The notes beneath the pieces were generated by a model, which worked only from the letters and a program-made list of their open reading frames with translations, had not been told where the DNA came from and did not search any database. Positions 1-64,000 of a DNA stretch of 64,000 bases are shown here, in pieces. The number at the start of each line of letters is the position of its first letter. Within the stretch, counting starts at the first letter, position 1. The stretch covers positions 384,001 to 448,000 of the forward strand of contig CAWECG010000003.1 in NCBI GenBank assembly GCA_963807605.1, written 5' to 3'. This DNA is from Candidatus Bathyarchaeota archaeon. Its GTDB lineage: Archaea; Thermoproteota; Bathyarchaeia; 40CM-2-53-6; RBG-13-38-9. The translations under genes and the position numbers were made by a program.

Positions 1-655
1 GTCAAAGAGACCGCTCGTCAAATTTTCATTTTATTCAAGAAGCAAACTGACGGGGCAAACGTTGACATAGACGAACTGGCAAGAGGCAACGTTCGCAATT
101 TTTATTTCAAGAACAGCATCCCAGAATCGGATGTTGCCGAGGCGTTCCAGCTCTTGCAGCTCCGTAATCTCATAATGCCATCTACAAATACCCCGACCTA
201 CTATCAACTCACGAGCTTCGGAAAATCCATTGAGGCAGATGATCTCTTCGAAAAGATAGTGGACCGTACCTTAGTTTCTCAACTTTCAGAGGTAATAGAC
301 ACCGATCTTGCCCGAGGATGCCTCGATAAATCATATGAGGATGCCATCACTTCGGCTTTCCGCATACTTGAGGAGCGCATGCGCAAACGTATCAATGCAG
401 GCGCCGAGCTTTTCGGACTGCCACTGGTCGAAGAAGCTTTTCATCCCCAGAAAGGAAAGCTGATCTTCGGAGAAACGTCCGCTGAGAGAGAGAGAGGCAC
501 TTCACCAGATTTTTAGGTCAGCCTTCCTGATGCTCCGTAACCCGCCGTCACATCGATATTTGAAAGACTTCACTGGAATGGAAATCGTTGAGATCGTGCT
601 TTTCGTGGACTTCCTGCTAAAGGTACTAAGCAAGACTTTGGATAGAAATCCGTAG
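1..655 (+). pseudogene. TIGR02391-like (Hypoth_Ymh) protein, 5'-partial, frameshifted at (GA)n run 484-496
   Basis: Frame open from base 1. AFRILEERMRK...LVEEAF continues in another frame as EALHQIFRSAFLMLRNPPSH...* (655), giving the RNxxxH motif typical of the family. Confidence 0.7.
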
Positions 656-766
656 CGCGCCGGTGTATAAGAAAACAACGCAAGAATGCTAATATCGGGA
701 CAATCCCGCGCGCTCATTAGATCACTTCAAAAATAAATCCTTGTATTGTGACTTAATTAATAGAAT

Positions 767-1066
767 ATGACGAGCGGAGAGGACAAGTTGTCGAAGGAAG
801 ACGGGGACAAGTTAGAATCCATAGACAAGACTCTACGGGAAATTTTGAAGTGGACACGGTTTGCGAATATTTCCAAATTGAAAGAGACTCTAGAGACCGA
901 GCTAGATAGTGACGAGAAGAAACTCGCATATGAGAATACGAATGATCTTAGCGGACTGAAGGAAGTGGCGGCTATCGCCATTACTCTGACTAGCACCATC
1001 GCTGGAACTAGTACTGTTATTGGAAGCATCAAATACGCGATTTCCACTTATATTCAGCTGTTGTAG
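767..1066 (+). CDS. hypothetical protein (C-terminus possibly rearranged)
   Basis: 99-aa ORF with ATG after an AT-rich promoter-like tract. Confidence 0.45.
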   Translation: MTSGEDKLSKEDGDKLESIDKTLREILKWTRFANISKLKETLETELDSDEKKLAYENTNDLSGLKEVAAIAITLTSTIAGTSTVIGSIKYAISTYIQLL

Positions 1067-1128
1067 ATAGTCCTAAGCCAAATGCAAGTTGGCAAGTTAC
1101 TGAGCCATCATTGTGCGAGGAGACGAAT

Positions 1129-1545
1129 ATGAAAGATGACCTTAAGGGGTATATGTTCAAAGAAGTGGAGATAATCCAGAGTATCATAAGGCGAATGGCT
1201 TCAAATTCTTTCTTGGTAAAGGGATGGACGATAACTCTAGTTGCAGTGACCCTCTTATTCAAAGGAACAAGATATCACGTGTTTATCGCCTTCATTCCCC
1301 TGATAGCTTTCTGGTATCTGGATGCATACTTCTTGTGGCAGGAGAGACTCTATAGGAAATTGTACGAATGGGTGATTAACAACAGACTGAAAACTGACCA
1401 GTATTTGCTCGATATGAATGCCTACAGATTTAGAGATGAAGTCGAGTCGGTTCCAAGAATCATGCGATCTCTGACGTTGGGGCTATTCTACGGCTTGCTA
1501 GGAATGTTAACGGTAATATACATAATTGTTCTTATCTTGGTGTAG
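1129..1545 (+). CDS. small multi-TM protein, putative TIR-associated membrane effector
   Basis: IQSIIRRMASNSFLVKGW...FWYLDAYFLWQERLYRKLY, 3 hydrophobic helices, GAGGAG before ATG, 14 bp upstream of the TIR gene. Confidence 0.75.
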   Translation: MKDDLKGYMFKEVEIIQSIIRRMASNSFLVKGWTITLVAVTLLFKGTRYHVFIAFIPLIAFWYLDAYFLWQERLYRKLYEWVINNRLKTDQYLLDMNAYRFRDEVESVPRIMRSLTLGLFYGLLGMLTVIYIIVLILV

Positions 1546-1559
1546 AGAGCGGATGTTGA

Positions 1560-2009
1560 ATGGCAAGACGAGTGTTTTTCAGTTTCCATTATGAGAAGGA
1601 TGCATGGCGAGCCAGCCAAGTTCGTAACAGCTGGGTGACGAAACCTGACAGAGATGCTGCTGGGTTTTTAGACGCTGCTGATTGGGAACAAGTGAAGAGA
1701 GGTGGGGAGAACGCGGTAAGAAGCTGGATTGATAAGCAGCTGGAAGGCACGTCCGTGACGGCAGTTCTTATTGGAGCTGAAACTGCCAACAGGGAATACG
1801 TGTTGTATGAAATAGATCAAAGCTACAAAGAACGACATGGATTACTAGGAATCTACATACACAATCTTAAGGATCAGTATGGCAAGACAGACTACAAGGG
1901 CTCTAATCCTTTGTCCAGCATTTACCCCACGTATGACTGGGTAAGTGATAATGGATACGAAAGATTTGCTGAATGGGTAGAAAGGGCGGCAACGGACGCC
2001 GGAAGATGA
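1560..2009 (+). CDS. thsB: TIR-like domain protein (DUF1863/MTH538, Thoeris ThsB-like)
   Basis: RRVFFSFHYEKD-WRASQVRN, SVTAVLIGAET, YVLYEI (catalytic Glu), GLLGIYIH. Confidence 0.85.
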   Translation: MARRVFFSFHYEKDAWRASQVRNSWVTKPDRDAAGFLDAADWEQVKRGGENAVRSWIDKQLEGTSVTAVLIGAETANREYVLYEIDQSYKERHGLLGIYIHNLKDQYGKTDYKGSNPLSSIYPTYDWVSDNGYERFAEWVERAATDAGR

Positions 2010-2106
2010 CTTTTGTCAAAGACATCCTGATCGTTTCATTAGTCGAACGATATTCTAAGCCTATCTCCCAGTGCGATCGCTTAGATTCCGACTATTAGTC
2101 GAAGTA

Positions 2107-2223
2107 AGCTGGTGGTGCTCACCAGCTACGGCACACACACAAAAAAAATTACAAAACCTAGCGGTCCAAATTAAGCTGCTCTCACCAGCTATGGCGACGA
2201 CGATGTCCCTTGGTGAGCGACGA
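2107..2223. repeat. cluster of GCTCACCAGCTA-type dispersed repeat (two direct copies, one inverted; 8-bp hairpin)
   Basis: gctcaccagcta 2117-2128, ctcaccagctatggc 2181-2195, tggtgagcgacga 2211-2223. Same motif at 45165, 45968 and 46843. Confidence 0.75.
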
Positions 2224-2342
2224 TGAATCATATGGTGGAGAGAATTTCCTCAAATCCCTTGAGTGAATCTGTCACTCAAGGCTTGGGAGCGGAGTCTCGG
2301 AATCATTAAATCGATTTTCGACGCAGAACTAAAAGAGCCTAG

Positions 2343-3183
2343 ATGCCATTCTGTTCTCGATGCGGAAGAGAACTGCTTCCTAATTCGAAATTCTGCATGC
2401 ATTGTGGAACATCTATTAATGCACCTATCCCTCCACCCCCAGCCATTCCACCGTCACCGGCAAAGCCATCGCATATCAACAGAAACATAGCTATCGTTGT
2501 AATCTTCATCATAGTTGTCGGGATTTTCGCGGCTGCTTCTTCTGGACCTAGACTTGAAACTACCACTCAAACAGCGACTCCAGTCTTGAGAACTGAGACA
2601 CCAATAACGACCGCAACTCCGTTACCGCAAGGCAGCATAATACGACTGGGACAACCCCTCATTCTGAAAGAAGGCTACCCAGAGATTCCGGTGGAGATAA
2701 CCTTCACCGCAGCTCGGTTCACTACAAAATATGGTTACTACGAAGCAGATAAGGGATACGAATTCTTGGTCTTGGAAATTACGTCAAGAAACGTTGGCAT
2801 GAAAGAAACCGATTGTTTCCACTCCTAGATGGGATGTGACTGTTGACAAAGGATACGTCTATGACAAAAAATCCTGTAATTTGACATATACGTCGCTTCG
2901 ACCGGAAGAAACCAAGACTGGCTATGTCATGTTTGAGATACTTGAGACAACCATTCCTTTAGAAATACGTTATTATGGTGGCTTGTTCGGAAAAGACCCG
3001 GCTTTTGTTCTAGATATTCGGGGCGAGTCTATTCCATTAAGCACTGCCGCTACCAACGAAGAACCCAGAACGAGTTTATGCTCATTGACATTTGGACATG
3101 ATTCAATCATAGAGTGTAGGTTATTCAGCTTGATGCAAGTTGCTCCCCGTTCTATTGCCACCTATGACGGAGTGGAATTCTAA
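2343..3183 (+). pseudogene. zinc-ribbon / TM / DUF4352-like Ig domain protein split by a frameshift near 2820
   Basis: N-terminal CxxC...CxxC, Pro-rich linker, TM helix, ADKGYEFLVLEIT; continues in the next frame as VTVDKGYVY...LRPEETKTGYVMFEI. Confidence 0.65.
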
Positions 3184-3629
3184 TGGTGGAGAGAACCGCA
3201 GAATTCATACTTGGACTCATAGGCGGAATATTTGGAATACTCACCGTTCCAGGCCTATTCATTCTAGGAGGACTCTCAGCAGCTTTCGGTGGATCGGCAA
3301 CACTGGCATACTGGGCTGTTGGAGGAGGGATTCTCTCAATCATCGGCTTAATTGGTGCAGCATTCGTGAAGAGCCACCCCAAGCTAGCAGGTGGGATAAT
3401 GTTATTTAGCGGTTTCTTCGGCCTCTTCGTCGCGTTAGGATTTTGGATAGGCGCACTTCTGCTAATTGTTGCCGGAATAATCGCATTGATCAGGAAGGAG
3501 AAGCCCGTGCAAACTCCCGCACAAACCCCCGCTCAACCGGCGTACTATTGTACGAACTGCGGGAAGACCTTGACTTTCATGTCACAAAGCAAGAGGTTGT
3601 ACTGCGAGGACTGTAAAATCTACATGTAG
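3183..3629 (+). CDS. 4-TM membrane protein (DUF4064-like) with C-terminal zinc ribbon
   Basis: RTAEFILGLIGGIFG start, Gly-rich TMs, CTNC...CEDC. Confidence 0.75.
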   Translation: MVERTAEFILGLIGGIFGILTVPGLFILGGLSAAFGGSATLAYWAVGGGILSIIGLIGAAFVKSHPKLAGGIMLFSGFFGLFVALGFWIGALLLIVAGIIALIRKEKPVQTPAQTPAQPAYYCTNCGKTLTFMSQSKRLYCEDCKIYM

Positions 3630-3814
3630 CTCACGCTAGCTACAGCTATTCCTGACTGTAAGCGCGAGTATTTAGGAAAGGTTGAAGACTCTAGGCACAA
3701 CGGCACAACCCACTTCAGGCGGACGCGCGTTATCAACCACATTCTAGTTCGAGGACTCTGACAAAAAAAATCTCGGTTGGGATATTGTAAAATAGCGGCT
3801 GAATCTCTTATAGT

Positions 3815-5299
3815 ATGAGCATTGTGGTCAGCGTACTCCAAATATCGGATTTGCACAGGTCGAAGGATACTCCTGTCTCCAATGATTTTCTTTTGTCGTG
3901 CTTGCTCTCAGATATTGACAAACATGCAACGGAATCGCCCAAAATTCCAAAGTGCGACCTCATAGTCATTACAGGCGATTTAGTGGCTGGCGCTAAGATA
4001 GATGACGAGAACGCTCCTGACACCTTAAAAAAACAGTACGCACAAGCGAAGGATTTCCTAGTCCGGCTTTGCAAGAAATTGTTGAAGGGGGACTTAAGCC
4101 GACTCTTCATTGTTCCAGGGAATCATGATGTTTCCTGGCCAGCCAGTAGGAGATCCATGGAGAGGGTTGAAGACGTGGGCTCTATTGATGTTCCAAACGC
4201 ACTTGCAAGAGTTAACAGTCCATACCGTTGGTCTTGGAAGGAACTGACCATGTATCGTATTAGGAGTATGGAGGAGTATGCGGAGCGACTTTCGAGCTTC
4301 AAGGAGTTCTTTGATGATTTTTATCAGAGCCTCAAACTTAGATTTAGTCTCCAAGATCAGAGGCAAGCATTGAATTTTGTCACACCTGACGGCCGAGCCC
4401 TTTTTACGGGATTCTGTTCTCTCCATGAAAATGATTGTTTCAACCGACGAGGTAAGATATCAATTGACGACATCGCTCGCAACAATTTGAGCATCAGAGA
4501 ATCAATAATGAACGAGATTTCTTTGAAAGTCGCTTTTTGGCATCATAGTGTCGAGGGAACTGGATACCATGATGATCACTTAAACTCCTTTGAAGTTCTT
4601 CCGCACCTCATAGACCACGGCTATGCCCTGGGTCTGCATGGGCATCAACACAAAAGCGCTGTTGTATCTTATGCCTATAGTCTGAATCCGAAACTAGTAA
4701 TGCCAATTATTGCGGGTGGTTCGCTATGCGCAGGTCCATACGATATCCCCCCCGGTTATAGAAGACAGTACAATATCATTGAGATCGACGATGCGAATGC
4801 AAGAATAAGGGTTCATGTTAGAGAGTGGTTCGACGACACCATCTGGGCTCCTGCCAGACTTCAAGAATTCGGTGGAAAGAGCTGCATGGAAGTAGACATG
4901 CCAATCCTGCAGGAAGTTCTTCAGACATCAAAGCAAAAGACAAATGCAGCGGTCATCCAAGCGGTCCAACAAGGAGAAGCGTCCGTCCGAGCTAAGGACT
5001 ATGATAGTGCCTTGATAGCTTTAGCTAGCATCCCGAGAGATATTCTACTGGTTCGCAAGCTGCTTATAGAGTCATTCCAAATGCTGGGCCGATGGCCGGA
5101 GCTAATTGATCTCATTGGAAATCCTACGAATACCGAAGAACTCGCCCTGATGGTAGATGCCCTGGCCAAAGTCAAGGATTTCTCGAAGGCTGAGAGAATA
5201 TTGGAAACGTGTTCTAACGAGCCGGAAAGATATGATCGCACCTTCATTGATGAGTTGAGGAAGAGATTGGACGCTGAAAGGAGATATGTGGGCGTATGA
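3815..5299 (+). CDS. calcineurin-like metallophosphoesterase with helical (TPR-like) C-terminus
   Basis: SDLH, TGD, PGNHD, HH and HGHQH motifs. Confidence 0.85.
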   Translation: MSIVVSVLQISDLHRSKDTPVSNDFLLSCLLSDIDKHATESPKIPKCDLIVITGDLVAGAKIDDENAPDTLKKQYAQAKDFLVRLCKKLLKGDLSRLFIVPGNHDVSWPASRRSMERVEDVGSIDVPNALARVNSPYRWSWKELTMYRIRSMEEYAERLSSFKEFFDDFYQSLKLRFSLQDQRQALNFVTPDGRALFTGFCSLHENDCFNRRGKISIDDIARNNLSIRESIMNEISLKVAFWHHSVEGTGYHDDHLNSFEVLPHLIDHGYALGLHGHQHKSAVVSYAYSLNPKLVMPIIAGGSLCAGPYDIPPGYRRQYNIIEIDDANARIRVHVREWFDDTIWAPARLQEFGGKSCMEVDMPILQEVLQTSKQKTNAAVIQAVQQGEASVRAKDYDSALIALASIPRDILLVRKLLIESFQMLGRWPELIDLIGNPTNTEELALMVDALAKVKDFSKAERILETCSNEPERYDRTFIDELRKRLDAERRYVGV

Positions 5300-7620
5300 T
5301 GAGTGAGAGAATAAAGTTTCAAATCGATGTATCACGGATTTTGGAAGTACTTACCAGGCAGATTTACGATTCTCCGTATGCATTACTTCGTGAGAACATA
5401 CAAAATGCTTACGATGCAATTCTGGTACGAATGTTTAGGAAGCGCACGAGCTTTGACCCTTTGATAACAGTCACTATCACAGAACGGATGGTTAAGGTAG
5501 AAGACAACGGAATCGGGATGAGTTCTGATGAGCTCAAGAACAATTTCTGGCGTACAGGGGCAAGCGGCAAGAACACAGATGAAGCACGTTCAGCAGGCGT
5601 CGTAGGAACTTTCGGAATCGGGGGACTGGCGAACTTTGGAATTTGTCGGATTCTGACCGTTGAGACGGAATCAATGAGAGATGGCACACGGACGAAATCT
5701 ATCGCTGATCGAGATTCTCTTTCACTCGAACAGGACTGTATTCTGCTTGAGAGACTGACCCCCACCGGGCAGCCAGGAACGACGATTACAGCCGAATTGG
5801 CGTCAAATCACACAATTGAGGTTGGTAATGCAATCGCTTACCTGCAGCCATTCGTTAGCCACATACCGATGCCAGTAATAGTCAATGGCATCCTAGTAAG
5901 TACAAAACCTCTGGAAGAATCTTGCCCTAGTGATGCATCTCGTTGGACACGTTCTGTTGCAGGATGCACAGCCCAATCGTGGCAATGTGATCTTGAAATC
6001 AGAATCTCTGAAAATGGCGTCGTCTGGACCAGTATCGACAACATCAAGCTAAACGGGACTTCGTTAGAGGGTAAGGTAGTGCTAAAACAGGGAATGGGTC
6101 AAGTTATGGCATTTCGAAGCGGTTTTGGACTAGCTAGGACAGGTGTGTTGTCGTACTATACGTTTGGAGGCGCCGCTGATATGAGAATACTTCAGCCCAC
6201 CGCAGGACGTGATGCATTAACTGGCCAAAGTATCCAGACAGTTCAATCTCTGGTTTCTGCCGTTGAGGAAATGATCGCGCCAATTATCGCCGAGACACAA
6301 TACGTGGATTTGAATACGTCATTCATGAATTGGGTGGTTCATCGCAACAGGTACGACCTTTGTGGAAATCTCAGCGTTACTATCATGCCCGGGGAGAGAA
6401 AGATGAGCCTGCAAGAGGTTTCAGAGCTTTCGAAGCGAATGCCCGTGAACTCCTATAGCGGCTTCGACGAAGCTATAACCAAAGCTTATGCCTCTGATGA
6501 GAATCCGCTCATACTTATCTCTCACAGCAACCCTCGTGCTCAATGCGAAGAAAATTACCTGGCTCGCTATGCCAAAGTAACTAAGGTCTCAAGCGAACCG
6601 CAGGCCGTCAGTGTTCGACCCGAATCTTCTTGGACGATGGCAGAAGCAGCATTAGCTTTCAGGCTTGCACAAATACTGGACAATGACTACTTTGTTCCAG
6701 TGAGGATTCAATACGGAGAAATATCGCACAATCTTCCAATGCTGGTAAAGGAAGACACAAAGCCGACTCTGCTGACGTTATCATCCAAGAATTCCTCAAT
6801 AGCAATGCTTCTGCAATGCTATGCATCCGACTATTCAGCTTTCGGTCCGTTCGTGAAAGATTTCATAAGGAATGTCGTTTTCCAGCGTATCGCCCATCTT
6901 GTGCCGAGTAGCACAAGAGAAGGCGCTGAGAGTTTTCTTAAGATGCTACGTCGACAGCGTGAGACTTTCGAATACGATTTGAATGATATGCGCAGAATGG
7001 AAGAGGTGATCGCTGGCTTCTCTAAAGGAGACTTGTCATTTACTGAGGTGGTAAACGTAGCGCTTGCCACAGCTCAGAAACAACAGCAAGTAGTTTCCGT
7101 GCAGGACATGCGTTCAGCTGTTTCTGTGATTCCTGATGTCGTTCAGTACCAGGAAGTTTTGCAAAAGGAAGAATCCGGGGCCGCTAAAGAGGTTCTGTTC
7201 CCCTTTTCACCAAAACCTTCGATACTTCGCCCAGATGTTGAGACAGACGCAAAGCTTCTGGTCTTGGATGAAACGGAGAACACGTATGGGTTCAAGGGTT
7301 TGCTAAGATTATCCGAAAAGGCGTACAATGACAAGGGGGAATTTTTCTTACAGCCACACAGTACAGAAGTGATTTGGGGAGGCCAACGCATAATATTCAT
7401 CTTCAGACACATGTCTGGAGCATTTGGGTTCTATTACGATGTGCAATTGAATGAACTTCTGTCTATTCCGTCGGCGGGAAGAATCTTCGAAACCTTGACA
7501 ATTGTGTTAAAGAACTCGATATTTATTCCGATACCTTCAGATCTGTATCAGTATTTTACACCAGTGGGAAATGAAAAGAAAAGATTCGATGTGAGGTACG
7601 ACATTCTGTATCCCGAGTGA
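5296..7620 (+). CDS. HSP90-like GHKL (HATPase_c) ATPase with long unassigned C-terminus
   Basis: QIYDSPYALLRENIQNAYDA, DNGIGM, GASGK, GTFGIG, GTTI; ATGA overlap with upstream gene. Confidence 0.85.
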   Translation: MMSERIKFQIDVSRILEVLTRQIYDSPYALLRENIQNAYDAILVRMFRKRTSFDPLITVTITERMVKVEDNGIGMSSDELKNNFWRTGASGKNTDEARSAGVVGTFGIGGLANFGICRILTVETESMRDGTRTKSIADRDSLSLEQDCILLERLTPTGQPGTTITAELASNHTIEVGNAIAYLQPFVSHIPMPVIVNGILVSTKPLEESCPSDASRWTRSVAGCTAQSWQCDLEIRISENGVVWTSIDNIKLNGTSLEGKVVLKQGMGQVMAFRSGFGLARTGVLSYYTFGGAADMRILQPTAGRDALTGQSIQTVQSLVSAVEEMIAPIIAETQYVDLNTSFMNWVVHRNRYDLCGNLSVTIMPGERKMSLQEVSELSKRMPVNSYSGFDEAITKAYASDENPLILISHSNPRAQCEENYLARYAKVTKVSSEPQAVSVRPESSWTMAEAALAFRLAQILDNDYFVPVRIQYGEISHNLPMLVKEDTKPTLLTLSSKNSSIAMLLQCYASDYSAFGPFVKDFIRNVVFQRIAHLVPSSTREGAESFLKMLRRQRETFEYDLNDMRRMEEVIAGFSKGDLSFTEVVNVALATAQKQQQVVSVQDMRSAVSVIPDVVQYQEVLQKEESGAAKEVLFPFSPKPSILRPDVETDAKLLVLDETENTYGFKGLLRLSEKAYNDKGEFFLQPHSTEVIWGGQRIIFIFRHMSGAFGFYYDVQLNELLSIPSAGRIFETLTIVLKNSIFIPIPSDLYQYFTPVGNEKKRFDVRYDILYPE

Positions 7621-7627
7621 ATAAAAG

Positions 7628-7722
7628 AGCGATTCTTTTAGCTGACCTTCCCTGTGAATAAGTCTAGTTGGAATGAAGGCTTCAGTTAATGGTAACTCAT
7701 TGTGGATTATTTCGTCTCCCAC
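7628..7722 (-). pseudogene. truncated N-terminus of an Orc1/Cdc6-like gene
   Basis: MGDEIIHNELPLTEAFIPTRLIHREGQLKE resembles the Cdc6 N-terminal xxPxxLxHRExQ motif; ends at the HATPase stop. Confidence 0.6.
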
Positions 7723-7895
7723 TATTGTCTTTTAGTGGCATACATTCATATCAATTTCGTTCCTCTAGAAGTCCCGCTAGATGATAACTATTTATGTTTT
7801 AAAAACAAATGAATATTTGATTGCCATAATTTCCGAGAAATTCAGGACATGTGATTGTGCTAGTTTTCCCAGCCTCGGCGTAACGGCACAATTGC

Positions 7896-9149
7896 ATGTC
7901 CCTAACAGATATTTCAGGCAGAGGGTTATGTGATTGTGTGAATCTCAAGAACAAAATCTATGGGTACGAGAAGAAAATTGAGAACATCTTAAGAAGAATT
8001 AAGGAGTCATCTATAAACGATGATAGTAAGGAGAAAATCCTAGAATTTTATGATGAACTTCTGGCTCAAGGCTACAGTAAAGCGAGAATAGTAAAGTACC
8101 TAGATACTCTGTGCAGAATTGCCGTCATGTTGGGCAAGCCCTTTGTTGAGGCAAACAGGGACGATATCGCATGTTTCGTTCGTAAGATCGAAGCAAAAGA
8201 TTACTCTGAATGGACAAAGCACGACTACAAGGTCATTCTGAAATTATTCTACAGATGGCTCAGGAAGGCCGAAGAGTATCCGGAAGAAGTTAGATGGATT
8301 AAACCGAGAATAAAGAACAACAACCTCTTACCTGACGGACTTCTAACAGAGGAGGAGATCAAAGGCCTGGCTGAGGCAGCGGGTAACCCAAGAGATAGGG
8401 CACTAGTTCTGGTACTCTATGAATCCGGCTGCAGAATCGGAGAGATCCTTTCCCTAAGTATCAAGAACGTCCAGTTCGATGAGTATGGTGCCCAATTGAT
8501 AGTCAGCGGAAAAACAGGCTCAAGAAGGGTAAGAATAATCTTCTCAGCCCCAAGACTTGCTCAATGGATTGAAAACCATCCATTAAGAAATGACCCCGAT
8601 GCTCCTCTCTGGGTCAGCTTGGGCACAAGAGATAGGAATGAGGCCTTAACGTATGGCGCTGCGAAATCAGTAATCAAGGACCTCGCTTCAAAAGCGAACA
8701 TCAGAAAGCGCATTTATCCACATCTTTTCAGGCACTCCAGAGCCACCTACCTCGCAAATCACCTAACAGAGGCTCAGATGAAGCACATGTTCGGCTGGGT
8801 CCAGAGCTCGAAAATGGCAGGCACCTATGTCCACCTCTCCGGAAGAGATGTTGATAAACCGCTACTGAAATTGAGCGGAATAAGATCTGATTACGAACAA
8901 GAGTCTAAAGAATTTCAGATTAGATTTTGTCCCCGGTGCAAGACAAGGAACTCGCCGGATTCCAAATTCTGCAATTCCTGTGGCCTTTGCTTTGATGTGA
9001 AGAGCACCGTGCAAATCGATGAGATGAGAGAGAAAGCTGATAGATTGATGACGGAACTTGTGAAACAACCTGAAGTCTTGGCTGTTCTTCTTAAAGCCCT
9101 TGAGAAATCCGAGAGATCAAGCCTTGACACGAAATCCCATGAGATATAG
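7896..9149 (+). CDS. tyrosine recombinase/integrase with C-terminal zinc ribbon (start may be GTG 7938)
   Basis: LYESGCRIGE (R), GKTG (K), HLFRH (HxxR), FGW, TYVHL (Y); CPRC...CNSC. Confidence 0.92.
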   Translation: MSLTDISGRGLCDCVNLKNKIYGYEKKIENILRRIKESSINDDSKEKILEFYDELLAQGYSKARIVKYLDTLCRIAVMLGKPFVEANRDDIACFVRKIEAKDYSEWTKHDYKVILKLFYRWLRKAEEYPEEVRWIKPRIKNNNLLPDGLLTEEEIKGLAEAAGNPRDRALVLVLYESGCRIGEILSLSIKNVQFDEYGAQLIVSGKTGSRRVRIIFSAPRLAQWIENHPLRNDPDAPLWVSLGTRDRNEALTYGAAKSVIKDLASKANIRKRIYPHLFRHSRATYLANHLTEAQMKHMFGWVQSSKMAGTYVHLSGRDVDKPLLKLSGIRSDYEQESKEFQIRFCPRCKTRNSPDSKFCNSCGLCFDVKSTVQIDEMREKADRLMTELVKQPEVLAVLLKALEKSERSSLDTKSHEI

Positions 9150-9206
9150 CATGCGCTCTTTGATAGCGCCTTAAATACTTTCATAGTTAGAATTAGTGCG
9201 AACGAT

Positions 9207-10310
9207 ATGGTAGAAACTCTTGACCAGAGAATAAGCAGAAGGAGATTTTTGAAGTACAGTGGAGCGGCTGTTGTGGCTGCCGGTGCTGCCGCTCTAGGGG
9301 TGTATGAATATTCTGAGTACTATAAGCAAGCAACAGTGAGCCCAATTCCAACTGCTAGCTCGACAATTACACCTACTCAAACTCCTACTCCGACCTCTAC
9401 CACTCAAGAGAAACTTCTTTATTTAGCTGGAAAAATACTTTACAATGAAAAAGGAAATGGAATCCAAAGTCCAAGTGATTCAAAGCTTGCCGATGCACCA
9501 TTTCGATTAATAGATAATACGGGAAAAATCACTTCTACTACAACCAACTCAGCTGGCGAATATAGATTTGATGTCCCTCGTGAAAATTATTCTCTACAGA
9601 TTTATGCTAGGGGAAAATATTGGGCGATGTGTCACTCTAAGAATGATGTAGCACCTGCATGGGGTCCATATGATGAGTGTGGTTATCCAATTAAGTTGCG
9701 TGAAGACCAAGAAGGTGTGGACTTCGGGGTCATGGAAGGAATTTTAACTCAACCAGTAAGTGAGGGGACTAAATTCCATATAGACAGATATTATGATTGG
9801 GACCCTAGACCGGCAACATCATTGTGGTGGGATGGGACTGTTGGAAATGATCCATGGAATCATGATGGAATTGATTATGGTATGGATGAAGGTAAAGATC
9901 TTCTTGCAATGGCTCCTGGTAATGTTACAGGAGTAATAACTAACAAACAAGGCCTCGGAGTTGCGTTAAATCATTATGCTAACATTTACACGATATATGG
10001 ACATATAAGCAAAGCATTAGTTAAAGAAGGTGATTCTATATCAAGAGGACAAAAGATTGCAGAATCAGGAAAAACAGGTGTAGATTATCCACACACACAC
10101 GTTAGCCTTTTTTCAATGGGACTACCCATTACGTTTTTCGATCCTTACCACCCCATATTTAAGATGGAACCTCTCTTCAATGGTTATTGGATTAATGATG
10201 GAGAATTTGAAGAATATGGACAGAAATGGGTAGACTGTAACGGAAGAGATAATCCTAACCTTGATTATCCAAACTTTTGGACAAAATTTAATAAACCAGT
10301 ATTTGCATAG
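9207..10310 (+). CDS. Tat-exported M23 family metallopeptidase
   Basis: SRRRFLK twin-Arg signal plus TM, P/T linker, HDGID (HxxxD), YGH, PHTH (HxH). Confidence 0.85.
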   Translation: MVETLDQRISRRRFLKYSGAAVVAAGAAALGVYEYSEYYKQATVSPIPTASSTITPTQTPTPTSTTQEKLLYLAGKILYNEKGNGIQSPSDSKLADAPFRLIDNTGKITSTTTNSAGEYRFDVPRENYSLQIYARGKYWAMCHSKNDVAPAWGPYDECGYPIKLREDQEGVDFGVMEGILTQPVSEGTKFHIDRYYDWDPRPATSLWWDGTVGNDPWNHDGIDYGMDEGKDLLAMAPGNVTGVITNKQGLGVALNHYANIYTIYGHISKALVKEGDSISRGQKIAESGKTGVDYPHTHVSLFSMGLPITFFDPYHPIFKMEPLFNGYWINDGEFEEYGQKWVDCNGRDNPNLDYPNFWTKFNKPVFA

Positions 10311-10406
10311 TCAAGAATTAAATTAGCGCGCGCTATGCGGCGCTCAGGAGGCACTGCAACGGTAATTCTATCCGTCGGTAAAGTACATGCTTAGCTGCTG
10401 CTTCCT

Positions 10407-10652
10407 TTGTACATGAGATGTTCTATTTGCAGAAAAGAAATAATAGGCACAGCATTTTGGCTCGATGGAAAACCAATATGTGGCGACTGTTGCTATAGGT
10501 ATTCGCCAAAAAATCGAAAACCCAAGTCAGGAGATAATCCATACATTACCCGAGAAGATAGTCCTGACGACTACTCGAAGGAGTATGATACACAAGAAGA
10601 GTCCGTGGAGGAGTTGTCTTACTCTGATGAAGGAAATGAAGTCGAATCGTAA
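10407..10652 (+). CDS. small zinc-finger protein with acidic tail
   Basis: CSIC...CGDC and D/E-rich C-terminus. Confidence 0.55.
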   Translation: MYMRCSICRKEIIGTAFWLDGKPICGDCCYRYSPKNRKPKSGDNPYITREDSPDDYSKEYDTQEESVEELSYSDEGNEVES

Positions 10653-10797
10653 TTCCTTCTTTTGTATGCTTGTCGAAGGACCCTGAACCACTCTGGCATT
10701 TTCTCAAGTGTTACCTCATCTATGTCCTCGTAGAGAATTTGCAGCAGCTCCATGTTATGATCCCTCAGTTTGCTTTCTCAGCAATGGCACCATTGCC

Positions 10798-11748
10798 CTA
10801 ACCGTCTGCGTTCTCCTGAGTGATCTCGTAGACCCTTCCTGTCTTATCTCCAACTGATTTCGCCAACCCTTTGACGCATAGATCTTTCATGTAGTTTCGG
10901 TAAGACCTCTCTCCCTTAGGATACCTCGTCTTCTCGCAATAGAGCGCGAACAACCTTGAGCTCGGTAGGCCTTTCTGTTCTTTGAGTATGTTAAGCAGTA
11001 CTTTCTCATCCTGGTTCAACTCTGATTCAGGGCAATCGATTTCTGGAACATCACTCTCTTCAATCTTAGCTCTATTTTCTGATTCGGCTTTGAGCGCAGC
11101 TGTCCTCAGGAGATTCAGTCCCAGTGAAATGTTGCCTTTGCATTGCACAGTTATTTTCTTGAGGAGCGAGTCTGAGTAGGCCCATTCTTTGAGTGATAGT
11201 TTAGCTCGTTCGCTTAAGATCGCCAGGGTCTGTTCAGGGCTATAAGTTGGAATCTTCAGCATGTTTGTGAAGCTACTTCTTGTCTGTAGGTCAAGTCTTA
11301 GATAGTTTTCTTCCTTGTCTGCGACCAAGACCACAATGAAGCCTAACCCAACTAGCTTCGATACTACTTCTACCTCTCTGAGGTGGTCAAAGTGATCCAA
11401 ACATAGTAGGAATTTGCCATTCTTGGTTTTCTCCTTGATTCGTTTCAGAAGGTCGTAATTGCTCCTGCTCATGACCAGACTTGAGAGAGCCGATAGGATT
11501 TCTCTTAAGATCGCGTTTGTCGTCTGGTAAAGGCCGCAGTCTATGTGTATGTTTCTGCCTTTGAACTCGGGGATAACATGCTTTACGAGCGTGGATTTAC
11601 CTATTCCCGCATCTCCATGTAGGAATGTGTGAACCTGATTTGTCATCGCATTTTGTAGCTGGGATATCTCGCTGTCTCTAAACGAGATCTTCTCTGGTAC
11701 GTATAACGGAGATAGTGCCTGTGGGTTGGAGAGGACTCTAGAGGTCAC
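10798..11748 (-). CDS. cdc6: Orc1/Cdc6-like AAA+ replication initiator (MGE type)
   Basis: LSPLYVPEKISFRDSEI, Walker A GDAGIGKS, Walker B LLCLDHFD, YSPEQ..IL.ER, C-terminal wHTH. Confidence 0.85.
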   Translation of the reverse strand: MTSRVLSNPQALSPLYVPEKISFRDSEISQLQNAMTNQVHTFLHGDAGIGKSTLVKHVIPEFKGRNIHIDCGLYQTTNAILREILSALSSLVMSRSNYDLLKRIKEKTKNGKFLLCLDHFDHLREVEVVSKLVGLGFIVVLVADKEENYLRLDLQTRSSFTNMLKIPTYSPEQTLAILSERAKLSLKEWAYSDSLLKKITVQCKGNISLGLNLLRTAALKAESENRAKIEESDVPEIDCPESELNQDEKVLLNILKEQKGLPSSRLFALYCEKTRYPKGERSYRNYMKDLCVKGLAKSVGDKTGRVYEITQENADG

Positions 11749-11965
11749 AATACGAATGTAATCTTAAAGCTTTAGTAGTTTGCGAGTGTGTGATTTGCCG
11801 ATAATTCCGATAACGTTTGAGTGAGAACGAAATCTCAACATAGCTCGCGTAAAGAGCTTGACAGTCGATGATACTGTTACCCTACCTTTTGCCCGCGAAC
11901 CACATTTAGTTTTTTACCTGGTTGTCCCTCATCAATAAATAGTTAACAGACCTAAGTGAACCTAT

Positions 11966-12838
11966 ATGCCCAAGTTACATAATGAAATGCCAACACGACA
12001 TCTGGCTAATGAAGTCGACATCAACCTCATAGACGTTTCTGGACTTAACACGCGCAAGGACTTGGAGGCCGGTACGGAAGATAGTGGACTGGATGATCTG
12101 GCCGAAAGCATTTCTGAGAAAGGATTACTCAGCCCCATCATTGTAAGGCGAAAAGGCCAAAGATACGAACTAATTGCTGGGCAAAGGCGCTACCTTGCGT
12201 GCAGGAGACTAAAGTGGAAGACGATTCCATGCTTCATAAGAGACGATCTTAGCGACAGCGATGCTACGGCCATCTCCCTTATTGAAAACGTACATCGCGC
12301 CGAAATGAACCCGATAGATAAAGCAAATGCCCTAGAAAGCTTATTGAAATATCATAAGAAAGACTACAATAAAGTTTCAAAGGAAACAGGAATTAGCACG
12401 CCTACGGTCAGACGCTATATTTCATTGCTTGAGCTTCCTGAAGAATTGAAACGCAAGATTTCAACTACAGAAGGACCAGCCAAAGTTCAATCCCTTTCAC
12501 TTCTGTCGAAGACCTTTACCGATAAAGGGGAGATGCTTACAGTATATGATAAGACCTCTGGTTTCACCCAACAGGTTCAGATGGAGATAATCAGGCAAAG
12601 CAAGGGGGACCTACGTAGTATAGACCAATTGGTTGAAAAAGCACACGAAGGTATTTTTAGTGTGCATAGATGCAGAGGAGTTGACGATTGCTCATTTGTC
12701 CCACAATGGATCAAAGTTGTCGATGATACCATAAGCGGTCGTGATGATTCTGTTGAGAATTCTGGAATAAAAGACATAATGTTGAAGCTTAGAAAGAATG
12801 TTGACTTCGAGATAGCCGGTAAGACTAGAAAAGGATGA
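11966..12838 (+). CDS. parB: ParB/RepB/Spo0J family protein
   Basis: LAESISEKGLLSPIIVR, YELIAGQRR, LIENVHR, HTH. Confidence 0.88.
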   Translation: MPKLHNEMPTRHLANEVDINLIDVSGLNTRKDLEAGTEDSGLDDLAESISEKGLLSPIIVRRKGQRYELIAGQRRYLACRRLKWKTIPCFIRDDLSDSDATAISLIENVHRAEMNPIDKANALESLLKYHKKDYNKVSKETGISTPTVRRYISLLELPEELKRKISTTEGPAKVQSLSLLSKTFTDKGEMLTVYDKTSGFTQQVQMEIIRQSKGDLRSIDQLVEKAHEGIFSVHRCRGVDDCSFVPQWIKVVDDTISGRDDSVENSGIKDIMLKLRKNVDFEIAGKTRKG

Positions 12839-14268
12839 ATCTGATGGCCGTTCTGAAAGAGACTGTCGGTAAGCTTCAACCAGTCTTAGAGGAATATGCT
12901 ACAGAAAAGGCCAATATAGAACAACAGCTTATGAGCAAGGGGATTATTCCAATTACCATCTGTGAAAGATGCTCCAGGCGAACCATAGTTCGTGTTTCAA
13001 AATTAAACGATGGCTCTCAGAAATCCGTTGCAAGTCTACTTAATTGGATGCAGGAAAATGATACCACTGATCTAGAGTCGAACGGTGAGATTCTAGCCTT
13101 CAAATCGACTAAAAAAACTGTTGAAGGCGTACAAGGCTCCATCCCTCTTGTAACTATTGGGAGCACTCTGAAATCTTCGGCCGAAAAAATTTCTTACGAT
13201 TATAAAATGTCAACGTCGAGACTCAAGCGAAAACCCTTTTCTAGGTTGCTAGATTTTCCGTTTGCGACCTTTCGTACATGCAGTCATTTGACAAAAGACA
13301 ATCTCCAAAACAAATCTTCTCCAGTCTTGTTGACTCACAAGGCAGAATATCCATTCATCGAAAGGTCACATAAGGTGGAGAAGATGTGGCAAGAAGAGGA
13401 GCCTCAAAATGAGCTTAGGCTGTTGTGCGGAGAATGCGTCAATCGAATTGATTCCATAGGCTGTGAAGACAGTATTAGGAAAGAAGGATTCGTATACAGG
13501 TATTCATTCTGTCCACTCAGCCGCGTTTTGTTAGAGCAACTTCTCGAAAAGCATAAAATCGAATACGTTGCTCCTCAGGAAGAGAACTCATATCGCGATG
13601 GGTTCATTTTTCATCTTCCGGAATATGGAGTGGTTCTAACAGGTAGCTACCGGGAGATAGAAAGCACAATCCAAGCGGTGAAGCCTGAATGCGTAGTTGC
13701 TTTCGGAGCCAAGCAAGAGCTGGTTCGCTACCTCGGACTAGGCGTCAACGTAATCGTCTTTGATGAACAAGCAGCGAATGACCGTTTCACAATACTTGAC
13801 AGAGAAGTGAAGGTCGAGCAATCGATTGAAAATATAATCCAAACAATAGTTGAGAAATTGGACCAGTACTCAAGCGAAGTAAGAGGAAAAGAACATGATA
13901 GGTTGATCGCTGCGTTTCAGAAAATTGGACGGGAACTTGGTTTTATTGCTCAGCAAGAACTTTCTCAAAAGGGAGCAAGGGTAGATGTGGTCTGGTTGAA
14001 CCGCGAAGGCGGGGTTGATGTCGCGATTGAAGTCCAAGTCTCGGCCCAATGGAAAAAGGACATAGTCACAACATGGGAAACAGGACCAAAGCTTGCAGTT
14101 GTTTTAACACACTACAAAACGGATAAGGCATTAACCGATGTGATCCAATACAATCTTCTGCAATACATGCCGCACAAATTGCTTCTAATCAATTATTCGC
14201 TAAAAAAGGCCTACTTGTTGGAGAAACAAGAAATTATCAGAGCATACGACCTTAAGACCGCAACGTGA
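12835..14268 (+). CDS. hypothetical protein with C-terminal PD-(D/E)XK-like nuclease domain
   Basis: QQE...RVDVVWL...VAIEVQ; ATGA overlap with parB. Confidence 0.65.
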   Translation: MNLMAVLKETVGKLQPVLEEYATEKANIEQQLMSKGIIPITICERCSRRTIVRVSKLNDGSQKSVASLLNWMQENDTTDLESNGEILAFKSTKKTVEGVQGSIPLVTIGSTLKSSAEKISYDYKMSTSRLKRKPFSRLLDFPFATFRTCSHLTKDNLQNKSSPVLLTHKAEYPFIERSHKVEKMWQEEEPQNELRLLCGECVNRIDSIGCEDSIRKEGFVYRYSFCPLSRVLLEQLLEKHKIEYVAPQEENSYRDGFIFHLPEYGVVLTGSYREIESTIQAVKPECVVAFGAKQELVRYLGLGVNVIVFDEQAANDRFTILDREVKVEQSIENIIQTIVEKLDQYSSEVRGKEHDRLIAAFQKIGRELGFIAQQELSQKGARVDVVWLNREGGVDVAIEVQVSAQWKKDIVTTWETGPKLAVVLTHYKTDKALTDVIQYNLLQYMPHKLLLINYSLKKAYLLEKQEIIRAYDLKTAT

Positions 14269-14384
14269 AATGCGAGTTCTTTGAAGTTAGCGACCATTGT
14301 TATCTGCCCTATTCATGATTTGGGAATTGTCGGAAGTCATATCCTTCGATAAGACAGATTTGAATTCGTTAACATCCATCTGTA

Positions 14385-15266
14385 GTGATTCTTCCAAAAG
14401 GCACAACAGACCATTCGATAAACAAATCGGGCAAGAGAGATCTTCTTGTTAGTGTTTGGGATTTCAGTCCTGCTCATCCTCAAAGTGAGCGCTCGCACTA
14501 TCTTCTGAACGACCATCCTGCCAAGATGCGCCCATGTCTCGCTAGAGCTATCTTACAGATTTATGGAGAATCGCCTGTTCTTGACCCTATGGCAGGTATC
14601 GGCACTACCCTGGTCGAGGCCATGTTGCTCGGAATGGATGCCGTAGGTGTTGAATACGAAAAGAAGTTCGTAGATCAAGCCAACAAGAACGTTCACCATG
14701 CAAGGAAACTCCATCCTAACCAAAAACTCGGGAACCCTGTTTGTATCCGAGGAGATGCAAGAAACCTGAGTTTTCTTCACAGTGACGTCAACGCCGTGAT
14801 TTTCAGTCCTCCTTTTGGAGAAGCCAATAGAGGCTCCGGAATAGCAAAGAAAGGATACGAAGGCAAATACGGGAAAGACGAAAACCTAAAGGATAGGTGT
14901 GACAGACCGCTTTCAAATAATAAGAATAACATCAGCAACTGTCGTTATGGTAGAACCTATCTTGGACAGATGTTCAAGGTCTATCTCGAATGTTTCAAAG
15001 CTCTGAAGTCAAATAAGTTCATGGTTGTTGTGGTGAGAGATGTCAGACGTAGAGGTCTTACGATACCGCTAGGTGCAGATACGACAAAATTGTGTCAGCT
15101 TGCTGGTTTCGAAGTTTTTGACATAATAGTCAACAAAATGTACTTTCCATCTTTCTGGCAGTTAACTCACGCTCAGAAAGCCCAAGCCAAGAAAGTGCCG
15201 ATGACATTGCGGACCCATGAATACGTACTGGTTTTCAAGAAACCGCAGTTGAATTCTCACTTGTGA
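14385..15266 (+). CDS. DNA amino-methyltransferase (N4-C/N6-A type)
   Basis: HPAKM, VLDPMAGIGTT (motif I), FSPPF (motif IV), HEYVLVFKK. Confidence 0.85.
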   Translation: MILPKGTTDHSINKSGKRDLLVSVWDFSPAHPQSERSHYLLNDHPAKMRPCLARAILQIYGESPVLDPMAGIGTTLVEAMLLGMDAVGVEYEKKFVDQANKNVHHARKLHPNQKLGNPVCIRGDARNLSFLHSDVNAVIFSPPFGEANRGSGIAKKGYEGKYGKDENLKDRCDRPLSNNKNNISNCRYGRTYLGQMFKVYLECFKALKSNKFMVVVVRDVRRRGLTIPLGADTTKLCQLAGFEVFDIIVNKMYFPSFWQLTHAQKAQAKKVPMTLRTHEYVLVFKKPQLNSHL

Positions 15267-15439
15267 CTTGAATTCATCGACCATACATATTTGATGCTGG
15301 CTTGACCCTCGTCCAAGTCTAGCCGGATAGGTTGGTAGCCTCTTTCTGCATACCTGCTGGCTAGGTAGAACATTGCCAGACTCCAAGCTGTAATAAGAAG
15401 GTACCACAGTGGCAACCAAGTGAATCCCAGAGCGCGCGC

Positions 15440-15760
15440 TCAAAGTTTCTCGATTCTGAGTGGGGGAATCGTAGAAGCGATCAACCAAATCCTCTAGGTA
15501 ATAATCGTGATTTCCACGGAGGAATGTGACCTTACGGGGACGGGACAGAATATGCTCTATGATCCGTTGGTTCTCCACAGTAGCTTTGCGTTCTGTCTTC
15601 TCCAGAAATCGAATATGTCCCCGATGAGTATGAAACGATCTGTATCATTCCATCCAGGATACGTGTCAATAAATCTTAGGAAGGCATCGCTATCTGATCG
15701 GCTGTACCCCAAATGAACATCAGATACGACGACTGCTTTTTGACAGTCGATTGGAGGCAT
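15440..15760 (-). pseudogene. LpxH-like metallophosphoesterase, frameshifted (about 15578) and 3'-truncated
   Basis: VSDVHLG and IGDIFDFW in one frame, RGNHDY in the next; no C-terminal GHxH motif. Confidence 0.7.
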
Positions 15761-15894
15761 GTTTTCTCGACCTCCACTCTGTTTAGAAGCCCCTTGCCAG
15801 GTTATTGCATCTGCCTCATTATAAGATGAAGAGATGGATGAACTGAAATCTCTAACGGAATTAATGGAGGAGGTATTCGTCGATAATCTAGATT

Positions 15895-16185
15895 TTGCCT
15901 GCAAACAATAACAAAGTCATGCCTGTTGACCGTGACCTAGCATACGAATCATTGAAGTGGGTTGAACCTGAAGTCTACAGAATCTATTGTAAGCTTAGAT
16001 ACATAGAAGTGAACCCCGGGGAAATTAATGGATATACCGAAAGCCTACGTAAGTTCTATCTTACCGAGAAACTGAACGATGCCCTTGACATGCTTGAAGC
16101 TAAGGGCCACATTACAATCCTGAATGACTATCAGAATGAGCAAATACTCTACACGAAGAACGGCGAGAATGCCTTGGATGTCTAA
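15895..16185 (+). CDS. hypothetical protein
   Basis: 96-aa ORF, first of a tight three-gene run. Confidence 0.5.
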   Translation: MPANNNKVMPVDRDLAYESLKWVEPEVYRIYCKLRYIEVNPGEINGYTESLRKFYLTEKLNDALDMLEAKGHITILNDYQNEQILYTKNGENALDV

Positions 16186-16196
16186 GGAGTGGTTCA

Positions 16197-16484
16197 GTGC
16201 CATACAGATGTGACATCTACATAGGTAGCGACAATGATTCAAGGAAAATTTGCGATAGCTATCTGAAGAAGGTTAGAGACTGGGCTAGTACCACTTTTCC
16301 CAATGGATATACGCTTGTTAAAGGTGAAGGGTGCTATCGCGGCATTTCCGAGGACTCGGTTCTAATCTATGCATTCTTTAGCGAAGATGCAACTCTGCGA
16401 AATCGGTTAGAGACATTGAAACGCGAATTGAAACAGGAAGCCATACTTCTTGTCAAATCAGCGGTTGATTTTGAGGTGGTCTAG
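16197..16484 (+). CDS. DUF3574-like small protein
   Basis: YIG...FPNGYTLVKGEGCY...E...LKQEAIL pattern. Confidence 0.55.
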   Translation: MPYRCDIYIGSDNDSRKICDSYLKKVRDWASTTFPNGYTLVKGEGCYRGISEDSVLIYAFFSEDATLRNRLETLKRELKQEAILLVKSAVDFEVV

Positions 16485-17155
16485 TGAAATGTACAATGTG
16501 CGACCAGAGGATCAAAAGATCTCAGGCCTACTTTGGCGACCAGGGGACTCTCTACGAAGGTAAGCCGCTGTGTGAGACATGCTATCACGAAGATGAGCCT
16601 GCAGCAACGGTCCTCTACGGTAGAGATGATGAGCCTCACATAATCAGCCATACTAGAAATGAGGCCGAAGACGACTTCAGCGTACAATGGCACAGCACAG
16701 ACCCCTGGCGAGGATACTACGAGACTAAGAGTGAGAAATATTCCCTGGTCAACAATGCCGAACTTCTAGCCTATCACGAAAGCGAACAAATGCTGAAAGA
16801 ATTTGACGAGAAAGTGAGAGAACTATTTGACTCTTCAGGAATAGAGTATGCCAGAGTATTCGCAAGAAGTTCCAATGTCTTCTGCCAGAATTACGAACTA
16901 TACGTGAAGAAAGACAAGGAACTTATTGCTAGACTCCTCGTCGCCAAAGCAAAGGCTGAAGTTGACTACAACAATCCAAAATGGTACAGGAACATCATCT
17001 TCGACAGTGAGGCACTAACTAAGCTGGCCCAGCTATTTCCTGAAAGAAATATCAAGACGGACCACGACGCCGTTAAGCTCGTTGAAGAACTAGGAGACAA
17101 GACTCTCCCTGAATTACAAAAGAGGTTGAATGCGACGGGGAGAAAGAACCGGTGA
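16484..17155 (+). CDS. hypothetical protein with N-terminal CxxC-CxxC finger
   Basis: CTMC...CETC; coupled to upstream stop; GAGGTG upstream. Confidence 0.7.
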   Translation: MKCTMCDQRIKRSQAYFGDQGTLYEGKPLCETCYHEDEPAATVLYGRDDEPHIISHTRNEAEDDFSVQWHSTDPWRGYYETKSEKYSLVNNAELLAYHESEQMLKEFDEKVRELFDSSGIEYARVFARSSNVFCQNYELYVKKDKELIARLLVAKAKAEVDYNNPKWYRNIIFDSEALTKLAQLFPERNIKTDHDAVKLVEELGDKTLPELQKRLNATGRKNR

Positions 17156-17259
17156 TATGTCAGTAATCCATTTAACATCGGCGCATATTTCCAGGGCGAG
17201 CATGTGAATCATCAAGAGATAAATACCTAACATACGAACAATCACTTGATGTCGATAGT

Positions 17260-18576
17260 ATGACCGAGACAGCCAGACAAAGTACGGAACCAAAGGTCAG
17301 CCGAAGAAGATTCCTGTATGTAGGCGCGGGCATAGTAGTTGCAGCAGCCGCGGGCGGAGGATACTATTATTTGACCAAACCCGGACAAATTATGACTCCT
17401 ACCGCAAATCAGACCATTACTGGCTCACCTATCCCTCAAAATCCAAATGCCACCACTGTTTTGGACCCTATTACTGAAAAATATGGCGGAAAATTCCCTC
17501 CTCAGATAATTGATAGATTAAGAATTTTGGGTACAAATGGGATTGATGAAAATGAAACTAAATTGTTAGATTTACTTTACAATATAGAAAAATCAGAAGA
17601 AATGAAAGGTAAAGGAATTAATGTCAGTAATTTGGAGAATAGATTAATTGATGTTTCTGTGGAAAATGGTACGGTTTCAGCCGAGAGTGGAACTGCTCTA
17701 GGTTATATGAACACTAATTTGAGTAAAAGTGAAGTTGAGGTGGGTTTCATGGACCTCAGTTTAGATAATGATAGTTTTAATAGGCTAAAGGAAAATGTTG
17801 GAATAAAAGATATTGACAAAATTAATCCTGATTTGGTTTTTGAAACTGCTAGAATGAGTGATTTTGCAGATAAAGAAGTTAGAGATTTGGCTTTTAGCCT
17901 TTATGAAACATACAAAGGTTCTATTGGCTTTATGCTTAATGAAGGTATTCCAAGCAAGAGAAGAAAATGCACTCCTTTAGAGGCTTGGGCATGGATTTAT
18001 AAAGATAGAGGAAGTGAAGGAGCTAAGAAATCATTGGTACTAAATCCTATAAGTATTGTTATCGATGCGTGGACAAAGACAAGTATTTCCGATGATTACA
18101 GATCTGAGATATGGAGTGATCTTAATGAAGTTACTGCTAGATTAAATTCTCCGAGACTAGTTGAAAGGTACATGCAAGATAATTTCGTTTATTCTTATAT
18201 ACCATACGAACCCGAAGGAGTGAAAAGTGTGCAACAAATTTTCTCTTCTGGTCTAACTGGAGGGAAGAAAAAAGGTGCTTGTTATGATCATGCACTATTT
18301 GCAGGATTTTGTTTAAAGAAGAATGGGTATGATGCAAAAGGTATGAAAGTAGATTTTAGTCAAGCAAGAGGTATGTATACTGGACATGTGGTTTGTTTAT
18401 ATAATGACCACAAGTATTTCATTATTGATGTGTGGGATTTGAAAGATGAAATTTATGGACCATTTGAAACGGAAGAGAAAGCTGCTTTATTTGCCTGCCA
18501 TGGACAAGGATTAAAATCATTTGGAACTTATGATATCAACATTGATATGGGAAGATACGCAAGAATTTGGGATTGA
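17260..18576 (+). CDS. Tat-exported transglutaminase-like (Cys-His-Asp) protein
   Basis: SRRRFL plus TM; GACYDHA, GHVVC, IIDVW. Confidence 0.75.
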   Translation: MTETARQSTEPKVSRRRFLYVGAGIVVAAAAGGGYYYLTKPGQIMTPTANQTITGSPIPQNPNATTVLDPITEKYGGKFPPQIIDRLRILGTNGIDENETKLLDLLYNIEKSEEMKGKGINVSNLENRLIDVSVENGTVSAESGTALGYMNTNLSKSEVEVGFMDLSLDNDSFNRLKENVGIKDIDKINPDLVFETARMSDFADKEVRDLAFSLYETYKGSIGFMLNEGIPSKRRKCTPLEAWAWIYKDRGSEGAKKSLVLNPISIVIDAWTKTSISDDYRSEIWSDLNEVTARLNSPRLVERYMQDNFVYSYIPYEPEGVKSVQQIFSSGLTGGKKKGACYDHALFAGFCLKKNGYDAKGMKVDFSQARGMYTGHVVCLYNDHKYFIIDVWDLKDEIYGPFETEEKAALFACHGQGLKSFGTYDINIDMGRYARIWD

Positions 18577-18615
18577 TGATTCCAACTCTGGAATGTATTT
18601 AAATTAGAAATTAAA

Positions 18616-18996
18616 TTAAACCAATTTGTGTTTACCTATTAATTGTCCATTAGAATATTGTATATCTGTTACTGAAGTATAACCTCCACCTCCTGAACTA
18701 CTCGCACAACTTGGCCCACCCCAACACGCAAAACCACCACAAGTAACACTGCAACCTTGTCCAGGACCAGCACAGCCGCATGAACCCGAAGCCCCACCAG
18801 TTCCCCCAGCACTACCGCCACCAGCAGTGCAACTACAAACACAACTGCAACCAGCTGCCACAGGAGCAACTTGCACACCCACAGCCGCCACTACAACTCC
18901 TAAGCCGACAGCTGTCTTCTTTGAAATACTGCCCTCTTCTCCTGATAAAAACGAAGATATGCTCTTTTTAATCGAAGGAATTTCCAACTTCATCAA
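18616..18996 (-). CDS. Cys/Gly/Ser-rich peptide with RiPP-precursor-like leader
   Basis: IPSIKKSISSFLSGEEGSISKK leader, hydrophobic stretch, core with 10 Cys. Confidence 0.65.
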   Translation of the reverse strand: MMKLEIPSIKKSISSFLSGEEGSISKKTAVGLGVVVAAVGVQVAPVAAGCSCVCSCTAGGGSAGGTGGASGSCGCAGPGQGCSVTCGGFACWGGPSCASSSGGGGYTSVTDIQYSNGQLIGKHKLV

Positions 18997-19054
18997 TGTT
19001 TGGTGATTAATCTCCTATTCTGTTTCTCAGAATTAACGGAAACCTTGTGTATCG

Positions 19055-19516
19055 ATGAATGTCTTGGGGGTGTATAATGCAATTATTAAGATGAGTCGGG
19101 AGACCTTTCTTCGCAAACAGTATGAGAAACTGACGCGGCTTGGAATAGACCTGGAAGGGTTGAATACGATACGACTTCAGGGCTCCGAGGACTTCAATCA
19201 TGCTCTAACCAAGTTCATAGTCTGTTTTGGAATCTTAAGAGGTGGGCATCGATTTAAGACCGAGCAGAGAATCAACAGTTCGATATGCGACATCATAGAC
19301 TTGGACAACTTCATTATATACGAGATAGAGTCCAACGCTGATTCGGCTAAGCACAAGAGCAAACTCGGAGACTTCTACCATCCATACATTGAGGACATCG
19401 TCATCATAGACCTCAAGAAGTTGAGCGGGTGGGAGGCTGTCGGCAGCCTTTTCGATTCTGTATGTTCTCGATACGGTATTCTGACAGAAAGAAGGGCTAG
19501 GCTTGTGAGAATGTGA
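19055..19516 (+). CDS. small PD-(D/E)XK-like nuclease-fold protein
   Basis: H..TK...FKTE...CDIIDL..IIYEIES. Confidence 0.6.
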   Translation: MNVLGVYNAIIKMSRETFLRKQYEKLTRLGIDLEGLNTIRLQGSEDFNHALTKFIVCFGILRGGHRFKTEQRINSSICDIIDLDNFIIYEIESNADSAKHKSKLGDFYHPYIEDIVIIDLKKLSGWEAVGSLFDSVCSRYGILTERRARLVRM

Positions 19517-19544
19517 AACTAAGAAAACTTGCAAGAGGTGGAGA

Positions 19545-19826
19545 ATGAGAGGATACTGCCCGAGATGCAAAGAGTATAGAAGCGACAGGGACGAGGATGC
19601 TTGGTCGATAGTCTGGAAGAATGGCTATCCAAGCTGTGAAAGATGCGGTTCATTTGTAGATGTTGAGTATTACGTAGAGATTAGGAATTGCAAGAATAGA
19701 AGGGGAAGAAGGAAGAACAAAGAAAGAGAGAAGTGCAAACATAAGAAGACTGCCGAAATAATTCGCTCAGTTGCTTTCTCTCACTCGAAAGGTACCCAAT
19801 TTCACGAGATTAGGGGATCAAGATAG
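19545..19826 (+). CDS. small zinc-ribbon protein
   Basis: CPRC...CERC; GAGGTGG upstream. Confidence 0.55.
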   Translation: MRGYCPRCKEYRSDRDEDAWSIVWKNGYPSCERCGSFVDVEYYVEIRNCKNRRGRRKNKEREKCKHKKTAEIIRSVAFSHSKGTQFHEIRGSR

Positions 19827-19838
19827 TTTGGTGGTTGA

Positions 19839-21542
19839 GTGGCCGACGATCACTTGGATGATTATGCAAAGTGGGAGAGATGGGCGTACGAGCAGAGGTA
19901 CGGACAGGGAAGCTGGGACGCAGACCACAGCGTGAGTGAGGACACAAGGACAGAAGGACACGCAGGTTTCCGAGATTACAAAGATCCTTTCAAGACATAT
20001 TGGAGCGACGAGCATTCTATCGGCATTTTGGAGAGGGATAGGAAGTTCATCGGAGTTGCTTGCATAGTTGCCAAGGAAGTTGTAGACAAGGAGAGTTTTG
20101 TCAGAAGGTTCGGATTGAGCTTTGAGAAGGACATTCAATGGAAAGCTGCCGCTAGTCTTCTAGATCATCTCTCAAGATCTCCTTTGTTCAAAGCAGTTCT
20201 CGTCACAGTCAACAAGGTTCCTTTCAAGCTTGAGCCAGATGTACCTGAGGAATTGCAGGGAAGAACGAACTGGTCAAAGAGAAATTACGAGTTCCATAAA
20301 GACAAAGCTGACACGTTTAAGCTCCAACTTGAACAGCAGAGGAATTCTCCTGTGTTTGGCGGGCCTTTTCCAAAATATTTGCCAAAGCAGATGAAGGAAG
20401 AGGAAGATTATGCCAAGAAGTTCCTCGAACTGTCCAAAAGCCTGGAGATGCAGGCTCAAGAACATCTCAAACAGTATTTCTTGATAAAGGAAAACCTGTT
20501 TGTTGCTGCTCTGTTTCTCTACGTCTACACAAACCCATCCGATGACTTTAATCAAACTGTTAACGACATCCTTGCCAGAAGAAGAGCAGCCGAGATTGAA
20601 GCGAACCTGACTTACTTCGTCAAATGCTCGCCAGTCAAAGACCCTATAATCGCTCTCAGACCGGAGTTTTTTCTTCTTTGGGACGAGGTCCAACCATACT
20701 ACTCCTTAGCCCTAGCAGACGATTGCGCAGGTTTCGGCTCAAACAAAGAGATAGCGGCGATCATGAGGAAGATGTTTACTTCCGCATTAGAACTTCCAAA
20801 GGAAGAGTCAATCGAAGAACAAATTCACATACCTTCAGAGGAAGTCAGCCTCGAAGGACCAAGAAAGGCATTGCTTGGGTACATTGTCGAATCTGTTGTC
20901 AAGGGCAAGATTACAAAAAGGAGAGTGTACTTTCCTCTTGACGTTCTGACCGGACATGGAATAATCTTCGGTAAGACACGTGTGGGTAAGAGCTTTTTTT
21001 CCTTGATATTGATTCAGGAAGCTTTGGCAAATGGGATAAGAGTTGTTGTGTTCGACCCACACGGGACTCTGGCTAACAGACTGAAGGAGAATGAATTACT
21101 AAAAGTAGTGTACACTAAAGGAAAGGCAGACATCACAAGCGAACTGGAAGAGATCTACCAAGATGCTTCTGCTTGGCCTGAAACAAACGAACTGAAATTA
21201 CTAGTTGTACTTGATGAGACCAGGCTGTTAAGAGCGAAGAATCTTGCCCAATGTTTGAATGAACTAGGTAAACGGGGTTTAGGCTTCATTCTTGTGACGC
21301 AGTACTCGACGAGCATTCCACCTGAGGCAAGAAATCTTGGAACTTACTTTATCATGGCAGCCATGAGCGAGACTGAGATTCAACGCTTTAAGGAAGTGAC
21401 TCTACATCCAAGTTCAAAGTTGATAACAAGATTACCTAGGGCGACGAGTTTTATCTTTAGTCCCTACTGGTATCCTGAGCCGTTCTTTGTTAGACATCGA
21501 AAGATGACCGAGAGCAAGGTCTCAGGAGATGCTGTCAAATAG
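19839..21542 (+). CDS. DUF87/HerA-FtsK-VirB4-like P-loop ATPase
   Basis: HGIIFGKTRVGKS, VVVFDPHG, LVVLDE, ILVTQ. Confidence 0.8.
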   Translation: MADDHLDDYAKWERWAYEQRYGQGSWDADHSVSEDTRTEGHAGFRDYKDPFKTYWSDEHSIGILERDRKFIGVACIVAKEVVDKESFVRRFGLSFEKDIQWKAAASLLDHLSRSPLFKAVLVTVNKVPFKLEPDVPEELQGRTNWSKRNYEFHKDKADTFKLQLEQQRNSPVFGGPFPKYLPKQMKEEEDYAKKFLELSKSLEMQAQEHLKQYFLIKENLFVAALFLYVYTNPSDDFNQTVNDILARRRAAEIEANLTYFVKCSPVKDPIIALRPEFFLLWDEVQPYYSLALADDCAGFGSNKEIAAIMRKMFTSALELPKEESIEEQIHIPSEEVSLEGPRKALLGYIVESVVKGKITKRRVYFPLDVLTGHGIIFGKTRVGKSFFSLILIQEALANGIRVVVFDPHGTLANRLKENELLKVVYTKGKADITSELEEIYQDASAWPETNELKLLVVLDETRLLRAKNLAQCLNELGKRGLGFILVTQYSTSIPPEARNLGTYFIMAAMSETEIQRFKEVTLHPSSKLITRLPRATSFIFSPYWYPEPFFVRHRKMTESKVSGDAVK

Positions 21543-23021
21543 CGATCCATTCATTTCATGGCAACAGGAAGGACATCTGAATACGTCCATCGTATCCCCT
21601 CGCAGTGCGCCGCAAGCTGGACAGCGTCCTAAGGTCAATTTGCGGAAAGGAAACAGCAGTAACACACCTAATGTGATCATCAAGATGAACAGCAGATCTG
21701 GAGTGATAACTGCCGAGATGAAGAATACGATCAGTACCAGTTCCACCAGCAGAAACTTAGTATTCTTTGAGAAATATGGGTACGCGAACAATATCATTGT
21801 CATCACAAATGCAAGGAGAAGAGCAAGAGCAATCAAGGAGATCATGAGTACGGCGTTCAAAGCTGAAGCCAAGACAAGATCAGCGATAGCTCTTACTGCG
21901 TAGGTTTGGTAGCCAAGAAAGCCAATAGCGACACCGGCCAAGAATTTCAGGAGCTGAAGGAACAGTCTCAATCCCTTCATGGCCACTAGGAAAAAGAAAG
22001 GTAGAAACATTGTAGAAAAGAGAGTGAAGCTTGTTGTCAGTAAAGCGACTTCAGGAAGCAAAGTCACATTCCAAGCAAACTTGAAAGAGATCAGGGAGAT
22101 ACTGACACCAGATCTGAAAAACGCAAGGAGCAAACCCAGTGTCAATCCATACTCAATTCTGGGAATAAAGAGCCAACTATTGTCCCGCAGCATCTTGATT
22201 CTCTCTATGGCAGTTGGTCCTCCTTTGATCTTCTCCTGCCAACTACCTTTAGTAACGAACAGTTGAAGGTTCAAAATGAGTTTCATTGTTGTTTTTTGGA
22301 GTGAAGCAACTCTTGCATCTGCATAAGCTTCTCTAACCCTCAAGAGTTGACCATTCACTAGATAGATTGCCAGCGTCGGCACTAGATATAGCTCCCTCAA
22401 CCAGAACGAATGAAAATCGAAGAAGAATTCTGACACAAACGGTCGTGTCGCAAGAAAAAAGGTCGCGTGAACGATCAGAAGAATCAGGTAAGACTTTATC
22501 AACTTCTCCGCAATCGTATGTTTCACAAGATCCCTGTTTTTCAAATGAGAAAGCTCGTGAAGCATTGTTGATTCGACAAACTCGCGCTTTACGTAGAACA
22601 TCTTGCAAAACCCTTCACTAAGTGTCAAGTAGGTTTCTCTATGGTTTCCAAAGATCACTGCCCGGTAGTCTGTAGCATTTGACCACAAGATGGTTGGCGA
22701 GGATACATCTATCTCTCCGGAAAGCTGGTCTACGAAATTACGCAGCTCCGGACATCTTGAGTCGATTCTTTCGAGGTGCTGTTTTCTTATCTTCCTTTGA
22801 GGATCGTAAAGATAGAACAATAACGTAAGCAATGTCAAACCCATAACTGTTAAAAGCGAAAATGACGCGAAAATGATTTTTCCTACGATGCTGGTAGCCA
22901 GCGGGATTAGTCCGACATAAAGTGCTCCTATACTTATCGCTGGAGATACAGCAGTGATTACCAAAATGATGAACAAGATAGTATGATATGATGGAAAGGC
23001 GAATGGGTTTAGCCTATTCAT
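21522..23021 (-). CDS. M48 (HtpX-like) membrane metalloprotease with C-terminal zinc ribbon
   Basis: LHELSH, REAYAD, many TMs, CPAC...CPSC. Confidence 0.82.
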   Translation of the reverse strand: MNRLNPFAFPSYHTILFIILVITAVSPAISIGALYVGLIPLATSIVGKIIFASFSLLTVMGLTLLTLLFYLYDPQRKIRKQHLERIDSRCPELRNFVDQLSGEIDVSSPTILWSNATDYRAVIFGNHRETYLTLSEGFCKMFYVKREFVESTMLHELSHLKNRDLVKHTIAEKLIKSYLILLIVHATFFLATRPFVSEFFFDFHSFWLRELYLVPTLAIYLVNGQLLRVREAYADARVASLQKTTMKLILNLQLFVTKGSWQEKIKGGPTAIERIKMLRDNSWLFIPRIEYGLTLGLLLAFFRSGVSISLISFKFAWNVTLLPEVALLTTSFTLFSTMFLPFFFLVAMKGLRLFLQLLKFLAGVAIGFLGYQTYAVRAIADLVLASALNAVLMISLIALALLLAFVMTMILFAYPYFSKNTKFLLVELVLIVFFISAVITPDLLFILMITLGVLLLFPFRKLTLGRCPACGALRGDTMDVFRCPSCCHEMNGSLFDSIS

Positions 23022-23150
23022 CTCTCAGATCTCTCCATAACAAGCTCTTAATATCCTCGACAGCCAAGAGTATTTCCAGATACCTCTCCCTCAGCAATTG
23101 CACTGTCACTTGCTTGTTCTGGCTTTTTGTTTTCTGGCGTTCGTTAAAGC

Positions 23151-24749
23151 TCAGATTGCAGCTGTTGGACGCTCCCAGCCATCTAGAGTTATGAAGAATT
23201 CTTGGTTGATGGGATGCGAGCAATGCCGACATCGAAAAAGACTGAAAGGGACGATCGACTTACGACAGAACGGACACTTCGCATACTTGTTGGACATTAA
23301 TAAGAGACTCAAGCCAAAGAGAAGCACTGTAATTCCAATCGCGTAAAGAGCCGGCTCGCCCAAGTTTAGGATATGGATAAGCCATCCCATAGGTAGAAGA
23401 ACCAGAACAAAGTTGGGAATAAGTAACTTCAACTGCGGCCCAAGGTTAAGAGAAAAGAAAGAGAGACTGAACTGAAGTAGAAGCTTCTGAATAAGCAAGA
23501 ACATGTACGTGGCTATGAAGAGATAGAGCAACAGATCAATCCCCGGACGGAGCGGCAAGATCGTCAAAGTAAGCACTGAAGTCAACACTATGCTGATCTT
23601 CAAGGGCGTCACAAATGTATGGAAAAGGTCTTGTCGAGTGTTCCGAATGTTGCTGAGAATTGAGACCCAGAATGGCAAGCACATCAATAGGAAAATGAAA
23701 TAATTGGTTGCAAGAAAGAAAACACCTACAAACATAGAGAATGGCAGATATCCGATCACATTCCACACGATGGCCAAAGAGCCGAGAGAGAGAAAGCCAG
23801 ACAACCACGAAAATCCGCTAACCGCCGCGCAGATGAGTCCTCTTTCAATAGTGTGCCTGAAAATGTCTTGCTTTATGATTTTGATCCTTCGTGCTGAAGT
23901 TAGAAGAAAGGGAGAAAATAGTCTCGCAGGGAAGCTTGACTGTGGGAATCCGCTGAAAAAGCTTAGCACGTTGAGCATATTTCTGTCGGTTTTCTCAATA
24001 CATATAGTTCTGGCATCCGCGTAGATCTCTCTCCATCTTGCTATGACGTTGTTCAGATAGAAGACCGCAACAAGGGGAATCAGATAGACCAGCATAACCG
24101 CCGGCAACCAGTCAAGAATAAGATTATGGCTAGAAATTAGGGCAAAGAAAATACTGACAAAAGTGACCACAGCAAACGATCTCCATAGGCTTTCAGCGAT
24201 TTCATGTTGCACGAGATCTCTATTCTTGATATGTGATAGCTCGTGAATCAGAATCGTCTCTACCAAGGATTGAAAAGTGTGCCACTTTTCGCAGAGCCCG
24301 GTTGAAATCAAAAGCCTACCATGCTTTTCGGAGCCAAAGGCCAATGCATTTATTTCTGCACTATCGACGTAGAATGTCTCAGGAGTCTGCAAGTTCATTC
24401 GTTCGCACAGTTGTCGAAGAAGCGTAAGGATCTCTGGACGCTGGACTTCAAGCTTGTATTGTCCATATTTTTTCATCCTGCTTTTGATTGTGTGAGTGTA
24501 GAAAACATATGTCAGGACGGGAAACAGAAAGAGGTTGAACGGCGCAAGAACGATCAGAGGATACCTAGCAGGGTCCAACGTAAAAAGGGGATACAGGAAA
24601 TATGTAATGACTGAAACAGCTAGACTAGAAGCTGGGCCAACAAGAGACATCAACATATAGACGAAGTAAAGCGTTAGTTCTGATGGGAAGACGAATGGGT
24701 TAAGTAGCTTCCTTTCCTTCGCAGGATCCTCGACGCTGCACGAGTTCAA
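23151..24749 (-). CDS. M48 membrane metalloprotease paralog with C-terminal zinc ribbon
   Basis: INALAFG, IHELSHIKNRD, REIYAD, CPFC...CRHC; shares the LNPFxFPS start with its neighbour. Confidence 0.82.
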   Translation of the reverse strand: MNSCSVEDPAKERKLLNPFVFPSELTLYFVYMLMSLVGPASSLAVSVITYFLYPLFTLDPARYPLIVLAPFNLFLFPVLTYVFYTHTIKSRMKKYGQYKLEVQRPEILTLLRQLCERMNLQTPETFYVDSAEINALAFGSEKHGRLLISTGLCEKWHTFQSLVETILIHELSHIKNRDLVQHEIAESLWRSFAVVTFVSIFFALISSHNLILDWLPAVMLVYLIPLVAVFYLNNVIARWREIYADARTICIEKTDRNMLNVLSFFSGFPQSSFPARLFSPFLLTSARRIKIIKQDIFRHTIERGLICAAVSGFSWLSGFLSLGSLAIVWNVIGYLPFSMFVGVFFLATNYFIFLLMCLPFWVSILSNIRNTRQDLFHTFVTPLKISIVLTSVLTLTILPLRPGIDLLLYLFIATYMFLLIQKLLLQFSLSFFSLNLGPQLKLLIPNFVLVLLPMGWLIHILNLGEPALYAIGITVLLFGLSLLLMSNKYAKCPFCRKSIVPFSLFRCRHCSHPINQEFFITLDGWERPTAAI

Positions 24750-25546
24750 GAACTACACACAATCTTCTTCAGTCTGCGCAAGCGTTCCTCAACAAGCGTT
24801 TGTTTTCCCAGATATCTTTCTCTCAATATTTCGTAGTAATTCTTGCTCACTCTGCCTTCGCTGAAGCCCTGTTCTAATTGTCTCAGTGTATTCTTGATAT
24901 TGTACAGTTGACTGTTGAAATCCGTAACATCCTCGATCAGGGAGAGAAACCTTTCCTCCTTTTCATGCTCATCCTCTATGGATATCGCTGCAACTAGTTG
25001 GCCTATGTCATCCGCAGACATGAAGTGCAGCTCTCTCTCGCTGAACGCCGACCTGTAGTGAATAGCCATCTCCTTAATTCTTTTTCTTAGAGTGTGGAGT
25101 CGTTCTTCTAGATCATTCTCAGTGATCTGACCCTTTGCAAAACTTACGTAAATCTCATCCCATTCTTTAGCTATCACTTTTCTCTGGTGCTTTAGCCAAT
25201 CCGTGTTTATTTGACTCTTCAATTCCTCAGAATAATCCTCGGATTTCAGTATGTTTTCAGGTGGCTCAATCAGAACCTTTCCATCTTCCTGAATGAAACA
25301 TATGGGGAAACTATCAATGCATTTCCCCGCCTTCTTGTCATGAGGTACATCATATCTTACTTTTCTCCAATGCTCCTCAACTATCACTATCGGTATTGTT
25401 ACTTTAGCTGAACCGCCGCTGGGAATGGCGACCCGCATGTCTACGTACCGAAGTTTCATGCTTAACCCTACCAGGGGAACCATGATAAAATTCCATCGAT
25501 GACCGGTAACAATAGCAGAACGGTAACATCGCTCTTCTGACCGCAA
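24746..25546 (-). CDS. hypothetical coiled-coil protein (two SHOCT-like G.I/VS..Y motifs)
   Basis: KGQITENDL, EGRVSKNYYE; 4-bp overlap with the M48 gene; true start uncertain. Confidence 0.6.
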   Translation of the reverse strand: MRSEERCYRSAIVTGHRWNFIMVPLVGLSMKLRYVDMRVAIPSGGSAKVTIPIVIVEEHWRKVRYDVPHDKKAGKCIDSFPICFIQEDGKVLIEPPENILKSEDYSEELKSQINTDWLKHQRKVIAKEWDEIYVSFAKGQITENDLEERLHTLRKRIKEMAIHYRSAFSERELHFMSADDIGQLVAAISIEDEHEKEERFLSLIEDVTDFNSQLYNIKNTLRQLEQGFSEGRVSKNYYEILRERYLGKQTLVEERLRRLKKIVCSS

Positions 25547-25599
25547 GGTTGTAAAAATGCGTAGTTCTAGCTAACAGAGCCTCTTCTACATTGCTCATT

Positions 25600-25626
25600 T
25601 TCGGTAATATCCCATAAGTTACCGAA
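25600..25626. promoter_or_regulatory. inverted repeat TTCGGTAA-N11-TTACCGAA in a divergent promoter region
   Basis: Perfect 8-bp arms at 25600-25607 and 25619-25626. Confidence 0.45.
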
Positions 25627-25662
25627 GCTTCAAGACCTCATCGCACTCTATAGCGAGAAAAA

Positions 25663-26130
25663 ATGAACCCGAACAATGGAAGGTCTCCCGGAAATGGCAG
25701 AAGGAGACTCAAGGATTTCCTGAGGCAACTCAGGGTCCTAACGCCTGGCGCTTTGGTGCGATGGAATACTATAGCTGCAATCATAGAAATCCTACTAGGA
25801 AAGTTGAAAGTTGGAATGATTTACAATAGGACGTTCGCGCGGCCATGGGAACTAAAAGACTATGAAATCAAGCCAGGAAGCGCACTCACCATTATTAGAA
25901 GACTGGTCAAGTTGAATATCCTTGAACCTCTTGACCGCAAAGTTGAACCTCCTGAGGTTCAACTTTCCAAGAACGGTTTGCTGAAACTAAACGAAGAGTT
26001 AGAGATATGGCACGAAGTTTTCAGGCTCACTAACGGGTTCCTACTGGAGAGACCTATGCTGCAAGTGCTCGGCGAGAGACTTGACGAACTCCAAAGATTG
26101 ATCGAAGGCACGGAAGAAAGCCAATCCTAA
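25663..26130 (+). CDS. putative winged-helix protein
   Basis: PGSALTIIRRLVKLNIL...VQLSKNG pattern. Confidence 0.55.
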   Translation: MNPNNGRSPGNGRRRLKDFLRQLRVLTPGALVRWNTIAAIIEILLGKLKVGMIYNRTFARPWELKDYEIKPGSALTIIRRLVKLNILEPLDRKVEPPEVQLSKNGLLKLNEELEIWHEVFRLTNGFLLERPMLQVLGERLDELQRLIEGTEESQS

Positions 26131-26589
26131 AGTTAGAATATTGGGATGTCTTCGCAGCGGATACCAATCACTTGGAACGTATATATCTGTGGTGCCATAC
26201 TTCTCTAACGCAAACTCATTGAGCAGTTTCCTAACCTTTGCCATTTGGCTGAACTCAAACCATATTCTCCCAGCTTCCCCTGAAGGGCCATACTCATACA
26301 TATCCTTGTAGGTTCTATCTAGTTCCTCAAACTCTTCTGGAGTGTAGCCATGGCGAACCAATAGTAACGGATAAGGCTTTTCTAAGAAACCTGTTACGTC
26401 TCGCTCCATTGTTTCTGCGTTATCAGAGTGTATGTCTAACACCCAACCAGCATCGTATTCTTTTAACAACTTACTGAATATTCTCTTTCCAGGTGACTCC
26501 TTAACGATAATTCCATCTAAATGAAGGTTATCCAGTGCAAGAGCTATGTCCCTGCCATACTCTTCTATTGGATGATGATAGCTATGCAA
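26041..26589 (-). CDS. hypothetical protein, possibly M14/deacylase-like fold
   Basis: HHPIE and VLDIHSD motifs; start uncertain. Confidence 0.45.
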   Translation of the reverse strand: MHSYHHPIEEYGRDIALALDNLHLDGIIVKESPGKRIFSKLLKEYDAGWVLDIHSDNAETMERDVTGFLEKPYPLLLVRHGYTPEEFEELDRTYKDMYEYGPSGEAGRIWFEFSQMAKVRKLLNEFALEKYGTTDIYVPSDWYPLRRHPNILTLGLAFFRAFDQSLEFVKSLAEHLQHRSLQ

Positions 26590-26780
26590 GACGAGCAGGT
26601 TCTTCTTCTTTTCATCTCTGATGGAATCACCTTTGAAAATTTTTCAGCTAATAAAAATCTTTTAGAGGTTGTAAATTGGCTAGCCTCTAAAATCATTTCA
26701 AAAAATGGGCTTTTAACTATAAATAGATGTTTTTCAGTTCATTTTTTCTTAATCAAATGCGTACGCTTCTCCGATGATAA

Positions 26781-26966
26781 ATGCCAGAAGCAGAAGTTAT
26801 TGGTTTAATGGAGACCAAACTAGAAGCCTTTGACTGCCCACTTTGCTCCTCAAGTCTAAACGAACACCTCAAAGGACCTGCCACCCTCTTCACTTGTCCT
26901 AACTGCGGCTTTAAGATACTAACGACTAGAAAACACTTCTCAAAATGTTTCAAAGAGGTATCGTGA
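26781..26966 (+). CDS. small zinc-ribbon protein
   Basis: CPLC...CPNC. Confidence 0.5.
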   Translation: MPEAEVIGLMETKLEAFDCPLCSSSLNEHLKGPATLFTCPNCGFKILTTRKHFSKCFKEVS

Positions 26967-27075
26967 TCAGATCGTGAGAGAAGATGCGATACTGCCGTAG
27001 CGAATACTCAATTCAGCGAGCGCGCGCTATGACTGGTCATGCTCATACTCAAGAGAAGAGAAAGGAAGCAAAGAA

Positions 27076-27240
27076 ATGAGAGATATTCCGGATAACAGCG
27101 TTTTAGTGGTAGACAAGAAACGTTTTCACTTATGGGCTGTCGAAACTCGAAATTCTCTGCAAGAAAAGAGAAACGAAATCGACCAAGACATAGAGTTGAT
27201 TGATCGCTACCTCCACAGTGAGCATATCCAAGAAAATTAA
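27076..27240 (+). CDS. small hypothetical protein (54 aa)
   Basis: ATG..TAA ORF MRDIPDNSVLVVDKKRFHLWAVETRNSLQEKRNEIDQDIELIDRYL. Confidence 0.4.
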   Translation: MRDIPDNSVLVVDKKRFHLWAVETRNSLQEKRNEIDQDIELIDRYLHSEHIQEN

Positions 27241-27266
27241 GACCTCAGTCTTCGTTACATATGTAA

Positions 27267-28058
27267 GTGTTCACGGGCTCGCTGGTTGTGATGAAGCCTT
27301 TTATTTTGGTGAAGGTTAGGGCGAGCTCCCAATACTCCGCATGTAAGATTGAGGATACAGAATACAAACGCGTTATACTATTTAAAATTCCACCCGAGAT
27401 CAGAAGGGAGCTGGAGTCTTGGAGGAGTAGACTCAGTCAAGAGCTAAAACATCGTGGCATATATTGGAAGACTCTGGGAGTAACACTGTACCCTCATTCA
27501 TCCAAAGATAAGATCGTGGAGATTGTCTCTAGTTTCGAAAAAGAATACTACAAAATCATAGACGAAATAGAAGATGACTCAATAAGGAGTAAATTTCGTT
27601 TTTCAGTTATCCACGGACAGTTTTTGCCTTTACAGCCTTATTTTTCGAAGTTCATATCACAGTTCTTGAACGATGCATTGACAACTCTTAAACGACAAGT
27701 AGAGGTGTTACGTACAAAAGTTGGAGTGCAAGATGCTTTTATCAGTCTAGTGAGGTCCGTTGAAGAAGCTCTTATGGACGTGGAAAACAAAAGACTTGAT
27801 TCGATCTTCAGTTGGGGGCGTGAAAACATCATACTGTTCTCAAACCTGCTCGCCTTGCTGGTCTACGCACCTCTGGAAGCCAAGCAAATTCGTAGTCTAA
27901 GGGCAGACTTAACCAAGCTTCGAGGGTTCATACTGGACCTTATCCCGGGGTTGTGTTCAGTTCTTGACTTGACAATATCTTTGATATCAAAAGCCGAAGT
28001 TGAGGGCAATCTGAGCCAAGAAGAAATCTTAGAGAATTTAGAAGCACTGGCAATCTGA
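27267..28058 (+). CDS. hypothetical protein
   Basis: 263-aa ORF, helical C-terminal half. Confidence 0.65.
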   Translation: MFTGSLVVMKPFILVKVRASSQYSACKIEDTEYKRVILFKIPPEIRRELESWRSRLSQELKHRGIYWKTLGVTLYPHSSKDKIVEIVSSFEKEYYKIIDEIEDDSIRSKFRFSVIHGQFLPLQPYFSKFISQFLNDALTTLKRQVEVLRTKVGVQDAFISLVRSVEEALMDVENKRLDSIFSWGRENIILFSNLLALLVYAPLEAKQIRSLRADLTKLRGFILDLIPGLCSVLDLTISLISKAEVEGNLSQEEILENLEALAI

Positions 28059-28303
28059 TCTTTAAGAAATGATGATAAGAAGGTACAGCGGGTAGAGAGC
28101 TTCAAGAAGTATTTTAGTTCTGACTAGAACCAGCTTCTGATAATAGCTTTTCTGACATTACCAGACTTTACGTTCCTTCACATGCCCATCCCAATTTTTG
28201 ATATCCAGCAATCGCTCTTGCGAGTGGTTACTGGCCTGGTAGGCTCCTCAGGATACAGCCAGCAATGGCTGTTTGAAAGCGAGCCAAGAAAGAGGTGAAA
28301 AAT

Positions 28304-28984
28304 ATGGTATATCGAAAAGTTGTGCCGCAGGGCCTTTTGAACCAGAACAGAGTTGTCGTCGAGGGATCTCCGGATGAATGTCTTCCAAGCGGACAGGTGT
28401 ACGTTTCACCAGCGTCTGGAAGAGTATACAACCGAGACAAAGGCGATAAGCTAGCGAACCTACCGCAGGACGCAACTGAGATCCCAAAGACAACCTGGTG
28501 GTTGAAGGCCCCGCAACTGTGGAGAGGGAGAGGAGCAGACAAAGCTCCTCAAACCCCTTTTCCAGTTCCAAAGTCTGTCGCGGAAGCAAGTCAGGAGACA
28601 CATTGGTACTTCACTCCAATCGGAATAGAGCGACTCAAAACCGAATACCAAGAGATGAAACGATACTTTCCAGACTTCGAGCTGTACCAAGACGACCTTG
28701 GCATGCTGTTGTGGATGGGCAAACTCGAAGGCTTGGGCGAAATAAGACTTCACTATCCTGCCGATTATCCAATCAGTCCTTTCAACGTAGCCGTGATGGA
28801 CACAACTGAATCAAAGGATGTCAAATTGAACGAAAAGATATCTGAGTACAGAACACTCGGCATCACACCGACCGGCGCATTGATCGTGGTTTTGAGATTT
28901 TTCCTAAAGGAGAGAGGAGCAAATGTGGTATCAGACAATCCAAGGACAGAGGAGACTCCAAGTAGAGATAGAACAGATGCGTAG
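28304..28984 (+). CDS. candidate ubiquitin-like N-domain fused to a Cys-less E2/UBC-like (UEV-like) domain
   Basis: GAGGTGA before ATG 28304; ERLKTEYQEMKRYFPDF...WMGKL...YPADYPISP is a UBC-fold signature; no Cys in this domain. Confidence 0.65.
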   Translation: MVYRKVVPQGLLNQNRVVVEGSPDECLPSGQVYVSPASGRVYNRDKGDKLANLPQDATEIPKTTWWLKAPQLWRGRGADKAPQTPFPVPKSVAEASQETHWYFTPIGIERLKTEYQEMKRYFPDFELYQDDLGMLLWMGKLEGLGEIRLHYPADYPISPFNVAVMDTTESKDVKLNEKISEYRTLGITPTGALIVVLRFFLKERGANVVSDNPRTEETPSRDRTDA

Positions 28985-29273
28985 GAATACTTCATTCTCG
29001 CTCAATCGAGACGATGAAAACGGAAAGCTTGCTTGGAAAGGCCATCTTGGCGGCCACGAAATTCTGCTTGAGTATTCTGACAGTCATCCGGGCGAAAAGA
29101 TGCGAGTATACGTATCGAACCCGCGACTGCCATCCGTTAACCTTCACATCCATTCTGACGGCACTATCTGTTACATGAAGGATCAAGAGTGGAGCCCTGA
29201 CTGGACTGCGTATACTGTCTATCTGACAATAATCAGGTTTCTGGATGATTTCCACAGAGGCAGAATGATATGA
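28923..29273 (+). CDS. E2 ubiquitin-conjugating enzyme-like protein
   Basis: RRLQVEIEQM, WKGHL, HIHSDGTICY (catalytic Cys), EWSPDWT. Confidence 0.82.
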   Translation: MWYQTIQGQRRLQVEIEQMRRNTSFSLNRDDENGKLAWKGHLGGHEILLEYSDSHPGEKMRVYVSNPRLPSVNLHIHSDGTICYMKDQEWSPDWTAYTVYLTIIRFLDDFHRGRMI

Positions 29274-30571
29274 TTCATCCGAACAAAGTAATCATCCACA
29301 GAGACGTTCTTCGAGAGATCCGCGAGGACGTGAAGCATTGGAGTGAAAGACAATTGGAGTCCGGCGGCTATCTTCTGGGCAATATCCACACACCGACTCT
29401 AGTTCTTGAGATCACTGATTTCATAGATGGAGGACCAAATGCAATACACACCGGGATTAGTTTCTCACCTGACAATGAATATGCAACCGTGGCTAAAGCA
29501 GAGCTTCAAGCAGCTAAGCCAGATATTCGTTTGGTCGGCGAGTATCACCTTCATCCTTGGAGCGGTTATCCTCGTCCGAGTGGAGGGGACAAACACCAGC
29601 TTCAGCAGATCAAGAACAGCCTAAGACCATGGTATGTCATAATGTTAGCAACACCCAATGGATTCAGGCTTTGGGACTTGGATGAAGAAACAGCGTTCAC
29701 CGAATTGCCTCACCAAGTCATCCGGGTCTCAACACGCATCGATCAAACAGAATTGCTTAACAGGATCTCAGAAATCACACAGCATGAGCTTCTTGCAAAG
29801 AAACGGGTCACAATAATCGGTCTGGGTAGCGGCGGCTCAGTAATATCGAAATATCTTGGAAACACCGGAATTGGCAACTTCATTCTCATCGACGATGAAA
29901 GACTTGAACTTACAAACGTAATTCGTCATGAAGGGACACTAGAAGAGATAGGGAGGCCCAAGACTGAGATCTGCAAGAGAATTATTGAACTGCACAACCC
30001 GTTTGCAGTCGTCAAGACATTTGAGATAGATGTCCTAGAGGAGAAAAACAAATTCGAGGAAATCGTGACAAGCTCAGACCTGGTTATAGCATCCAGCGGT
30101 AATGCAAAAGTCAATAATCTGATCAACAAAATTTCCATTGAAAAGAATATTCCGGTAGTGTACGGCGGCATCTTTGAAAAGGCATCCGGAGGCTATGTCC
30201 TTCCAGTAATTCCTAACAGAACCGCATGCTTCAACTGCCTGTTCAATTTGACAGCGCAATCGTACCATGTAGATAAATCAGCTGCACAAGCATACAATGT
30301 TCCCGAGGCAGAACTACACAACCAACAAGGACTATGGATAGACATATCGATACCCGCTCTCTTTTTGGCAAAGTCTGCGTTGATGATACTCCAGGGAGAA
30401 GTGCTTGAGCACAACCTGCTGTTATACAAGAATCCATTCGATCTCAAGAAGTTCAAAATAGACAGAAGAGGCGACTGCTCAGTCTGCAATTTTGACGGAT
30501 GGCTAGAGAAGCAAGAAGTTCAAAACAAGAAACGATCAATTTTCTCGAGGTTCAAGAGAGCCAGACAGTAG
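29270..30571 (+). CDS. JAB/MPN+ isopeptidase fused to ThiF/MoeB-type E1 activating enzyme
   Basis: ESGGYLLG and EYHLHP...PSGGD (JAMM); IIGLGSGGS, IDDERLELTNVIRH, IGRPK, CFNC...CSVC. Confidence 0.88.
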   Translation: MIHPNKVIIHRDVLREIREDVKHWSERQLESGGYLLGNIHTPTLVLEITDFIDGGPNAIHTGISFSPDNEYATVAKAELQAAKPDIRLVGEYHLHPWSGYPRPSGGDKHQLQQIKNSLRPWYVIMLATPNGFRLWDLDEETAFTELPHQVIRVSTRIDQTELLNRISEITQHELLAKKRVTIIGLGSGGSVISKYLGNTGIGNFILIDDERLELTNVIRHEGTLEEIGRPKTEICKRIIELHNPFAVVKTFEIDVLEEKNKFEEIVTSSDLVIASSGNAKVNNLINKISIEKNIPVVYGGIFEKASGGYVLPVIPNRTACFNCLFNLTAQSYHVDKSAAQAYNVPEAELHNQQGLWIDISIPALFLAKSALMILQGEVLEHNLLLYKNPFDLKKFKIDRRGDCSVCNFDGWLEKQEVQNKKRSIFSRFKRARQ

Positions 30572-30581
30572 CTCTCCACAC

Positions 30582-31262
30582 ATGATTTCTTTGGTGACTG
30601 GAATGAGCAGTACACAGAATATTTGGCAGGTTCTAGAGCAAACATTGGCGCGAGTTAACAATCGACTAGGTCAAGTTGAGAACAGGCTCGTCCAACTTGA
30701 AAACCAGCAAGAAAGACCACGAACGATGTTCAGTGAGAGAAGGGTTGTCGAGGCTGCCGGGCTTCTTGGTGGGAGAGAACTTCTAACCTCTGCAGATAAT
30801 AGCATCACAAGAGTAACACACCAACCAGTCTGCGATATATGCGGTCGCGTATTACGAATTGAGGACGAAGAATTCAGCATCTGTCGTTCATGTGGAAAGA
30901 AGCTGTGCCGAGAATGCGGAATAAAATACTCGAGTGCACTCTATTGCATTGCCTGTCTTAGGCGACAGGTTCCTCTCGAGAAAGCCTCGTACAAAATCCT
31001 TGTAGCAGTGGCAAACTGTGTAACTCGGGCAAGCACAATAGCTGAGCTGGTTAAGTTACCGAGGAAGAACGTGGAAGACCGACTGACCGAACTATTCAAC
31101 ACTAATCTGATCATGAAACAAGGTCTTTCAATATTCTCTCGGATCTCTGTTACCGCCGAAGGACTGGAAGCTATCGGGGTCTTTCGTGGAGCGTACGGGT
31201 CAGACGAGGATGCCCTGCAGTTTGACAGTGAGTTACGCAGATACTTGATGACCCGAGGGTGA
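30582..31262 (+). CDS. coiled coil + 8-Cys binuclear zinc finger + winged helix protein
   Basis: CDIC-x13-CRSC-x4-CREC-x9-CIAC; TIAELVKLPRKNVEDRLTEL...VTAEG. Confidence 0.75.
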   Translation: MISLVTGMSSTQNIWQVLEQTLARVNNRLGQVENRLVQLENQQERPRTMFSERRVVEAAGLLGGRELLTSADNSITRVTHQPVCDICGRVLRIEDEEFSICRSCGKKLCRECGIKYSSALYCIACLRRQVPLEKASYKILVAVANCVTRASTIAELVKLPRKNVEDRLTELFNTNLIMKQGLSIFSRISVTAEGLEAIGVFRGAYGSDEDALQFDSELRRYLMTRG

Positions 31263-31266
31263 GGTT

Positions 31267-31467
31267 GTGGGCTTCAGAGATTCAATGGACAGAGCAATAA
31301 CCGCGTTGATCGTTCTGGGCTTGGCCCTCTTCAGCATTGGGCTGATTTCATGGATCGCCAATCTACTGCAGAGATACAACCTATCATGGGAACTTCAACT
31401 AGCCGCGATTGGTGTGGTCTTGATTCTTCTCGCGTCGATTGCTGCGAAGCTATTCTCAAGAGATTAA
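31267..31467 (+). CDS. small 2-TM protein
   Basis: Two hydrophobic helices; sits within the operon. Confidence 0.6.
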   Translation: MGFRDSMDRAITALIVLGLALFSIGLISWIANLLQRYNLSWELQLAAIGVVLILLASIAAKLFSRD

Positions 31468-33682
31468 GTCTGAACAAAATGCCGGTCTGGGTGATAGACT
31501 CTTGGTAGAACACACGTTTGCAGCAAACAGCATCAGAGAGCGCAAAGAAAAAGTTGCCCAGCTTCTTGACAAACAACTGGTTCGATCATCAATACTCTCC
31601 CAACTTGCGGATGACACGACTGATTCAATAGAGGGCGACCTAAACGCATATCTCACTATCCATTATCTTCCAGAACTCGCCGGAGAAGTTCCAGTATTCA
31701 ACTATCCAGATCCGACCACAGCGGACGGCGATTTTCTAATCGGAGCAATCAACGATCACAACAAAACGTTTCGATTCGCCACACGAAAGCAGGAGATGAT
31801 TCGCCATCTCCTTTTTGCAGGCTCAAGCGGAAGTGGTAAGACCAATCTGGCTCTGCTGCTAGTCAGTCAGTTTCTCAGAAAAGGCAAGCCCTTTCTCGTG
31901 GTTGACTGGAAGCGCAACTATCGTGACCTGATTACTCTCCCTGAAGCAACCGGCAAGGAAATACTAGTCTTCACGGTCGGCCGTGAAGTCTGTCCATTTC
32001 ACTTCAATCCGTTGATACCGCCGAGAGGAACCAGCCCACACGTCTGGCTTTCAAAACTGATCGAAGTTATCTCACACGCTTACTACTTGGGTGAGGGCGT
32101 GGAGTACCTACTGTGCAAGGCAATCGATTCAGTTTACAGGCAATTCGGTGTATATGATAGAAGCAACAACTGGCCAAGCTTCAGGAACGTGCTCTCATAC
32201 CTAGAGAGCTACGACTGCAAGGGAAGAGAGTCACAATGGCTTGCTTCTGCATTGCGTGCGGTCGCAGCCCTTTGTTTCGGAGAGATGGACAGAATAGTCA
32301 ACCATGGCAACTACCCAATAGATAGAGTTCTGACTAAAAATGTGGTCCTTGAGGTTGATGCTCTACCTGACTCGGCTAAGATATTCCTGACAGAGTCACT
32401 GTTACTTTGGATTCATCATTTCAGAATGGCTGAAGGAAAGAGGGAGACCCTAAAGCACATTTGCATTCTTGAAGAAGCTCACCACATCCTCTCAAGAAAA
32501 CTGCAGATAATATCTGGCACTGAAACCATAACAGACATCCTCCTCAGAGAAGTCAGAGAGTTCGGCCAGTCTGTGATAGTGATCGACCAGGACCCAAGCT
32601 TACTCTCAATTCCTGCGCTAGGCAACACTTACACCACGGTCTGTTTTGGCCTGAAAGAGAGAAGTGACATAAATGTCATGGCCGCAGCGCTAAACCTCGA
32701 TTACAGGGACAAAGATATCTTAACCAAGCTTGAGGTCGGTCATGCTATAGTTAAGCTTCAAGGAAGATGGCCCGAACCTTTCCTTATCGAAATCCCAAGA
32801 GTCGACATCCACAAAGGATCTGTAACTGACGAACAGCTCAAAGACCAAATGGCATGGTTTTACAAGGAATTAGGACAAAATCGAACCGAAACACAGCCAC
32901 TAGAAGAATCTAGAGAAATTATGCCTCGGAATAAAGAGCAAACAAGTAAAGATCAAACAAGAGAAAAAGGCCAACTGGCACACCAAGAAACAGAAGAGAA
33001 GGTAAGAACTCAAGAACCAAAAAGACAAACAGAAAATATTGCAGGGAAACAAGGCACAGCCAAAACAGAGATAGAATCAGGGGAGTTAAGTGAAGCAGAA
33101 AGAGAGCTACTGATTGACATTCTAAGAAATCCACTAAGCAAGGTAACAGATCGGTACGCAAGATTAGGACTGAACGAATATCAGGGAAACAAAGCCCAAA
33201 CAAGACTGGCTGAAAAAGATCTAATAAGAACCGAGATGCTGCCCGCATATCAAAAGAGGGGCTATTGGGGCAAGGCCTTTGAACTCACGGAGAAAGGGCA
33301 ACAGACTCTCGCTACACTCGGTCATATGCAACCACAGCAGACCAAAAGAAAAGGAGGACTCCAGCACAAACACATCACAAAACTGCTCGCAGAAAAACTC
33401 CGGACTCAAGGCCATCAAGTCCAAGAAGAATATCAGCTAGGCTCTGGCGAAGCAACTGATTTACTGGTGGACGGACAAACAGCAATCGAAATCGAGAGAA
33501 GCACCAGGAACTCGGCAGACAATGTCAAGAAGAACCTCGCACATGGCTTCACAGTTCTGGTAGTCGCTGAGACGGCTTCCCTAAAGTCAATTCTCAGAAA
33601 ACTTCTAGCTGAGCAAGGCCTCGGCTCAGTCGTGGTGATGGAAGTAAAGGAGCTACTGAGCAGTGGGCTCCCCGCAGTTTAA
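31439..33682 (+). CDS. DUF87/HerA-VirB4-like ATPase with C-terminal wHTH and PD-(D/E)XK-like nuclease
   Basis: HLLFAGSSGSGKT, ICILEEAHH, REVREFG, VIDQ; GGLQH...QEE...TDLLV...AIEIE. Confidence 0.85.
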   Translation: MLRSYSQEIKSEQNAGLGDRLLVEHTFAANSIRERKEKVAQLLDKQLVRSSILSQLADDTTDSIEGDLNAYLTIHYLPELAGEVPVFNYPDPTTADGDFLIGAINDHNKTFRFATRKQEMIRHLLFAGSSGSGKTNLALLLVSQFLRKGKPFLVVDWKRNYRDLITLPEATGKEILVFTVGREVCPFHFNPLIPPRGTSPHVWLSKLIEVISHAYYLGEGVEYLLCKAIDSVYRQFGVYDRSNNWPSFRNVLSYLESYDCKGRESQWLASALRAVAALCFGEMDRIVNHGNYPIDRVLTKNVVLEVDALPDSAKIFLTESLLLWIHHFRMAEGKRETLKHICILEEAHHILSRKLQIISGTETITDILLREVREFGQSVIVIDQDPSLLSIPALGNTYTTVCFGLKERSDINVMAAALNLDYRDKDILTKLEVGHAIVKLQGRWPEPFLIEIPRVDIHKGSVTDEQLKDQMAWFYKELGQNRTETQPLEESREIMPRNKEQTSKDQTREKGQLAHQETEEKVRTQEPKRQTENIAGKQGTAKTEIESGELSEAERELLIDILRNPLSKVTDRYARLGLNEYQGNKAQTRLAEKDLIRTEMLPAYQKRGYWGKAFELTEKGQQTLATLGHMQPQQTKRKGGLQHKHITKLLAEKLRTQGHQVQEEYQLGSGEATDLLVDGQTAIEIERSTRNSADNVKKNLAHGFTVLVVAETASLKSILRKLLAEQGLGSVVVMEVKELLSSGLPAV

Positions 33683-33788
33683 TCCCCTTCCTAATCCTTC
33701 CTTTTCGTCTTCTTCCTCTGCCACTACCCAAGACCAAGCCAGTTTGAATCAAAAGACTTGAGAATCATGCTAATTCGGAGGAAAGAAA

Positions 33789-34145
33789 TTGAGAACACTC
33801 ATCGGCACTTGTGAGATATGTGGAGATGAGGTCTGGGAGGAGGACGGTCTGTTGTTGATGAATTCCTGCTACAGATGTGACAGATGTGGCAGATGGACCT
33901 GTTGGGGATGCGGCGGATACAGCACGGGAGATGGCTATGGAACAGAGGATGAGTCGAAGTACAGAAGCATATGCAAGGAGTGCTACTACGAGCTACAAGC
34001 AGAATATGCAGCCAAATGGGAAGCAGAGTACGGAGCTGAGGAAAGGGCTCGTGGAATGGAGAATCCTTACGATTTCAGCGAGGAAGAAAAAGAGTGGCGG
34101 GAACGTTTACGCTCGTATCAACCGCGCAGAGACAGCCATGGGTGA
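33789..34145 (+). CDS. multi-Cys zinc-finger protein
   Basis: CEIC, CDRC-x4-CWGC, CKEC; GGAGG upstream. Confidence 0.6.
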   Translation: MRTLIGTCEICGDEVWEEDGLLLMNSCYRCDRCGRWTCWGCGGYSTGDGYGTEDESKYRSICKECYYELQAEYAAKWEAEYGAEERARGMENPYDFSEEEKEWRERLRSYQPRRDSHG

Positions 34146-34210
34146 TCAGGAAAGATGTTGGGCCGATGAGAGTTGTCGGTCCTGCTCTTATGCCTCCGCA
34201 GCAGGTTTAT

Positions 34211-34248
34211 TTATTGAAATATCGATAATATTATTGAAATTTCAATAA
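34211..34248. promoter_or_regulatory. tandem palindromic operators upstream of MNT-HEPN
   Basis: Perfect 18-bp palindrome TTATTGAAATTTCAATAA at 34231-34248; imperfect copy at 34211-34228. Confidence 0.65.
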
Positions 34249-34259
34249 GTGAGTCTTTT

Positions 34260-34841
34260 ATGTTGCCTGAGAACGAGCTCAAAGTCCTCGCGGCTTTCTT
34301 TCCTGAAGATGGAGATAAGACCATACAGGAATTGCGAGAAGCGGCTGGCTACTCATACGAGAGGGTCTACTCCTCACTAAACTCACTTGTGAATAAGCGT
34401 ATTGTGTCAAGGAGAAAGGTGGGCCGCACATTAGTCTATACTATAGACACATCTAACGATCTGGCCCTTCTAGCTTTCACTTATCATACCATCAGCAGGA
34501 GAACATCACTTATGGGTAGGTATTCAACAGTTGGGAAGGCGTTAGCAGAGTTTCTGGCAAAGGCTAAGACGGATATAGTGGTTCTTTTCGGCAGTTACGC
34601 CAAGGATGAAGCTAAAGAGGGTAGCGACGTCGATATTCTCTGTGTTAACGGTAGAGCTGATGTGGAAAGGATTGCATTGTCCCTGAGACACAAATTCAAT
34701 CTAAGGATCACTCCGGTCTTGATGGCCAAGGATGATTTTCTGAACATGAAGAAGGAGAATCCGGAATTTTGGCGTGACCTCGTTCAATTTGGAGTGGTCT
34801 TGAAGGGGCATGAACAGTACTACAGCCTAGTCTACAGGTGA
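34260..34841 (+). CDS. wHTH + minimal nucleotidyltransferase (MNT antitoxin)
   Basis: N-terminal wHTH; VLFGSYAK...SDVDIL. Confidence 0.85.
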   Translation: MLPENELKVLAAFFPEDGDKTIQELREAAGYSYERVYSSLNSLVNKRIVSRRKVGRTLVYTIDTSNDLALLAFTYHTISRRTSLMGRYSTVGKALAEFLAKAKTDIVVLFGSYAKDEAKEGSDVDILCVNGRADVERIALSLRHKFNLRITPVLMAKDDFLNMKKENPEFWRDLVQFGVVLKGHEQYYSLVYR

Positions 34842-34859
34842 TTCTGAGGCGAAGTATGT

Positions 34860-35396
34860 TTGGAAAGGAACATCAACTGGTTCATACACCAAGGATTACT
34901 TTTGAAGACTCCTTTCATAAGGAGACTTGCTCCAAGGTTGCAAGACAAGGCGCGAAGTAACCTCATCACTATGAATATTCTCTTCGATCTCTACAGCAAT
35001 GAAGGGGCCAGAAGGGTACTGAACATTCCAGATGAGTATGATCCTGGAGAGTGGGTTGTGATCTCAGGGTACTATGCAATGTACATGATGAGCTTAGCTG
35101 CCCTTTCAAAGATAGGCTTCAGAAGCAAGAATCATGCGGCCACGGCTGTCGCTCTGGAAACCTTCTTTGTTAAGAAGAAGCTGCTTGAACCAGAGATTCT
35201 GAAAATGCTTGAGAATGCAAGGCTTGAGAGAGAACAGATAGAACAGTTGAAACTGGCAAAACAGAGGCGGGAGATAGCTCAATACAGCGTGACGAAGGAG
35301 ACCACTCGAAAGATTGCGGAGAACATACGGGGAGATGCTTTCAAATTTGTTGAGAGATTGGAGGCACTAATCGAGAGCTTGCCGTTGACTGCCTGA
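34860..35396 (+). CDS. HEPN domain protein (MNT-HEPN partner)
   Basis: GYYAMY..LAAL, SKNH, RREIAQY. Confidence 0.8.
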   Translation: MERNINWFIHQGLLLKTPFIRRLAPRLQDKARSNLITMNILFDLYSNEGARRVLNIPDEYDPGEWVVISGYYAMYMMSLAALSKIGFRSKNHAATAVALETFFVKKKLLEPEILKMLENARLEREQIEQLKLAKQRREIAQYSVTKETTRKIAENIRGDAFKFVERLEALIESLPLTA

Positions 35397-35404
35397 CCAA
35401 CCGA

Positions 35405-35608
35405 TTAGCTCGATTGCTGATCTATAGCACTCTTTTCATCTAAAAGCGCGCGCGCAAATTCATAGTAAGTTATTCCCAAGGTTGAGGCCGCCTGCCTGTA
35501 AGTCATCCTGCCCCGCTTAACCTTCTCTGTAACTTCACAGAACCGCTTCATTCCCTTTTCTCCAAATATGGCCTTGTATAGATCAGTGAACTGTTTCACC
35601 TCGAACAT
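35405..35608 (-). CDS. small HTH protein
   Basis: GRMTYRQAASTLGITYYEF. Confidence 0.55.
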   Translation of the reverse strand: MFEVKQFTDLYKAIFGEKGMKRFCEVTEKVKRGRMTYRQAASTLGITYYEFARALLDEKSAIDQQSS

Positions 35609-35673
35609 CTCTATCAGCTGTTGGTTACCAAAGGAACTCTCTGTTCTTTAGGATTGCTAACGGAGGGTTAGAT

Positions 35674-35859
35674 TTGTTCAGCCTCGAAACAAAGCGTAGG
35701 ATATCGATAAGAAGACTCAAGGACTTCGCGCTGGAGAAGCTTCCGAGCAACTCAGCATTAAGGGATGTTCTGTTGGCAGAGGATGATGAGCTCGAAGCTG
35801 TCGATCTATCAGTCAAGATTGACGTGTGGCTGAAGCTGCTCAAGAGGGAATTCTTGTAA
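35674..35859 (+). CDS. small hypothetical protein
   Basis: 61-aa ORF with GGAGGG upstream. Confidence 0.55.
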   Translation: MFSLETKRRISIRRLKDFALEKLPSNSALRDVLLAEDDELEAVDLSVKIDVWLKLLKREFL

Positions 35860-36077
35860 ACGACCCTGCCTAGCCTTTGCTTTCATGAATTAGAAAGCAG
35901 CCTAGCGCCCCGACAAAGAAGGCAATGATGAATTCCACGATTCTAGCATCCACGCCGGTGCCGATTATTGTCAGCGTCTCCGTCGCAGCATCGTAGTCTG
36001 TTACGATGGCAAGTAGAGTGAGGCGTTGAGTTCGAATAGTTTTGCAAACAGAGAATTCTACGCTATGAGGAAGAAAT

Positions 36078-37352
36078 TCATGGGCCTTTCATTATTACCC
36101 TTCCGTCAGGTAGTGTCATCATAGGTTCCCATCCTTCGTCTATGAACTTCTCGATTTCATCAACTCTTACAACTTTACGGGAGGAGTCTTTCTTTGAAGT
36201 GTCCTCGTTGCGGTTCTGACCCTGAGAGAGAACTTGCTGTCCTTTCTCGGTTACTAGCTGAGATACGAGATCTTCGAGCTGCCTTAGCCGCTCCTCCAAC
36301 TGTTGACGGGAAAGCTGAGACTCACGTCGGACCTCCTCAGCCTCAGAGATTGTTAGCAGAGGCACAGCCTTAAGATAGTCTTCCAGAAGGTCCTTCTCTA
36401 TCGGCCTATAGTAACTGTCGGATATGCCTGTTGAGTGACCCATCAAAGTCTCAACATTGATAGGCTTCATGACCTGCTCTGCCCTAGTTTTGAAGAACTT
36501 TCTTATTGAGTGAATGGAGAACTCATGTCTTCTCTTCTTCTCCTTTCGCAGTCCGAATTTCCAGAGCATATCCTCGAAGAGTCGCCTTACACCCCTGACC
36601 TGCAGCCTTCTTGGTTTGTTGATGTCGCCCTCGTGAAGGTTCTTTACTGTTTGCCATCTATCCCTAATCAACGGTGAATCTCCAGCTATTTTCTCTCCCT
36701 GAGAAGCACGCAACTGCACGTACTGCTCTAGCTTCCGATAGGCTTCAGGCGTTATGAATGTCTGGTACTCTTCTGATTCACCGGCATAGACACGAAGTTT
36801 TGCGGCAACAACCTTCCCATCCGTCTTTATGGGCTCCACATGCCCCCAGTTGAGATACTCCCACGCGCCGATCCTGATTCCACTGCTCGCCATGGTGAGA
36901 ATGATTGCTTGGAACCTCAGATCCGAGTTTGTTACAAGCAGTCTTAACTCATCAATGGTCGGTGCCCTGTCAAGCGCATATCTTCTTGCACTCGGCAAAA
37001 GTCGCGAAATCTTCTTCCAGTTTATCCCCGAGACATCATTCATCTCCAGGAGCAGCTTAACAGGCTTCTTCATATTGCCGACAGTGCTAGGCTCTATCTC
37101 CTTTCTGGATGCTCTCTCCTTTTCATTCAAGAGAAAACTAAGAATCTGATTCTGAGCCCAGCGGGAATTCTTCTTAGCCTTCCCAACAAAACTGTCAACA
37201 TCCATGCCAACATATTCTAGGAAAGTGGCAAGTCTCCGCTGGTAGATTTCGCGCGTAGTAGGGCTCTTGATAGCCTCAAGAAAAAGCTTCGAGGCTTTGC
37301 CCTCAAGTAAGGAAAGATCCTTGAGCTTCCTACCAGCTGGCAACTCAATCAA
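36078..37352 (-). CDS. tyrosine recombinase/integrase (next to tRNA 3' end)
   Basis: SSGIRIG (R), HSIRKFF, LMGH, SDSYY (Y). Confidence 0.9.
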   Translation of the reverse strand: MIELPAGRKLKDLSLLEGKASKLFLEAIKSPTTREIYQRRLATFLEYVGMDVDSFVGKAKKNSRWAQNQILSFLLNEKERASRKEIEPSTVGNMKKPVKLLLEMNDVSGINWKKISRLLPSARRYALDRAPTIDELRLLVTNSDLRFQAIILTMASSGIRIGAWEYLNWGHVEPIKTDGKVVAAKLRVYAGESEEYQTFITPEAYRKLEQYVQLRASQGEKIAGDSPLIRDRWQTVKNLHEGDINKPRRLQVRGVRRLFEDMLWKFGLRKEKKRRHEFSIHSIRKFFKTRAEQVMKPINVETLMGHSTGISDSYYRPIEKDLLEDYLKAVPLLTISEAEEVRRESQLSRQQLEERLRQLEDLVSQLVTEKGQQVLSQGQNRNEDTSKKDSSRKVVRVDEIEKFIDEGWEPMMTLPDGRVIMKGP

Positions 37353-37409
37353 AAATATGATGCCTACGGCTCGATATAAATTTTGAGCCCACTTCTAGAC
37401 GCAATAATG

Positions 37410-37529
37410 TGGCGGGCCCGCCGGGAATTGAACCCGGGACCCCGACCCAGGACACACTTTGTGTCTCCTTCCGGGTGGCCTCCAAAGTCGTTAAAAGCCC
37501 GGTACTCTACCTGACTAAGCTACGGGCCC
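37410..37529 (-). tRNA. tRNA-Lys(UUU) with two introns (37/38: 37477-37491; 43/44: 37443-37470), CCA encoded
   Basis: GGGCCCG acceptor, CCGGG-CTTTTAA-CCCGG anticodon arm, GTTCAATTC T-loop. Removing the 15- and 28-nt BHB-bounded inserts gives a 77-nt cloverleaf. Confidence 0.92.
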
Positions 37530-37593
37530 GTCCTTATTGTCCCTAACTAATCCTTATATCTTTGTCTCTTCCATGTGTTTCTTTGGGTCAGGG

Positions 37594-38937
37594 ATGGTAA
37601 GGACAAGCTATAACCATGCTTTGGTTAAAAAAGCTTCACAACTTGTTGGTAGTAGTGAGGCGGTTAGGAAGTGGTATGATGAGATTTCATTCACAAAACA
37701 GCCTCGTACAAGCTGCGATTATGTCAATGAACTTGCATGTTTTTGTGAGGATGTTAAGAAGACGCCTGAACAGCTTCTCGAGTTAAATGCCAAACACGCT
37801 TATGAACTCATGAAAGGGTGGGCGGGTCAGAAGATTAGGTTAAAGGTATATTCTCTTAAGACTGTCCATGCTCGATGGTATGCTATTCGGAGTTTCTTCA
37901 AATTTCATGAGATCGAGATCAAAGACGATTTTCCAATCCCGCATATCCGAACTAAGTTTTCTGATAAGATACCTACACGAGAGGATCTTCGTCAGATTCT
38001 TAATGCTGCCTCCTTTTTTAACACAAAGATTGGTATCCAGCTTCTCGCTTATTCTGGAATTCGACCTGAAGACATTTGTGATTTGACCTATGCTTCAATA
38101 AAACATGATTTCGAGAAAGAGATCTATCCTTGCTCTGTGTACGTGGCGCAGGGCAAAACGGGTGATGTTTATGTTACCTTCATGCCTCGTCAGACTGTAG
38201 AGACAATCAAGCAATATTTTAAGTTGAGAACTAAAAAGGGTGAGAAGATCGAGGATAACACCCCACTTTTGCGATGCCAAAGAGGAAAAGAGGTTAGAGG
38301 CATTAGGCGGAGAACCTTAAGCCACAAGATTAGGGAGGTTCTATTAAAGAGTGGAGTGGAAATAAAGGTAGAAATCGGTGATAGAATCAGGCGGATGCGT
38401 CCTTATAGTCTCAGGAAGTACTTCAGAAGCAACCTCTCAAGTGAAATGCAGACCGAGTTCAGTGAAGCTCTGGTTGGACACATAACGGGTTTGGCTCAAA
38501 TTTACAATGGGATTAGAGACTTGGATCCTGCTGCAATTGAGAGAATGAGAACAGCCTACTCTAAAGCGGAGTCCTTCCTTCTCGCTGATGGTGTAAATAT
38601 AGAGGGTCTACAAGAGATGTCTAAGAAGCTCAAGAATAATGAGGAGGAGTTGGCGTCTATTCGTTCTGAACTAATAGAATATAAGAAAGAAGAACTACAA
38701 CGGACAAAGAGACACATGATTCAAGAACTTCAAAGATTTAAACAGATTTCCAAGACCGAGGAAGAATTCCTGTCCAACTTTGATGGTTACATAGAAGGTT
38801 ATATCGAGGGTATCAGAAATTTGGCTGCGCAGGAAAAACGACCGCTGAGCGAAAGGGAAATGGCGGAAATCGCGCTAATTCAGACTATCACTACAGAAAC
38901 AAAAAGGGCTGTGTTCCGTGCTACTCCCATGGTTTAA
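37594..38937 (+). CDS. tyrosine recombinase/integrase (next to tRNA 5' end)
   Basis: AYSGIRPED (R), QGKTG (K), YSLRKYF, LVGH, AQIY (Y). Confidence 0.9.
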   Translation: MVRTSYNHALVKKASQLVGSSEAVRKWYDEISFTKQPRTSCDYVNELACFCEDVKKTPEQLLELNAKHAYELMKGWAGQKIRLKVYSLKTVHARWYAIRSFFKFHEIEIKDDFPIPHIRTKFSDKIPTREDLRQILNAASFFNTKIGIQLLAYSGIRPEDICDLTYASIKHDFEKEIYPCSVYVAQGKTGDVYVTFMPRQTVETIKQYFKLRTKKGEKIEDNTPLLRCQRGKEVRGIRRRTLSHKIREVLLKSGVEIKVEIGDRIRRMRPYSLRKYFRSNLSSEMQTEFSEALVGHITGLAQIYNGIRDLDPAAIERMRTAYSKAESFLLADGVNIEGLQEMSKKLKNNEEELASIRSELIEYKKEELQRTKRHMIQELQRFKQISKTEEEFLSNFDGYIEGYIEGIRNLAAQEKRPLSEREMAEIALIQTITTETKRAVFRATPMV

Positions 38938-39041
38938 GCCTGTGAGGTGGGCTTTCTTACTAACACTTGGTAACTCAGCAGGAAATGAAAGAAGAATCAA
39001 CGGGGAAAAAAGTAAGGACTAAAAAAGCTTCCGTTCCGCGA

Positions 39042-39296
39042 TTAGGCTTGTGGCGGCGCCTCTACTGCTTTTACCCTCTTCTTTCTTGCAGGAGGTCTGC
39101 CCCTTTTCTTTCTCGGTCTGCCCCTTCGTTTTCCTAGTGGGCGACCCTGTCTCTTTACAGGTTTGTTGACTATTGACAGGACGATATCTCTAATAGTTCC
39201 CTTAATCTCAGCTGGGACAGCGTTTATACTGTTCCTTAAGCTTTCAGCGGAGGTTAGCACTTCAGATATTATGCTTGAACTCTTCCTTCTCGGCAT
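39042..39296 (-). CDS. small basic protein with AT-hook-like GRP motifs
   Basis: QGRP, RRGRPRKKRGRPP. Confidence 0.6.
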   Translation of the reverse strand: MPRRKSSSIISEVLTSAESLRNSINAVPAEIKGTIRDIVLSIVNKPVKRQGRPLGKRRGRPRKKRGRPPARKKRVKAVEAPPQA

Positions 39297-39789
39297 AAAG
39301 ACACGTCACTACTATGTCTCACCCAACGTTAATTTAGCGTTATGCCTTTCTCCCTCTGTTTCCTCTTTATGGATAGCAGTAGAATCGTATGTTAGAGAAA
39401 TGACGATTAAAGAGCAGGCTAGACAAGCAATTCTTTGAGAGCCTGAAGGGCTGGATAAATTCAAAAGATACTAATGCGAGTAATATGAATCAAAATCTAA
39501 AACCGATGGTTAGTGGGGAACCTGAAGTAGTTGTCCCCGCCTTGTTGGATCGCACTCTGAGCTACAGAAACAATCAGTAAGTCCAGAAATGTCATGGTTA
39601 CTACTAGCCTGGCACTTACGGAACCATGCGGCACATGACTTGACCCCACAAAAGGTACTTGTTCAGCGATTCGGTGAAATTGTCCAGAGTCTAATGAACA
39701 CACTGTTTCTTTCTGTTCAATAGGTTGCTACGCGAATATGAAATGTAAATCAAGATTTTCTAAGCATATGCAAAGGACATTAGACTAGC

Positions 39790-40113
39790 ATGTGTTCGAG
39801 AGGAACTAAAGTATTAACATTCGAAGAGTGCCTTCAACAAATAGTCGAGAGCGCTCTCTCAAAACGTTTGGCTCTCTGGCTTGGTGCAGGAATATCATGC
39901 AAGCCACCTGCAAACTTACCATTAAGCAGAGAATTGAAGTTCCACATTCTCGAGAGGATTTGTCAATCAGACATGTTATGCCATATGTACGAGGAACGTC
40001 TACGCGGCCACACGCACACTGATTTTGTTTTGGGAAAACTAGAGGAAATCATAAGAGCGAGACGCGCCTTACTTACCCAAGAAGGAAAGAAAGTTGAAAG
40101 GATTAACGAGTAA
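39790..40113 (+). pseudogene. truncated SIR2-like domain N-terminus
   Basis: LALWLGAGIS..P.NLPL; rest of the domain missing. Confidence 0.6.
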
Positions 40114-40369
40114 AGAATACCTGTTCTTGAGGGTATTGGCTACTGTTATTTTCATTAATACCGTTGTTTTCTACGTTGCCTCACTCCACATGGAAACTTT
40201 CGTCGCTAATTTCTTTGAGGTTGTAGCGTTGACTACTGGCCTTACGGTCTTCGTTCTTACAATACAACTGCTGTTCTGGTGGAAATACCTACGAAGAACG
40301 GACAATCAGCGATTTTGGAGATGGGATGCAAGTACCCTCTTTTCTCGGAAACTAGAGAACTCGAACTAG
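40094..40369 (+). CDS. 2-TM membrane protein
   Basis: Two hydrophobic helices. Confidence 0.5.
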   Translation: MKGLTSKEYLFLRVLATVIFINTVVFYVASLHMETFVANFFEVVALTTGLTVFVLTIQLLFWWKYLRRTDNQRFWRWDASTLFSRKLENSN

Positions 40370-40415
40370 ACTGAGTTACTTTTTGCGTTCTGACCTCCCA
40401 CAGAACGCTAGAACA

Positions 40416-40990
40416 CTACCACCCGATAATGCAACAGAGCACCTTTCCTGGGGGGCGTCCTCGCCGCTTTGCAGGTTTGCTGACTATCGCCTTAGCCATG
40501 TCTCTAATCCTATCTTTAATCTCAACTGGTACGTATCTTTCGAAAGACTCTTGTAAGACGATTCGCTCAGGCTCTGATAAGTCGGAGTTACTTGAGAATT
40601 GGGCGATTTCATACCATAGAAGAGTTGTGTTGACGCGTCCAGATTCGACTGCCTCCCTGATTGTTTTCCTGCCCTCCTCTACTCCAAAGTTCAGTGCTAT
40701 GGAAATAGCGAGCCAGACGTTCAAACCAGCATCATTGGGACAAAACCTCACACCTGCCCGAGCAGCCTCTAGCGCCTGTGGCTTCTGATTCGCAGATCTC
40801 AGAGTAAGGATCTTGTCGTTGTGATAGATGGGATTGTTTGGATTCAGTGTGATCGCAATGTCGTACTCCTTGGCAGCTTCATCAAATCTCTTCAGACCAT
40901 ACAGAGCGACGCCTTTGTTGTTGTGATAGATGGGATCGTCTGGATTTAGTCTGATTGCGATGTCGTACTCCTCAACCGCTCCTCAAATCT
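40416..40990 (-). pseudogene. 5'-truncated TPR protein
   Basis: Frame of ORF 40416-40751 extends upstream as EEYDIAIRLNPDDPIYHNNKGVALYGLKRFDEAAKEYDIAITLNPNNPIYHND, with no start codon. Confidence 0.65.
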
Positions 40991-42411
40991 CTGCTAACAC
41001 AATTTAATTCTGTCTTGATCTTATCGTAGATTGGAAGGGGAATCACGACGTCACTTGACCCAGGCATAAATCTATTCTTCCATGTCTACTCTTAGCAAAT
41101 AGGTTCTTATTTTGTTATCTACAGGGTAACGTCAAGTTCTCGGTTTCACTTGGTTCGTCGTAGCATCCTGGAGTCCATACTTCTTCCTGGTTATCCCGAA
41201 GCTTTTCTCGAAATCTTGGCGTTTGATCTTCTCGCTGGGAGGACTTGTGAGTTCATACTTGACTTTGAAAAGTTCAGCGAGTGTGAAGAAGAAGCCCAAG
41301 TGAAAAATGTCCTGTTGCTCTTCCGCTTGTAGTCCCAATCGGTCGAAGAGCCGGACTAGGCTCGGCGTCGTTTCCTTAGTTGCGTTCAGAGTGAAGTACA
41401 GGTAGCAGTCACGAAAATCAGCGACGTGCGTTTGAAGTCTTTAGGCTTCTGGTGAGAGGGTGTTGAAGACTGACGTGTAATTCGACCTTTCGACGAAGCT
41501 CCATGATCAGATTCACGGCTTTGCTATGCCAATTCATAGCCGTTTTTTCACGGTCATCAAAATAGCGCATGATGCTGTACGCTCACTCGCAAGTCGGTGG
41601 TGGTGCTCACAAAGGGAGTGGGTGGTGGTGTCTTAGCTGGTGATTTTGAACCTTCTCTGAAATGTTACTACGGAAAGACCACATCGACCATACAAAAACG
41701 ATTAAGAAAACGCGACTTCAAAATCTATAGACAAGGAAAACAATGCCACGTAGTTGGAAAGCCATCCTCAAAGTGGACATTCATACACTCTATACTAGGA
41801 GCTGCCCTTTTTCTGAATCAAATTAAGTTCTCGTGATGCCAATAATTGTGCCAGTCGTTACAACATAGCAGAAGCAACACACTGTAGTGGTTGTAGGTTG
41901 TAACATAAGAGTCAGCAGAAAACCCACGCTGGTTAAACTTGACCCAATAGTTCGGCCATTTCGGCACTATTTATCTATTGAGTGACTTTGAAGATTAAAA
42001 AAGAATTACAGGCCCCAATTCGTTGGTATTTGTCGGTAGTTTACTTTCAGCGACCCATTTCTTTCCTCCAGTCTCAGAGATTTTCGGTGTCCTATTCCTC
42101 ATCCTTGCGATTCGTTTATTATTACTTTCTCAAGCTTCTTGAGTAGAGATCCTTGAAGCTCTTCGGGCGCATTGGGTTATGCTACCTTGAAAATGTCGAG
42201 GTCTTCAGTAATTTTCCTATACCGTAGGATCATTCATATTTAGCACTTCTTGTACAATGAAGGGGGATCGTCGGTTCATATCTTAGAGACATTTGCAAGG
42301 GATGATATACTCAATTGTCTGCGCGCTTGCTAAAAAAGGATAGATTCGGGCTATTTCTCAGAAGGGTGAACCAACATTGCTAGCGCCATTCACCATGGGT
42401 GATGTCAAAGC

Positions 42412-44337
42412 ATGGGTGGACGAAAGAAAGCCCTGCTAGCATTCCTTATTTGCTTCCTTCTTGCTGCGCTACTTTTTCTAATGCGAGGAAATCCGACGGT
42501 TGGTGCAATCGTTGGTATAATAACACTGGCACCTACGATAGCATGGCTTTTAGGATTCGATCCTAGAGACTTATTCAAGAAACAAACTGGTCGATCAGAC
42601 GCCGAGATCATTGTGAAAGCACAGTTTAGAATGGGGCCATTAAAAGAGCTAACAGAGTCATACCGAGGGGCTGAGGCTATCAAATCTTATGAAGACGGGC
42701 ATTCAATTATTCTTCTCAATCGTTTATCCATCAAAAATGCGGCAATAATGTCTGCATTTCAGCTCATTCAAGAGGGGAGGTATGAGGAGGCCGACGCCAA
42801 AGTCACAACGGAACTCCTAAAGACTCAGGAGATCCTATCCAGCTCACTTCTACTTAGTCAAACGTATCTGATCAGAGCAGACACACTGTTACACAAGAAT
42901 TCCTACTTAGAGGCGGAGAGATACTACGGGTTATCTCACGAACTAGCTACTTCAATCGATAATGTTCCGTTGATGATTGCGTCGGATGATGGCTTGGCAG
43001 TTGCCAAAGGGAGACAAGGCAGAAATTCTGAAGCTCTAGAGATTGTTGAACGGATCCTGCAAGGCTATCCAGACCGCGCTAAAGCATGGTACAATAAAGG
43101 AGTAGCCCTCAGCATGCTAAATAGGAATGATGAAGCACTAGTTGCCTTCGATAAAGCGATTGAATTAGAACCAGACTATGTTGTTGCTTGGAGCAATAAA
43201 GGTACTATGCTCAGCTTACTCGGCAGAAATGACGAAGCCCTTGTTGCCTTCGAGGAGGCAATAAGACTGAAGCCTGATTTTTCCCGCGCGCTGTACAACA
43301 AAGCAGCCTCTCTTCGCAAGCTGGGAAAAGTCGATCAAGCCTTAACTGCGCTGAAAGAGGCTTCTAAAAGAAGCACAAGGGATAGTGATTCATTAAATCA
43401 TGAAGGTGCCATCCTCGGCGAATTCGGCAAACATAAGAAGGCCCTAGCTGTTTTGGAAGAAGCACTAAGGCTGAACCCTAAAAATTACGAGGCGTGGTAC
43501 AACAAGGGAGTTAGTCTGTATCGACTTGGCAAACATGAGCAGGCACTGGACGCATTCAATAAGGCAATAGGGCTAGACCCGAACCACAGGGATGCATGGT
43601 TTGACAAAGGGATAATTCTCAAGAATTCTGGAAAGTATGAACCCGCCATAGCGGCATTCGATGAGGTCACAAAAATTGATCCTAGATTTGGTGCGGCATG
43701 GTACAACAAAGGCTTAGTCCTCGGCATGCTTGATAGGGTGGGTCAAGCACTGGTTGCCTTTGAAGAATCCATAAAACTAGATCCAAGCAATGCTTTTGCA
43801 TGGTATAACAGGGCAATAGCTTTGCGTAAGCTCGGCAGATTAGAGCAAGCTCTAGATGCCCATGAACAAGCACTTAGGATCGAGCCTAAGCTTGCAGCGG
43901 CGTGGGATGACAAAGGAGTCATACTTTCCTCGCTCGGCAAGTACAAACAAGCCGTTTCTGCCTTTGAAGAAGCCCTGAAAATTGACCACAATAACGCGCA
44001 GCCATGGTATAATAAAGGACTTGCTGAATTGAGGCTCGGAAAGTTTCAAGACGCTGTGAATTCCCTTGGAGAGTCCCTTAGACTCAACCCTCGAATCATT
44101 CCTGCATGGAATGACAAAGGAGTCGCTCTGATTGAACTTGGTGACTTCGAGGAAGCTCTATCAGCTTTTGAGGAAGTTCTGAAACTCGATCCAAATCTCG
44201 TTGCAGCGTGGGTTAACAAGGCAAACGTTCTCCGCAAGCTCGGGAGATTAGAAGAAGCTGATAGGGCAGCTGATCGAGCACTGGCGATAGCGCGAGCTAC
44301 TAATGATAGAACCAACAACAAAAGAAGTTTCAGATAG
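42412..44337 (+). CDS. membrane-anchored TPR-repeat protein
   Basis: Two N-terminal TMs; about 12-13 AWYNKG-type 34-aa repeats. Confidence 0.9.
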   Translation: MGGRKKALLAFLICFLLAALLFLMRGNPTVGAIVGIITLAPTIAWLLGFDPRDLFKKQTGRSDAEIIVKAQFRMGPLKELTESYRGAEAIKSYEDGHSIILLNRLSIKNAAIMSAFQLIQEGRYEEADAKVTTELLKTQEILSSSLLLSQTYLIRADTLLHKNSYLEAERYYGLSHELATSIDNVPLMIASDDGLAVAKGRQGRNSEALEIVERILQGYPDRAKAWYNKGVALSMLNRNDEALVAFDKAIELEPDYVVAWSNKGTMLSLLGRNDEALVAFEEAIRLKPDFSRALYNKAASLRKLGKVDQALTALKEASKRSTRDSDSLNHEGAILGEFGKHKKALAVLEEALRLNPKNYEAWYNKGVSLYRLGKHEQALDAFNKAIGLDPNHRDAWFDKGIILKNSGKYEPAIAAFDEVTKIDPRFGAAWYNKGLVLGMLDRVGQALVAFEESIKLDPSNAFAWYNRAIALRKLGRLEQALDAHEQALRIEPKLAAAWDDKGVILSSLGKYKQAVSAFEEALKIDHNNAQPWYNKGLAELRLGKFQDAVNSLGESLRLNPRIIPAWNDKGVALIELGDFEEALSAFEEVLKLDPNLVAAWVNKANVLRKLGRLEEADRAADRALAIARATNDRTNNKRSFR

Positions 44338-44385
44338 CATTAGAAAAATCAACACGAATGAGTCTATCGATATTAGAAGTAGGTA

Positions 44386-45144
44386 ATGATCTTGGATGAG
44401 CATGCGTTGGACAGACTGCAGGAGAAACTGAATCTGGGAAGGTTCGACAACACTTTTTTGATTGGAATTCCAGTAAGTTTCTTTCTGATAAGTGGATTCT
44501 ACACATGGCAGAAAGGGCTATTCGTCAGCCTCGGCTTACCTATGAATCCATATCCTTTCTGGATATACCCGACTGCTCTCATATGGATGGCGTCTGTCTG
44601 CTATTTATTTGCATACTTCCATGACAATCTAAAACTCAGGTTGTGGGTTTACAATTTCTATTATTATTTTATCGTCGTCAGCGCGATCCCCTTTGGCTAC
44701 GCACTGTTCTTGAAACTGAATGGTTTATTTTACGCAAGTCTAAAAGAGTTTATGTTTCTCGCATATGCGTACAATTATGTCTTTTTCTTAGTGGGGGGAA
44801 TCTATGTTTATAGAATTCTTGGAGACTACTCATACTCCGCCTTAATTAGATGGTTGAAGACAAATGCTCCAATGCGCTCAAAAGAGATAGAAGTTGATTC
44901 TAAGACGTTTTTGCTACTCTGGCCGTATCGGTCGGTGAACATCAGAAGATCCATAGAGGTTTTTGCATTTTTGACTATCCCTGAATCAATGTTCATAATC
45001 TTCAGCCTGTACGTTATGAGGACAGAAAACAAAAATGCAGCGGTTGCTTTATGGTTCTTTCCGTCATTCTACATGCTCTTTTTGATTGTGATTCATTTGA
45101 TTCTTCGCTATGGAATCCCTCCAACTCGTCATGAGAGCAAATAG
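44386..45144 (+). CDS. multi-pass membrane protein
   Basis: About 6 hydrophobic, aromatic-rich helices. Confidence 0.7.
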   Translation: MILDEHALDRLQEKLNLGRFDNTFLIGIPVSFFLISGFYTWQKGLFVSLGLPMNPYPFWIYPTALIWMASVCYLFAYFHDNLKLRLWVYNFYYYFIVVSAIPFGYALFLKLNGLFYASLKEFMFLAYAYNYVFFLVGGIYVYRILGDYSYSALIRWLKTNAPMRSKEIEVDSKTFLLLWPYRSVNIRRSIEVFAFLTIPESMFIIFSLYVMRTENKNAAVALWFFPSFYMLFLIVIHLILRYGIPPTRHESK

Positions 45145-45155
45145 ACTACAGGAGA

Positions 45156-45179
45156 GTCGTCGTCGCTCACCAGCTATGG
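45156..45179 (+). repeat. GCTCACCAGCTA dispersed repeat
   Basis: gtcgtcgtcgctcaccagctatgg, starting 11 bp after a stop codon. Confidence 0.7.
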
Positions 45180-45347
45180 TGTAAATTCCCATGGCAAATT
45201 GTTAAAGCATCATATCATAATCTAATGTGGAGAGCTTGAGATGACAGGCTCGACTTCTGTTATCGTCGTAGATTCGAAGCCACACATGAGAGCATGACTA
45301 GGTGGCTAATTACGCGCACGTAAATCGATCTCAGAGAATGGATTCTG

Positions 45348-45905
45348 ATGGAAGACGAACAGGTGAAAGAACTAGTCTGCTATCAATGCGATCCAAAGGG
45401 CGTAAATCGGAAGATAGTGAAAGTTGAGCAAAACGAAGGCGATAAGATTCGCTACCTAGAATGCGGCCACAAGTCACGAATGTTCTTCCGTACCCTGTCT
45501 GATCGCGTAACTGTATCAGATTCATTTTTCACATCTCTAATCATCAACCCGCTCCCAGAGATTGAGCAGTCGCTCAAGAATCAGGATTACTTTAGGGCTG
45601 TAGCGTATCTTGCAGCAATGCTCGAATACTACGGAAAAGTTTCCATTGATGCGACACTCAGAGCACAAAATAGGAACATAGATAGTGATCGCCTCGACAG
45701 GTTTGGTTTGGAAGAAGTAGCGATTCTTCTCTACAGCTTTGATATAATCGACCAGCCTTGCTATTCGGCGGTCCTCAGACTTAGCAAGCTTCGCAATAGG
45801 CTTCTACACATCAAGGACATGGCTGAATTTCGGACAACTCTGGGAGTTGAAGCTGAGACAGCTGTAAAGAAAGGAATGGAATGTATTCGTGTTTTAATGA
45901 AGTGA
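45348..45905 (+). CDS. zinc-ribbon + HEPN-like protein
   Basis: CYQC...CGH; C-terminal LRNRLLH (RxxxxH). Confidence 0.6.
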   Translation: MEDEQVKELVCYQCDPKGVNRKIVKVEQNEGDKIRYLECGHKSRMFFRTLSDRVTVSDSFFTSLIINPLPEIEQSLKNQDYFRAVAYLAAMLEYYGKVSIDATLRAQNRNIDSDRLDRFGLEEVAILLYSFDIIDQPCYSAVLRLSKLRNRLLHIKDMAEFRTTLGVEAETAVKKGMECIRVLMK

Positions 45906-45962
45906 AATCAGAGTTCTAGGATGATCAAGAACTTTTATAGAGAGATCTTAGGGTTTTCGTCT

Positions 45963-45992
45963 TCGTCGCTCACCAGCTATGGCACACACACA
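45963..45992 (+). repeat. GCTCACCAGCTA dispersed repeat
   Basis: tcgtcgctcaccagctatggcacacacaca. Confidence 0.7.
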
Positions 45993-46064
45993 ATCAATAC
46001 CAAGCGGTTCAACATTAACACAAATTACATAAGTTCATTGACGGAACCCATGTAAAGACGCGGT

Positions 46065-46799
46065 ATGATGAAGAGATATCCCCTCGCTGTTTCTGTCAAA
46101 CAGGTGATAGCGCGTATACAGATGCTTTTGGAACAATTTGAATCACCATTCAAGGCATCAGATCTTTATAAAATCAGAAGAGGAGTTATCACAACGAATA
46201 AGGACGAATCCATAGACTATGAAGCTGCTATCACATACCTAGATAAAACAAATCAGGTAAGAATACTCGAGAAGAAGGAACCCTTTGACGAGACCGTATT
46301 CGAACCTACAATAGACTTTGGTGTTTCAAGACCTACACTTCCGGTCGCATTGCCGACGGCTGCCAAAGGAAAAATAGCGTCTGATGCTGGGATGATGCTA
46401 GAAGCATACGCGGCTCTTTATGTTCTTGAGAACACACTCCGAGATTTTATTGAAGAAAGATTAAAGCAATCGTTTCAATCAGATTGGTGGCAAAAGGGGA
46501 TACCTGCAGCCGTCAACAAAAAAGTGGTTCAAAGAAAAGCAGACATACGGACAAGATGGCACCACATTGCAGTAGGTTCGCCTCTTATGATGACTGATTT
46601 TAATGATCTCGCCGGCATAATTAGTGTCAACTGGGTTGCCTTCAAGGAAACTATGGGTGATTTGGAACGGGTTAAGTCTGTTTTGGCTGAACTTGAAGTC
46701 CCCAGAAACATAGTTGCACACTGCAATCCGCTTGCTCCAGATGAGAAGACAAGACTCCTGCAAAACGTTCGGATTGTCATGAAATTGAGCGGTAGATAA
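46065..46799 (+). CDS. Swt1-like HEPN domain protein
   Basis: YAALYVLENTLRDFI, DWW, DFNDL..II..NW..F, RNIVAH. Confidence 0.82.
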   Translation: MMKRYPLAVSVKQVIARIQMLLEQFESPFKASDLYKIRRGVITTNKDESIDYEAAITYLDKTNQVRILEKKEPFDETVFEPTIDFGVSRPTLPVALPTAAKGKIASDAGMMLEAYAALYVLENTLRDFIEERLKQSFQSDWWQKGIPAAVNKKVVQRKADIRTRWHHIAVGSPLMMTDFNDLAGIISVNWVAFKETMGDLERVKSVLAELEVPRNIVAHCNPLAPDEKTRLLQNVRIVMKLSGR

Positions 46800-46832
46800 A
46801 CAGTTTTGCTGACGTAGCAAGCCTATCCATTT

Positions 46833-46875
46833 TGGTGGTGGTGCTCACCAGCTATGACCGACGACGACACACACA
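46833..46875 (+). repeat. GCTCACCAGCTA dispersed repeat
   Basis: tggtggtggtgctcaccagctatgaccgacgacgacacacaca. Confidence 0.7.
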
Positions 46876-47674
46876 ACCGTGGAGCATCCGGAAACGCTGA
46901 CATCATAACTACCGTGTAGCATACTGACGGAGCCAAGATCGAGATAGACTGGATTCTAGTCCGTAAGTTTGTTGATCCAGAACCCACTCACGGAAGCTGG
47001 GGAAGCGAAGAAGAACTATACAACTCTTCCCAGCAAGCCTAGCTTCTCAGCAGCTCTACACCTACTAGCGGAGGTTCTATGATTCAAGATAAAACTTGTC
47101 GTCTACTATGAGAACCATACCTCTCGGCCTTCCAGCATTGAGCTCATGTATCCTTGAAAAGTGGCGCCGCTGAGGCTAACTCTGCATGGGATGCAGAGCT
47201 CACAGTAGTCAACCCAGATGATGATATTGGAGAAACCTTTCAGGAAAGTCGAGAAAAAGGGAACAAAGAACGGCGGCACGAACACGGAATCATCGCGACA
47301 GCATCCTGGGGTGGACCTCTAGTCTTGAAAACCCTGTCATGCCCTGTTCCTTGAAATCTCCACATCCGTTGGTTGATGATCTCTACGTACAAAGACTTCC
47401 AGAGTGGTCATTGCAGAGCGTGATTACTCGATCAAGACGACGAGAATTCGAGGGCAAAAATCGCTTGAAAGCAGTTCTCATACATGCTGTTTCATATCAT
47501 TCGAGATGGCTACCTCAACTGTGAATGTCGTTCACCGAAAAACCGCTTCCGGGGCAGTCTTCCTAAACAGATTCCACGCATACTGGATCTGAAGACTTTT
47601 AAACAAAACGTAGCAATCTCGTTCGAGGATTCTCGACTAGTTTGGCACACTTCTCCGAGGGTTGAGGCACATAG

Positions 47675-47962
47675 ATGGCCTTAAACATTAGGGAAAAGGG
47701 TAGAGAGGCCTTGAATGAGCTTCTTGAGTTCGGTCTTTTTGTTCTCGTAGATACAGGGGCGTTGCTTATGATAGTCATGGCCCTTTGGATAGGCGAAGTG
47801 GCGGTGAGTTATCGCTATACTGAGACGTATCTAGTCTTTGAAGTGCTTCACCAAGCTTCATACGTGGGGCTCTTTCTCCCTTATTGTGCTTTGCTAGTAT
47901 TCGATGCCTACAAGTTTCTAATCCTCAGGAAGAGGAGATTGGCCCGTGAAGTTTGGACTTAG
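47675..47962 (+). CDS. small membrane protein
   Basis: Two hydrophobic helices; overlaps the start of tyrS. Confidence 0.55.
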   Translation: MALNIREKGREALNELLEFGLFVLVDTGALLMIVMALWIGEVAVSYRYTETYLVFEVLHQASYVGLFLPYCALLVFDAYKFLILRKRRLAREVWT

Positions 47963-49280
47963 GTCTTGGTCGACAATAGGAAAACTATTCAGCCGCAGGC
48001 AGTTAGCGTTCGTAGTCGTAGTCATAGGTCTGTATTTTCTCAGTGTTTCCATACTTTCCGTGCTAAAAGGAATAGTGTCGTTGACAGAATTTCTGTTGTT
48101 TCTTTCAGCATCAACTATCCTGATTCTGCTTGGAATACATGTCGGAAGGCATGAGAAATACAAATCTGCAATACGCGTTCCAGAATCGGATGTTAGGAAT
48201 AGGTTAGATCTCGTAACCAGAAATACTGAAGAGATCATAACTCAAGATGAACTAAGGAGTCTACTTGCTGTCAAGAAATGCCCTAAAGCATACTGGGGTT
48301 TTGAAGGTAAGAGCTTGATGCATCTAGGAATGGGACTCGTATGTGGAGGAAAGATCAAGGACTTGATAAGAGCTGGATTTGAGGTTACAATTTTTCTTGC
48401 CGATGTTCATTCTTGGATTAGCAATAAGTACCAAGGAGATATGAAAAAAATAAGAGCCTGCATCGAATACTTTGAGCATTGCTTCACCAGCCTTGGAATT
48501 TCGCCTCATGAAGTCAAGTATTTATGGACATCTGATTTAGCCAAAGACCCAAGTTACTGGAAGAGAGTCATAGAGGTAGGGAAAAACGCCTCTATTCGCA
48601 GAATACTGAGAGCGTTGCCAATAATGGATAGACAACTGGGGCAAGAAGACGTTGATGCAGCGGACGTATCGTATGTTTGCATGCAGGTAGCAGATGTATT
48701 CGAGGTGGGCGCGGATGTTGCATGTGGCGGATTGGATCAGAGAAAGGCTCACATGTTAGCCAGAGACATCGCTGATAAACTGAATTGGAGAAAACCAATC
48801 GCTCTACACGTACCTCTACTATTATCCTTAGATGAACCCAGACAATTCGGTGAAGTTTATGATGAAGACGAAAAAATAAGCAGACGTATAATGAACAAAA
48901 TGTCAAAAGAATCTCATGGAGGCATAATCTACATACATGATTCTCCTGAAGAAATAAGGAACAAGGTCCTTAACGCATACTGTCCGCCCAAGAAACTTGA
49001 GGACAATCCAGTAGTAGAAATAGTCAGACTTATCATATTCCCTGAAAGATCTACGTTTGAAGTAAAAAGACTGGACAAATATGGCGGAAACGTGATCTTG
49101 ACCAGCTTCGAGGAATTTGCAGAACTCTATCGTAACGGAAAAATTCATCCAATGGACCTCAAGAACAGTGTGGCAGAAAGTCTCACAGCAATGCTAAAGG
49201 GAGTCCGGGAATATTTTGAAAGAAACCCAGAGCCTCTGCTGACTATGCGAGAAGTTGAGGGACAACAGCAGGCGTCGTAA
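47946..49280 (+). CDS. tyrS: archaeal-type tyrosyl-tRNA synthetase with N-terminal 2-TM extension
   Basis: RNTEEIIT..EL, AYWGFE, HLGM (HIGH), FLADVHS, YVCMQVAD, GGLDQRKAH, KMSKE, AYCPP, IHPMDLK. Confidence 0.9.
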   Translation: MKFGLRSWSTIGKLFSRRQLAFVVVVIGLYFLSVSILSVLKGIVSLTEFLLFLSASTILILLGIHVGRHEKYKSAIRVPESDVRNRLDLVTRNTEEIITQDELRSLLAVKKCPKAYWGFEGKSLMHLGMGLVCGGKIKDLIRAGFEVTIFLADVHSWISNKYQGDMKKIRACIEYFEHCFTSLGISPHEVKYLWTSDLAKDPSYWKRVIEVGKNASIRRILRALPIMDRQLGQEDVDAADVSYVCMQVADVFEVGADVACGGLDQRKAHMLARDIADKLNWRKPIALHVPLLLSLDEPRQFGEVYDEDEKISRRIMNKMSKESHGGIIYIHDSPEEIRNKVLNAYCPPKKLEDNPVVEIVRLIIFPERSTFEVKRLDKYGGNVILTSFEEFAELYRNGKIHPMDLKNSVAESLTAMLKGVREYFERNPEPLLTMREVEGQQQAS

Positions 49281-49464
49281 CGTTACAGCACCTAGAACAT
49301 CCTTCTCCAACGTCAACACCTTCTTCAGCGGATGATCCTCTGGAAGCTGCAGTGCATACCCTTTCAGCATCTACATATTTCATAAGAAGTCTGTAAGGGA
49401 GAGTATAAACGGGTGAGAGCTCTAAAGAAGTAGTACACCAAAACGGAAGCGGAGTCGTCTCCCA

Positions 49465-50781
49465 TTGAGTAATAAGAAAGCGGATCCTCCCTTCTTTCAC
49501 GTGGATCCGGAGTACAGCTCAATTCTTCCACCTCTTTCGGAACCCGAATGTGAGGCCCTGAAGCGATCAATAAGGGAAGATGGGATGCTCTTCCCAATCA
49601 TCGCAAACAAACATGGAATAGTGCTGGATGGGCATAACCGGCTGAAGGTTTGTCGTGAACTCGGAATAAAGCCGCGGTTCGAGGTAAGAGATTTCTCCAA
49701 CGACCGGCTCCAAGAGAAGAAATTCGTAATCGTTTCAAACCTCAGGAGACATCACCTGAACGATTTCCAGAAGATCGAGCTCTCCCAACCGCTTCTGAGC
49801 ATGCAGCGTCTTCTTGCCAAGCAAAGAAAGATTCGTGCAGGAAGATCGTTCGGGAGGGGAAGAAAGGGTAGGTTGCTGCCAAATGGCAGTAAGCTATCGC
49901 AGGGGGAGGCTGTGGAGAAAGTAGCTCGTGAAATAGGCGTCTCCCCGAGAACTTACTACCGCGCTCTCTCCATCATTGAAAAGAAGCCTGAGGAGGTCAA
50001 GCACAAACTGAGAGAGGGGAAGATTGAAATCAATACAGCTTACGCAAATCTCCAATCTGAAGAAAGGCGAAAGGAGCTCATAGCTCTCTCAAACAAGCCG
50101 CTGCCCAAGCTTGTCAAGATCTTGTGCGGCGATTACAGAAAGCTCTGGCCCAATCATATCAAGGAGGGTACAGCTGACATCATCTTCACGGATCCACAGT
50201 ATGGCATGAGTCTAGGAAAGAAGAAAGCAGGATGCTCCAGTAGTCTGGAAGCCCTCACACGACTGTGGGACGATCTGGGCGAGTTCTCGAATAAGGTTCT
50301 GAAAGAAGGGGGATATCTTTTTGCATACACGGGGCAGGAGTATTCCCATCTCGCTGAAACACGCTTGAGGACGCACCTCTGTCAGTATTGGAGGATAACT
50401 ATTGCATACGAATCAAACCAGTCCCAGCTATTTCACAAAAAGATCAGGAACCGCTGCAAGCAAATCCTAGTCTTCGCAAAGGGAAAGGGTCGTGAACACG
50501 AGTGGATATTTGACATGCTGCACGGCGGAGGAAAAGGTGACAAGCAAGCCCACGAGTGGGCGCAGCCGGAGACGGAGGCACTCTATCTGATCCAGAAGTT
50601 CACCAAGCCCAACGAACTTGTTGTTGACCCAATGTGTGGTAGCGCTTCCGTACTCAAGGCCGCAGTTCGTCTGCGCCGCAAAACGGTAGGATTTGAGATC
50701 AACAAGGAGACATACAGGATAGGACTGGGAAGACTGAGCGAAGTGGTCTGGAAGGGCAAAGAAGGGGCCCCCTTTTTGTGA
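49465..50781 (+). CDS. ParB-like N-domain fused to a DNA amino-methyltransferase
   Basis: VLDGHNRL, NLRRHHL; IFTDPQY (motif IV) before VVDPMCGS (motif I). Confidence 0.85.
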   Translation: MSNKKADPPFFHVDPEYSSILPPLSEPECEALKRSIREDGMLFPIIANKHGIVLDGHNRLKVCRELGIKPRFEVRDFSNDRLQEKKFVIVSNLRRHHLNDFQKIELSQPLLSMQRLLAKQRKIRAGRSFGRGRKGRLLPNGSKLSQGEAVEKVAREIGVSPRTYYRALSIIEKKPEEVKHKLREGKIEINTAYANLQSEERRKELIALSNKPLPKLVKILCGDYRKLWPNHIKEGTADIIFTDPQYGMSLGKKKAGCSSSLEALTRLWDDLGEFSNKVLKEGGYLFAYTGQEYSHLAETRLRTHLCQYWRITIAYESNQSQLFHKKIRNRCKQILVFAKGKGREHEWIFDMLHGGGKGDKQAHEWAQPETEALYLIQKFTKPNELVVDPMCGSASVLKAAVRLRRKTVGFEINKETYRIGLGRLSEVVWKGKEGAPFL

Positions 50782-51005
50782 CCTCCCCTCGAACATATCT
50801 GCTCCACACCTTACGGGCATAACTGGGGGTGGAACCTGTCATTTCGGCTATTTCCCTGTGTGAGAGGGTGGGATTATTGAGTTTTATACCTACTATAGCA
50901 TCTTTTTGGGGGTGAAAAGGAGTTTCCTCCCTTTTCTTTTAGCCTTGACCACATCTATTCACCATGGTATGGACGTGTGACCTCAAAATGTGACCTTTTT
51001 GAACA
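50749..51005. repeat. left arm of an approximately 250-bp imperfect inverted repeat (partner 54598-54869)
   Basis: Perfect 28-bp core 50834-50861 = reverse complement of 54757-54784; similarity extends on both sides. Confidence 0.85.
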
Positions 51006-51006
51006 T

Positions 51007-51039
51007 TTGACACTCCCCTGTCTAAAGGCGGAGTGATCC
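51007..51039 (-). mobile_element. IS200/IS605-family right-end-like hairpin remnant
   Basis: GGATCACTCCGCCTTTAGACAGGGGAGTGTCAA on the minus strand. Confidence 0.5.
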
Positions 51040-51228
51040 TAGCTTTGTTGCGAATCCTTGTAAGTCCGAGTTTTGGGCTCTTCCTGAGGGTAGGACAATC
51101 TTACGAAAAACTTTTTTACAATATTGGGTAGCCCAAGCTCTTGTAGTCTCTCTAATCTATCTGTTATTATCTGTTCATTCTCCTGTATTACCCCGAAACA
51201 AATACTACCGGCGGGATAGCATGATGAT

Positions 51229-51445
51229 GTTGAAAACCCAGGAACTGGCGAATTTCATTCTCGGAAAAAAAACAAATCGATTTTGACAAACCTGTTCCGG
51301 ACTTGGTCAGAGAAGATAGCAGAGAAACACGTGAGATGATACTGTCCTTATCGATTTCGGAAGCTAGGAAGGTTGGCATCAGGAAGAGCACTCTTTGGTA
51401 CTTGAAGAAACGTGCCAGGGAAAAGAAACCCCTTAGGACGCTAAG
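51229..51445 (+). pseudogene. cas1: C-terminal HTH remnant of casposase (Cas1-solo)
   Basis: KTQELANFILGKK/QIDFDKPVPDLVREDSRETREMILSLSISEARKVGIRKSTLWYLKKRAREKKPL; frameshift in an A-run; catalytic domain absent. Confidence 0.65.
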
Positions 51446-51870
51446 CGTTTACACCTATAGAAACCCAAGAACCGAATTTTCCGACAGCCTATAACATGAT
51501 TGATGAGATAGAGAAGTATGTTGTATCATGGAAAAGGTATGCAGCTTACAAGAACGTCTGCGAAGAGACACTTGCAGTCAAGAGCACAAGCAAAGCGCTT
51601 CTAATAGGAGATCAGGTGGACAAATCGTTGATCAAGGGGAGTACTCTGCCCCCGCTTCTGGCTCTGCCTGATCCGGAGGAGGTGGAAACGCTAACTATGT
51701 GACCATCAACTGAAGAGACCTCATTGCAATGACCCTTTCCATGCCGTCGTGCTTCCAGCACATGTAAGAATCCTCTTAGCTTGCGTTGCTATTTGCAGCG
51801 CTATGGCACGTGTTTAAATAGTTCTCCTTTCTGAGGACAAGTCTTTAATGAGAGCCTCTCCAATACTCAA

Positions 51871-52791
51871 ATGCGTGTGCGTCGACAGACAACTGTTTAT
51901 AGAAAGGAAAGTGATTTTGTGAAGGAAATTGACTCGGGGCCTCCTTCACGAATCTGGCTCCCCATCTATTGTTTAGATAAGCTGAAAGAGATTATTACGG
52001 CCACAAAGTTCCAAAAATTGATATTTCTAATCCAGACCGAAGGGAAGACCAAGAGCTGGTTTGATTATCACTGGCATCACTTCGGCCCTTACTCTCAAGA
52101 TCTTAGAAATGACCTTTCTGCCCTATGCAGTCAAGACTTGATAAACATAGAACCAATGACAACTACAAAGGGCTTCGAGACAAATAGATACTCGATACTT
52201 GCACAAGGGCAGTCACTTCTTGAAACCATGGTTCTAGAACCAGAGATCAGAGATGATTTGCGCCGAGTCGACAAGATAATAGACAAGTATGGTAGACTGA
52301 ACTACCAAGAGATCTTGGAGATAGTATACGCTCGATATGACCTTGACTTGAATGAGCTAACAAAGAAACTGGAAGCGAACCTCTGGTCACTGAACAAGAA
52401 CTGGCTACAGCTCTACAAAATGAAATCAGACTGCATATACTGCACCTATGCCTTAGCGATGATTGAATACTCAGAAACGATACTAGATAAGATCTTGAAC
52501 AAGAGTATAGACAAACTCACGAGACAGATCTGTCTCAGAACCATCAATGACATGATTAACCATCTAGGCGAAGTCACCTCTGTCTGCTCTAACTTCAAGA
52601 CTTGCCCCTTCGACTGCAAACCGCAAGCCAAAGAATGCATCGAATACTTCGAATTTCTCCAGAAATACTGTCAGGACAAACAGATCTATCCAGCCGTGGA
52701 AGATCTGAAGCTTTCCGACATCATGGCTCCAGAGCAAATCGACAAAATGCTTGAGGATTTCCAGCAGCAAGTGACCTCGATCGTGAATTGA
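51871..52791 (+). CDS. DUF4065/SocA-like (Panacea-type) antitoxin domain protein
   Basis: TKFQKLIFL, HFGPYSQDL, IIDKYG...IVYARY. Confidence 0.75.
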   Translation: MRVRRQTTVYRKESDFVKEIDSGPPSRIWLPIYCLDKLKEIITATKFQKLIFLIQTEGKTKSWFDYHWHHFGPYSQDLRNDLSALCSQDLINIEPMTTTKGFETNRYSILAQGQSLLETMVLEPEIRDDLRRVDKIIDKYGRLNYQEILEIVYARYDLDLNELTKKLEANLWSLNKNWLQLYKMKSDCIYCTYALAMIEYSETILDKILNKSIDKLTRQICLRTINDMINHLGEVTSVCSNFKTCPFDCKPQAKECIEYFEFLQKYCQDKQIYPAVEDLKLSDIMAPEQIDKMLEDFQQQVTSIVN

Positions 52792-53423
52792 CTGAAATTG
52801 CTTCCACTGTCGTTTTCCTGGATGCTAACATTTGCATAACATACGCAATAGAATTCTTCATCAAAGACCACATGTTTTCAGATAACGTATATCACTCTAA
52901 GATTTGCTGTGTCATTAGTCACATCTCCTCCAGGAAGGATATCTATGACATAAATATACCCGAATTCATTAGGGGCGAGATTACCCGTAAATTAACTGAA
53001 GTATTCAATAGGACATTCGATAATTACAATGTTTCACACGTCTATAGACTGAAATTTATCTCGAAGGGCACGGAGAGGCTGAAAAAACTCCTGCAACGCT
53101 CAGAATCGCTAGAATTGGTTATTGACGAAGAGATCAAAGAGATAAACAGACTCTATGCGGAACTCTTAAGGAAAGGAGATGCTCGCATAGCAAAGCTAGT
53201 CCAAAAGAAAGGGCATCCAAAACCATCAGACAACGACATCAAACTCGCAGCTCAGGCAATCAAAATGGTAAGACAAGGCCGATGGGCAATTCTAATAAGC
53301 GGAGATTTTGACATTCATGGATTCTGGGAGGACTACGAGAAAACCTTTCGTCTGAAGATATTCTCCTACGAGAGACTACCTGCTGAGCCTTCAGAAATTG
53401 ACAAAGCATTTTTGAACTTGTAA
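52788..53423 (+). CDS. PIN-domain protein (putative toxin)
   Basis: VFLDANI, E, SDNDIKL, ISGDFD; TTGA overlap with upstream gene. Confidence 0.7.
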   Translation: MTEIASTVVFLDANICITYAIEFFIKDHMFSDNVYHSKICCVISHISSRKDIYDINIPEFIRGEITRKLTEVFNRTFDNYNVSHVYRLKFISKGTERLKKLLQRSESLELVIDEEIKEINRLYAELLRKGDARIAKLVQKKGHPKPSDNDIKLAAQAIKMVRQGRWAILISGDFDIHGFWEDYEKTFRLKIFSYERLPAEPSEIDKAFLNL

Positions 53424-53525
53424 GTCGAGCATCTTTCAGGTAATCTTTGATTATCAAGAACGTAGTTAATGAATTCAATAGAGCGGTTGGTTATGAATGC
53501 TCGATACGATGGGGGGTTGTCTTGA

Positions 53526-54074
53526 TTGGCTCAATACTACTTTGACATCGAGACTACAGGCATTGATCCAGAAAAGGATAAAATAATAACGATACAATGG
53601 CAAAGGCTGAACGAATTCAATGGTGATCCAGTCGGCGAATTACAGATACTAAAGGAATGGGAAGCATCTGAGAGAGACGTTCTGACAGCATTTCTGCCTC
53701 AAATCCAATGTGAAAACTGCTGGGACTTCATTCCAATTGGCAAGAACTTACTGTTTGATTTTAACTTCCTGGACAAGAGATCTAGGAAACACGGTCTTAA
53801 TGGCTTTGATCTAGCATACTGCTACAGTTGCCCACATCTGGACTTGAAACCCGTTCTGGTGTTAATAAATCAGGGCAAATTCAGGGGTTATGACAAGGTT
53901 CTGGACATTGGTGGACACCCCGTGATTAATGAGAGCATTCCCCAGCTCTACGAGAGGGGGATGTATGAAGACATAATAGCATACATCAAAAGGGAAAATG
54001 AAACTTTCCTAAAGGGACTAAAGATACTGAAGAGAGAAATGCCAGCATTGCTGGTTCATTTTAAGAATCTTTGA
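53526..54074 (+). CDS. RNase H-like (DEDD) exonuclease domain protein
   Basis: YFDIETTG, IGKNLLFDF, HLDLK. Confidence 0.8.
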   Translation: MAQYYFDIETTGIDPEKDKIITIQWQRLNEFNGDPVGELQILKEWEASERDVLTAFLPQIQCENCWDFIPIGKNLLFDFNFLDKRSRKHGLNGFDLAYCYSCPHLDLKPVLVLINQGKFRGYDKVLDIGGHPVINESIPQLYERGMYEDIIAYIKRENETFLKGLKILKREMPALLVHFKNL

Positions 54075-54597
54075 AAATGATGTCTTTATCTAATACCGAA
54101 TTGTCTTGTGTGACATCTTTCAAATTCTCTATTTAGATAGTGGTCTTGTCGTAAAAAGCAACCGTCTGACTCATGGCAATGGCATCACGATTGATAGGCC
54201 ACCAATCAAACGGAGACCAAGATCCCGCTGAAACAACTCTTACATAACGTATCATCCTTGTACATCGAGCTCAAAGATAAATTCGGCAGATTAAAACAGA
54301 CTAGTCTCGTACCGTATCTAGACCAAATAGTTGCAATGCTGATTACCAGACCCCGTCGGTTCTGTTGTGTTAGGCTCCTTGTTTATCGCTTTCAATGGTT
54401 GATTCCAAATCTTGCCTTGCCTAAGAGGTATCGTGCTAACTCCTGCAATTTCAACGACAGTGGAATGAAGGCCGCTTTTCTTAGTATTAGAGGAACTGAA
54501 CAACAACTTGATCCCACCAAGAGTAAGACATATCAGAACTTTCTCAAGACAAAAAAGGCAAGACTTGGCTATTACATACCCGGAAAGTAACAAAAGG

Positions 54598-54869
54598 ATA
54601 CAAAAGGTACACTTTGAGGGCACACTCCCTTATGGTGGTGAATGAACATGGCTAAGACCAAAAATACAGGAAAAACCTCTTTCAACCTCTAAAAATGATG
54701 TCATAATAGCCATAAAACTCAGTAATCCTGCCTTATTTCAACAATTCTCCCTTATTACACAGGGAAATAGCCGAAATGACAGGTGCCAACCCCAGTTATG
54801 GGCCTCGCGTATGGAGTAGATACGTGTGAGGAGAGGGCACAAAAAGGGGGGCCCTTAACTAGCCTTCCA
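54598..54869. repeat. right arm of the approximately 250-bp imperfect inverted repeat
   Basis: Reverse complement aligns to 50749-51005. Confidence 0.85.
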
Positions 54870-55115
54870 TATTCAATAGTTATACCGGGTTAATGCTGAA
54901 CCACCCTTTTGGTATTATGATGCACCGTTTCCTGTTAGCAAAGACCGGAACAGATAGAAGGTGTTGAAGCACCAGGATTTCACCGCTCATATGTGATCCA
55001 ACTTGCCTTTTGCTGGAAGCGGAACAAGAACGCCATATCTTTCAAGGTATGGATGAATTGTATCAGGACTCTAGGGTTTGAAAAAGAGGACTGCTCTATC
55101 TTCAGAAGAAGTCAA

Positions 55116-55148
55116 AAGACCCCGCAGGCTTCAGTCCGCGGTAGTTCA
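55116..55148 (+). mobile_element. IS200/IS605-family right-end-like hairpin remnant
   Basis: AAGACCCCGCAGGCTTCAGTCCGCGGTAGTTCA. Confidence 0.45.
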
Positions 55149-55252
55149 GGCTGAGTGAATTTAAGATTCGTAAGGCAGGCCACCTATCCAGATCTTTAAA
55201 TACCAGTAACGATTTAGTTACTGGCAAGCAACTGGTTAGAGGTGAATAGAAT

Positions 55253-55783
55253 ATGTACTCATGGTCTGAAAGAGGACAAAGTTGGCAACCATACCAGCAA
55301 CCTTTCCGTCAGCCGAGAAGTGGACCAATTTACACACCCTCAGGAATTATTCCCGATTCTAGTTACGCATCAAATTGGCCGGAACTTCGACAATGGGTTC
55401 TTCAGCGAGACGGACACCAGTGTACCAATCAGTGGCAGGATGCTTATGGCAACTGGCAACGATGCCCTGCTACAACAAGCCTTCAGGTGGATCATATAAC
55501 TCCCAAGTCCAAGGGTGGAAGCGATTATGTAGAGAACCTGCGAACCCTATGCGAGCGATGCCACTCTCAACGCCACCCACACATGTGGGCTCAATACCAT
55601 ACAGAACACCCAGAAGAATTCGGCTATCCACAACAAGGATCCTATACACAGCAGCCAGGATACTATCCTCAACATGGTTATCCACAGTCCGGCTACCCAT
55701 ATCAGCCTCAATACTTCAGCCACCCACAAACATATCCATTCTTTGCCCAACAAATCCATCAGCCCTACTTTAGATACTACTGA
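55253..55783 (+). CDS. HNH endonuclease with Q/P/Y-rich low-complexity tails
   Basis: W..LR..VL.RD..C, QVDHI.P.S.GG, NLRTLC..CH. Confidence 0.85.
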   Translation: MYSWSERGQSWQPYQQPFRQPRSGPIYTPSGIIPDSSYASNWPELRQWVLQRDGHQCTNQWQDAYGNWQRCPATTSLQVDHITPKSKGGSDYVENLRTLCERCHSQRHPHMWAQYHTEHPEEFGYPQQGSYTQQPGYYPQHGYPQSGYPYQPQYFSHPQTYPFFAQQIHQPYFRYY

Positions 55784-55904
55784 CAGGTAGCAGACAATCC
55801 CCCTCCCTTTTTGTTCCATCTTTTTCAAGAGGAATAGCCACTTTTCAGTAGCTAGATCCAAACCGTTATACTTACTAGCATTCTATAAGGGAAAGTGAAT
55901 AGGA

Positions 55905-56111
55905 ATGGTCCACATTGCAGAAAGTGTGATCTTCAAGATACGCAAGGTCAGTGAGGGGTATCAATACCAAGAAGTTCTGATCCGTGTTCCACGCAGCCTA
56001 TGGGAGGATCCACGCTTCCCCCTGGATCTCTCTAAGAAACGAAGACAGAAAGTGATAATTGAATTCAGCGAGGATAAGATCACCATCTCTAAGCCACCAA
56101 AACCACCGTGA
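55905..56111 (+). CDS. small AbrB/MazE-like DNA-binding protein
   Basis: KIRKV...LIRVPRSL...KVIIEF.EDKITIS. Confidence 0.55.
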   Translation: MVHIAESVIFKIRKVSEGYQYQEVLIRVPRSLWEDPRFPLDLSKKRRQKVIIEFSEDKITISKPPKPP

Positions 56112-56158
56112 AGACTCAAATCGTCATTCTGGTGAAAAATGCACATTCTGACTTCAAG

Positions 56159-56224
56159 ATCGGTTTTACAATCGGTTTTACACGACAAACATCGGTTTTA
56201 CACACGACGGACATCGGTTTTACA
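56159..56224 (+). repeat. four direct copies of ATCGGTTTTACA (iteron-like)
   Basis: Copies at 56159, 56171, 56191 and 56213. Confidence 0.85.
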
Positions 56225-56329
56225 AACCCGAATCTTTCATTTTGATAGGATTTGAGGCTTAGATCTATGCAAAATGACGGATTTACACGCTCATCTCAAA
56301 AGGTGCCATAGATCCCCTCTGTGTAAAGG

Positions 56330-57400
56330 GGGTTGTTGCTTGGCTTCGCTTTTTTTGTATTGTTGTTTTGGTTTGTTTTGTGTTTTTGTGTTTGATGGGT
56401 TCTTCTTTCTTATTGTTTTTTACTTAGTTGTTGTTTGTTCTTGCTCTTTTATTGTTGGTGTTTTTTTTGTTAGGTATCTTTATTGTTTGTAGTTGTGTTG
56501 TTTTTCTTTCTCTTTCGTTGTATTTGATTGTTTGAGTGTGTTTGTGTGAGTGTCCTATTTTTGATATTTGTATTGGATGTCTTATTGTTGTTTGTTGTAT
56601 TACATGATGTTGATCTTAGGACAGGTGTGTTTCTTTATCCCTTTTCTTGCTCTTTGTTGTTTGTTCTTGTTGTTCTTGCTCTTTCATTAGATTGTAAGAG
56701 GTTTCTTACATATCTCTTTCTTCTTACTCTTTATATTGGGGGGATCTCCCCTTTCCCCCTCTCTTACTCTCTAGTGTTAAGTAGGGAGGTTCTCCCTTTT
56801 CCCCTCTTTCTCTCTTATGCTCTCTCTATTGGGTATTTGAGGGGGGGTTATCCTGCATTTCTAATAGTGATAATGAGTGTAATAGGCATAATTGCTCTAA
56901 TAGGTTCAATAGAGGGGGTTCTTTTCACTTCCTTGTAATGGTTAAAACTTGTTATTGTTCTAATATTGTGGGTTCTAATGTGATGTGGTAATATGGGACA
57001 GTTAGTGGGGTTGTCTGTCGTGTTTTTAATAATGGGGGGGTAATTGGTGGGTTGTTGGCTTCTTATAGTCATGAATTATAGATTGTAGTTCATCCGTTCC
57101 TATCCGAGTCTGTCCGATATATGGCGTGTTTTGTGGTATGAATGGGGGTGTACGGTTCTTATGTTGTATGGTCCTGCTTAACCATTGAATTGTGTTACAC
57201 ATGGCTTATTGTAGTTGTGGTCTGTCTCTATCTCTCTGTATCAACCGCTTTCCCCAATGTTGGGGAAAGCGGTTTTAGTGTGTAGTGTTTTTATGGGTTG
57301 GGGTGGGGGTTCTGGTGTGGATCCTTGGTGGCTTCTTTATGGCTTGTTATGGCTATATTTGATTGTTATTGCCCGTTTTTGCGAATGTAATGTAAAATAG
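56330..57400. other. strongly G/T-skewed low-complexity non-coding tract with a perfect hairpin at 57243-57274
   Basis: T/G-dominated plus strand; AACCGCTTTCCCCAA-tg-TTGGGGAAAGCGGTT. Confidence 0.65.
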
Positions 57401-57628
57401 AAAAGTCAGAGACCCACGGCTAAACCCATAATGAATACGCCTACTTCCCTTTTACTATAATTCTTACTATATATCTAACACACATCATCACTGCGTCTTT
57501 TCATTACATTCACAGAAATGGGGGTGGGTGGTAGTATGGCGGTTCTGGTAGCTGTAAGTGCTGCACGGAGATGGAAGCGCCCCGATTCCGCAGTCGGAAA
57601 CTATATCTTCAGCAATAACGGTTGATCG

Positions 57629-58297
57629 TTGGCAACATTGGCGAACATATTCATTAGTCACAGTCGAAAGGACGATTCGCTAATTGCAAGTGTCCATCAA
57701 CTCCTAGTAAACGTAGGTCATACTCCAATTATTGAGGAATTCATTCCAGAGTCAGAAAAACTGCCTATCCCCCATGATGAGATTCAGAGAAATGTGTCCG
57801 TCAGCGACGCCATCTTTTTGTTCCTCACTGATAATGTTCTCGCAACAGACTATACTAGAAATTGGGTGGTCTTCGAAGTCGGTTTAGCGAAGCAAGCTTC
57901 GAAACGAGTATTTGTGTTCGAAAGATACGGTGTTCCAATTCCGTATCCAATACCGTACGTCACAGATTACACGATTTTCGACCCACAGAGCATCAGTGAT
58001 CTCCTGACCATCCAAACGATAGCAAAAGAACTGGTTGGAAAGATTCCTGCAGCCTTGATTGGAGCAGGGGCAGGTGCGTTGCTTGGCGCTGCCTTTGGAC
58101 CATTAGGATTTGCGATAGGTGCTATTACACTTGGTCTCGCAGGTCACAATTGGGATGTTCAAGCTGAAGCGAAAATTCCGGTTGTCGAATGCCCGTATCC
58201 CAACTGCCATGTTCGTTTCAGGTATTACTCTCCAAACGTCACCTCCTTCAATTGCCCGACATGCCGCCAACAAATTGACCCTCCGAGGTGGGTTTAA
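57629..58297 (+). CDS. TIR domain + glycine-zipper TM + zinc ribbon protein
   Basis: IFISHSRKD, WVVFEVGLA; GAGAGALLGAAFGPLG..IG; CPYPNC...CPTC. Confidence 0.82.
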   Translation: MATLANIFISHSRKDDSLIASVHQLLVNVGHTPIIEEFIPESEKLPIPHDEIQRNVSVSDAIFLFLTDNVLATDYTRNWVVFEVGLAKQASKRVFVFERYGVPIPYPIPYVTDYTIFDPQSISDLLTIQTIAKELVGKIPAALIGAGAGALLGAAFGPLGFAIGAITLGLAGHNWDVQAEAKIPVVECPYPNCHVRFRYYSPNVTSFNCPTCRQQIDPPRWV

Positions 58298-58602
58298 TGA
58301 CAGAGATCAGTCGAAAATACAGTACGGATGCAGACAAGACTCTGGAAAAGATCAAGGAAACTTGCAACCGTTTGGGATTTCCCATAGTCAATGAGGACGC
58401 AACGACTCGGCGTATACAAGTATCAACCGGATGCACCGCTTTTTCCTGGGGGGAGACTATGGATATCATAGTAAGTCAGCAGAAAGATGGAGCAACGGTA
58501 ACAGTCGATTCAAAGCCCAAAGTCTGGTACAATCTTCCTGGATCGGAACGGGCTAAAAGAAACGCAGAGGCTCTACTTGACGAATTAGATAAACAAGTAT
58601 GA
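58297..58602 (+). CDS. small hypothetical alpha/beta protein
   Basis: FSWGE motif; TAATG coupling to the TIR gene. Confidence 0.65.
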   Translation: MTEISRKYSTDADKTLEKIKETCNRLGFPIVNEDATTRRIQVSTGCTAFSWGETMDIIVSQQKDGATVTVDSKPKVWYNLPGSERAKRNAEALLDELDKQV

Positions 58603-58747
58603 TGAAGACCCATCCCACAATCCCCCCTCTGCAGAAGGCTATCTTCGGTTCTGTCAAGTCTTCGGGCGATTTTTCTCCCTGTCAAGTTCGAGAGATTACT
58701 TGATGGGGAATATGGTAACTTGATCGGGAGTTTTAATAGTTCAATTC

Positions 58748-59541
58748 ATGCTATCTGTGATTATGCCTTCACACAACCTCTGGGCAATGCTGGCGATAAT
58801 CGCAGTATCGACAATACTAATTCTTTTGGGAGTTTATCTAGTCCCATCACGAGTTATGGGCGATCTCGCTACAGCGAATATACTTCTACTGGTTCTTATC
58901 GTAACAGGGGTTTCGGTGCCCTTATCGCTTTTTTTATTGAACGCCACGAGAGATTCAGCAATGCCCCTCGCTTGACATATGAACCCTACATAATCAAGGG
59001 AACCGAGCATCCGTGTTCTGAGATTAGTCTGTTTCTCGGTCAAAATGGGTTCATAGTTGCTCTAAAGATAGTGAATGAAGGACGTAGTCCTGCCAATGAC
59101 TGTAGCGGAAGAATTGACTTCGAGAGAGTAGTAGGTTCTCAAGGCAAGGAATTGATGACTGAGAGTATCCTGAAAAATGGAACGCTAAATTGGAGTCACT
59201 TTGAGATTGAACAGACTGATGTTGACATTGCGAGGCAAATAGGCTTTTTAACTCTTGGTCCTACCCTTCAGCGCTATTATCCTACGAAAAGGAACCAAGA
59301 TTTGATACCGAAAGAACCTGAGTACCTTGAGATTTGTTTCACCATAAAGGGTCGTGACTTTGTCTATGCCACTATGACTAGTCGCGAGCCGACTCTGAAG
59401 ATGGGTGAAACATATCGGTTAACACTTCAGATGGTGGGTAGGGAACTGAACGAAAAACCGAGATTCTACATGCTTGACCTGAAGTCGTGGGATAAACCTG
59501 ATCTCATGCCCTGTAGTGAGTTGATCTCATTTTCTACCTAG
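58748..59541 (+). pseudogene. 2-TM membrane-anchored protein, frameshifted near 58911
   Basis: TM ORF 58748-58975 joins the other frame as ...VTGV/FGALIAFFIERHER. Confidence 0.55.
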
Positions 59542-59721
59542 TTCCATTTGTCCAAGTTTTCTAAGCAGAATAAGATCACGTTCGCAACCCTCGATAATTG
59601 CCTTGAGTCCTAGTTGCCGTACGCGTGTGAGGAGGGTTGTGTATCCTTTGAGTCGTTTGCCTTCTAGGTATGCTTCTAGTATTTTGCGTTCGGATTTGCC
59701 TAGTATTTCTTTTCGTACCAT
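59527..59721 (-). CDS. small hypothetical protein
   Basis: 64-aa ORF with ATG. Confidence 0.5.
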   Translation of the reverse strand: MVRKEILGKSERKILEAYLEGKRLKGYTTLLTRVRQLGLKAIIEGCERDLILLRKLGQMELGRK

Positions 59722-59730
59722 GATGACTCG

Positions 59731-59868
59731 TTACAAATCTTGCACAACTACATCAGACCACATGAAGCCCTAGAGAGTAAGACACCAGCAGATGCATGTG
59801 GAATCAAGGTCGAAGGAAAGAACAAGTGGCTAACGATAATCCAAAACGTAAGTGCGAAACGTAACTAG
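59731..59868 (+). pseudogene. C-terminal remnant of an archaeal IS6-like DDE transposase
   Basis: LHNYIRPHEALESKTPADACGIKVEGKNKWLTIIQN. Confidence 0.75.
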
Positions 59869-60302
59869 GAAAAGAGTGATTCAAAGTCGGTTCTTAGAGG
59901 TGTGATTTGATTAACGGAAACTTTGTTTTCCATTTCTTTGAACATCGCTTCGCCAGCGTTTCGCAATTCAGTTAGTATTTCGTCCTTAATTAGTTCACGA
60001 ATAGCTTTCATAGCGTTGATGTCGGAGCGGATTCTCGCAAGGAAGTATTCTGGAATTTTCGAGGTTGTTTGAAAGGACTGAAAGTCTCCTGCGTACCCAT
60101 ACATCATAGCGGTTTTCTCTGCAATCTCACTTCGCCTTATGTTGCTTAGAATCTTATCTACTCGTCTACTAGCACAGACCTCATGAATTGCGAATAGAAG
60201 AGCTAGGCCGCTAACGACTAGAGCCAATACGCTAAGGACTAGAGCTAGGTCGGTCACTGAAAACACCACTACATGCCATTTTCGCTTTGCATTATATAGC
60301 AA
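59865..60302 (-). CDS. single-TM hypothetical protein
   Basis: N-terminal TM helix followed by a helical domain. Confidence 0.55.
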   Translation of the reverse strand: MLYNAKRKWHVVVFSVTDLALVLSVLALVVSGLALLFAIHEVCASRRVDKILSNIRRSEIAEKTAMMYGYAGDFQSFQTTSKIPEYFLARIRSDINAMKAIRELIKDEILTELRNAGEAMFKEMENKVSVNQITPLRTDFESLFS

Positions 60303-60437
60303 ATAGGACTGCCAACATTAAAAACAAGCGTACCATACATGACGTTACCCTCTTTCAACGACTTTTGATGACAATCCTATCCGACGAAAGTTTACAAGAA
60401 GAAAATCCGACGAAGACTTTACAGAACCCACGCATAG

Positions 60438-61689
60438 GGCTCTGTTAAGTTGATGGGTGTTCGGTAGGCTTGTTAACTGTCGGGTGTTGACTGGCGTTCT
60501 GAATCAATCGATGGAGAAAAAATTAGAGTGGTACATCTACATTGGCGGACCTTTTCATTGGCGAATAATACGTCAATGGCATGGAGACTTGTTCTGATGC
60601 TTGCTGAACAGGAAATGAGTAAGACAACCTTCCGATTGCCGAAAAGTTTACTGAGAGAAACGCACACTATGCCATAGAGCATGACAAAACGGACACCGAG
60701 ATTTTCAATGAAGCACTTCCGAATATCTCAGCAAGAGGTCTGGAAAGAAATGAGTAGTGACCAACAATTAACTGAAGCAGAAAAAAGCCGTATTGGGAGT
60801 CCCGCGGAGACATACTGTATCTACGCGTGTCCCACATGCAAGCGAGAGTTGGAGCTGAGGGACGGCGGACTCCGGTGCCATGTCTGCGCGGTGACCTATC
60901 CTATCTTGGACGGCATTCCCGATTTCGTGCTCGAAGACCTCGCGGAGAACAGTAACCAAAGCTTGCGCATTATCGGGAAATGGACTCCTCCGTCCCGTTC
61001 GACTTCATGGCGCGCATTTACGAGACATGTGTGTATCCGCTGGTGTGTAACCTGCTTGGGGGGTGGCGCAGCATGTCCTTGAAAGAGCTGGCACTCGACA
61101 TCTCGGACATTGTGGGATCAGTCGATGGCTTAGTTCTGGATGTGGCATGCGGCCCGGGAACCTACGGTCGTCGCATCGCTTCCGAGTCAAGGACCATTTA
61201 TGGCATTGATGCCTCCATGAGCATGCTGCGCCGGGGTGTTCGCTACGTCGAGCGAGACTGTGTTCCCAACGTTCACTTCGCCGGGGCCAAGGTCGAGGCG
61301 CTGCCGTTCTCAGCCGGTCTGTTCGACGCTGCCATCTGCGCAGGGTCGTTGAACCACTTCTCCGACACAGTCTTTGCATTGCGTGAGATCGGCCGTACAA
61401 TGAAGGCGGGAGCGCCATTGGCGGTGATGTGCTTTGCCGTGAGCACTAGGGGCGAAGTGAAGCAAGGTCTCTTCAAATACCGACGCATTCGTGACCAATT
61501 GCCTAACGAAGGTGCTGGTCATATCTTCGAGTTCCCCGAACTCGACCGGTGCCTAGCCGAGGCTGGCTTTGAGGACTTCCGACCCCATCAGTACGGATGC
61601 CTCCTAGTGTCGTCCAGCACTCGAAAGAAATGAGCGGGGCATCACCCGATGCTACCAGTCAAATCAACACCCTAGAACTTAACAGAACC
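60438..61689. mobile_element. second non-autonomous IS6-like TIR-bounded unit carrying a methyltransferase
   Basis: GGCTCTGTTAAGTTGATGGGTGTT (60438-60461) vs reverse complement of 61666-61689, GGTTCTGTTAAGTTCTAGGGTGTT. Confidence 0.7.
60750..61633 (+). CDS. Trm112-like zinc ribbon + class I SAM methyltransferase, frameshifted at about 60978
   Basis: YACPTCK...CHVC..YPILDGIPDF; VLDVACGPG, GIDAS, LPF..FDA; one A missing in GGGAAA(A)TG. Confidence 0.75.
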
Positions 61690-61923
61690 TGCTGCTGGTC
61701 AGTACTCAAGAACCAGCGACCATATCACGATTAGGCATAGAAGAAAATTCCTCGTGAAAGCGCTGTCCCATAATGTGGACGTTAGCGCGATTGAAGGGGA
61801 GCCTGGATGCGAAGCCATAATGGCCCAACTGTGGGCGAATAGGCACATGCCAAATACATTCGTCCAGGAACAAGGATGGAAGAGGAGCCTTCACATAGGC
61901 GCGCTCATGATGATAGGATCCCA

Positions 61924-63309
61924 TTAGTTTTTCTTGGCCCTAATGACGAGAAATGTAGGCATAACTCTTCTAGCTCGAGCAATTCTTGGCGGAATAGACT
62001 TATCCAACGGCTCTGGTTCATCAAATCCCTCCATGGTAAATCCAAATTTCAACAAGGTGTTTACATATGATTTTAGAGGCCTATGGTAGACCGAAACTCT
62101 GACATGTTTTCCATTTAGTTTCCAACTCTCCACGTATTTTCTCTCCAAAAAATAGTCCTTCCAGATGCTTGGTAACTCGGCCTTGCTCTTGCTAGGAAAC
62201 AACATATCTTCGAAATTTGTCTTCAGAGGATGTGGCAGGGACATTACTAAGATTCCCCCATGTTTAAGAACTCTGAAGAATTCTCTAATCGTTGATTTGT
62301 AATCTCCAACATTGTCAAGTAGAAATCCGGCCGTTATCATATCGAACGACTCATCCTTGAAACCTAGTGAACTGCTATCAAGACGAAGAAGGTTTCCGCT
62401 TCGTTTACCGATAACTTTCTTGGCATAGGCCAACATATTTGAGGATATGTCAAAGCCGGTGACTTCAAAGCCCATATGAAGTAGTCTGTCGGCATAAAAC
62501 CCTCCACCGCATCCCGCGTCGAGTGCTCTGACGCCCCTATAAGAATCTATAAGATTAATTACAGCTGGCAATTCCATTAGTCGACTAAGAGAGTTCTCTG
62601 ATCTATATGCACAGTACTGGTTAGCTACTTCATCCCATGTATCAGATTCGAGGTCGCTTAGTAAAGAGACGAACCATGTGGGCGGATTTTTGATGTGATC
62701 AAGTATGTAGCTTCTTCTTCTGAGGATCCTTTTATGCACCTTGGGCATTGATCTAATTAGTCTTTCAAGCCTATCTACGGACGGGATATTCGAAGTCAAT
62801 AGTTTTGAGAGGTCGGAAAGATGTTTCTTGTTTTCGGCTCTTGTAGCTCCGCGGGCAAATATCATTTTCATTACAACTAGATGCTCAATAGGAGGAATGT
62901 GTAATTGCATAGATCCGAGGTTACAAATGAACGGCTCTTTTATCAGATGTCTAAGGGGATACCGAATTTCGATTCGCTTATAGGAGTCGTCAAGTATTTT
63001 TAATTCATCAATCACCAAATGCAGTTTCTGAATATCGGAGTCAATATATCTCACAAAAGCAAAGTGCGTATTCCTCGGTTCACCACGGAGATGTCCCTCC
63101 TTGAAACCTATTTCCTTTAAAAGGAATCTGACAGAATCTATATCTTGAAGTCTGCACACCAAGTCCAAATCAGCGATGCTTCGCCTTTTGACGAAACAGC
63201 TGGCTGCTAATCCGCCTATCCATAGATGCTCTATACCACTGTTTCCTATGTGCATAACGACCTCTTGAACAGCGCGTGTGCGTGTAGTTGAGCGCAATTT
63301 TGCGCTCAC
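61924..63309 (-). CDS. nucleotidyltransferase domain fused to a class I SAM methyltransferase
   Basis: IGGLA...DLDL, KHLSD; LDAGCGGG, GFDIS, FDMI, RVLKHGG. Confidence 0.8.
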   Translation of the reverse strand: MSAKLRSTTRTRAVQEVVMHIGNSGIEHLWIGGLAASCFVKRRSIADLDLVCRLQDIDSVRFLLKEIGFKEGHLRGEPRNTHFAFVRYIDSDIQKLHLVIDELKILDDSYKRIEIRYPLRHLIKEPFICNLGSMQLHIPPIEHLVVMKMIFARGATRAENKKHLSDLSKLLTSNIPSVDRLERLIRSMPKVHKRILRRRSYILDHIKNPPTWFVSLLSDLESDTWDEVANQYCAYRSENSLSRLMELPAVINLIDSYRGVRALDAGCGGGFYADRLLHMGFEVTGFDISSNMLAYAKKVIGKRSGNLLRLDSSSLGFKDESFDMITAGFLLDNVGDYKSTIREFFRVLKHGGILVMSLPHPLKTNFEDMLFPSKSKAELPSIWKDYFLERKYVESWKLNGKHVRVSVYHRPLKSYVNTLLKFGFTMEGFDEPEPLDKSIPPRIARARRVMPTFLVIRAKKN

Positions 63310-63995
63310 GCGGCCCCAAATTTGAGCTTTTTCAGATTGATCTCAGGGATTTTGTCAAAGAGTCTTATAGGTTTCTGGCCATGCAAGTCGATTAGTTTCA
63401 GATTTTCCAATTCTTTCAAGGCCTCAGAGAGAGCACTCTCTTTGAGCCCACAAAGAGGCATAAGATCCTTACGAACTCGTTTCCCGTCACAATTTAGAAA
63501 TAGAGATAACTTCTTGGGATTAGCCAGAACCTTGAATACCTGCGAAAGCTCCTTAGTTGACTTGATATCCAACCTCACGCTAGTCCTAGATTGGATGTCG
63601 ATCTTCTCTAGTTTCTTTTTAGCGGACTCAAAGATCTCGTGCAGGTTATAAGTTATTGCCTCCTGTAGTTTAACTGTAGAAGCAGGAGAAGTAAGTGCTT
63701 TCTTGATATGTTGCGTCTCTGATTGTTTCTCTAACTTCTTCACTGTTTTTAATTCACCATTTCTTACGACATACCATCTGTCTAGAAAAAGTGGGAGAAA
63801 GAAATCGTGCAAGTTGTTAATCCTATTTATTGAGTCTTCACTTGTGCTCTTTAGGAACTTGAGAACGTATTTGGCAATGTCATCTTGTCGATTATCAATA
63901 TCACTATATTTATAGTCATTTCCCTCTTCAAGGCGAAAATTCGGAAGTGCCGGCATTGACACAACAACTGGATCAACTCCTTTTGTGATATCCAT
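63306..63995 (-). CDS. protein with C-terminal ArsR-like wHTH, probably 5'-partial
   Basis: FKVLANPKKL...SALSEALKELENLKLI; frame open to the window edge. Confidence 0.6.
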   Translation of the reverse strand: MDITKGVDPVVVSMPALPNFRLEEGNDYKYSDIDNRQDDIAKYVLKFLKSTSEDSINRINNLHDFFLPLFLDRWYVVRNGELKTVKKLEKQSETQHIKKALTSPASTVKLQEAITYNLHEIFESAKKKLEKIDIQSRTSVRLDIKSTKELSQVFKVLANPKKLSLFLNCDGKRVRKDLMPLCGLKESALSEALKELENLKLIDLHGQKPIRLFDKIPEINLKKLKFGAA

Positions 63996-64000
63996 ATAGG

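What the first reader, a model, noticed from the sequence alone, without database searches (positions are those of the whole stretch)
28304..33682. Mobile-element-borne ubiquitin-like conjugation operon coupled to an ATPase-nuclease
Seen: six tightly packed co-directional genes. They encode a Ubl?-E2 (no Cys), an E2 (HIHSDGTICY), a JAB-E1 fusion, a coiled-coil/8-Cys finger/wHTH protein, a 2TM protein and a DUF87 ATPase-wHTH-PD-(D/E)XK nuclease. Known: E1+E2+JAB sets define prokaryotic Ubl conjugation pathways (Bil/Bub, CBASS Cap2/Cap3, the Caldiarchaeum/Asgard ubiquitin operon). I see no CD-NTase here, and the architecture matches none of those as I know them. Inference: an undescribed archaeal protein-conjugation system acting in anti-viral defence or in control of the element's DNA translocase.
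Basis: partly seen in the sequence, partly recalled or inferred. Interest (0 to 1): 0.9.

Follow-up and report, generated by a model that had tools for sequence, protein, structure and literature searches.

The report
Mobile-element ubiquitin-like tagging operon
An integrated mobile element in an archaeal genome carries a conserved six-gene operon for a ubiquitin-like protein-tagging pathway (a likely new small tag, two E2-type proteins, a protease-E1 fusion) joined to a DNA-binding protein and a membrane-tethered DNA motor-nuclease; this combination is not described in the papers and libraries I could search.

Summary
Six tightly packed + strand genes (28304-33682) are real, and 35 metagenomic loci keep the same order (E1 identity 93% down to 30%); 13 of them hold all six genes. 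O2 is a minimal E2 with invariant His75 and Cys83. O1's C-terminal half has a Cys-less UEV/RWD fold. O3 is a JAMM protease fused to an E1 that has no crossover-loop Cys but a near-invariant Tyr342. O4 combines a coiled coil, an 8-Cys region and a MarR-like wHTH. O5 has 2 TM helices. O6 is a HerA-clade ATPase followed by a wHTH and a PD-(D/E)xK-like motif.

New here: O1's first 66 residues form a discrete module. In related operons it is a stand-alone 52-99 aa protein that ends at the conserved TTW[Y/W/F] motif and sits just upstream of E2 and JAB-E1. Elsewhere it is fused to the active E2. This makes it the best candidate for the missing modifier, though it does not look like a beta-grasp.

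The closest known system is Type I Bub (6E). It shares the two hallmark fusions and the Cys-less E1, but membership fails: there is a Cys-E2, no DUF6527 and no recognisable Ubl. I could not decide between defence/exclusion (favoured) and control of element DNA transfer. This is a new variant of a known kind. The scan has not found it on other DNA.

The parts
28304..28501 (+). O1 residues 1-66: mini-domain (motifs VYVSP..G.V and PKTTWW); candidate modifier
   Evidence: Conserved block in 20 O1 homologues. AF2 pLDDT is 75-87, with short strands only. The same module occurs as stand-alone 52-99 aa proteins ending at TTW[Y/W/F] plus 0-7 residues. Four of these were checked in DNA next to E2 and/or JAB-E1.
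28502..28603 (+). O1 linker (variable, Pro/Arg-rich); proposed JAB cleavage zone
   Evidence: pLDDT is below 60 for residues about 66-100. Length and sequence vary among homologues. No Gly is conserved here.
28604..28984 (+). O1 C-terminal Cys-less UEV/RWD-like UBC fold plus acidic tail
   Evidence: VIA-align gives Vps23 and Tsg101 UEV at Z 9.0, RWD and UBC folds, and Citrobacter BubB at Z 7.5. The Foldseek list is almost all UBC or RWD. O1 is a paralogue of O2 (cross-hits 1e-4 to 1e-12). A helix replaces the HxH..G..C loop.
28923..29273 (+). O2: minimal catalytic E2 (His75, Cys83)
   Evidence: UQ_con E 0.005 and PADLOC E2 1e-4. H75 and C83 are invariant in 21 homologues. Prok-E2_B and UQ_con each hit 7 of 21 members.
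29270..29689 (+). O3 JAB/JAMM metalloprotease domain
   Evidence: Prok-JAB 2.9e-6. E30, H93, H95, S104 and D107 are invariant in 22 sequences. Best solved relatives are 9ild (2e-6) and the Caldiarchaeum Rpn11-like protein (5e-3).
29747..30571 (+). O3 E1 adenylation domain: four Zn-Cys, no crossover-loop Cys, Tyr342 (30293-30295)
   Evidence: ThiF 4.5e-31. UBA5 1.7e-22, MoeB 3e-21 and MccB 3.5e-19. C320, C323, C403 and C406 are invariant and Y342 is at least 90% conserved. The Tyr is also present in L089 and L090.
30582..31262 (+). O4: coiled coil + 8-Cys region + MarR-like wHTH DNA-binding protein
   Evidence: AF2 pLDDT 86.5. SlyA and MepR 6e-4. MarR family Z up to 10.6 over residues 130-209. 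Cys conservation is shown. It lies in the cassette in 16 of 18 long loci.
31267..31467 (+). O5: 66-aa two-TM protein
   Evidence: Two hydrophobic helices are conserved in 21 homologues. Only weak Pfam hits: DUF2157 and Cap15_TM.
31439..33682 (+). O6: HerA-clade P-loop ATPase (Walker A 31829-31840), then wHTH (about 33080-33313) and PD-(D/E)xK-like domain (about 33356-33538)
   Evidence: DUF87 2.5e-7 and mad8 1e-15. HerA 4d2i 4.8e-15 and antiphage HerA structures. NCBIfam CedD 3e-24 and HerA_antiphage 1e-8, both far below cut-off. H643, E664, D674 and E684 are invariant. The parts are separate genes in L090 (ATPase, 2TM, wHTH-nuclease).
33789..34145 (+). ZF118: Cys-rich (FYVE-like) small protein; follows the cassette in the closest relatives only
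   Evidence: FYVE 2e-4. Homologues sit directly after O6 in L008, L009 and L021.
21522..24749 (-). Two paralogous M48-type metallopeptidases, divergent from the cassette; a linked neighbour, not shown to be part of the system
   Evidence: Peptidase_M48 3e-6 and 6.6e-11. M48 genes lie upstream on the opposite strand in L008, L018, L021, L031, L032 and L033. This M48 type was not found in 300 other genomes of the class.
36078..37529 (-). Tyrosine integrase and adjacent intron-bearing tRNA (37413-37529): the element's integration module
   Evidence: Phage_integrase, weak. Rfam tRNA 51 bits. An integrase lies within a few kb of the cassette in 7 of 18 long loci, the window among them, and also in L077 and L091.

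Best explanation
A self-contained, horizontally mobile cassette encodes a non-canonical ubiquitin-like conjugation pathway wired to a DNA-acting machine.

Shown:
- The genes, their domains, the catalytic residues and the conserved order.
- The mini-domain as a separable module.

Inferred mechanism:
1. The JAB domain of O3 cuts O1 just after the TTWW motif (W66). This frees a 66-residue beta-rich mini-protein. In other operons that protein is made stand-alone, with 0-7 extra C-terminal residues to trim.
2. The E1 domain of O3 adenylates the mini-protein's C-terminus. Because the E1 has no catalytic Cys, it hands the mini-protein on either directly or through Tyr342, as BubCD does through a Tyr oxyester.
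3. Cys83 of the E2 (O2) takes it as a thioester. The Cys-less UEV-like domain of O1 acts as the E2's partner (Ubc13/Mms2 logic). That domain is dispensable, since L089, L090 and L091 lack it.
4. The tag is placed on a target and removed again by JAB.
5. O4 (wHTH + Zn) binds DNA as regulator or sensor. O5 and O6 form a membrane-tethered HerA-type motor with a wHTH-nuclease. This is either the effector or the regulated component.

Most likely biological role: a conflict system (defence or exclusion) carried by integrated elements. It would work like Cap2/Cap3 control of CBASS, or like Bil/Bub tagging.
For: Real and conserved:
- 35 loci keep the order and 13 hold all six genes, at E1 identity 93% down to 30%.
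- Catalytic residues are invariant: the JAMM motif and E1 Zn-Cys, E2 His/Cys.

E1:
- No Cys in the crossover loop. Tyr342 is at least 90% conserved and lies 3 residues before the position aligned to UBA5 Cys250.
- The Tyr is also kept in L089 and L090, which are 31-32% identical.

Mini-domain as the tag:
- 11 stand-alone proteins end at TTW[Y/W/F] plus 0-7 residues.
- In L089, L090, L091 and L092 the gene lies inside the contig, directly before the E2. In L090 its stop overlaps the E2 start (ATGA).
- In L045 and L043 it is fused to the Cys-E2. In L045 the E2's WY start follows TRWY after two residues.
- The O1 linker after W66 is disordered in the model.
- Precedent: the Ubl-E2 fusion BubAB is cut by the JAB of BubCD (PMC11601596).

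Conflict role:
- The cassette is sporadic: 1 of 301 genomes of the class and none in the GTDB representatives scan.
- Neighbours are R-M systems, AbiEii, MNT-HEPN, PLD and SLFN_AlbA.
- The O6 ATPase is closest to HerA, including antiphage HerA complexes.
- Related E2/E1/JAB sets pair with other partners (class III cyclases), so the conjugation core is modular.
Against: - No biochemical step is shown.
- The mini-domain does not look like a beta-grasp: short strands and no long helix.
- It has no conserved C-terminal Gly. An aromatic C-terminus would be unusual for an E1.
- It has no sequence match in the PDB.
- O3 is no closer to BubCD than to UBA5, MoeB or MccB by sequence. BubCD does not appear among the PDB hits.
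- The nuclease is a motif-level call only.
- Cassette plus integrase make up most of a roughly 9-kb element in L004/L009, and integrases are often adjacent. This also fits a core function of the element rather than cargo.
- No defence-family model reaches threshold.
Confidence: 0.45

Rival explanations
1. Same enzymes, but no dedicated tag. As in type II CBASS (Cap2/Cap3 acting on the CD-NTase C-terminus), the E1/E2 pair would conjugate the C-terminus of an operon protein (O6, O4) or a host SAMP/Urm1-type protein. The mini-domain would be a non-covalent adaptor or targeting module of the E2-fold proteins.
For: - No beta-grasp and no conserved C-terminal Gly in the mini-domain.
- The module is always next to, or fused to, an E2-fold protein, as an accessory domain would be.
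- The top UEV structural alignments span model residues 6 or 7 to about 205, so parts of the N-terminus may pack on the UEV fold.
- PADLOC and NCBIfam place the E1 nearest Cap2-type models (4e-26 and 5e-28, below cut-off).
- The genome has two other, housekeeping E1-like genes.
Against: - No operon protein has a conserved C-terminus. O4 ends in Gly in only some loci, and the tails of O5 and O6 vary.
- A conserved motif at the extreme C-terminus followed by short variable tails is typical of processed modifiers.
- The stand-alone gene occupies the position that Ubl genes hold in Bil/Bub operons.
Confidence: 0.3
2. The cassette is a core module of the integrated element rather than a defence system. 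O5 and O6 would form a membrane-anchored dsDNA pump (like Streptomyces TraB, T4SS coupling proteins or CedB/CedD). Its wHTH would recognise the element and its nuclease would process the DNA for transfer or maintenance. The conjugation enzymes and O4 would switch this machine on and off.
For: - An integrase lies within a few kb of the cassette in 7 of 18 long loci, the window among them, and also in L077 and L091.
- In L004/L009 the cassette, a few small ORFs and an integrase-like gene (3e-16) fill about 9 kb between chromosomal-looking genes.
- O6 gives weak hits to P-loop_TraG, TrwB, TraD and CedD.
- In L089 the slot after the ATPase holds a Pfam Replic_Relax protein.
- A second DUF87 ATPase and a transglutaminase-like gene recur in the window, L077 (second DUF87 ATPase only) and L079.
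- The element-type M48 genes were found, like the cassette, only in the window's genome among 301 of the class.
Against: - By profile the ATPase is HerA-clade. VirD4/TraG-type hits are much weaker.
- hhalign finds no homology between O6 and the L089 Replic_Relax protein.
- The flanks differ widely between loci while the cassette stays constant.
- The paper I read on thaumarchaeal integrated elements does not mention ThiF or JAB.
- Every characterised non-metabolic prokaryotic E1/E2/JAB set acts in immunity (PMC11601596).
Confidence: 0.3
3. A peptide-modifying (MccB/PaaA-like) pathway. The E1 would adenylate the C-terminus of the mini-protein to make a modified peptide product, not a protein conjugate.
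For: MccB (3.5e-19, aligned over most of the domain) and PaaA (2.6e-15) are among the best solved relatives of the E1. The C-terminus is not Gly.
Against: An invariant Cys-E2 and an intact JAB are present in every variant. There are no export or immunity genes. The partner genes act on DNA.
Confidence: 0.05

Closest known systems
Type I Bub (6E.1/DUF6527) operons: BubAB, BubCD, BubE (Ye et al. 2024, PMC11601596; Iyer et al. 2006 row 6e, PMC1779556)
   Same: Both have a JAB-E1 fusion with JAB at the N-terminus. Both E1s lack a crossover-loop Cys and have a conserved Tyr. In both, the first gene fuses an N-terminal module to a Cys-less E2-fold domain, which in Bub the JAB cleaves. O1 superposes on BubB (Z 7.5).
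   Different: Here a separate E2 with invariant His and Cys is always present. The Cys-less domain lacks the whole active-site loop, so there is no Ser/His/Asp triad. There is no DUF6527 protease. The N-terminal module is 45-66 residues, does not look like a beta-grasp and ends in TTW[Y/W/F] rather than Gly. O3 shows no special sequence closeness to BubCD. The partner genes differ: ZnF-wHTH, 2TM and HerA-nuclease.
Type II CBASS Cap2 (E2-E1) and Cap3 (JAB)
   Same: E1, E2 and JAB regulate a companion immune enzyme without a classical Ubl. The best PADLOC and NCBIfam scores of the O3 E1 are to Cap2-type models. The system is MGE-linked and sporadic.
   Different: There is no CD-NTase. E2 and E1 are separate genes, and JAB is fused to E1 instead. 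Extra parts are the UEV-like protein and the mini-domain. All scores are far below family cut-offs.
Bil (BilABCD) systems
   Same: A small protein gene, an E2, a JAB and an E1 in one operon, with a Cys-E2.
   Different: BilA is a beta-grasp ending in Gly. BilD is an IAD-AAD-CYS multidomain E1 with a catalytic Cys. There O3 has one adenylation domain and no CYS domain.
Caldiarchaeum/Asgard ubiquitin operon (Ub, E1, E2, small RING E3, Rpn11)
   Same: An archaeal operon with E1, a Cys-E2, a JAMM protease and a Cys-rich protein. The O3 JAB hits the Caldiarchaeum Rpn11-like structure weakly (5e-3).
   Different: No ubiquitin gene. JAB is fused to E1. The E1 lacks the catalytic Cys. O4 is a wHTH protein whose Cys region I could not test for a RING fold. 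The cassette is element-borne and sporadic, not a chromosomal housekeeping set.
HerA-effector defence complexes (Sir2-HerA, DUF4297-HerA) and archaeal HerA/CedB/CedD ATPases
   Same: The O6 ATPase profile is closest to Sulfolobus HerA and to antiphage HerA/DUF87 structures. It is coupled to a nuclease-like domain.
   Different: The nuclease and wHTH are fused to the ATPase (or follow it as a separate gene). A separate 2TM partner is present. HerA_antiphage and CedD scores are far below cut-off (34 and 85 bits against 800 and 600).
Ubc13-Mms2/Uev1a (E2-UEV pairs)
   Same: An active E2 sits next to a Cys-less paralogue with a UEV-like fold.
   Different: The UEV-like domain is absent in several otherwise complete variants (L089, L090, L091). 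Heterodimer formation was not tested.

Membership tests
Type I Bub (6E.1) | JAB peptidase fused to the N-terminus of the E1 | tested here: met
   Prok-JAB over residues 11-136 and ThiF over 165-404 lie in one ORF. The JAMM residues are invariant.
Type I Bub (6E.1) | E1 without a crossover-loop Cys and with a conserved catalytic Tyr | tested here: inconclusive
   No Cys lies between the first CxxC and the QQGLW motif. Y342 is at least 90% conserved and is kept in L089 and L090. I could not test its equivalence to BubCD Y370, because BubCD is not among the sequence hits.
Type I Bub (6E.1) | Ubl (1-3 beta-grasp domains ending in Gly) fused to the E2 | tested here: inconclusive
   The fusion of an N-terminal module to an E2-fold domain is present. 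The module is 45-66 residues, the model shows only short strands, and no Gly is conserved at its end. The module was not folded alone.
Type I Bub (6E.1) | E2 that works through Ser (with His and Asp) and has no Cys | tested here: not met
   O2 has invariant His75 and Cys83. O1 lacks the active-site loop altogether.
Type I Bub (6E.1) | DUF6527 (BubE) serine protease gene | tested here: not met
   No PF20137 hit in the six proteins. The whole genome gives one sub-threshold fragment elsewhere (E 0.046).
Type II CBASS | CD-NTase gene plus Cap2 (E2-E1 fusion) plus Cap3 | tested here: not met
   No CD-NTase or SMODS hit in the cassette or its flanks. PADLOC E1-E2 models match only the E1 part of O3. 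The E2 is a separate gene.
Bil | Beta-grasp BilA and an IAD-AAD-CYS E1 with a catalytic Cys | tested here: not met
   O3 has a single adenylation domain of about 270 residues with no inserted Cys domain. No beta-grasp protein was detected.
E2/UBC superfamily (O2 and O1 C-terminal half) | UBC fold; for an active E2, the HxN/HxH...Cys loop | tested here: met
   The O1 model matches UEV, RWD and UBC at Z 7-9, and these fill nearly the whole hit list. O2 is paralogous to O1, carries the invariant H..G..C motif, and gives sub-threshold UQ_con and Prok-E2_B hits. O2 itself was not folded.
HerA clade of FtsK-HerA ATPases (O6) | P-loop ATPase with the HerA-type core | tested here: met
   DUF87 is above the Pfam cut-off (31.5 against 23.2 bits). 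The profile hits HerA 4d2i at 4.8e-15 over positions 77-414. Equivalog models (CedD, HerA_antiphage) are far below cut-off, so O6 is not a member of those subfamilies.
PD-(D/E)xK nucleases (O6 C-terminus) | Restriction-endonuclease fold with the E...D...E-x-K/E catalytic motif | tested here: inconclusive
   E664, D674 and E684 are invariant and E686 is near-invariant, in the expected spacing. No Pfam or PDB hit covers this part. It was not folded. The Atlas lead to Replic_Relax scores only 0.85, and hhalign against the L089 Replic_Relax protein is negative.
RING/treble-clef E3 (O4 Cys region) | Cross-brace binuclear Zn site that binds an E2 | tested here: inconclusive
   The spacing C-x2-C-x13-C-x2-C-x4-C-x2-C-x9-C-x2-C is conserved. 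Pfam hits (DZR_2, IBR, zf-UDP) are weak, E 0.03-0.5. The wHTH fills the fold-search lists, so this part went untested.

The most novel reading that the evidence does not exclude
The cassette defines a new class of protein modifier. This would be a roughly 65-residue beta-rich protein that does not look like a beta-grasp and whose conserved C-terminus is aromatic (TTW[Y/W/F]) rather than Gly. A JAB protease would expose it, either from a fusion or from short tails. A hybrid cascade would then activate it: a Cys-less, Tyr-bearing E1 handing over to a classical Cys-E2. That cascade would sit midway between Bub oxyester chemistry and canonical thioester chemistry. The tag would control a membrane-tethered HerA motor-nuclease on mobile elements of archaea, and probably of bacteria as well.
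Probability: 0.35. Interest if true: 0.9.

Novelty: new variant of a known kind. Interest (0 to 1): 0.72.

Why it matters
E1/E2/JAB operons in prokaryotes are the known roots of ubiquitin signalling, and so far they act in antiviral immunity (CBASS, Bil, probably Bub). This cassette matters for four reasons:
1. It adds an archaeal, element-borne family with a complete enzyme set but no beta-grasp gene.
2. It offers a concrete candidate for a new kind of tag, with an exact predicted cleavage point (after W66 of O1) that can be tested in a few in vitro reactions.
3. It pairs a Tyr-type, Cys-less E1 with a Cys-E2. That combination bears on how thioester cascades and the recently found oxyester cascades relate.
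4. It links protein tagging to a HerA-type DNA motor-nuclease, a coupling not described in the papers I could search.

If the role is defence, it is a new archaeal immune system. If the role is transfer control, it would be the first ubiquitin-like switch on a DNA translocase of a mobile element.

Tried and rejected
1. O4 as the E1 substrate. The window's O4 ends in TRG, and some homologues have SG plus short tails. But of 28 homologues many end in RRN, RRR, EKS, LGN or ETP, so I rejected this.
2. The RGRG stretch is confined to the closest relatives.
3. TGGTGG always reads Gly-Gly in the +1 frame. A stop follows in 8 of 19 loci from three lineages, but not in the others. I treat this as a by-product and leave it unexplained.
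4. Complex prediction of O3 with O1 residues 1-80 gave no answer (score 0.00). This is evidence neither way.
5. A PDB sequence search with the mini-domain profile gave only chance-level hits, E 0.17 or worse.
6. The genome-contig scan with the E1 alignment found no relative.
7. DUF6527 was searched in the whole genome; nothing reached the cut-off.
8. hhalign of the O6 profile against the L089 Replic_Relax protein found no homology.
9. An att search for 14-mers of the tRNA region elsewhere in the window found none, so the element's borders are unknown.
10. ARAGORN found no tRNA. Rfam found the intron-bearing one.
11. No small ORF near the operon looks like a Ubl with a Gly-Gly end. ZF118 ends in G but is present in only 4 of 18 loci.
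O2, O6 and the mini-domain alone were not folded.

Full report
**1. The observation.**
The region holds six co-directional ORFs on the + strand:
- O1 28304-28984 (a GTG at 28295 is also possible)
- O2 28923-29273
- O3 29270-30571
- O4 30582-31262
- O5 31267-31467
- O6 31439-33682

Neighbouring genes overlap or are separated by at most 10 nt. A 237-nt spacer precedes O1.

Domain results:
- O3 scores Prok-JAB 2.9e-6 and ThiF 4.5e-31. O2 scores UQ_con 0.005. O6 scores DUF87 2.5e-7. O4 gives weak TrmB-type wHTH and zinc-ribbon hits.
- PADLOC names no system. It gives only part-matches: E2 models to O2 at 1e-4, Cap2-type E1-E2 models to the E1 part of O3 at 4e-26, and mad8 and HerA models to O6.

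**2. It is a conserved unit.**
- A protein search with O3 found about 50 full-length relatives, almost all from metagenomes. One is named as coming from a Nitrososphaerales MAG.
- A metagenome scan gave 66 loci. In 35 of them the E1 gene is flanked by at least two further cassette genes in the same order. In 28 at least four are present, and 13 hold all six, at E1 identity from 93% down to 30%.
- O4 sometimes moves in front of O1 (L013, L018, L020, L035).
- The cassette is sporadic. Of 301 genomes of the same class, only the window's own genome has a full-length match. The GTDB-representative scan found none.

**3. The enzymes.**
- In 22 O3 sequences the JAMM residues (E30, H93, H95, S104, D107), the nucleotide-binding glycines and the four zinc cysteines (C320, C323, C403, C406) are invariant.
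- The crossover loop holds no cysteine. Its best-conserved nucleophile is Tyr342, at least 90% conserved. In the profile alignment to UBA5 (E 1.7e-22), Tyr342 lies three residues before the position of the catalytic Cys250. The same R/D-Y-G motif is present in the 31-32% identical E1s of L089 and L090.
- O2 homologues have invariant His75 and Cys83 in an H-x-H..G..C motif. Seven of 21 hit Prok-E2_B and seven hit UQ_con, all below threshold.
- O1 and O2 are paralogues, with cross-hits of 1e-4 to 1e-12.
- The AF2 model of O1 (pLDDT 78) has a C-terminal domain that matches the Vps23 and Tsg101 UEV domains (Z 9.0), RWD domains, E2s and Citrobacter BubB (Z 7.5). These folds fill nearly the whole hit list.
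- In O1 a helix replaces the active-site loop and the domain has no Cys, so it is an inactive, UEV-like E2 fold.

**4. The other three proteins.**
- O4 (AF2 pLDDT 86.5) has a long N-terminal helix, three strands and eight conserved cysteines. It then has a MarR/PadR-type winged helix: SlyA 6e-4, and Z up to 10.6 over residues 130-209. It is therefore a DNA-binding protein. Whether the Cys region is RING-like could not be tested, because the wHTH filled the hit lists.
- O5 has two conserved hydrophobic helices.
- The ATPase of O6 is HerA-clade. Its profile hits Sulfolobus HerA at 4.8e-15, then antiphage HerA/DUF87 complexes and DptH. VirD4- and VirB4-type hits are much weaker. NCBIfam CedD (3e-24) and HerA_antiphage (1e-8) are far below their cut-offs.
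- After a low-complexity linker, O6 has a wHTH-like stretch and then a block with invariant H643, E664, D674 and E684 and near-invariant E686. This is the spacing of a PD-(D/E)xK site. The nuclease call is motif-level only.

**5. The missing modifier.**
- No ORF in or near the operon looks like a beta-grasp protein with a Gly-Gly end.
- My first idea, that O4's C-terminal Gly is the E1 substrate, failed on 28 homologues.
- The N-terminal 45-66 residues of O1 are a conserved block (V-Y-V-S-P..G.V ... P-K-T-T-W-W), followed by a variable linker that is disordered in the model.
- A profile of this block, searched against 1.84 billion representative proteins, gave 34 hits. Eleven of them are short proteins (52-99 aa) that end at the motif or within seven residues of it:
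  - TTWY-stop, twice
  - TTWF-stop
  - TTWYS-stop
  - STWYGG-stop
  - TTWYGGW-stop
  - TTWWRC-stop
  - TIWYREA-stop
  - TTWYAKK-stop
  - TTWYERPHEH-stop
  - TTYFNEHSD-stop
- Four of these were checked in DNA and lie inside their contigs:
  - L091 is archaeal (histone gene and integrase nearby). Its order is mini-protein (70 aa), Cys-E2 (118 aa), JAB-E1 (3e-148 to O3), O4-like and O6-like, with no UEV.
  - L090 runs mini-protein, an uncalled Cys-E2 whose ATG overlaps the mini-protein's stop, JAB-E1, a Zn-finger protein, HerA ATPase, a 2TM protein and a wHTH-nuclease, all as separate genes.
  - L089 (58% GC) runs mini-protein, Cys-E2, JAB-E1, an 813-aa ATPase and a Pfam Replic_Relax protein.
  - In L092 the mini-protein is followed by the start of an E2, next to AfsR/SARP-type and GerE regulators, which looks bacterial.
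- In L045 and L043 the module is fused to the active E2. In L045 only two residues separate TRWY from the E2's conserved WY start.
- So the module occurs in three forms: stand-alone, fused to a UEV, or fused to the E2. It is the only universal small component of the system.
- A conserved motif at the very C-terminus, followed by short variable tails, is the pattern of modifiers that a protease trims. An N-terminal module fused to an E2-fold protein and released by the JAB of a JAB-E1 fusion is what was shown for BubAB and BubCD (PMC11601596).
- I therefore read O1 residues 1-66 as the probable tag, cut after W66.
- Caveats:
  - The model shows only short strands and no long helix, so it does not look like a beta-grasp.
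  - No C-terminal Gly is conserved.
  - A complex prediction gave no answer.
  - An adaptor role is not excluded.

**6. Comparison with known systems.**
- Iyer et al. 2006 (PMC1779556, row 6e) and Ye et al. 2024 (PMC11601596) describe Type I Bub. It has a Ubl-E2 fusion with a Cys-less E2, a JAB-E1 fusion without a catalytic Cys (Tyr oxyester), and a DUF6527 protease.
- The window shares the two fusions and the Cys-less, Tyr-bearing E1.
- It fails three defining features. Its working E2 has Cys, not Ser. DUF6527 is absent from the cassette and from the genome. The N-terminal module is not a recognisable Ubl.
- O3 is not specially close to BubCD in sequence.
- It also fails CBASS (no CD-NTase, no Cap2 fusion) and Bil (no beta-grasp, no multidomain E1).
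- I found no paper describing this gene set. The survey of thaumarchaeal integrated elements does not mention ThiF or JAB.

**7. Context and role.**
- The window is a mosaic of mobile DNA. It holds integrases at 7896-9149, 36078-37352 and 37537-38937, the last two flanking an intron-bearing tRNA. It also holds a Cdc6-like gene, ParB, a DNA methylase, a second DUF87 ATPase, two M48 peptidases, an MNT-HEPN pair and a ThsB-like TIR gene.
- Other loci place the cassette next to type I, II and III R-M systems, AbiEii, PLD and SLFN_AlbA genes.
- Outside the cassette the flanks share few gene families.
- More distant relatives of the E2/E1/JAB core sit beside class III nucleotide cyclases instead of a HerA-nuclease. 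This points to a modular conjugation core that serves different partner enzymes, as Cap2/Cap3 serve CD-NTases.
- These points favour a conflict (defence or exclusion) system with O5/O6 as effector or regulated part.
- Against this:
  - An integrase lies within a few kb in 7 of 18 long loci, the window among them, and also in L077 and L091.
  - In L004/L009 the cassette plus an integrase-like gene fill most of a roughly 9-kb insert.
  - Element-type M48 peptidases accompany the cassette in at least seven loci and are equally rare elsewhere.
  - A motor with a wHTH and a nuclease, tethered by a 2TM partner, also fits a DNA-transfer or maintenance machine.
- I could not decide between these readings with the tools at hand.

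**8. Verdict.**
- It is a new variant of the prokaryotic E1/E2/JAB conjugation systems, nearest to Type I Bub in anatomy.
- It has a probable new kind of tag and a new partner machine.
- The chemistry (JAB cut after W66, a Tyr-assisted or direct hand-over to E2 Cys83) and the biological role are inferences that a handful of experiments can test.

Noticed in passing
L055:5455-11121, L060:792-6474, L045:2158-6744: More distant relatives of the E1 (29-33% identity) form E2 / E1 / JAB sets next to class III nucleotide cyclases (Guanylate_cyc 1e-21 and 2e-11). L045 also has a methyltransferase, a JAB-UEV fusion and a mini-domain-E2 fusion. The arrangement looks like a cyclase-based counterpart of type II CBASS.
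   Followed up: partly
window 28493-28507 and homologous sites: The conserved Trp-Trp codons (TGGTGG) read Gly-Gly in the +1 frame. A stop follows at once, or after one more Gly, in 8 of 19 loci from three lineages (TGA in the window type, kept through a TTG/CTG synonymous change; TAA in L015/L016; GGG-TAA in L029). It is probably a by-product, but the excess over the roughly 5% expected is unexplained.
   Followed up: partly
window 21522-24749 (-): Two paralogous M48/M56-like metallopeptidases of about 500 aa (30% identical) lie divergent from the cassette. The same kind of gene sits upstream in at least six other loci and was not found in 300 other genomes of the class. Together with the wHTH protein O4 this recalls the protease/repressor switches of mobile elements (BlaR1/BlaI, ImmA/ImmR).
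   Followed up: partly
window 37413-37529 (-): A 117-nt intron-bearing tRNA (Rfam 51 bits) that ARAGORN missed. It is flanked by two divergent tyrosine integrases (36078-37352 on the - strand, 37537-38937 on the + strand). No 14-nt repeat of this region occurs elsewhere in the window.
   Followed up: partly
window 34260-35396: An MNT-type nucleotidyltransferase with an N-terminal TrmB wHTH, followed by a HEPN protein. This toxin-antitoxin-like pair lies between the cassette and the integrase.
   Followed up: no
window 1560-2009: A ThsB-like TIR domain protein (PF08937, 5.7e-25). No ThsA was seen among the ORFs I scanned.
   Followed up: no
window 3815-7620: A calcineurin-like phosphoesterase (494 aa) followed by a 774-aa HATPase_c_3 (GHKL/MORC-like) protein, directly upstream of the integrase at 7896-9149. 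It may be another conflict module.
   Followed up: no
window 17260-21542; L077:1-85; L079:14712-19956: A second DUF87/TraD-like ATPase (19839-21542) and a transglutaminase-like protein (17260-18576) lie in the window. L079 has both gene types near the cassette, and L077 has a DUF87 ATPase at its left end. This may be a shared element backbone.
   Followed up: partly
window 10798-15266: A Cdc6/Orc1-like AAA+ gene (- strand), a ParB-N/HTH protein, a 477-aa unknown protein and an N6/N4 DNA methylase. These are replication/partition-type genes of the same or a neighbouring element.
   Followed up: no
L005:11675-12715, L006:12247-13194 and six more loci: A 300-440-aa protein with a basic start and a very acidic remainder, followed by a protein of about 115 aa, comes after O6 in eight or more loci. 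In the window's closest relatives the Cys-rich ZF118 takes this place.
   Followed up: no

Follow-up and report, generated by a model that had tools for sequence, protein, structure and literature searches.

In the window (the whole 64-kb stretch of DNA analysed here) an ATG at position 28304 opens a plus-strand gene for a protein of 226 aa. As the first-pass annotation of this DNA had stated, the start is preceded by a Shine-Dalgarno-like sequence, GAGGTG (28292–28297, plus strand), and a comparable motif is found at homologous loci. The first 66 residues (28304–28501, plus strand; the N-domain below) end in Trp65-Trp66, occur elsewhere as a free gene and are the candidate modifier considered here. 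They are followed by a variable, low-confidence linker (residues 67–99; 28502–28600, plus strand), whose length is very different among homologs, and then by a Cys-less domain of the UBC/UEV fold with a tail (domain residues 100–204; 28601–28984, plus strand). This domain is a degenerate duplicate of the product of the next gene; it matches the UEV domain of Tsg101 (Z 9.2, rmsd 3.0, 111 residues aligned) and BubB (Z 7.7, rmsd 3.1, 98 aligned), and has no conserved Ser-His pair.

The next gene (28923–29273, plus strand) encodes a small E2 of 116 aa with Cys83 in an H..G.IC..W.P motif; none of the 18 intact E2 rows aligned lacks the Cys. Overlapping its end is a gene for a JAB-E1 fusion (29270–30571, plus strand) with JAB residues E30/H93/H95/S104/D107 and the ATP and zinc motifs of the E1 intact, and the JAB metal site and both E1 motifs are likewise kept among some 55 homologs. 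The E1 is a single ThiF domain whose crossover carries Tyr342 (59 of 60 rows) and no Cys. Gly277 and Asn282, at the positions of ThiF Asp127 and Arg132, are each present in 54 of 55 rows. We considered these two residues as an adaptation of the E1 to a bulky end and dropped the idea, since Cap2 shares the Gly yet rejects Trp, and outgroup E1s keeping Asp and Arg/Lys also have aromatic-ended partners. Further downstream on the plus strand lie genes for a protein with a coiled coil, a Cys-rich zinc finger and a winged helix (30582–31262), which accompanies archaeal-type operons, for a two-helix membrane protein (31267–31467) whose position is conserved, and for a HerA/DUF87-type ATPase (31439–33682), operon-linked in most loci long enough to tell.

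Codons 63–68 of the 226-aa gene read ACA ACC TGG TGG TTG AAG, and in the +1 frame the Trp-Trp-Leu codons (28496–28505, plus strand) become Gly-Gly-stop. It had been proposed that a Gly-Gly-ended ubiquitin-like modifier (Ubl) is masked here by an indel or +1 frameshift. On re-reading, the letters are literally as described: the +1 frame ends QRQPGG-stop, and its TGA (28503–28505) overlaps an in-frame TTG at 28502. The same TTGA had been likened to a coupling at 52788, where a stop/start overlap is indeed real (open reading frames 51871–52791 and 52788–53423); however, TTGA occurs 458 times on the plus strand of the window, and the in-frame TTG is not conserved, being CTG in L005, L006 and L011–L013. 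Since TGG TGG N gives Gly-Gly in the +1 frame whatever the base N, and four of the six Leu codons give a +1 stop when Leu-Lys follows Trp-Trp, the hidden Gly-Gly-stop is a side effect of two Trp codons. In this genome, six of 118 Trp-Trp pairs yield Gly-Gly-stop in the +1 frame, and 248 of the 1685 open frames of at least 200 codons hide one in another frame. The occurrence at the junction does not exceed chance, and we regard it as a by-product that carries no signal.

Homologs bear directly on the frame. The four full-length homologs of the 226-aa protein (88, 68, 68 and 48% identity) all keep PKTTWW, and at the DNA level frame 0 is open and fused in 11 of 11 other loci (48–88% identity; some of them nearly identical; assemblies from ENA, JGI and Logan), none of them split or in a shifted frame at the junction. 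Most variable columns, on either side of the junction, are third codon positions of frame 0 (21 before it, against 9 and 7 at the other positions, and 24 after it, against 8 and 6), a pattern indicating that both sides evolve as frame-0 coding sequence. An assembly error common to all these samples is not credible, and the 226-aa gene is almost certainly a genuine in-frame fusion.

Two observations might still speak for a Gly-ended Ubl that is concealed by a single-base error, by programmed +1 frameshifting or by a small spliced intron: the +1 Gly-Gly-stop is shared by the window and the homologs of 66–88% identity, and three fused members of the wider N-domain family (P0017, P0010 and P0011) have Gly at position 66. 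We give this explanation next to no chance. The Gly-Gly is forced by the Trp pair, the +1 stop is lost at 48% identity (L007 and L008, TTC AAA), and the +1 residues ahead of Gly-Gly vary (P, L, H). Conservation of a shifted-frame stop or slippery site beyond what the protein demands was not seen in these loci, as L007/L008 and the TTG to CTG changes illustrate; tRNA-Trp would re-pair poorly on GGU; and free homologs are ended by true stops at WW, WY or WF. Colinear homologs and frame-0 codon variation speak against a tRNA-type intron at the junction as well.

The boundary near residue 66 that the first-pass annotation had drawn is borne out by more remote relatives. The close homologs are all fused, as just described; profile searches with residues 1–66, by contrast, recover free proteins (n=15, 65–99 aa) that all end 0–6 residues after W-[W/Y/F] and never earlier, four of them exactly at position 66 and one of these four in WW. 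Their terminal motif is E-x-P-[R/K]-T-T-W-[W/Y/F]. The free gene of the Chloroflexia copy (L019) ends Trp-Trp-stop, the same pair as residues 65–66 in the window, and stopping at 66 is found in at least two supported branches of the N-domain tree. In each of the five free-gene loci read in DNA a true stop is followed by a Cys-E2 gene and then by a JAB or JAB-E1 gene, inside which two of the five contigs end. In P0021 and P0026 a Cys E2 follows the N-domain directly within one protein.

Position 65 is aromatic in 35 of 35 aligned rows (alignment A7). At position 66 we count 15 W, 14 Y, 5 F, 1 H and 3 G (n=38, a set that includes close relatives and to which P0017 was added by eye), that is W/Y/F in 34 of 38, while position 67 is unconstrained. 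The expectation that homologs would end in Gly or Gly-Gly therefore fails, Gly standing at 66 in three of 38 only; a Gly-Gly in the tail is seen in two of the 15 free members (P0033 and P0024). Nor was another plausible Gly-ended small gene common to the 13 operons scanned. The N-domain had no usable match in Pfam, NCBIfam, PADLOC, PDB sequences or the ESM Atlas, and we found no description of the family in the literature searched, of which coverage was partial. Judged from these alignments, residues 1–66 represent a real, unnamed small protein family with two terminal aromatic residues in place of Gly. Because it accompanies activating, conjugating and trimming enzymes wherever its neighbours are readable, the family could represent a novel type of protein tag.

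Several variants were seen in passing. In L027 (9052–9540) and L028 (9079–9585) the N-domain is shortened to about 45 residues, keeping a VYxSP hairpin and an RSTW-aromatic end, which suggests a minimal functional core. In P0013 a zinc ribbon and a HAD-type hydrolase-like domain (recognised by eye) replace the E2 after the N-domain. L033 (2780–5613) carries genes for a JAB-like protein and a Cys E2, a 66-aa ORF with a DPATG hairpin ending in GFF plus five residues, and then a Tyr-type E1; the likeness of this ORF to the N-domain family is not significant (hhalign probability 0.5%). Finally, an outgroup operon in genome G498 of the same class (L037, 7677–8246, minus strand) encodes a Cys E2 that starts QWY behind a short N-terminal extension ending PTRWY, and continues with a JAB gene and an E1 with crossover Tyr in which Asp/Lys are kept. 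This suggests that aromatic-ended partners reach beyond the N-domain family. In L037 the WY that closes the partner and the QWY that opens the E2 come one after the other, in tandem, and so are distinct motifs in that operon.

Modelled alone, the N-domain reaches a pLDDT of 63, and within the full-length model 55–87 by ten-residue block. The model has strands at 3–5, 18–20, 31–34, 41–43 and 58–61, single bridges at 26 and 49 and a short helix at 50–52. We take this order of elements to be that of ubiquitin minus helix 1; the same comparison would set [R/K]62 at Arg72 and Trp65-Trp66 at Gly75-Gly76. Foldseek, VIA, HMM and Atlas fold searches gave nothing significant for the N-domain. VIA listed three matches among 48,161 chains, two of which are Ras-association beta-grasp domains matched weakly (Z 2.5, rmsd 3.2, 56 aligned; Z 2.0, rmsd 3.9, 60 aligned), and the top Foldseek rows are U-box domains, not significant (E 0.5 or worse, TM 0.26). 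Such blank searches show neither a new nor a different fold. On the model, the N-domain is probably a ubiquitin-like fold whose main helix has been lost, with W-[W/Y/F] standing in the place of ubiquitin's Gly-Gly.

Complex prediction of residues 1–66 with the JAB-E1 dimer and ATP scored 0.40 against 0.00 for the best control, with contact agreement of at least 72% and partner pLDDT of at least 61 across the runs. The mark applied is reached by 58 of 80 solved and two of 110 mismatched pairs, and scores of 0.60 or under among pairs reaching it belong to seven solved pairs and both mismatches, so that 0.40 gives weak support. The prediction gives no interface, and the E1 and JAB sites are therefore indistinguishable as the place of contact.

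Drawing on the fusion, its boundary, the conserved catalytic residues and the gene linkage, we propose, with a probability of roughly 55%, that the JAB domain cuts the precursor after Trp66 and frees an aromatic-ended, probably helix-less ubiquitin-like modifier. The suggestion that a Ubl-E2 precursor releases about 66 residues through the JAB protease is in this form the best-supported reading, with an aromatic end and not the Gly that had been assumed. The first 66 residues would be the operon's modifier, made as a precursor; after cleavage the E1 would adenylate the freed Trp carboxylate, Tyr342 of the crossover might take the modifier as an oxyester, as in BubCD, and Cys83 of the separate E2 would receive it as a thioester before passing it to a target. 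The target may be chosen by the Cys-less E2 together with the zinc-finger/winged-helix protein, for which we infer a possible role as target adaptor, and the JAB domain could also remove the modifier from its target. The wider proposal, that helix-less Ubls are conjugated through a C-terminal Trp, Tyr or Phe from a Tyr-type E1 to a Cys-type E2 on integrated elements of uncultured archaea and bacteria, we hold more tentatively, at somewhat below even odds.

The chemistry of activating an aromatic end is the strongest objection to the precursor reading. ThiF-like enzymes do adenylate ends other than Gly (Asn by MccB, Ile by IndF; PMC12596934), but Cap2 rejects a C-terminal Trp (PMC10097602), and no described Ubl activated through an aromatic residue was found in the literature searched. 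The bulky residues would be kept out of the E1 site if JAB stripped the aromatic pair too and left residue 64, where Thr is commonest, as the mature end. Position 64, however, may hold T, S, I, R, E, H, P or G, whereas an aromatic residue always stands at 65. A tail that is to be removed is as a rule not conserved, and we regard this variant as very improbable.

Also counting against a modifier are the shortened domains of about 45 residues, the Gly at 66 or in the tail of some members, and the distribution of a WY motif at the start of the E2s. E2s beside free N-domain genes are without this N-terminal WY in five of five split operons, and the direct fusions P0021 and P0026 have one WY common to N-domain and E2; a docking role fits these two facts as well. 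The main rival reading accordingly makes the N-domain a non-covalent E2 accessory (an adaptor or an E3-like hairpin) whose aromatic pair docks in the pocket for the E2's N-terminal WY, the E1 activating some other substrate, which could be a small molecule, a Ubl of the host or the C-terminus of another protein. The U-box rows heading the Foldseek output, non-significant as they are, and four ThiS/MoaD-type genes in the genome would agree with it. In the window operon, however, both E2 domains carry their own WY, so that no pocket is vacant, and yet Trp65-Trp66 is invariant; L037 has both motifs in tandem; and the intact JAB would be left without a substrate inside the operon. We consider such an accessory unlikely, though a serious competitor.

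Scores of the E1 against MccB and ThiF/MoeB are close to its score against UBA5, and ThiF-like enzymes form macrocycles and phosphoramidates from non-Gly ends (PMC12596934). Together with the linked membrane protein and DNA-type ATPase, this would allow the N-domain to be activated at its aromatic end for an acceptor other than a protein lysine, giving a ThiF-type, RiPP-like peptide product through self-cyclisation or transfer to a lipid, nucleic acid or metabolite. With the operons we saw neither an RRE domain nor a transporter, nor any consistent tailoring enzyme. The operon moreover has a Cys E2 and a JAB protease, which to our knowledge are not parts of known RiPP clusters, and a peptide product appears improbable.

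Among known systems the precursor scheme comes closest to Type I Bub (the 6E.1/DUF6527 operons with BubAB, BubCD and BubE, class 6e of PMC1779556), in which a Ubl-E2 fusion is cleaved by JAB and the E1 works through a crossover Tyr, Tyr370 of BubCD relaying the modifier (doi 10.1101/2024.11.21.623953). Both have a small N-terminal partner on a Cys-less E2 fold, a JAB-E1 fusion with intact JAB site and an invariant crossover Tyr without Cys, and Tyr342 is a candidate counterpart of BubCD Tyr370. BubA, in contrast, is an evident beta-grasp with a conserved C-terminal Gly, where the junction here is W-[W/Y/F], and BubB works by Ser-His, where here there is a second E2 with Cys. BubCD itself is distant, lying outside the best 60 PDB matches of the JAB-E1 family profile and giving E 0.19 to an outgroup E1, and BubE (DUF6527, PF20137) has no match in this 94% complete genome, in a search whose control was positive. 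At the level of sequence the operon resembles Type I Bub in layout and E1 type but is not Bub, and departs from it in the junction Gly, the Ser-His E2 and BubE.

With BilABCD (types I and II; doi 10.1101/2023.09.26.559546) the proposed pathway shares a JAB-trimmed modifier precursor, a Cys E2 and the lack of a RING E3, but the Bil Ubl is a Gly-ended beta-grasp and its E1 a large protein with two adenylation-type domains and a catalytic Cys domain, as opposed to the minimal, Cys-less ThiF type found here. As in type II CBASS with Cap2/Cap3 (PMC10097602), the conjugated partner need not end in Gly-Gly and a Gly occupies the ThiF Asp127 position; the CBASS substrate, however, is a CD-NTase ending in Gly or Ala, with Trp rejected, and no CD-NTase was identified beside the window operon. 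Two further loci from Clostridia MAGs, L025 and L026, are ordinary type II CBASS, the CD-NTase of L026 ending GRFA. MccB and IndF (PMC12596934) use ATP and a homodimeric ThiF fold to activate C-termini other than Gly, as we propose for the E1, and differ in acting on short peptides, in having a leader-binding domain and in having no E2 or JAB. The N-domain system is neither Bil nor CBASS, and is an uncatalogued variant of prokaryotic ubiquitin-like systems.

The operon probably lies on an integrated element, since an integrase and an intron-containing tRNA-Lys (36078–37529, minus strand) are found 3–4 kb to the right of the HerA/DUF87 ATPase, marking the right-hand end of what is probably a 65-kb island, and the tRNA-Lys 3' end has a 17-base copy 65 kb to the left (C3:356470–356486). 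The tRNA-Lys, with a 39-base intron, is flanked by two integrases (36078–38937 of the window), and its 5' part has a 23-base copy 36 kb to the right (C3:457698), consistent with two elements using the two ends of tRNA-Lys. Upstream of the operon are two M48-type peptidase genes and a 266-aa gene (21522–25546, minus strand), M48 genes also preceding the operons of L027 and L028; and between ATPase and integrase lies an HTH-nucleotidyltransferase and HEPN pair (34260–35396), a probable toxin-antitoxin module. At other loci, split-type operons adjoin a coupling-protein-like ATPase with Replic_Relax (L014, 4345–7660) or DUF87 ATPases and an integrase or recombinase (L019 and L021, the latter next to SmpB). 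The L027 and L028 operons have restriction-modification neighbours. Judged by such context, mobile islands included, the most likely role of the N-domain system is in defence or in control of the element.

The system is rare and unevenly distributed. Of 401 genomes in the class, two gave a match to the JAB-E1 profile, the match in the second genome being to a distant E1, and the system is also present in one Chloroflexia MAG and one Nitrososphaerales MAG. Searches of 100 relatives, of 400 genomes of the phylum, of 400 genomes of the Chloroflexia host's phylum (that host excepted), of plasmids and of viral contigs did not find the N-domain.

For the reading of genomes, a +1 Gly-Gly is an automatic consequence of Trp-Trp and ought not to be taken for a recoding signal. 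For the family, the E1/E2 systems that we found described use the modifier's Gly, or Ala in some CBASS. If our proposal is true, natural activation of an aromatic C-terminus would break this Gly/Ala rule and would combine the Tyr-based E1 chemistry of the Bub type with a Cys E2. It would also account for some E1-E2-JAB operons that seemingly have no modifier, the modifier having been overlooked because searches target Gly-ended small genes.

Follow-up and report, generated by a model that had tools for sequence, protein, structure and literature searches.

A second, island-borne tyrosyl-tRNA synthetase with a predicted transmembrane N-terminal extension in a Bathyarchaeota genome

Tyrosyl-tRNA synthetase (TyrRS) is encoded twice in the genome analysed here, a Candidatus Bathyarchaeota assembly of 2.65 Mb in 5 contigs. 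The second copy lies within the window, the stretch of 64,000 nucleotides examined in this work (positions 384001-448000 of contig C3), and consists of a complete archaeal-type TyrRS that is preceded, in the same reading frame, by 80 codons specifying two hydrophobic helices. Its own start codon appears to have been lost, and the gene overlaps a small upstream open reading frame (ORF) which likewise encodes two hydrophobic helices. The evidence supports the existence of a second, island-borne TyrRS with a transmembrane (TM) extension, while the functions that can be proposed for it, among them that of a membrane-tethered spare enzyme, are candidates. The TM-TyrRS fusion is a single occurrence, without evolutionary replication, which limits the weight that the finding can bear. 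The features of the island and of the TyrRS locus are as follows, with positions counted from the first letter of the window.

36078-37352, minus strand: tyrosine-recombinase gene beside the tRNA-Lys gene
37413-37529, minus strand: intron-bearing tRNA-Lys(UUU) (Rfam; ARAGORN with the intron option)
37537-38937, plus strand: tyrosine-recombinase gene on the other side of tRNA-Lys
45348-45905, plus strand: HEPN-type gene with an R-x4-H motif and no Pfam match
46065-46799, plus strand: HEPN gene, PF18731 HEPN_Swt1 (E 2.9e-15), PDC-M34B
47675-47962, plus strand: upstream orphan ORF of 95 aa with two hydrophobic helices (ORF list, hydropathy)
47932-47937, plus strand: Shine-Dalgarno (SD)-like GAGGAG, -14 to -9 from GTG 47946
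47946-49280, plus strand: TyrRS-paralog ORF of 444 aa, GTG start to TAA stop
47946-48185, plus strand: N-terminal extension, 80 codons, residues 1-80
48186-48188, plus strand: Ser81 codon TCG, in the alignment column of the start Met in ordinary TyrRSs
48186-49280, plus strand: TyrRS core, residues 81-444, complete and archaeal-type, stop codon included
48306-48314, plus strand: G121-K122-S123, C-S-G in relatives, directly 5' of the HIGH-type motif
48321-48332, plus strand: HIGH-type motif, H126-L-G-M129
48897-48911, plus strand: KMSKE replacing KMSKS, residues 318-322

The TyrRS core, its divergence and its origin

By profile score, the core of the paralog is a full-length member of the archaeal/eukaryal-type TyrRS family. 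The equivalog model for archaeal tyrosine--tRNA ligase, NF006330, covers residues 82-435 with 386 bits against a cut-off of 220, and residues 113-418 match the Pfam family PF00579 (E 1.4e-37). Among solved structures, the closest are TyrRSs as well, namely 2CYC from P. horikoshii (E 2e-84) and 2CYA from A. pernix (E 1e-82). The core is composed of two parts, a Rossmann catalytic domain and then a C-terminal anticodon-binding domain, the latter being taken in by the alignment to both structures, which extends to residue 437-439. AlphaFold2 models this core with a pLDDT mostly above 90. An earlier note on this DNA, made from its letters alone, had described an extension of 80 aa with two hydrophobic helices ahead of a complete archaeal TyrRS, a description which the two profiles, hydropathy and AlphaFold2 all bear out. 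Compared with the housekeeping TyrRSs of Bathyarchaeia, the paralog is collinear over residues 81-444 and has kept the substrate and anticodon contacts that are invariant in the family, whereas its C-terminal end is unlike theirs and the 80-aa TM extension stands where the others have Met1. In the alignment, the TCG codon at 48186 falls on Met1 of the host's housekeeping enzyme and of every close homolog, so that the earlier reading of TCG at the usual start position is correct.

Conserved positions of the enzyme family are well represented in the paralog. In an alignment of 63 sequences, the paralog included, the residues of the Tyr pocket (Y116, Y243, Q247, D250 and Q265, which we take to be the equivalents of M. 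jannaschii Y32, Y151, Q155, D158 and Q173) occupy invariant columns, as do H126, G128, M319, K321, H401, D404 and K406. Every family-invariant position of the Tyr pocket, the HIGH-type motif, the K-M-S-K stretch and the anticodon-binding region is kept, and H126-L-G-M129 represents the lineage-typical form of the HIGH motif. Since the invariant substrate and anticodon contacts are all present, the paralog would be expected still to bind Tyr, ATP and tRNA-Tyr, and it probably still makes Tyr-tRNA-Tyr.

Two catalytic loops depart from the family pattern. The last position of KMSKS is Ser in at least 97% of 114 relatives and is E322 in the paralog, while the change from C-S-G to G-K-S just before HIGH falls at sites that are at least 97% conserved in relatives. 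The intact Tyr pocket and the KMSKE motif had both been pointed out in the earlier note and are upheld by the alignment. In class I synthetases, the loops which carry the G-K-S and KMSKE positions handle ATP; altered kinetics or inhibitor sensitivity is plausible as a result, and the paralog may differ from an ordinary TyrRS in either respect. Loss of the Gly before HIGH, together with Glu in the KMSKS loop, could impair adenylation. The tyrS genes of other Bathyarchaeia families carry a short hairpin insert directly after the position of G-K-S/C-S-G.

Divergence extends beyond these loops. The paralog is changed at 12 of 103 near-invariant columns, defined as at least 97% conserved in the 114 relatives; the relatives themselves have 0.74 such changes on average and at most 5. 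The 12 sites are S122K, G123S, W154V, N159S, L162Y, G173I, E206K, G228D, P244V, I251V, S322E and L403M, both the loop before HIGH and the KMSKS loop being hit. Despite this, the core frame of 364 codons is intact at a divergence of at least 40%, and neutral simulation from the sister gene left the frame free of stops in at most 1% of trials at 20-40% amino-acid divergence. Of the columns with at least 97% conservation, 12-15% differ in the paralog, compared with 51-60% of the remainder, such that conserved columns are spared approximately fourfold. The intact frame and the sparing of conserved sites indicate that the core is under selection and not decaying. We interpret the gene not as a pseudogene but as one encoding a TyrRS under purifying selection, whose action is different from that of ordinary TyrRSs or less stringent.

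A search of the whole genome with PF00579 returned three genes: the paralog, a TyrRS of 362 aa on contig C1 and a TrpRS of 401 aa. The TyrRS on C1 is the housekeeping enzyme, with an intact KMSKS and 54% identity to the paralog, which agrees with the proposal made earlier that the island gene is a second TyrRS. The genome contains one tRNA-Tyr(GTA), located outside the window, and ARAGORN detected no second tRNA-Tyr in it. Each of 40 close relatives has a single tyrS, and a divergent second TyrRS was present in none of 300 further Bathyarchaeia genomes sampled. Other double TyrRS matches in that sample were genes split between contigs, with the exception of G205, whose two matches are nearly identical, lie in tandem where a contig ends, lack the TM extension and are attributable to recent duplication or an assembly artefact.

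The closest named proteins to the paralog belong to Bathyarchaeia. The tree from a quick IQ-TREE search under LG+C20, with 124 Bathyarchaeia TyrRS rows, groups the paralog with a housekeeping clade (g4/g7) as its sister, at an SH-aLRT of 99. This clade is made up of the housekeeping tyrS of two other genera of the same family, along with metagenomic relatives, and the host's own tyrS falls in another clade. Being sister to the tyrS of other genera and apart from that of the host, the paralog is xenologous and did not arise by recent duplication of the resident gene, horizontal transfer being its probable route into the genome. Its nearest homologs, P0002 and P0003, are ordinary tyrS genes linked to pgk and 59-60% identical to it, whereas the paralog resides on the island and not beside pgk. 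It also differs from the housekeeping enzymes in its terminal branch, at 0.77 changes per site the longest in the tree (median 0.097), which renders its exact placement less certain.

The hydrophobic extension and the upstream reading frame

Hydropathy analysis of the extension identifies two 19-residue Kyte-Doolittle windows of at least 2.0. The corresponding helices span approximately residues 20-40 (TM1, nt 48003-48065) and, following a short loop, approximately residues 46-67 (TM2, nt 48081-48146). AlphaFold2 places two long helices at residues 17-41 and 46-72, with a pLDDT of only 55-78. Of 3,440 open frames in the genome that are 80-110 codons long, only 0.7% have a comparable pair of hydrophobic windows. 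The N-terminus of the extension is basic (K2, R6, K13, R17, R18), as is the linker of residues 68-80 which follows TM2 (R68, K71, K73, R77). With basic residues on both flanks of the hairpin, the positive-inside rule predicts an N-in/C-in arrangement, in which the N-terminus and the TyrRS domain would both be cytoplasmic.

The hydrophobic segment cannot be bypassed by an internal start if the core is to be complete. Candidate start codons in frame are GTG 47946, GTG 48060, GTG 48075, TTG 48081 and TTG 48096; ATG, GTG and TTG are then absent in frame from 48097 to 48314, the next being TTG 48315 and ATG 48318, and a start at either of these would remove the strand with the Tyr-binding Y116. Every product with a complete core must therefore include TM2 at least. 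The GAGGAG at -14 to -9 of GTG 47946 lies at the SD distance which the genome prefers: across the genome, the SD cores that precede the first ATG in long ORFs are most frequent at -12/-13. The per-codon usage score of the extension is 0.077 in its own frame and -1.67 and -0.45 in the other frames; real genes score a mean of 0.164 in frame (5th percentile 0.040) and -0.92 off frame. Upstream of codon 81, approximately 88 codons are free of stops, for which chance at the local composition gives an estimated P of about 0.01. Taken together, the placement of the SD, the codon usage, the rarity of the hydrophobic windows and the lack of a downstream start suggest that the extension is probably translated. 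The most likely initiation codon is the SD-preceded GTG 47946, where translation would be coupled to termination of the 95-aa ORF; the product would gain an N-in/C-in helical hairpin that leaves its TyrRS domain at the membrane, facing the cytoplasm.

The 95-aa ORF and the paralog share 17 nt, the former running past the GTG start of the latter, so that the overlapping two-TM gene reported upstream in the earlier note is indeed present. Its hydrophobic helices span approximately residues 19-41 and 63-84, its C-terminus is basic, and its codon-usage score of 0.133 per codon is in the range of real genes. The two ORFs would then form a small expression unit, with the TyrRS paralog in second place. 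A Logan contig of 186 nt, from one public DNA run of a freshwater sediment metagenome (share 0.07), matches positions 47780-47965 exactly and spans the junction of the 95-aa ORF and the TyrRS gene, which is thus not an indel artefact of assembly. The contig may stem from the source sample of the window itself. A complex prediction for the 95-aa ORF with residues 1-85 of the paralog scored 0.00, a value that weighs neither way.

Neither hydrophobic sequence has recognisable relatives in the collections searched. An exhaustive HMMER search of 1.84 billion cluster representatives with residues 1-85 retrieved the extension itself and no homolog. The prospect of other TM-TyrRS fusions, raised in the earlier note, was accordingly not realised, with no homologous fusion among these representatives. 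Residues 1-80 have no match in Pfam or NCBIfam, an atlas feature search yielded no usable match, and the TM extension is absent from all 120 best TyrRS homologs. The 95-aa ORF is its own sole match among 5.8 billion clusters and has none in Pfam, NCBIfam, PADLOC or PHROG; in the atlas it gave matches of 0.89 to unnamed clusters, which serve as leads only. Some of these 120 homologs are longer, with extra N-termini in P0051 (447 aa), P0086, P0020, P0039, P0085 and P0096; these are non-hydrophobic and look like over-called starts. Derivation of the extension from the 3' end of pgk, the gene preceding tyrS in the sister clade, was considered and rejected, there being no similarity at the protein or DNA level.

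Island context

The region of the TyrRS paralog is fairly described as an accessory island, the term used in the earlier note. A tRNA-Lys gene flanked by two integrases likely represents the attachment region of one or more integrated elements. No convincing att-type direct repeats of the tRNA were found. Without its intron option, ARAGORN missed this tRNA-Lys(UUU). Downstream of the tRNA lie genes for a TPR protein and a membrane protein, the two HEPN genes and the TM-TyrRS pair. The HEPN genes noted earlier correspond to the PF18731 match and to the ORF with the R-x4-H motif, both just upstream of the pair, and one of the two matches PDC-M34B, a candidate defence family. The island also contains a fusion of ParB with an N6/N4 methylase, a SocA/Panacea-domain protein, an RNase-H-like protein, an HNH nuclease and a TIR protein, and the GC content of the window, approximately 44%, is lower than the 47% of the genome. 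DNA synteny with relatives is too diverged to set the borders of the island. A repeat found 3' of three upstream cassette genes is absent 3' of the TyrRS paralog.

Known membrane-associated synthetases and competing explanations

TyrRS is an obligate dimer, a property which sets the paralog apart from the anchored aminoacyl-tRNA synthetases (aaRSs) that are already known. In cyanobacteria, ValRS, IleRS, LeuRS, GluRS, ArgRS, MetRS and CysRS may carry the CAAD domain, a two-helix domain homologous to CURT1 that is inserted internally or C-terminally, is conserved in many species and anchors the enzymes to thylakoids, where they remain active (PMC4893482). The CAAD domain is found only in monomeric class I aaRSs, never in the dimeric TyrRS or TrpRS nor beyond cyanobacteria, and according to this literature dimeric aaRSs have never been observed in membrane-anchored form (PMC4893482). 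The function of the cyanobacterial anchored enzymes is unknown, and the CAAD domain of GluRS was gained through fusion with an adjacent gene for a small membrane protein (PMC4893482). The paralog resembles these enzymes in joining a complete class I aaRS to two predicted TM helices. In contrast to CAAD, its module is N-terminal and orphan, and the aaRS that bears it is dimeric, archaeal and a second copy; homology to CAAD/CURT1 was absent from the extension in Pfam, NCBIfam and the 1.84 billion representatives. A functional tethered TyrRS would have no precedent, either as a membrane-anchored TyrRS or as a membrane-anchored aaRS of archaea. It would constitute an independent origin of the cyanobacterial anchored-aaRS design, in a dimeric, island-borne enzyme, and orphan sequence would have furnished a captured essential gene with a new N-terminus. 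If active, it would offer a simple system for asking what membrane tethering of a synthetase achieves.

The LysX or MprF-LysRS fusions of actinobacteria are second-copy aaRSs joined to membrane-spanning segments, in which a large MprF flippase/synthase domain uses the aminoacyl-tRNA to modify lipid. The paralog shares with them a second-copy aaRS attached to predicted membrane segments and differs in having no MprF synthase/flippase domain. These fusions are mentioned in a paper according to which transferred aaRS paralogs often serve as resistant spares, with mupA/IleRS2, TrpRS, MetRS and SerRS as examples; natural toxins against TyrRS exist, and resistant aaRS paralogs spread by horizontal gene transfer (PMC5388404). 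Like such inhibitor-resistant enzymes, the paralog is a divergent, foreign extra copy on mobile DNA, changed in the region of the active site and accompanied by a housekeeping copy. The resistant paralogs, on the other hand, are soluble, recur across strains and often lie in or near a biosynthetic cluster, none of which was seen for the TM-TyrRS. They provide the closest functional analogy, yet one that leaves the anchor unexplained.

The explanation we favour is that a second tyrS, horizontally acquired, situated on an integrated mobile or defence island and deprived of its original start codon, would now specify an element-borne, membrane-tethered spare TyrRS that sustains or insulates the charging of tRNA-Tyr when the host enzyme is compromised. 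The role of a spare is preferred on the usual logic of transferred aaRS paralogs, and we consider the chances about even that the protein is such a membrane-tethered, probably active enzyme. Against it stand the orphan status of both the extension and the 95-aa ORF, an arrangement seen in no second genome, and no sign that selection has preserved the fusion itself; the longest branch, the 12 near-invariant changes, the low pLDDT of the extension and the dimeric nature of the enzyme point in the same direction. Much of this would be accounted for by a captured tyrS that is in the course of being lost, its start codon gone and the hydrophobic upstream frame a by-product that is weakly or never translated, with the gene contributing nothing now or only an N-truncated product from ATG 48318 or 48330. 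A singleton with orphan flanking sequence, a very long branch and changes in both catalytic loops is what decay might produce. We nevertheless consider this unlikely, because the 364-codon frame has stayed open despite at least 40% divergence, conserved columns are spared fourfold, and the extension, open over 88 codons, has an SD at a suitable distance and a codon usage resembling that of genes. A truncated product starting at M125 or M129 would in addition have lost the Y116 strand that binds Tyr.

Repurposing for membrane aminoacyl transfer, with Tyr-AMP or Tyr-tRNA donating to a lipid, surface polymer or small molecule in the manner of MprF/LysX, was among the functions suggested earlier. 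A predicted membrane anchor, a small membrane partner and altered catalytic loops beside an intact Tyr pocket would be compatible with this. The suggestion finds no support in the Pfam and NCBIfam searches, in which an MprF/DUF2156-like or other transferase domain was absent from the paralog, the 95-aa ORF and the adjacent genes. Moreover, the predicted topology leaves the enzyme inside with nothing to export a product, and the full anticodon-binding domain that has been retained argues for ordinary tRNA use, making transfer to lipids or surface molecules a very slim prospect.

A role in tRNA-targeting conflict, likewise put forward in the earlier note, draws on the neighbourhood of the gene. 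As a component of a conflict system between element and host or virus and host, the paralog might act as an inhibitor-resistant TyrRS against a toxin that targets TyrRS, as a sink for tRNA-Tyr, or as a heterodimer partner that pulls the host TyrRS to the membrane. HEPN, TIR, SocA/Panacea, methylase and HNH genes beside integrases would suit such a role, as would active-site-loop changes resembling those of resistant aaRS paralogs and the existence of TyrRS toxins countered by paralogs that spread horizontally (PMC5388404). Such a component nonetheless appears quite improbable, as no PADLOC model matches the paralog or its 95-aa partner, no inhibitor- or toxin-biosynthesis genes were recognised among the neighbouring genes scanned, a similar gene is found on no other island, and neighbourhood alone is weak evidence. 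A combined proposal, in which the two-gene unit is a functional membrane-tethered dimeric TyrRS that a mobile element uses with the 95-aa partner in conflict with host or virus, for example through toxin-insensitive or spatially insulated charging of tRNA-Tyr, is possible but doubtful. If active, the enzyme would allow a test of whether sediment archaea harbour mobile elements equipped with spare translation enzymes for use in conflict.

Insert in tyrS genes of other Bathyarchaeia and the G-K-S tripeptide

A hairpin-forming insert of 20-35 nt, containing stop codons, splits tyrS in several further families of Bathyarchaeia. It lies immediately 3' of the codons for Y-W-G-F-E-C-S-G, with the reading frame past the insert picking up again at (L/M)-M-H-I-G-M-G. 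The loci harbouring this insert, in other Bathyarchaeia genomes, are as follows:

L016 (G036:C9:16900-17300)
L017
L018
L019

The insert looks like a BHB-type mRNA intron. Alignments of the second, TM-extended TyrRS (the paralog) to insert-bearing tyrS break at paralog residue ~122/123, and the 5' side of the insert site is the exact place of the aberrant G-K-S tripeptide of the paralog (residues 121-123, where relatives read C-S-G). Imprecise intron loss is conceivable as one origin of this tripeptide; counting against it, the sister clade of the paralog, which includes housekeeping pgk-linked genes from other genera of the same family, lacks the insert.

Elsewhere, the Bathyarchaeia genome G205 carries two near-identical tandem tyrS copies differing by 1 residue (L015, G205:C22:25500-30653), adjoining gap/GAPDH at a contig end. 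Either the gene was duplicated recently or the pair is an artefact of assembly.

Repeats and genes around the TyrRS gene

Three co-directional genes upstream of the TyrRS gene, encoding a TM protein and two HEPN proteins, are each followed on their 3' side by a short repeat, which is absent 3' of the TyrRS gene itself. The region from 46813 to 46877, part of this repeat, matches short sequences dispersed at many places in the genome, at least one of them falling on a copy of the ~80-nt dispersed repeat also present at 2110-2220.

45156-45179, 45959-45982, 46834-46857: short repeat copies
2110-2220: dispersed repeat of ~80 nt

Directly 3' of the TyrRS gene lies a typical mobile-element or phage gene:

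49465-50781 (+): ParB-like N-terminal domain fused to an N6/N4 DNA methyltransferase

Further downstream, a methyltransferase domain was confirmed in the gene at 61924-63309 (-). The gene at 63306-63998 (-) was not among the matches of a whole-genome search with PF00579, the Pfam family matching TyrRS/TrpRS.

tRNA-Lys(UUU) and flanking integrases

37413-37529 (-): tRNA-Lys(UUU), 117 nt

This tRNA gene, overlooked by ARAGORN run without the intron option, contains two inserts, one after the anticodon loop and one before the T-arm, and is flanked by two divergently oriented integrase genes.
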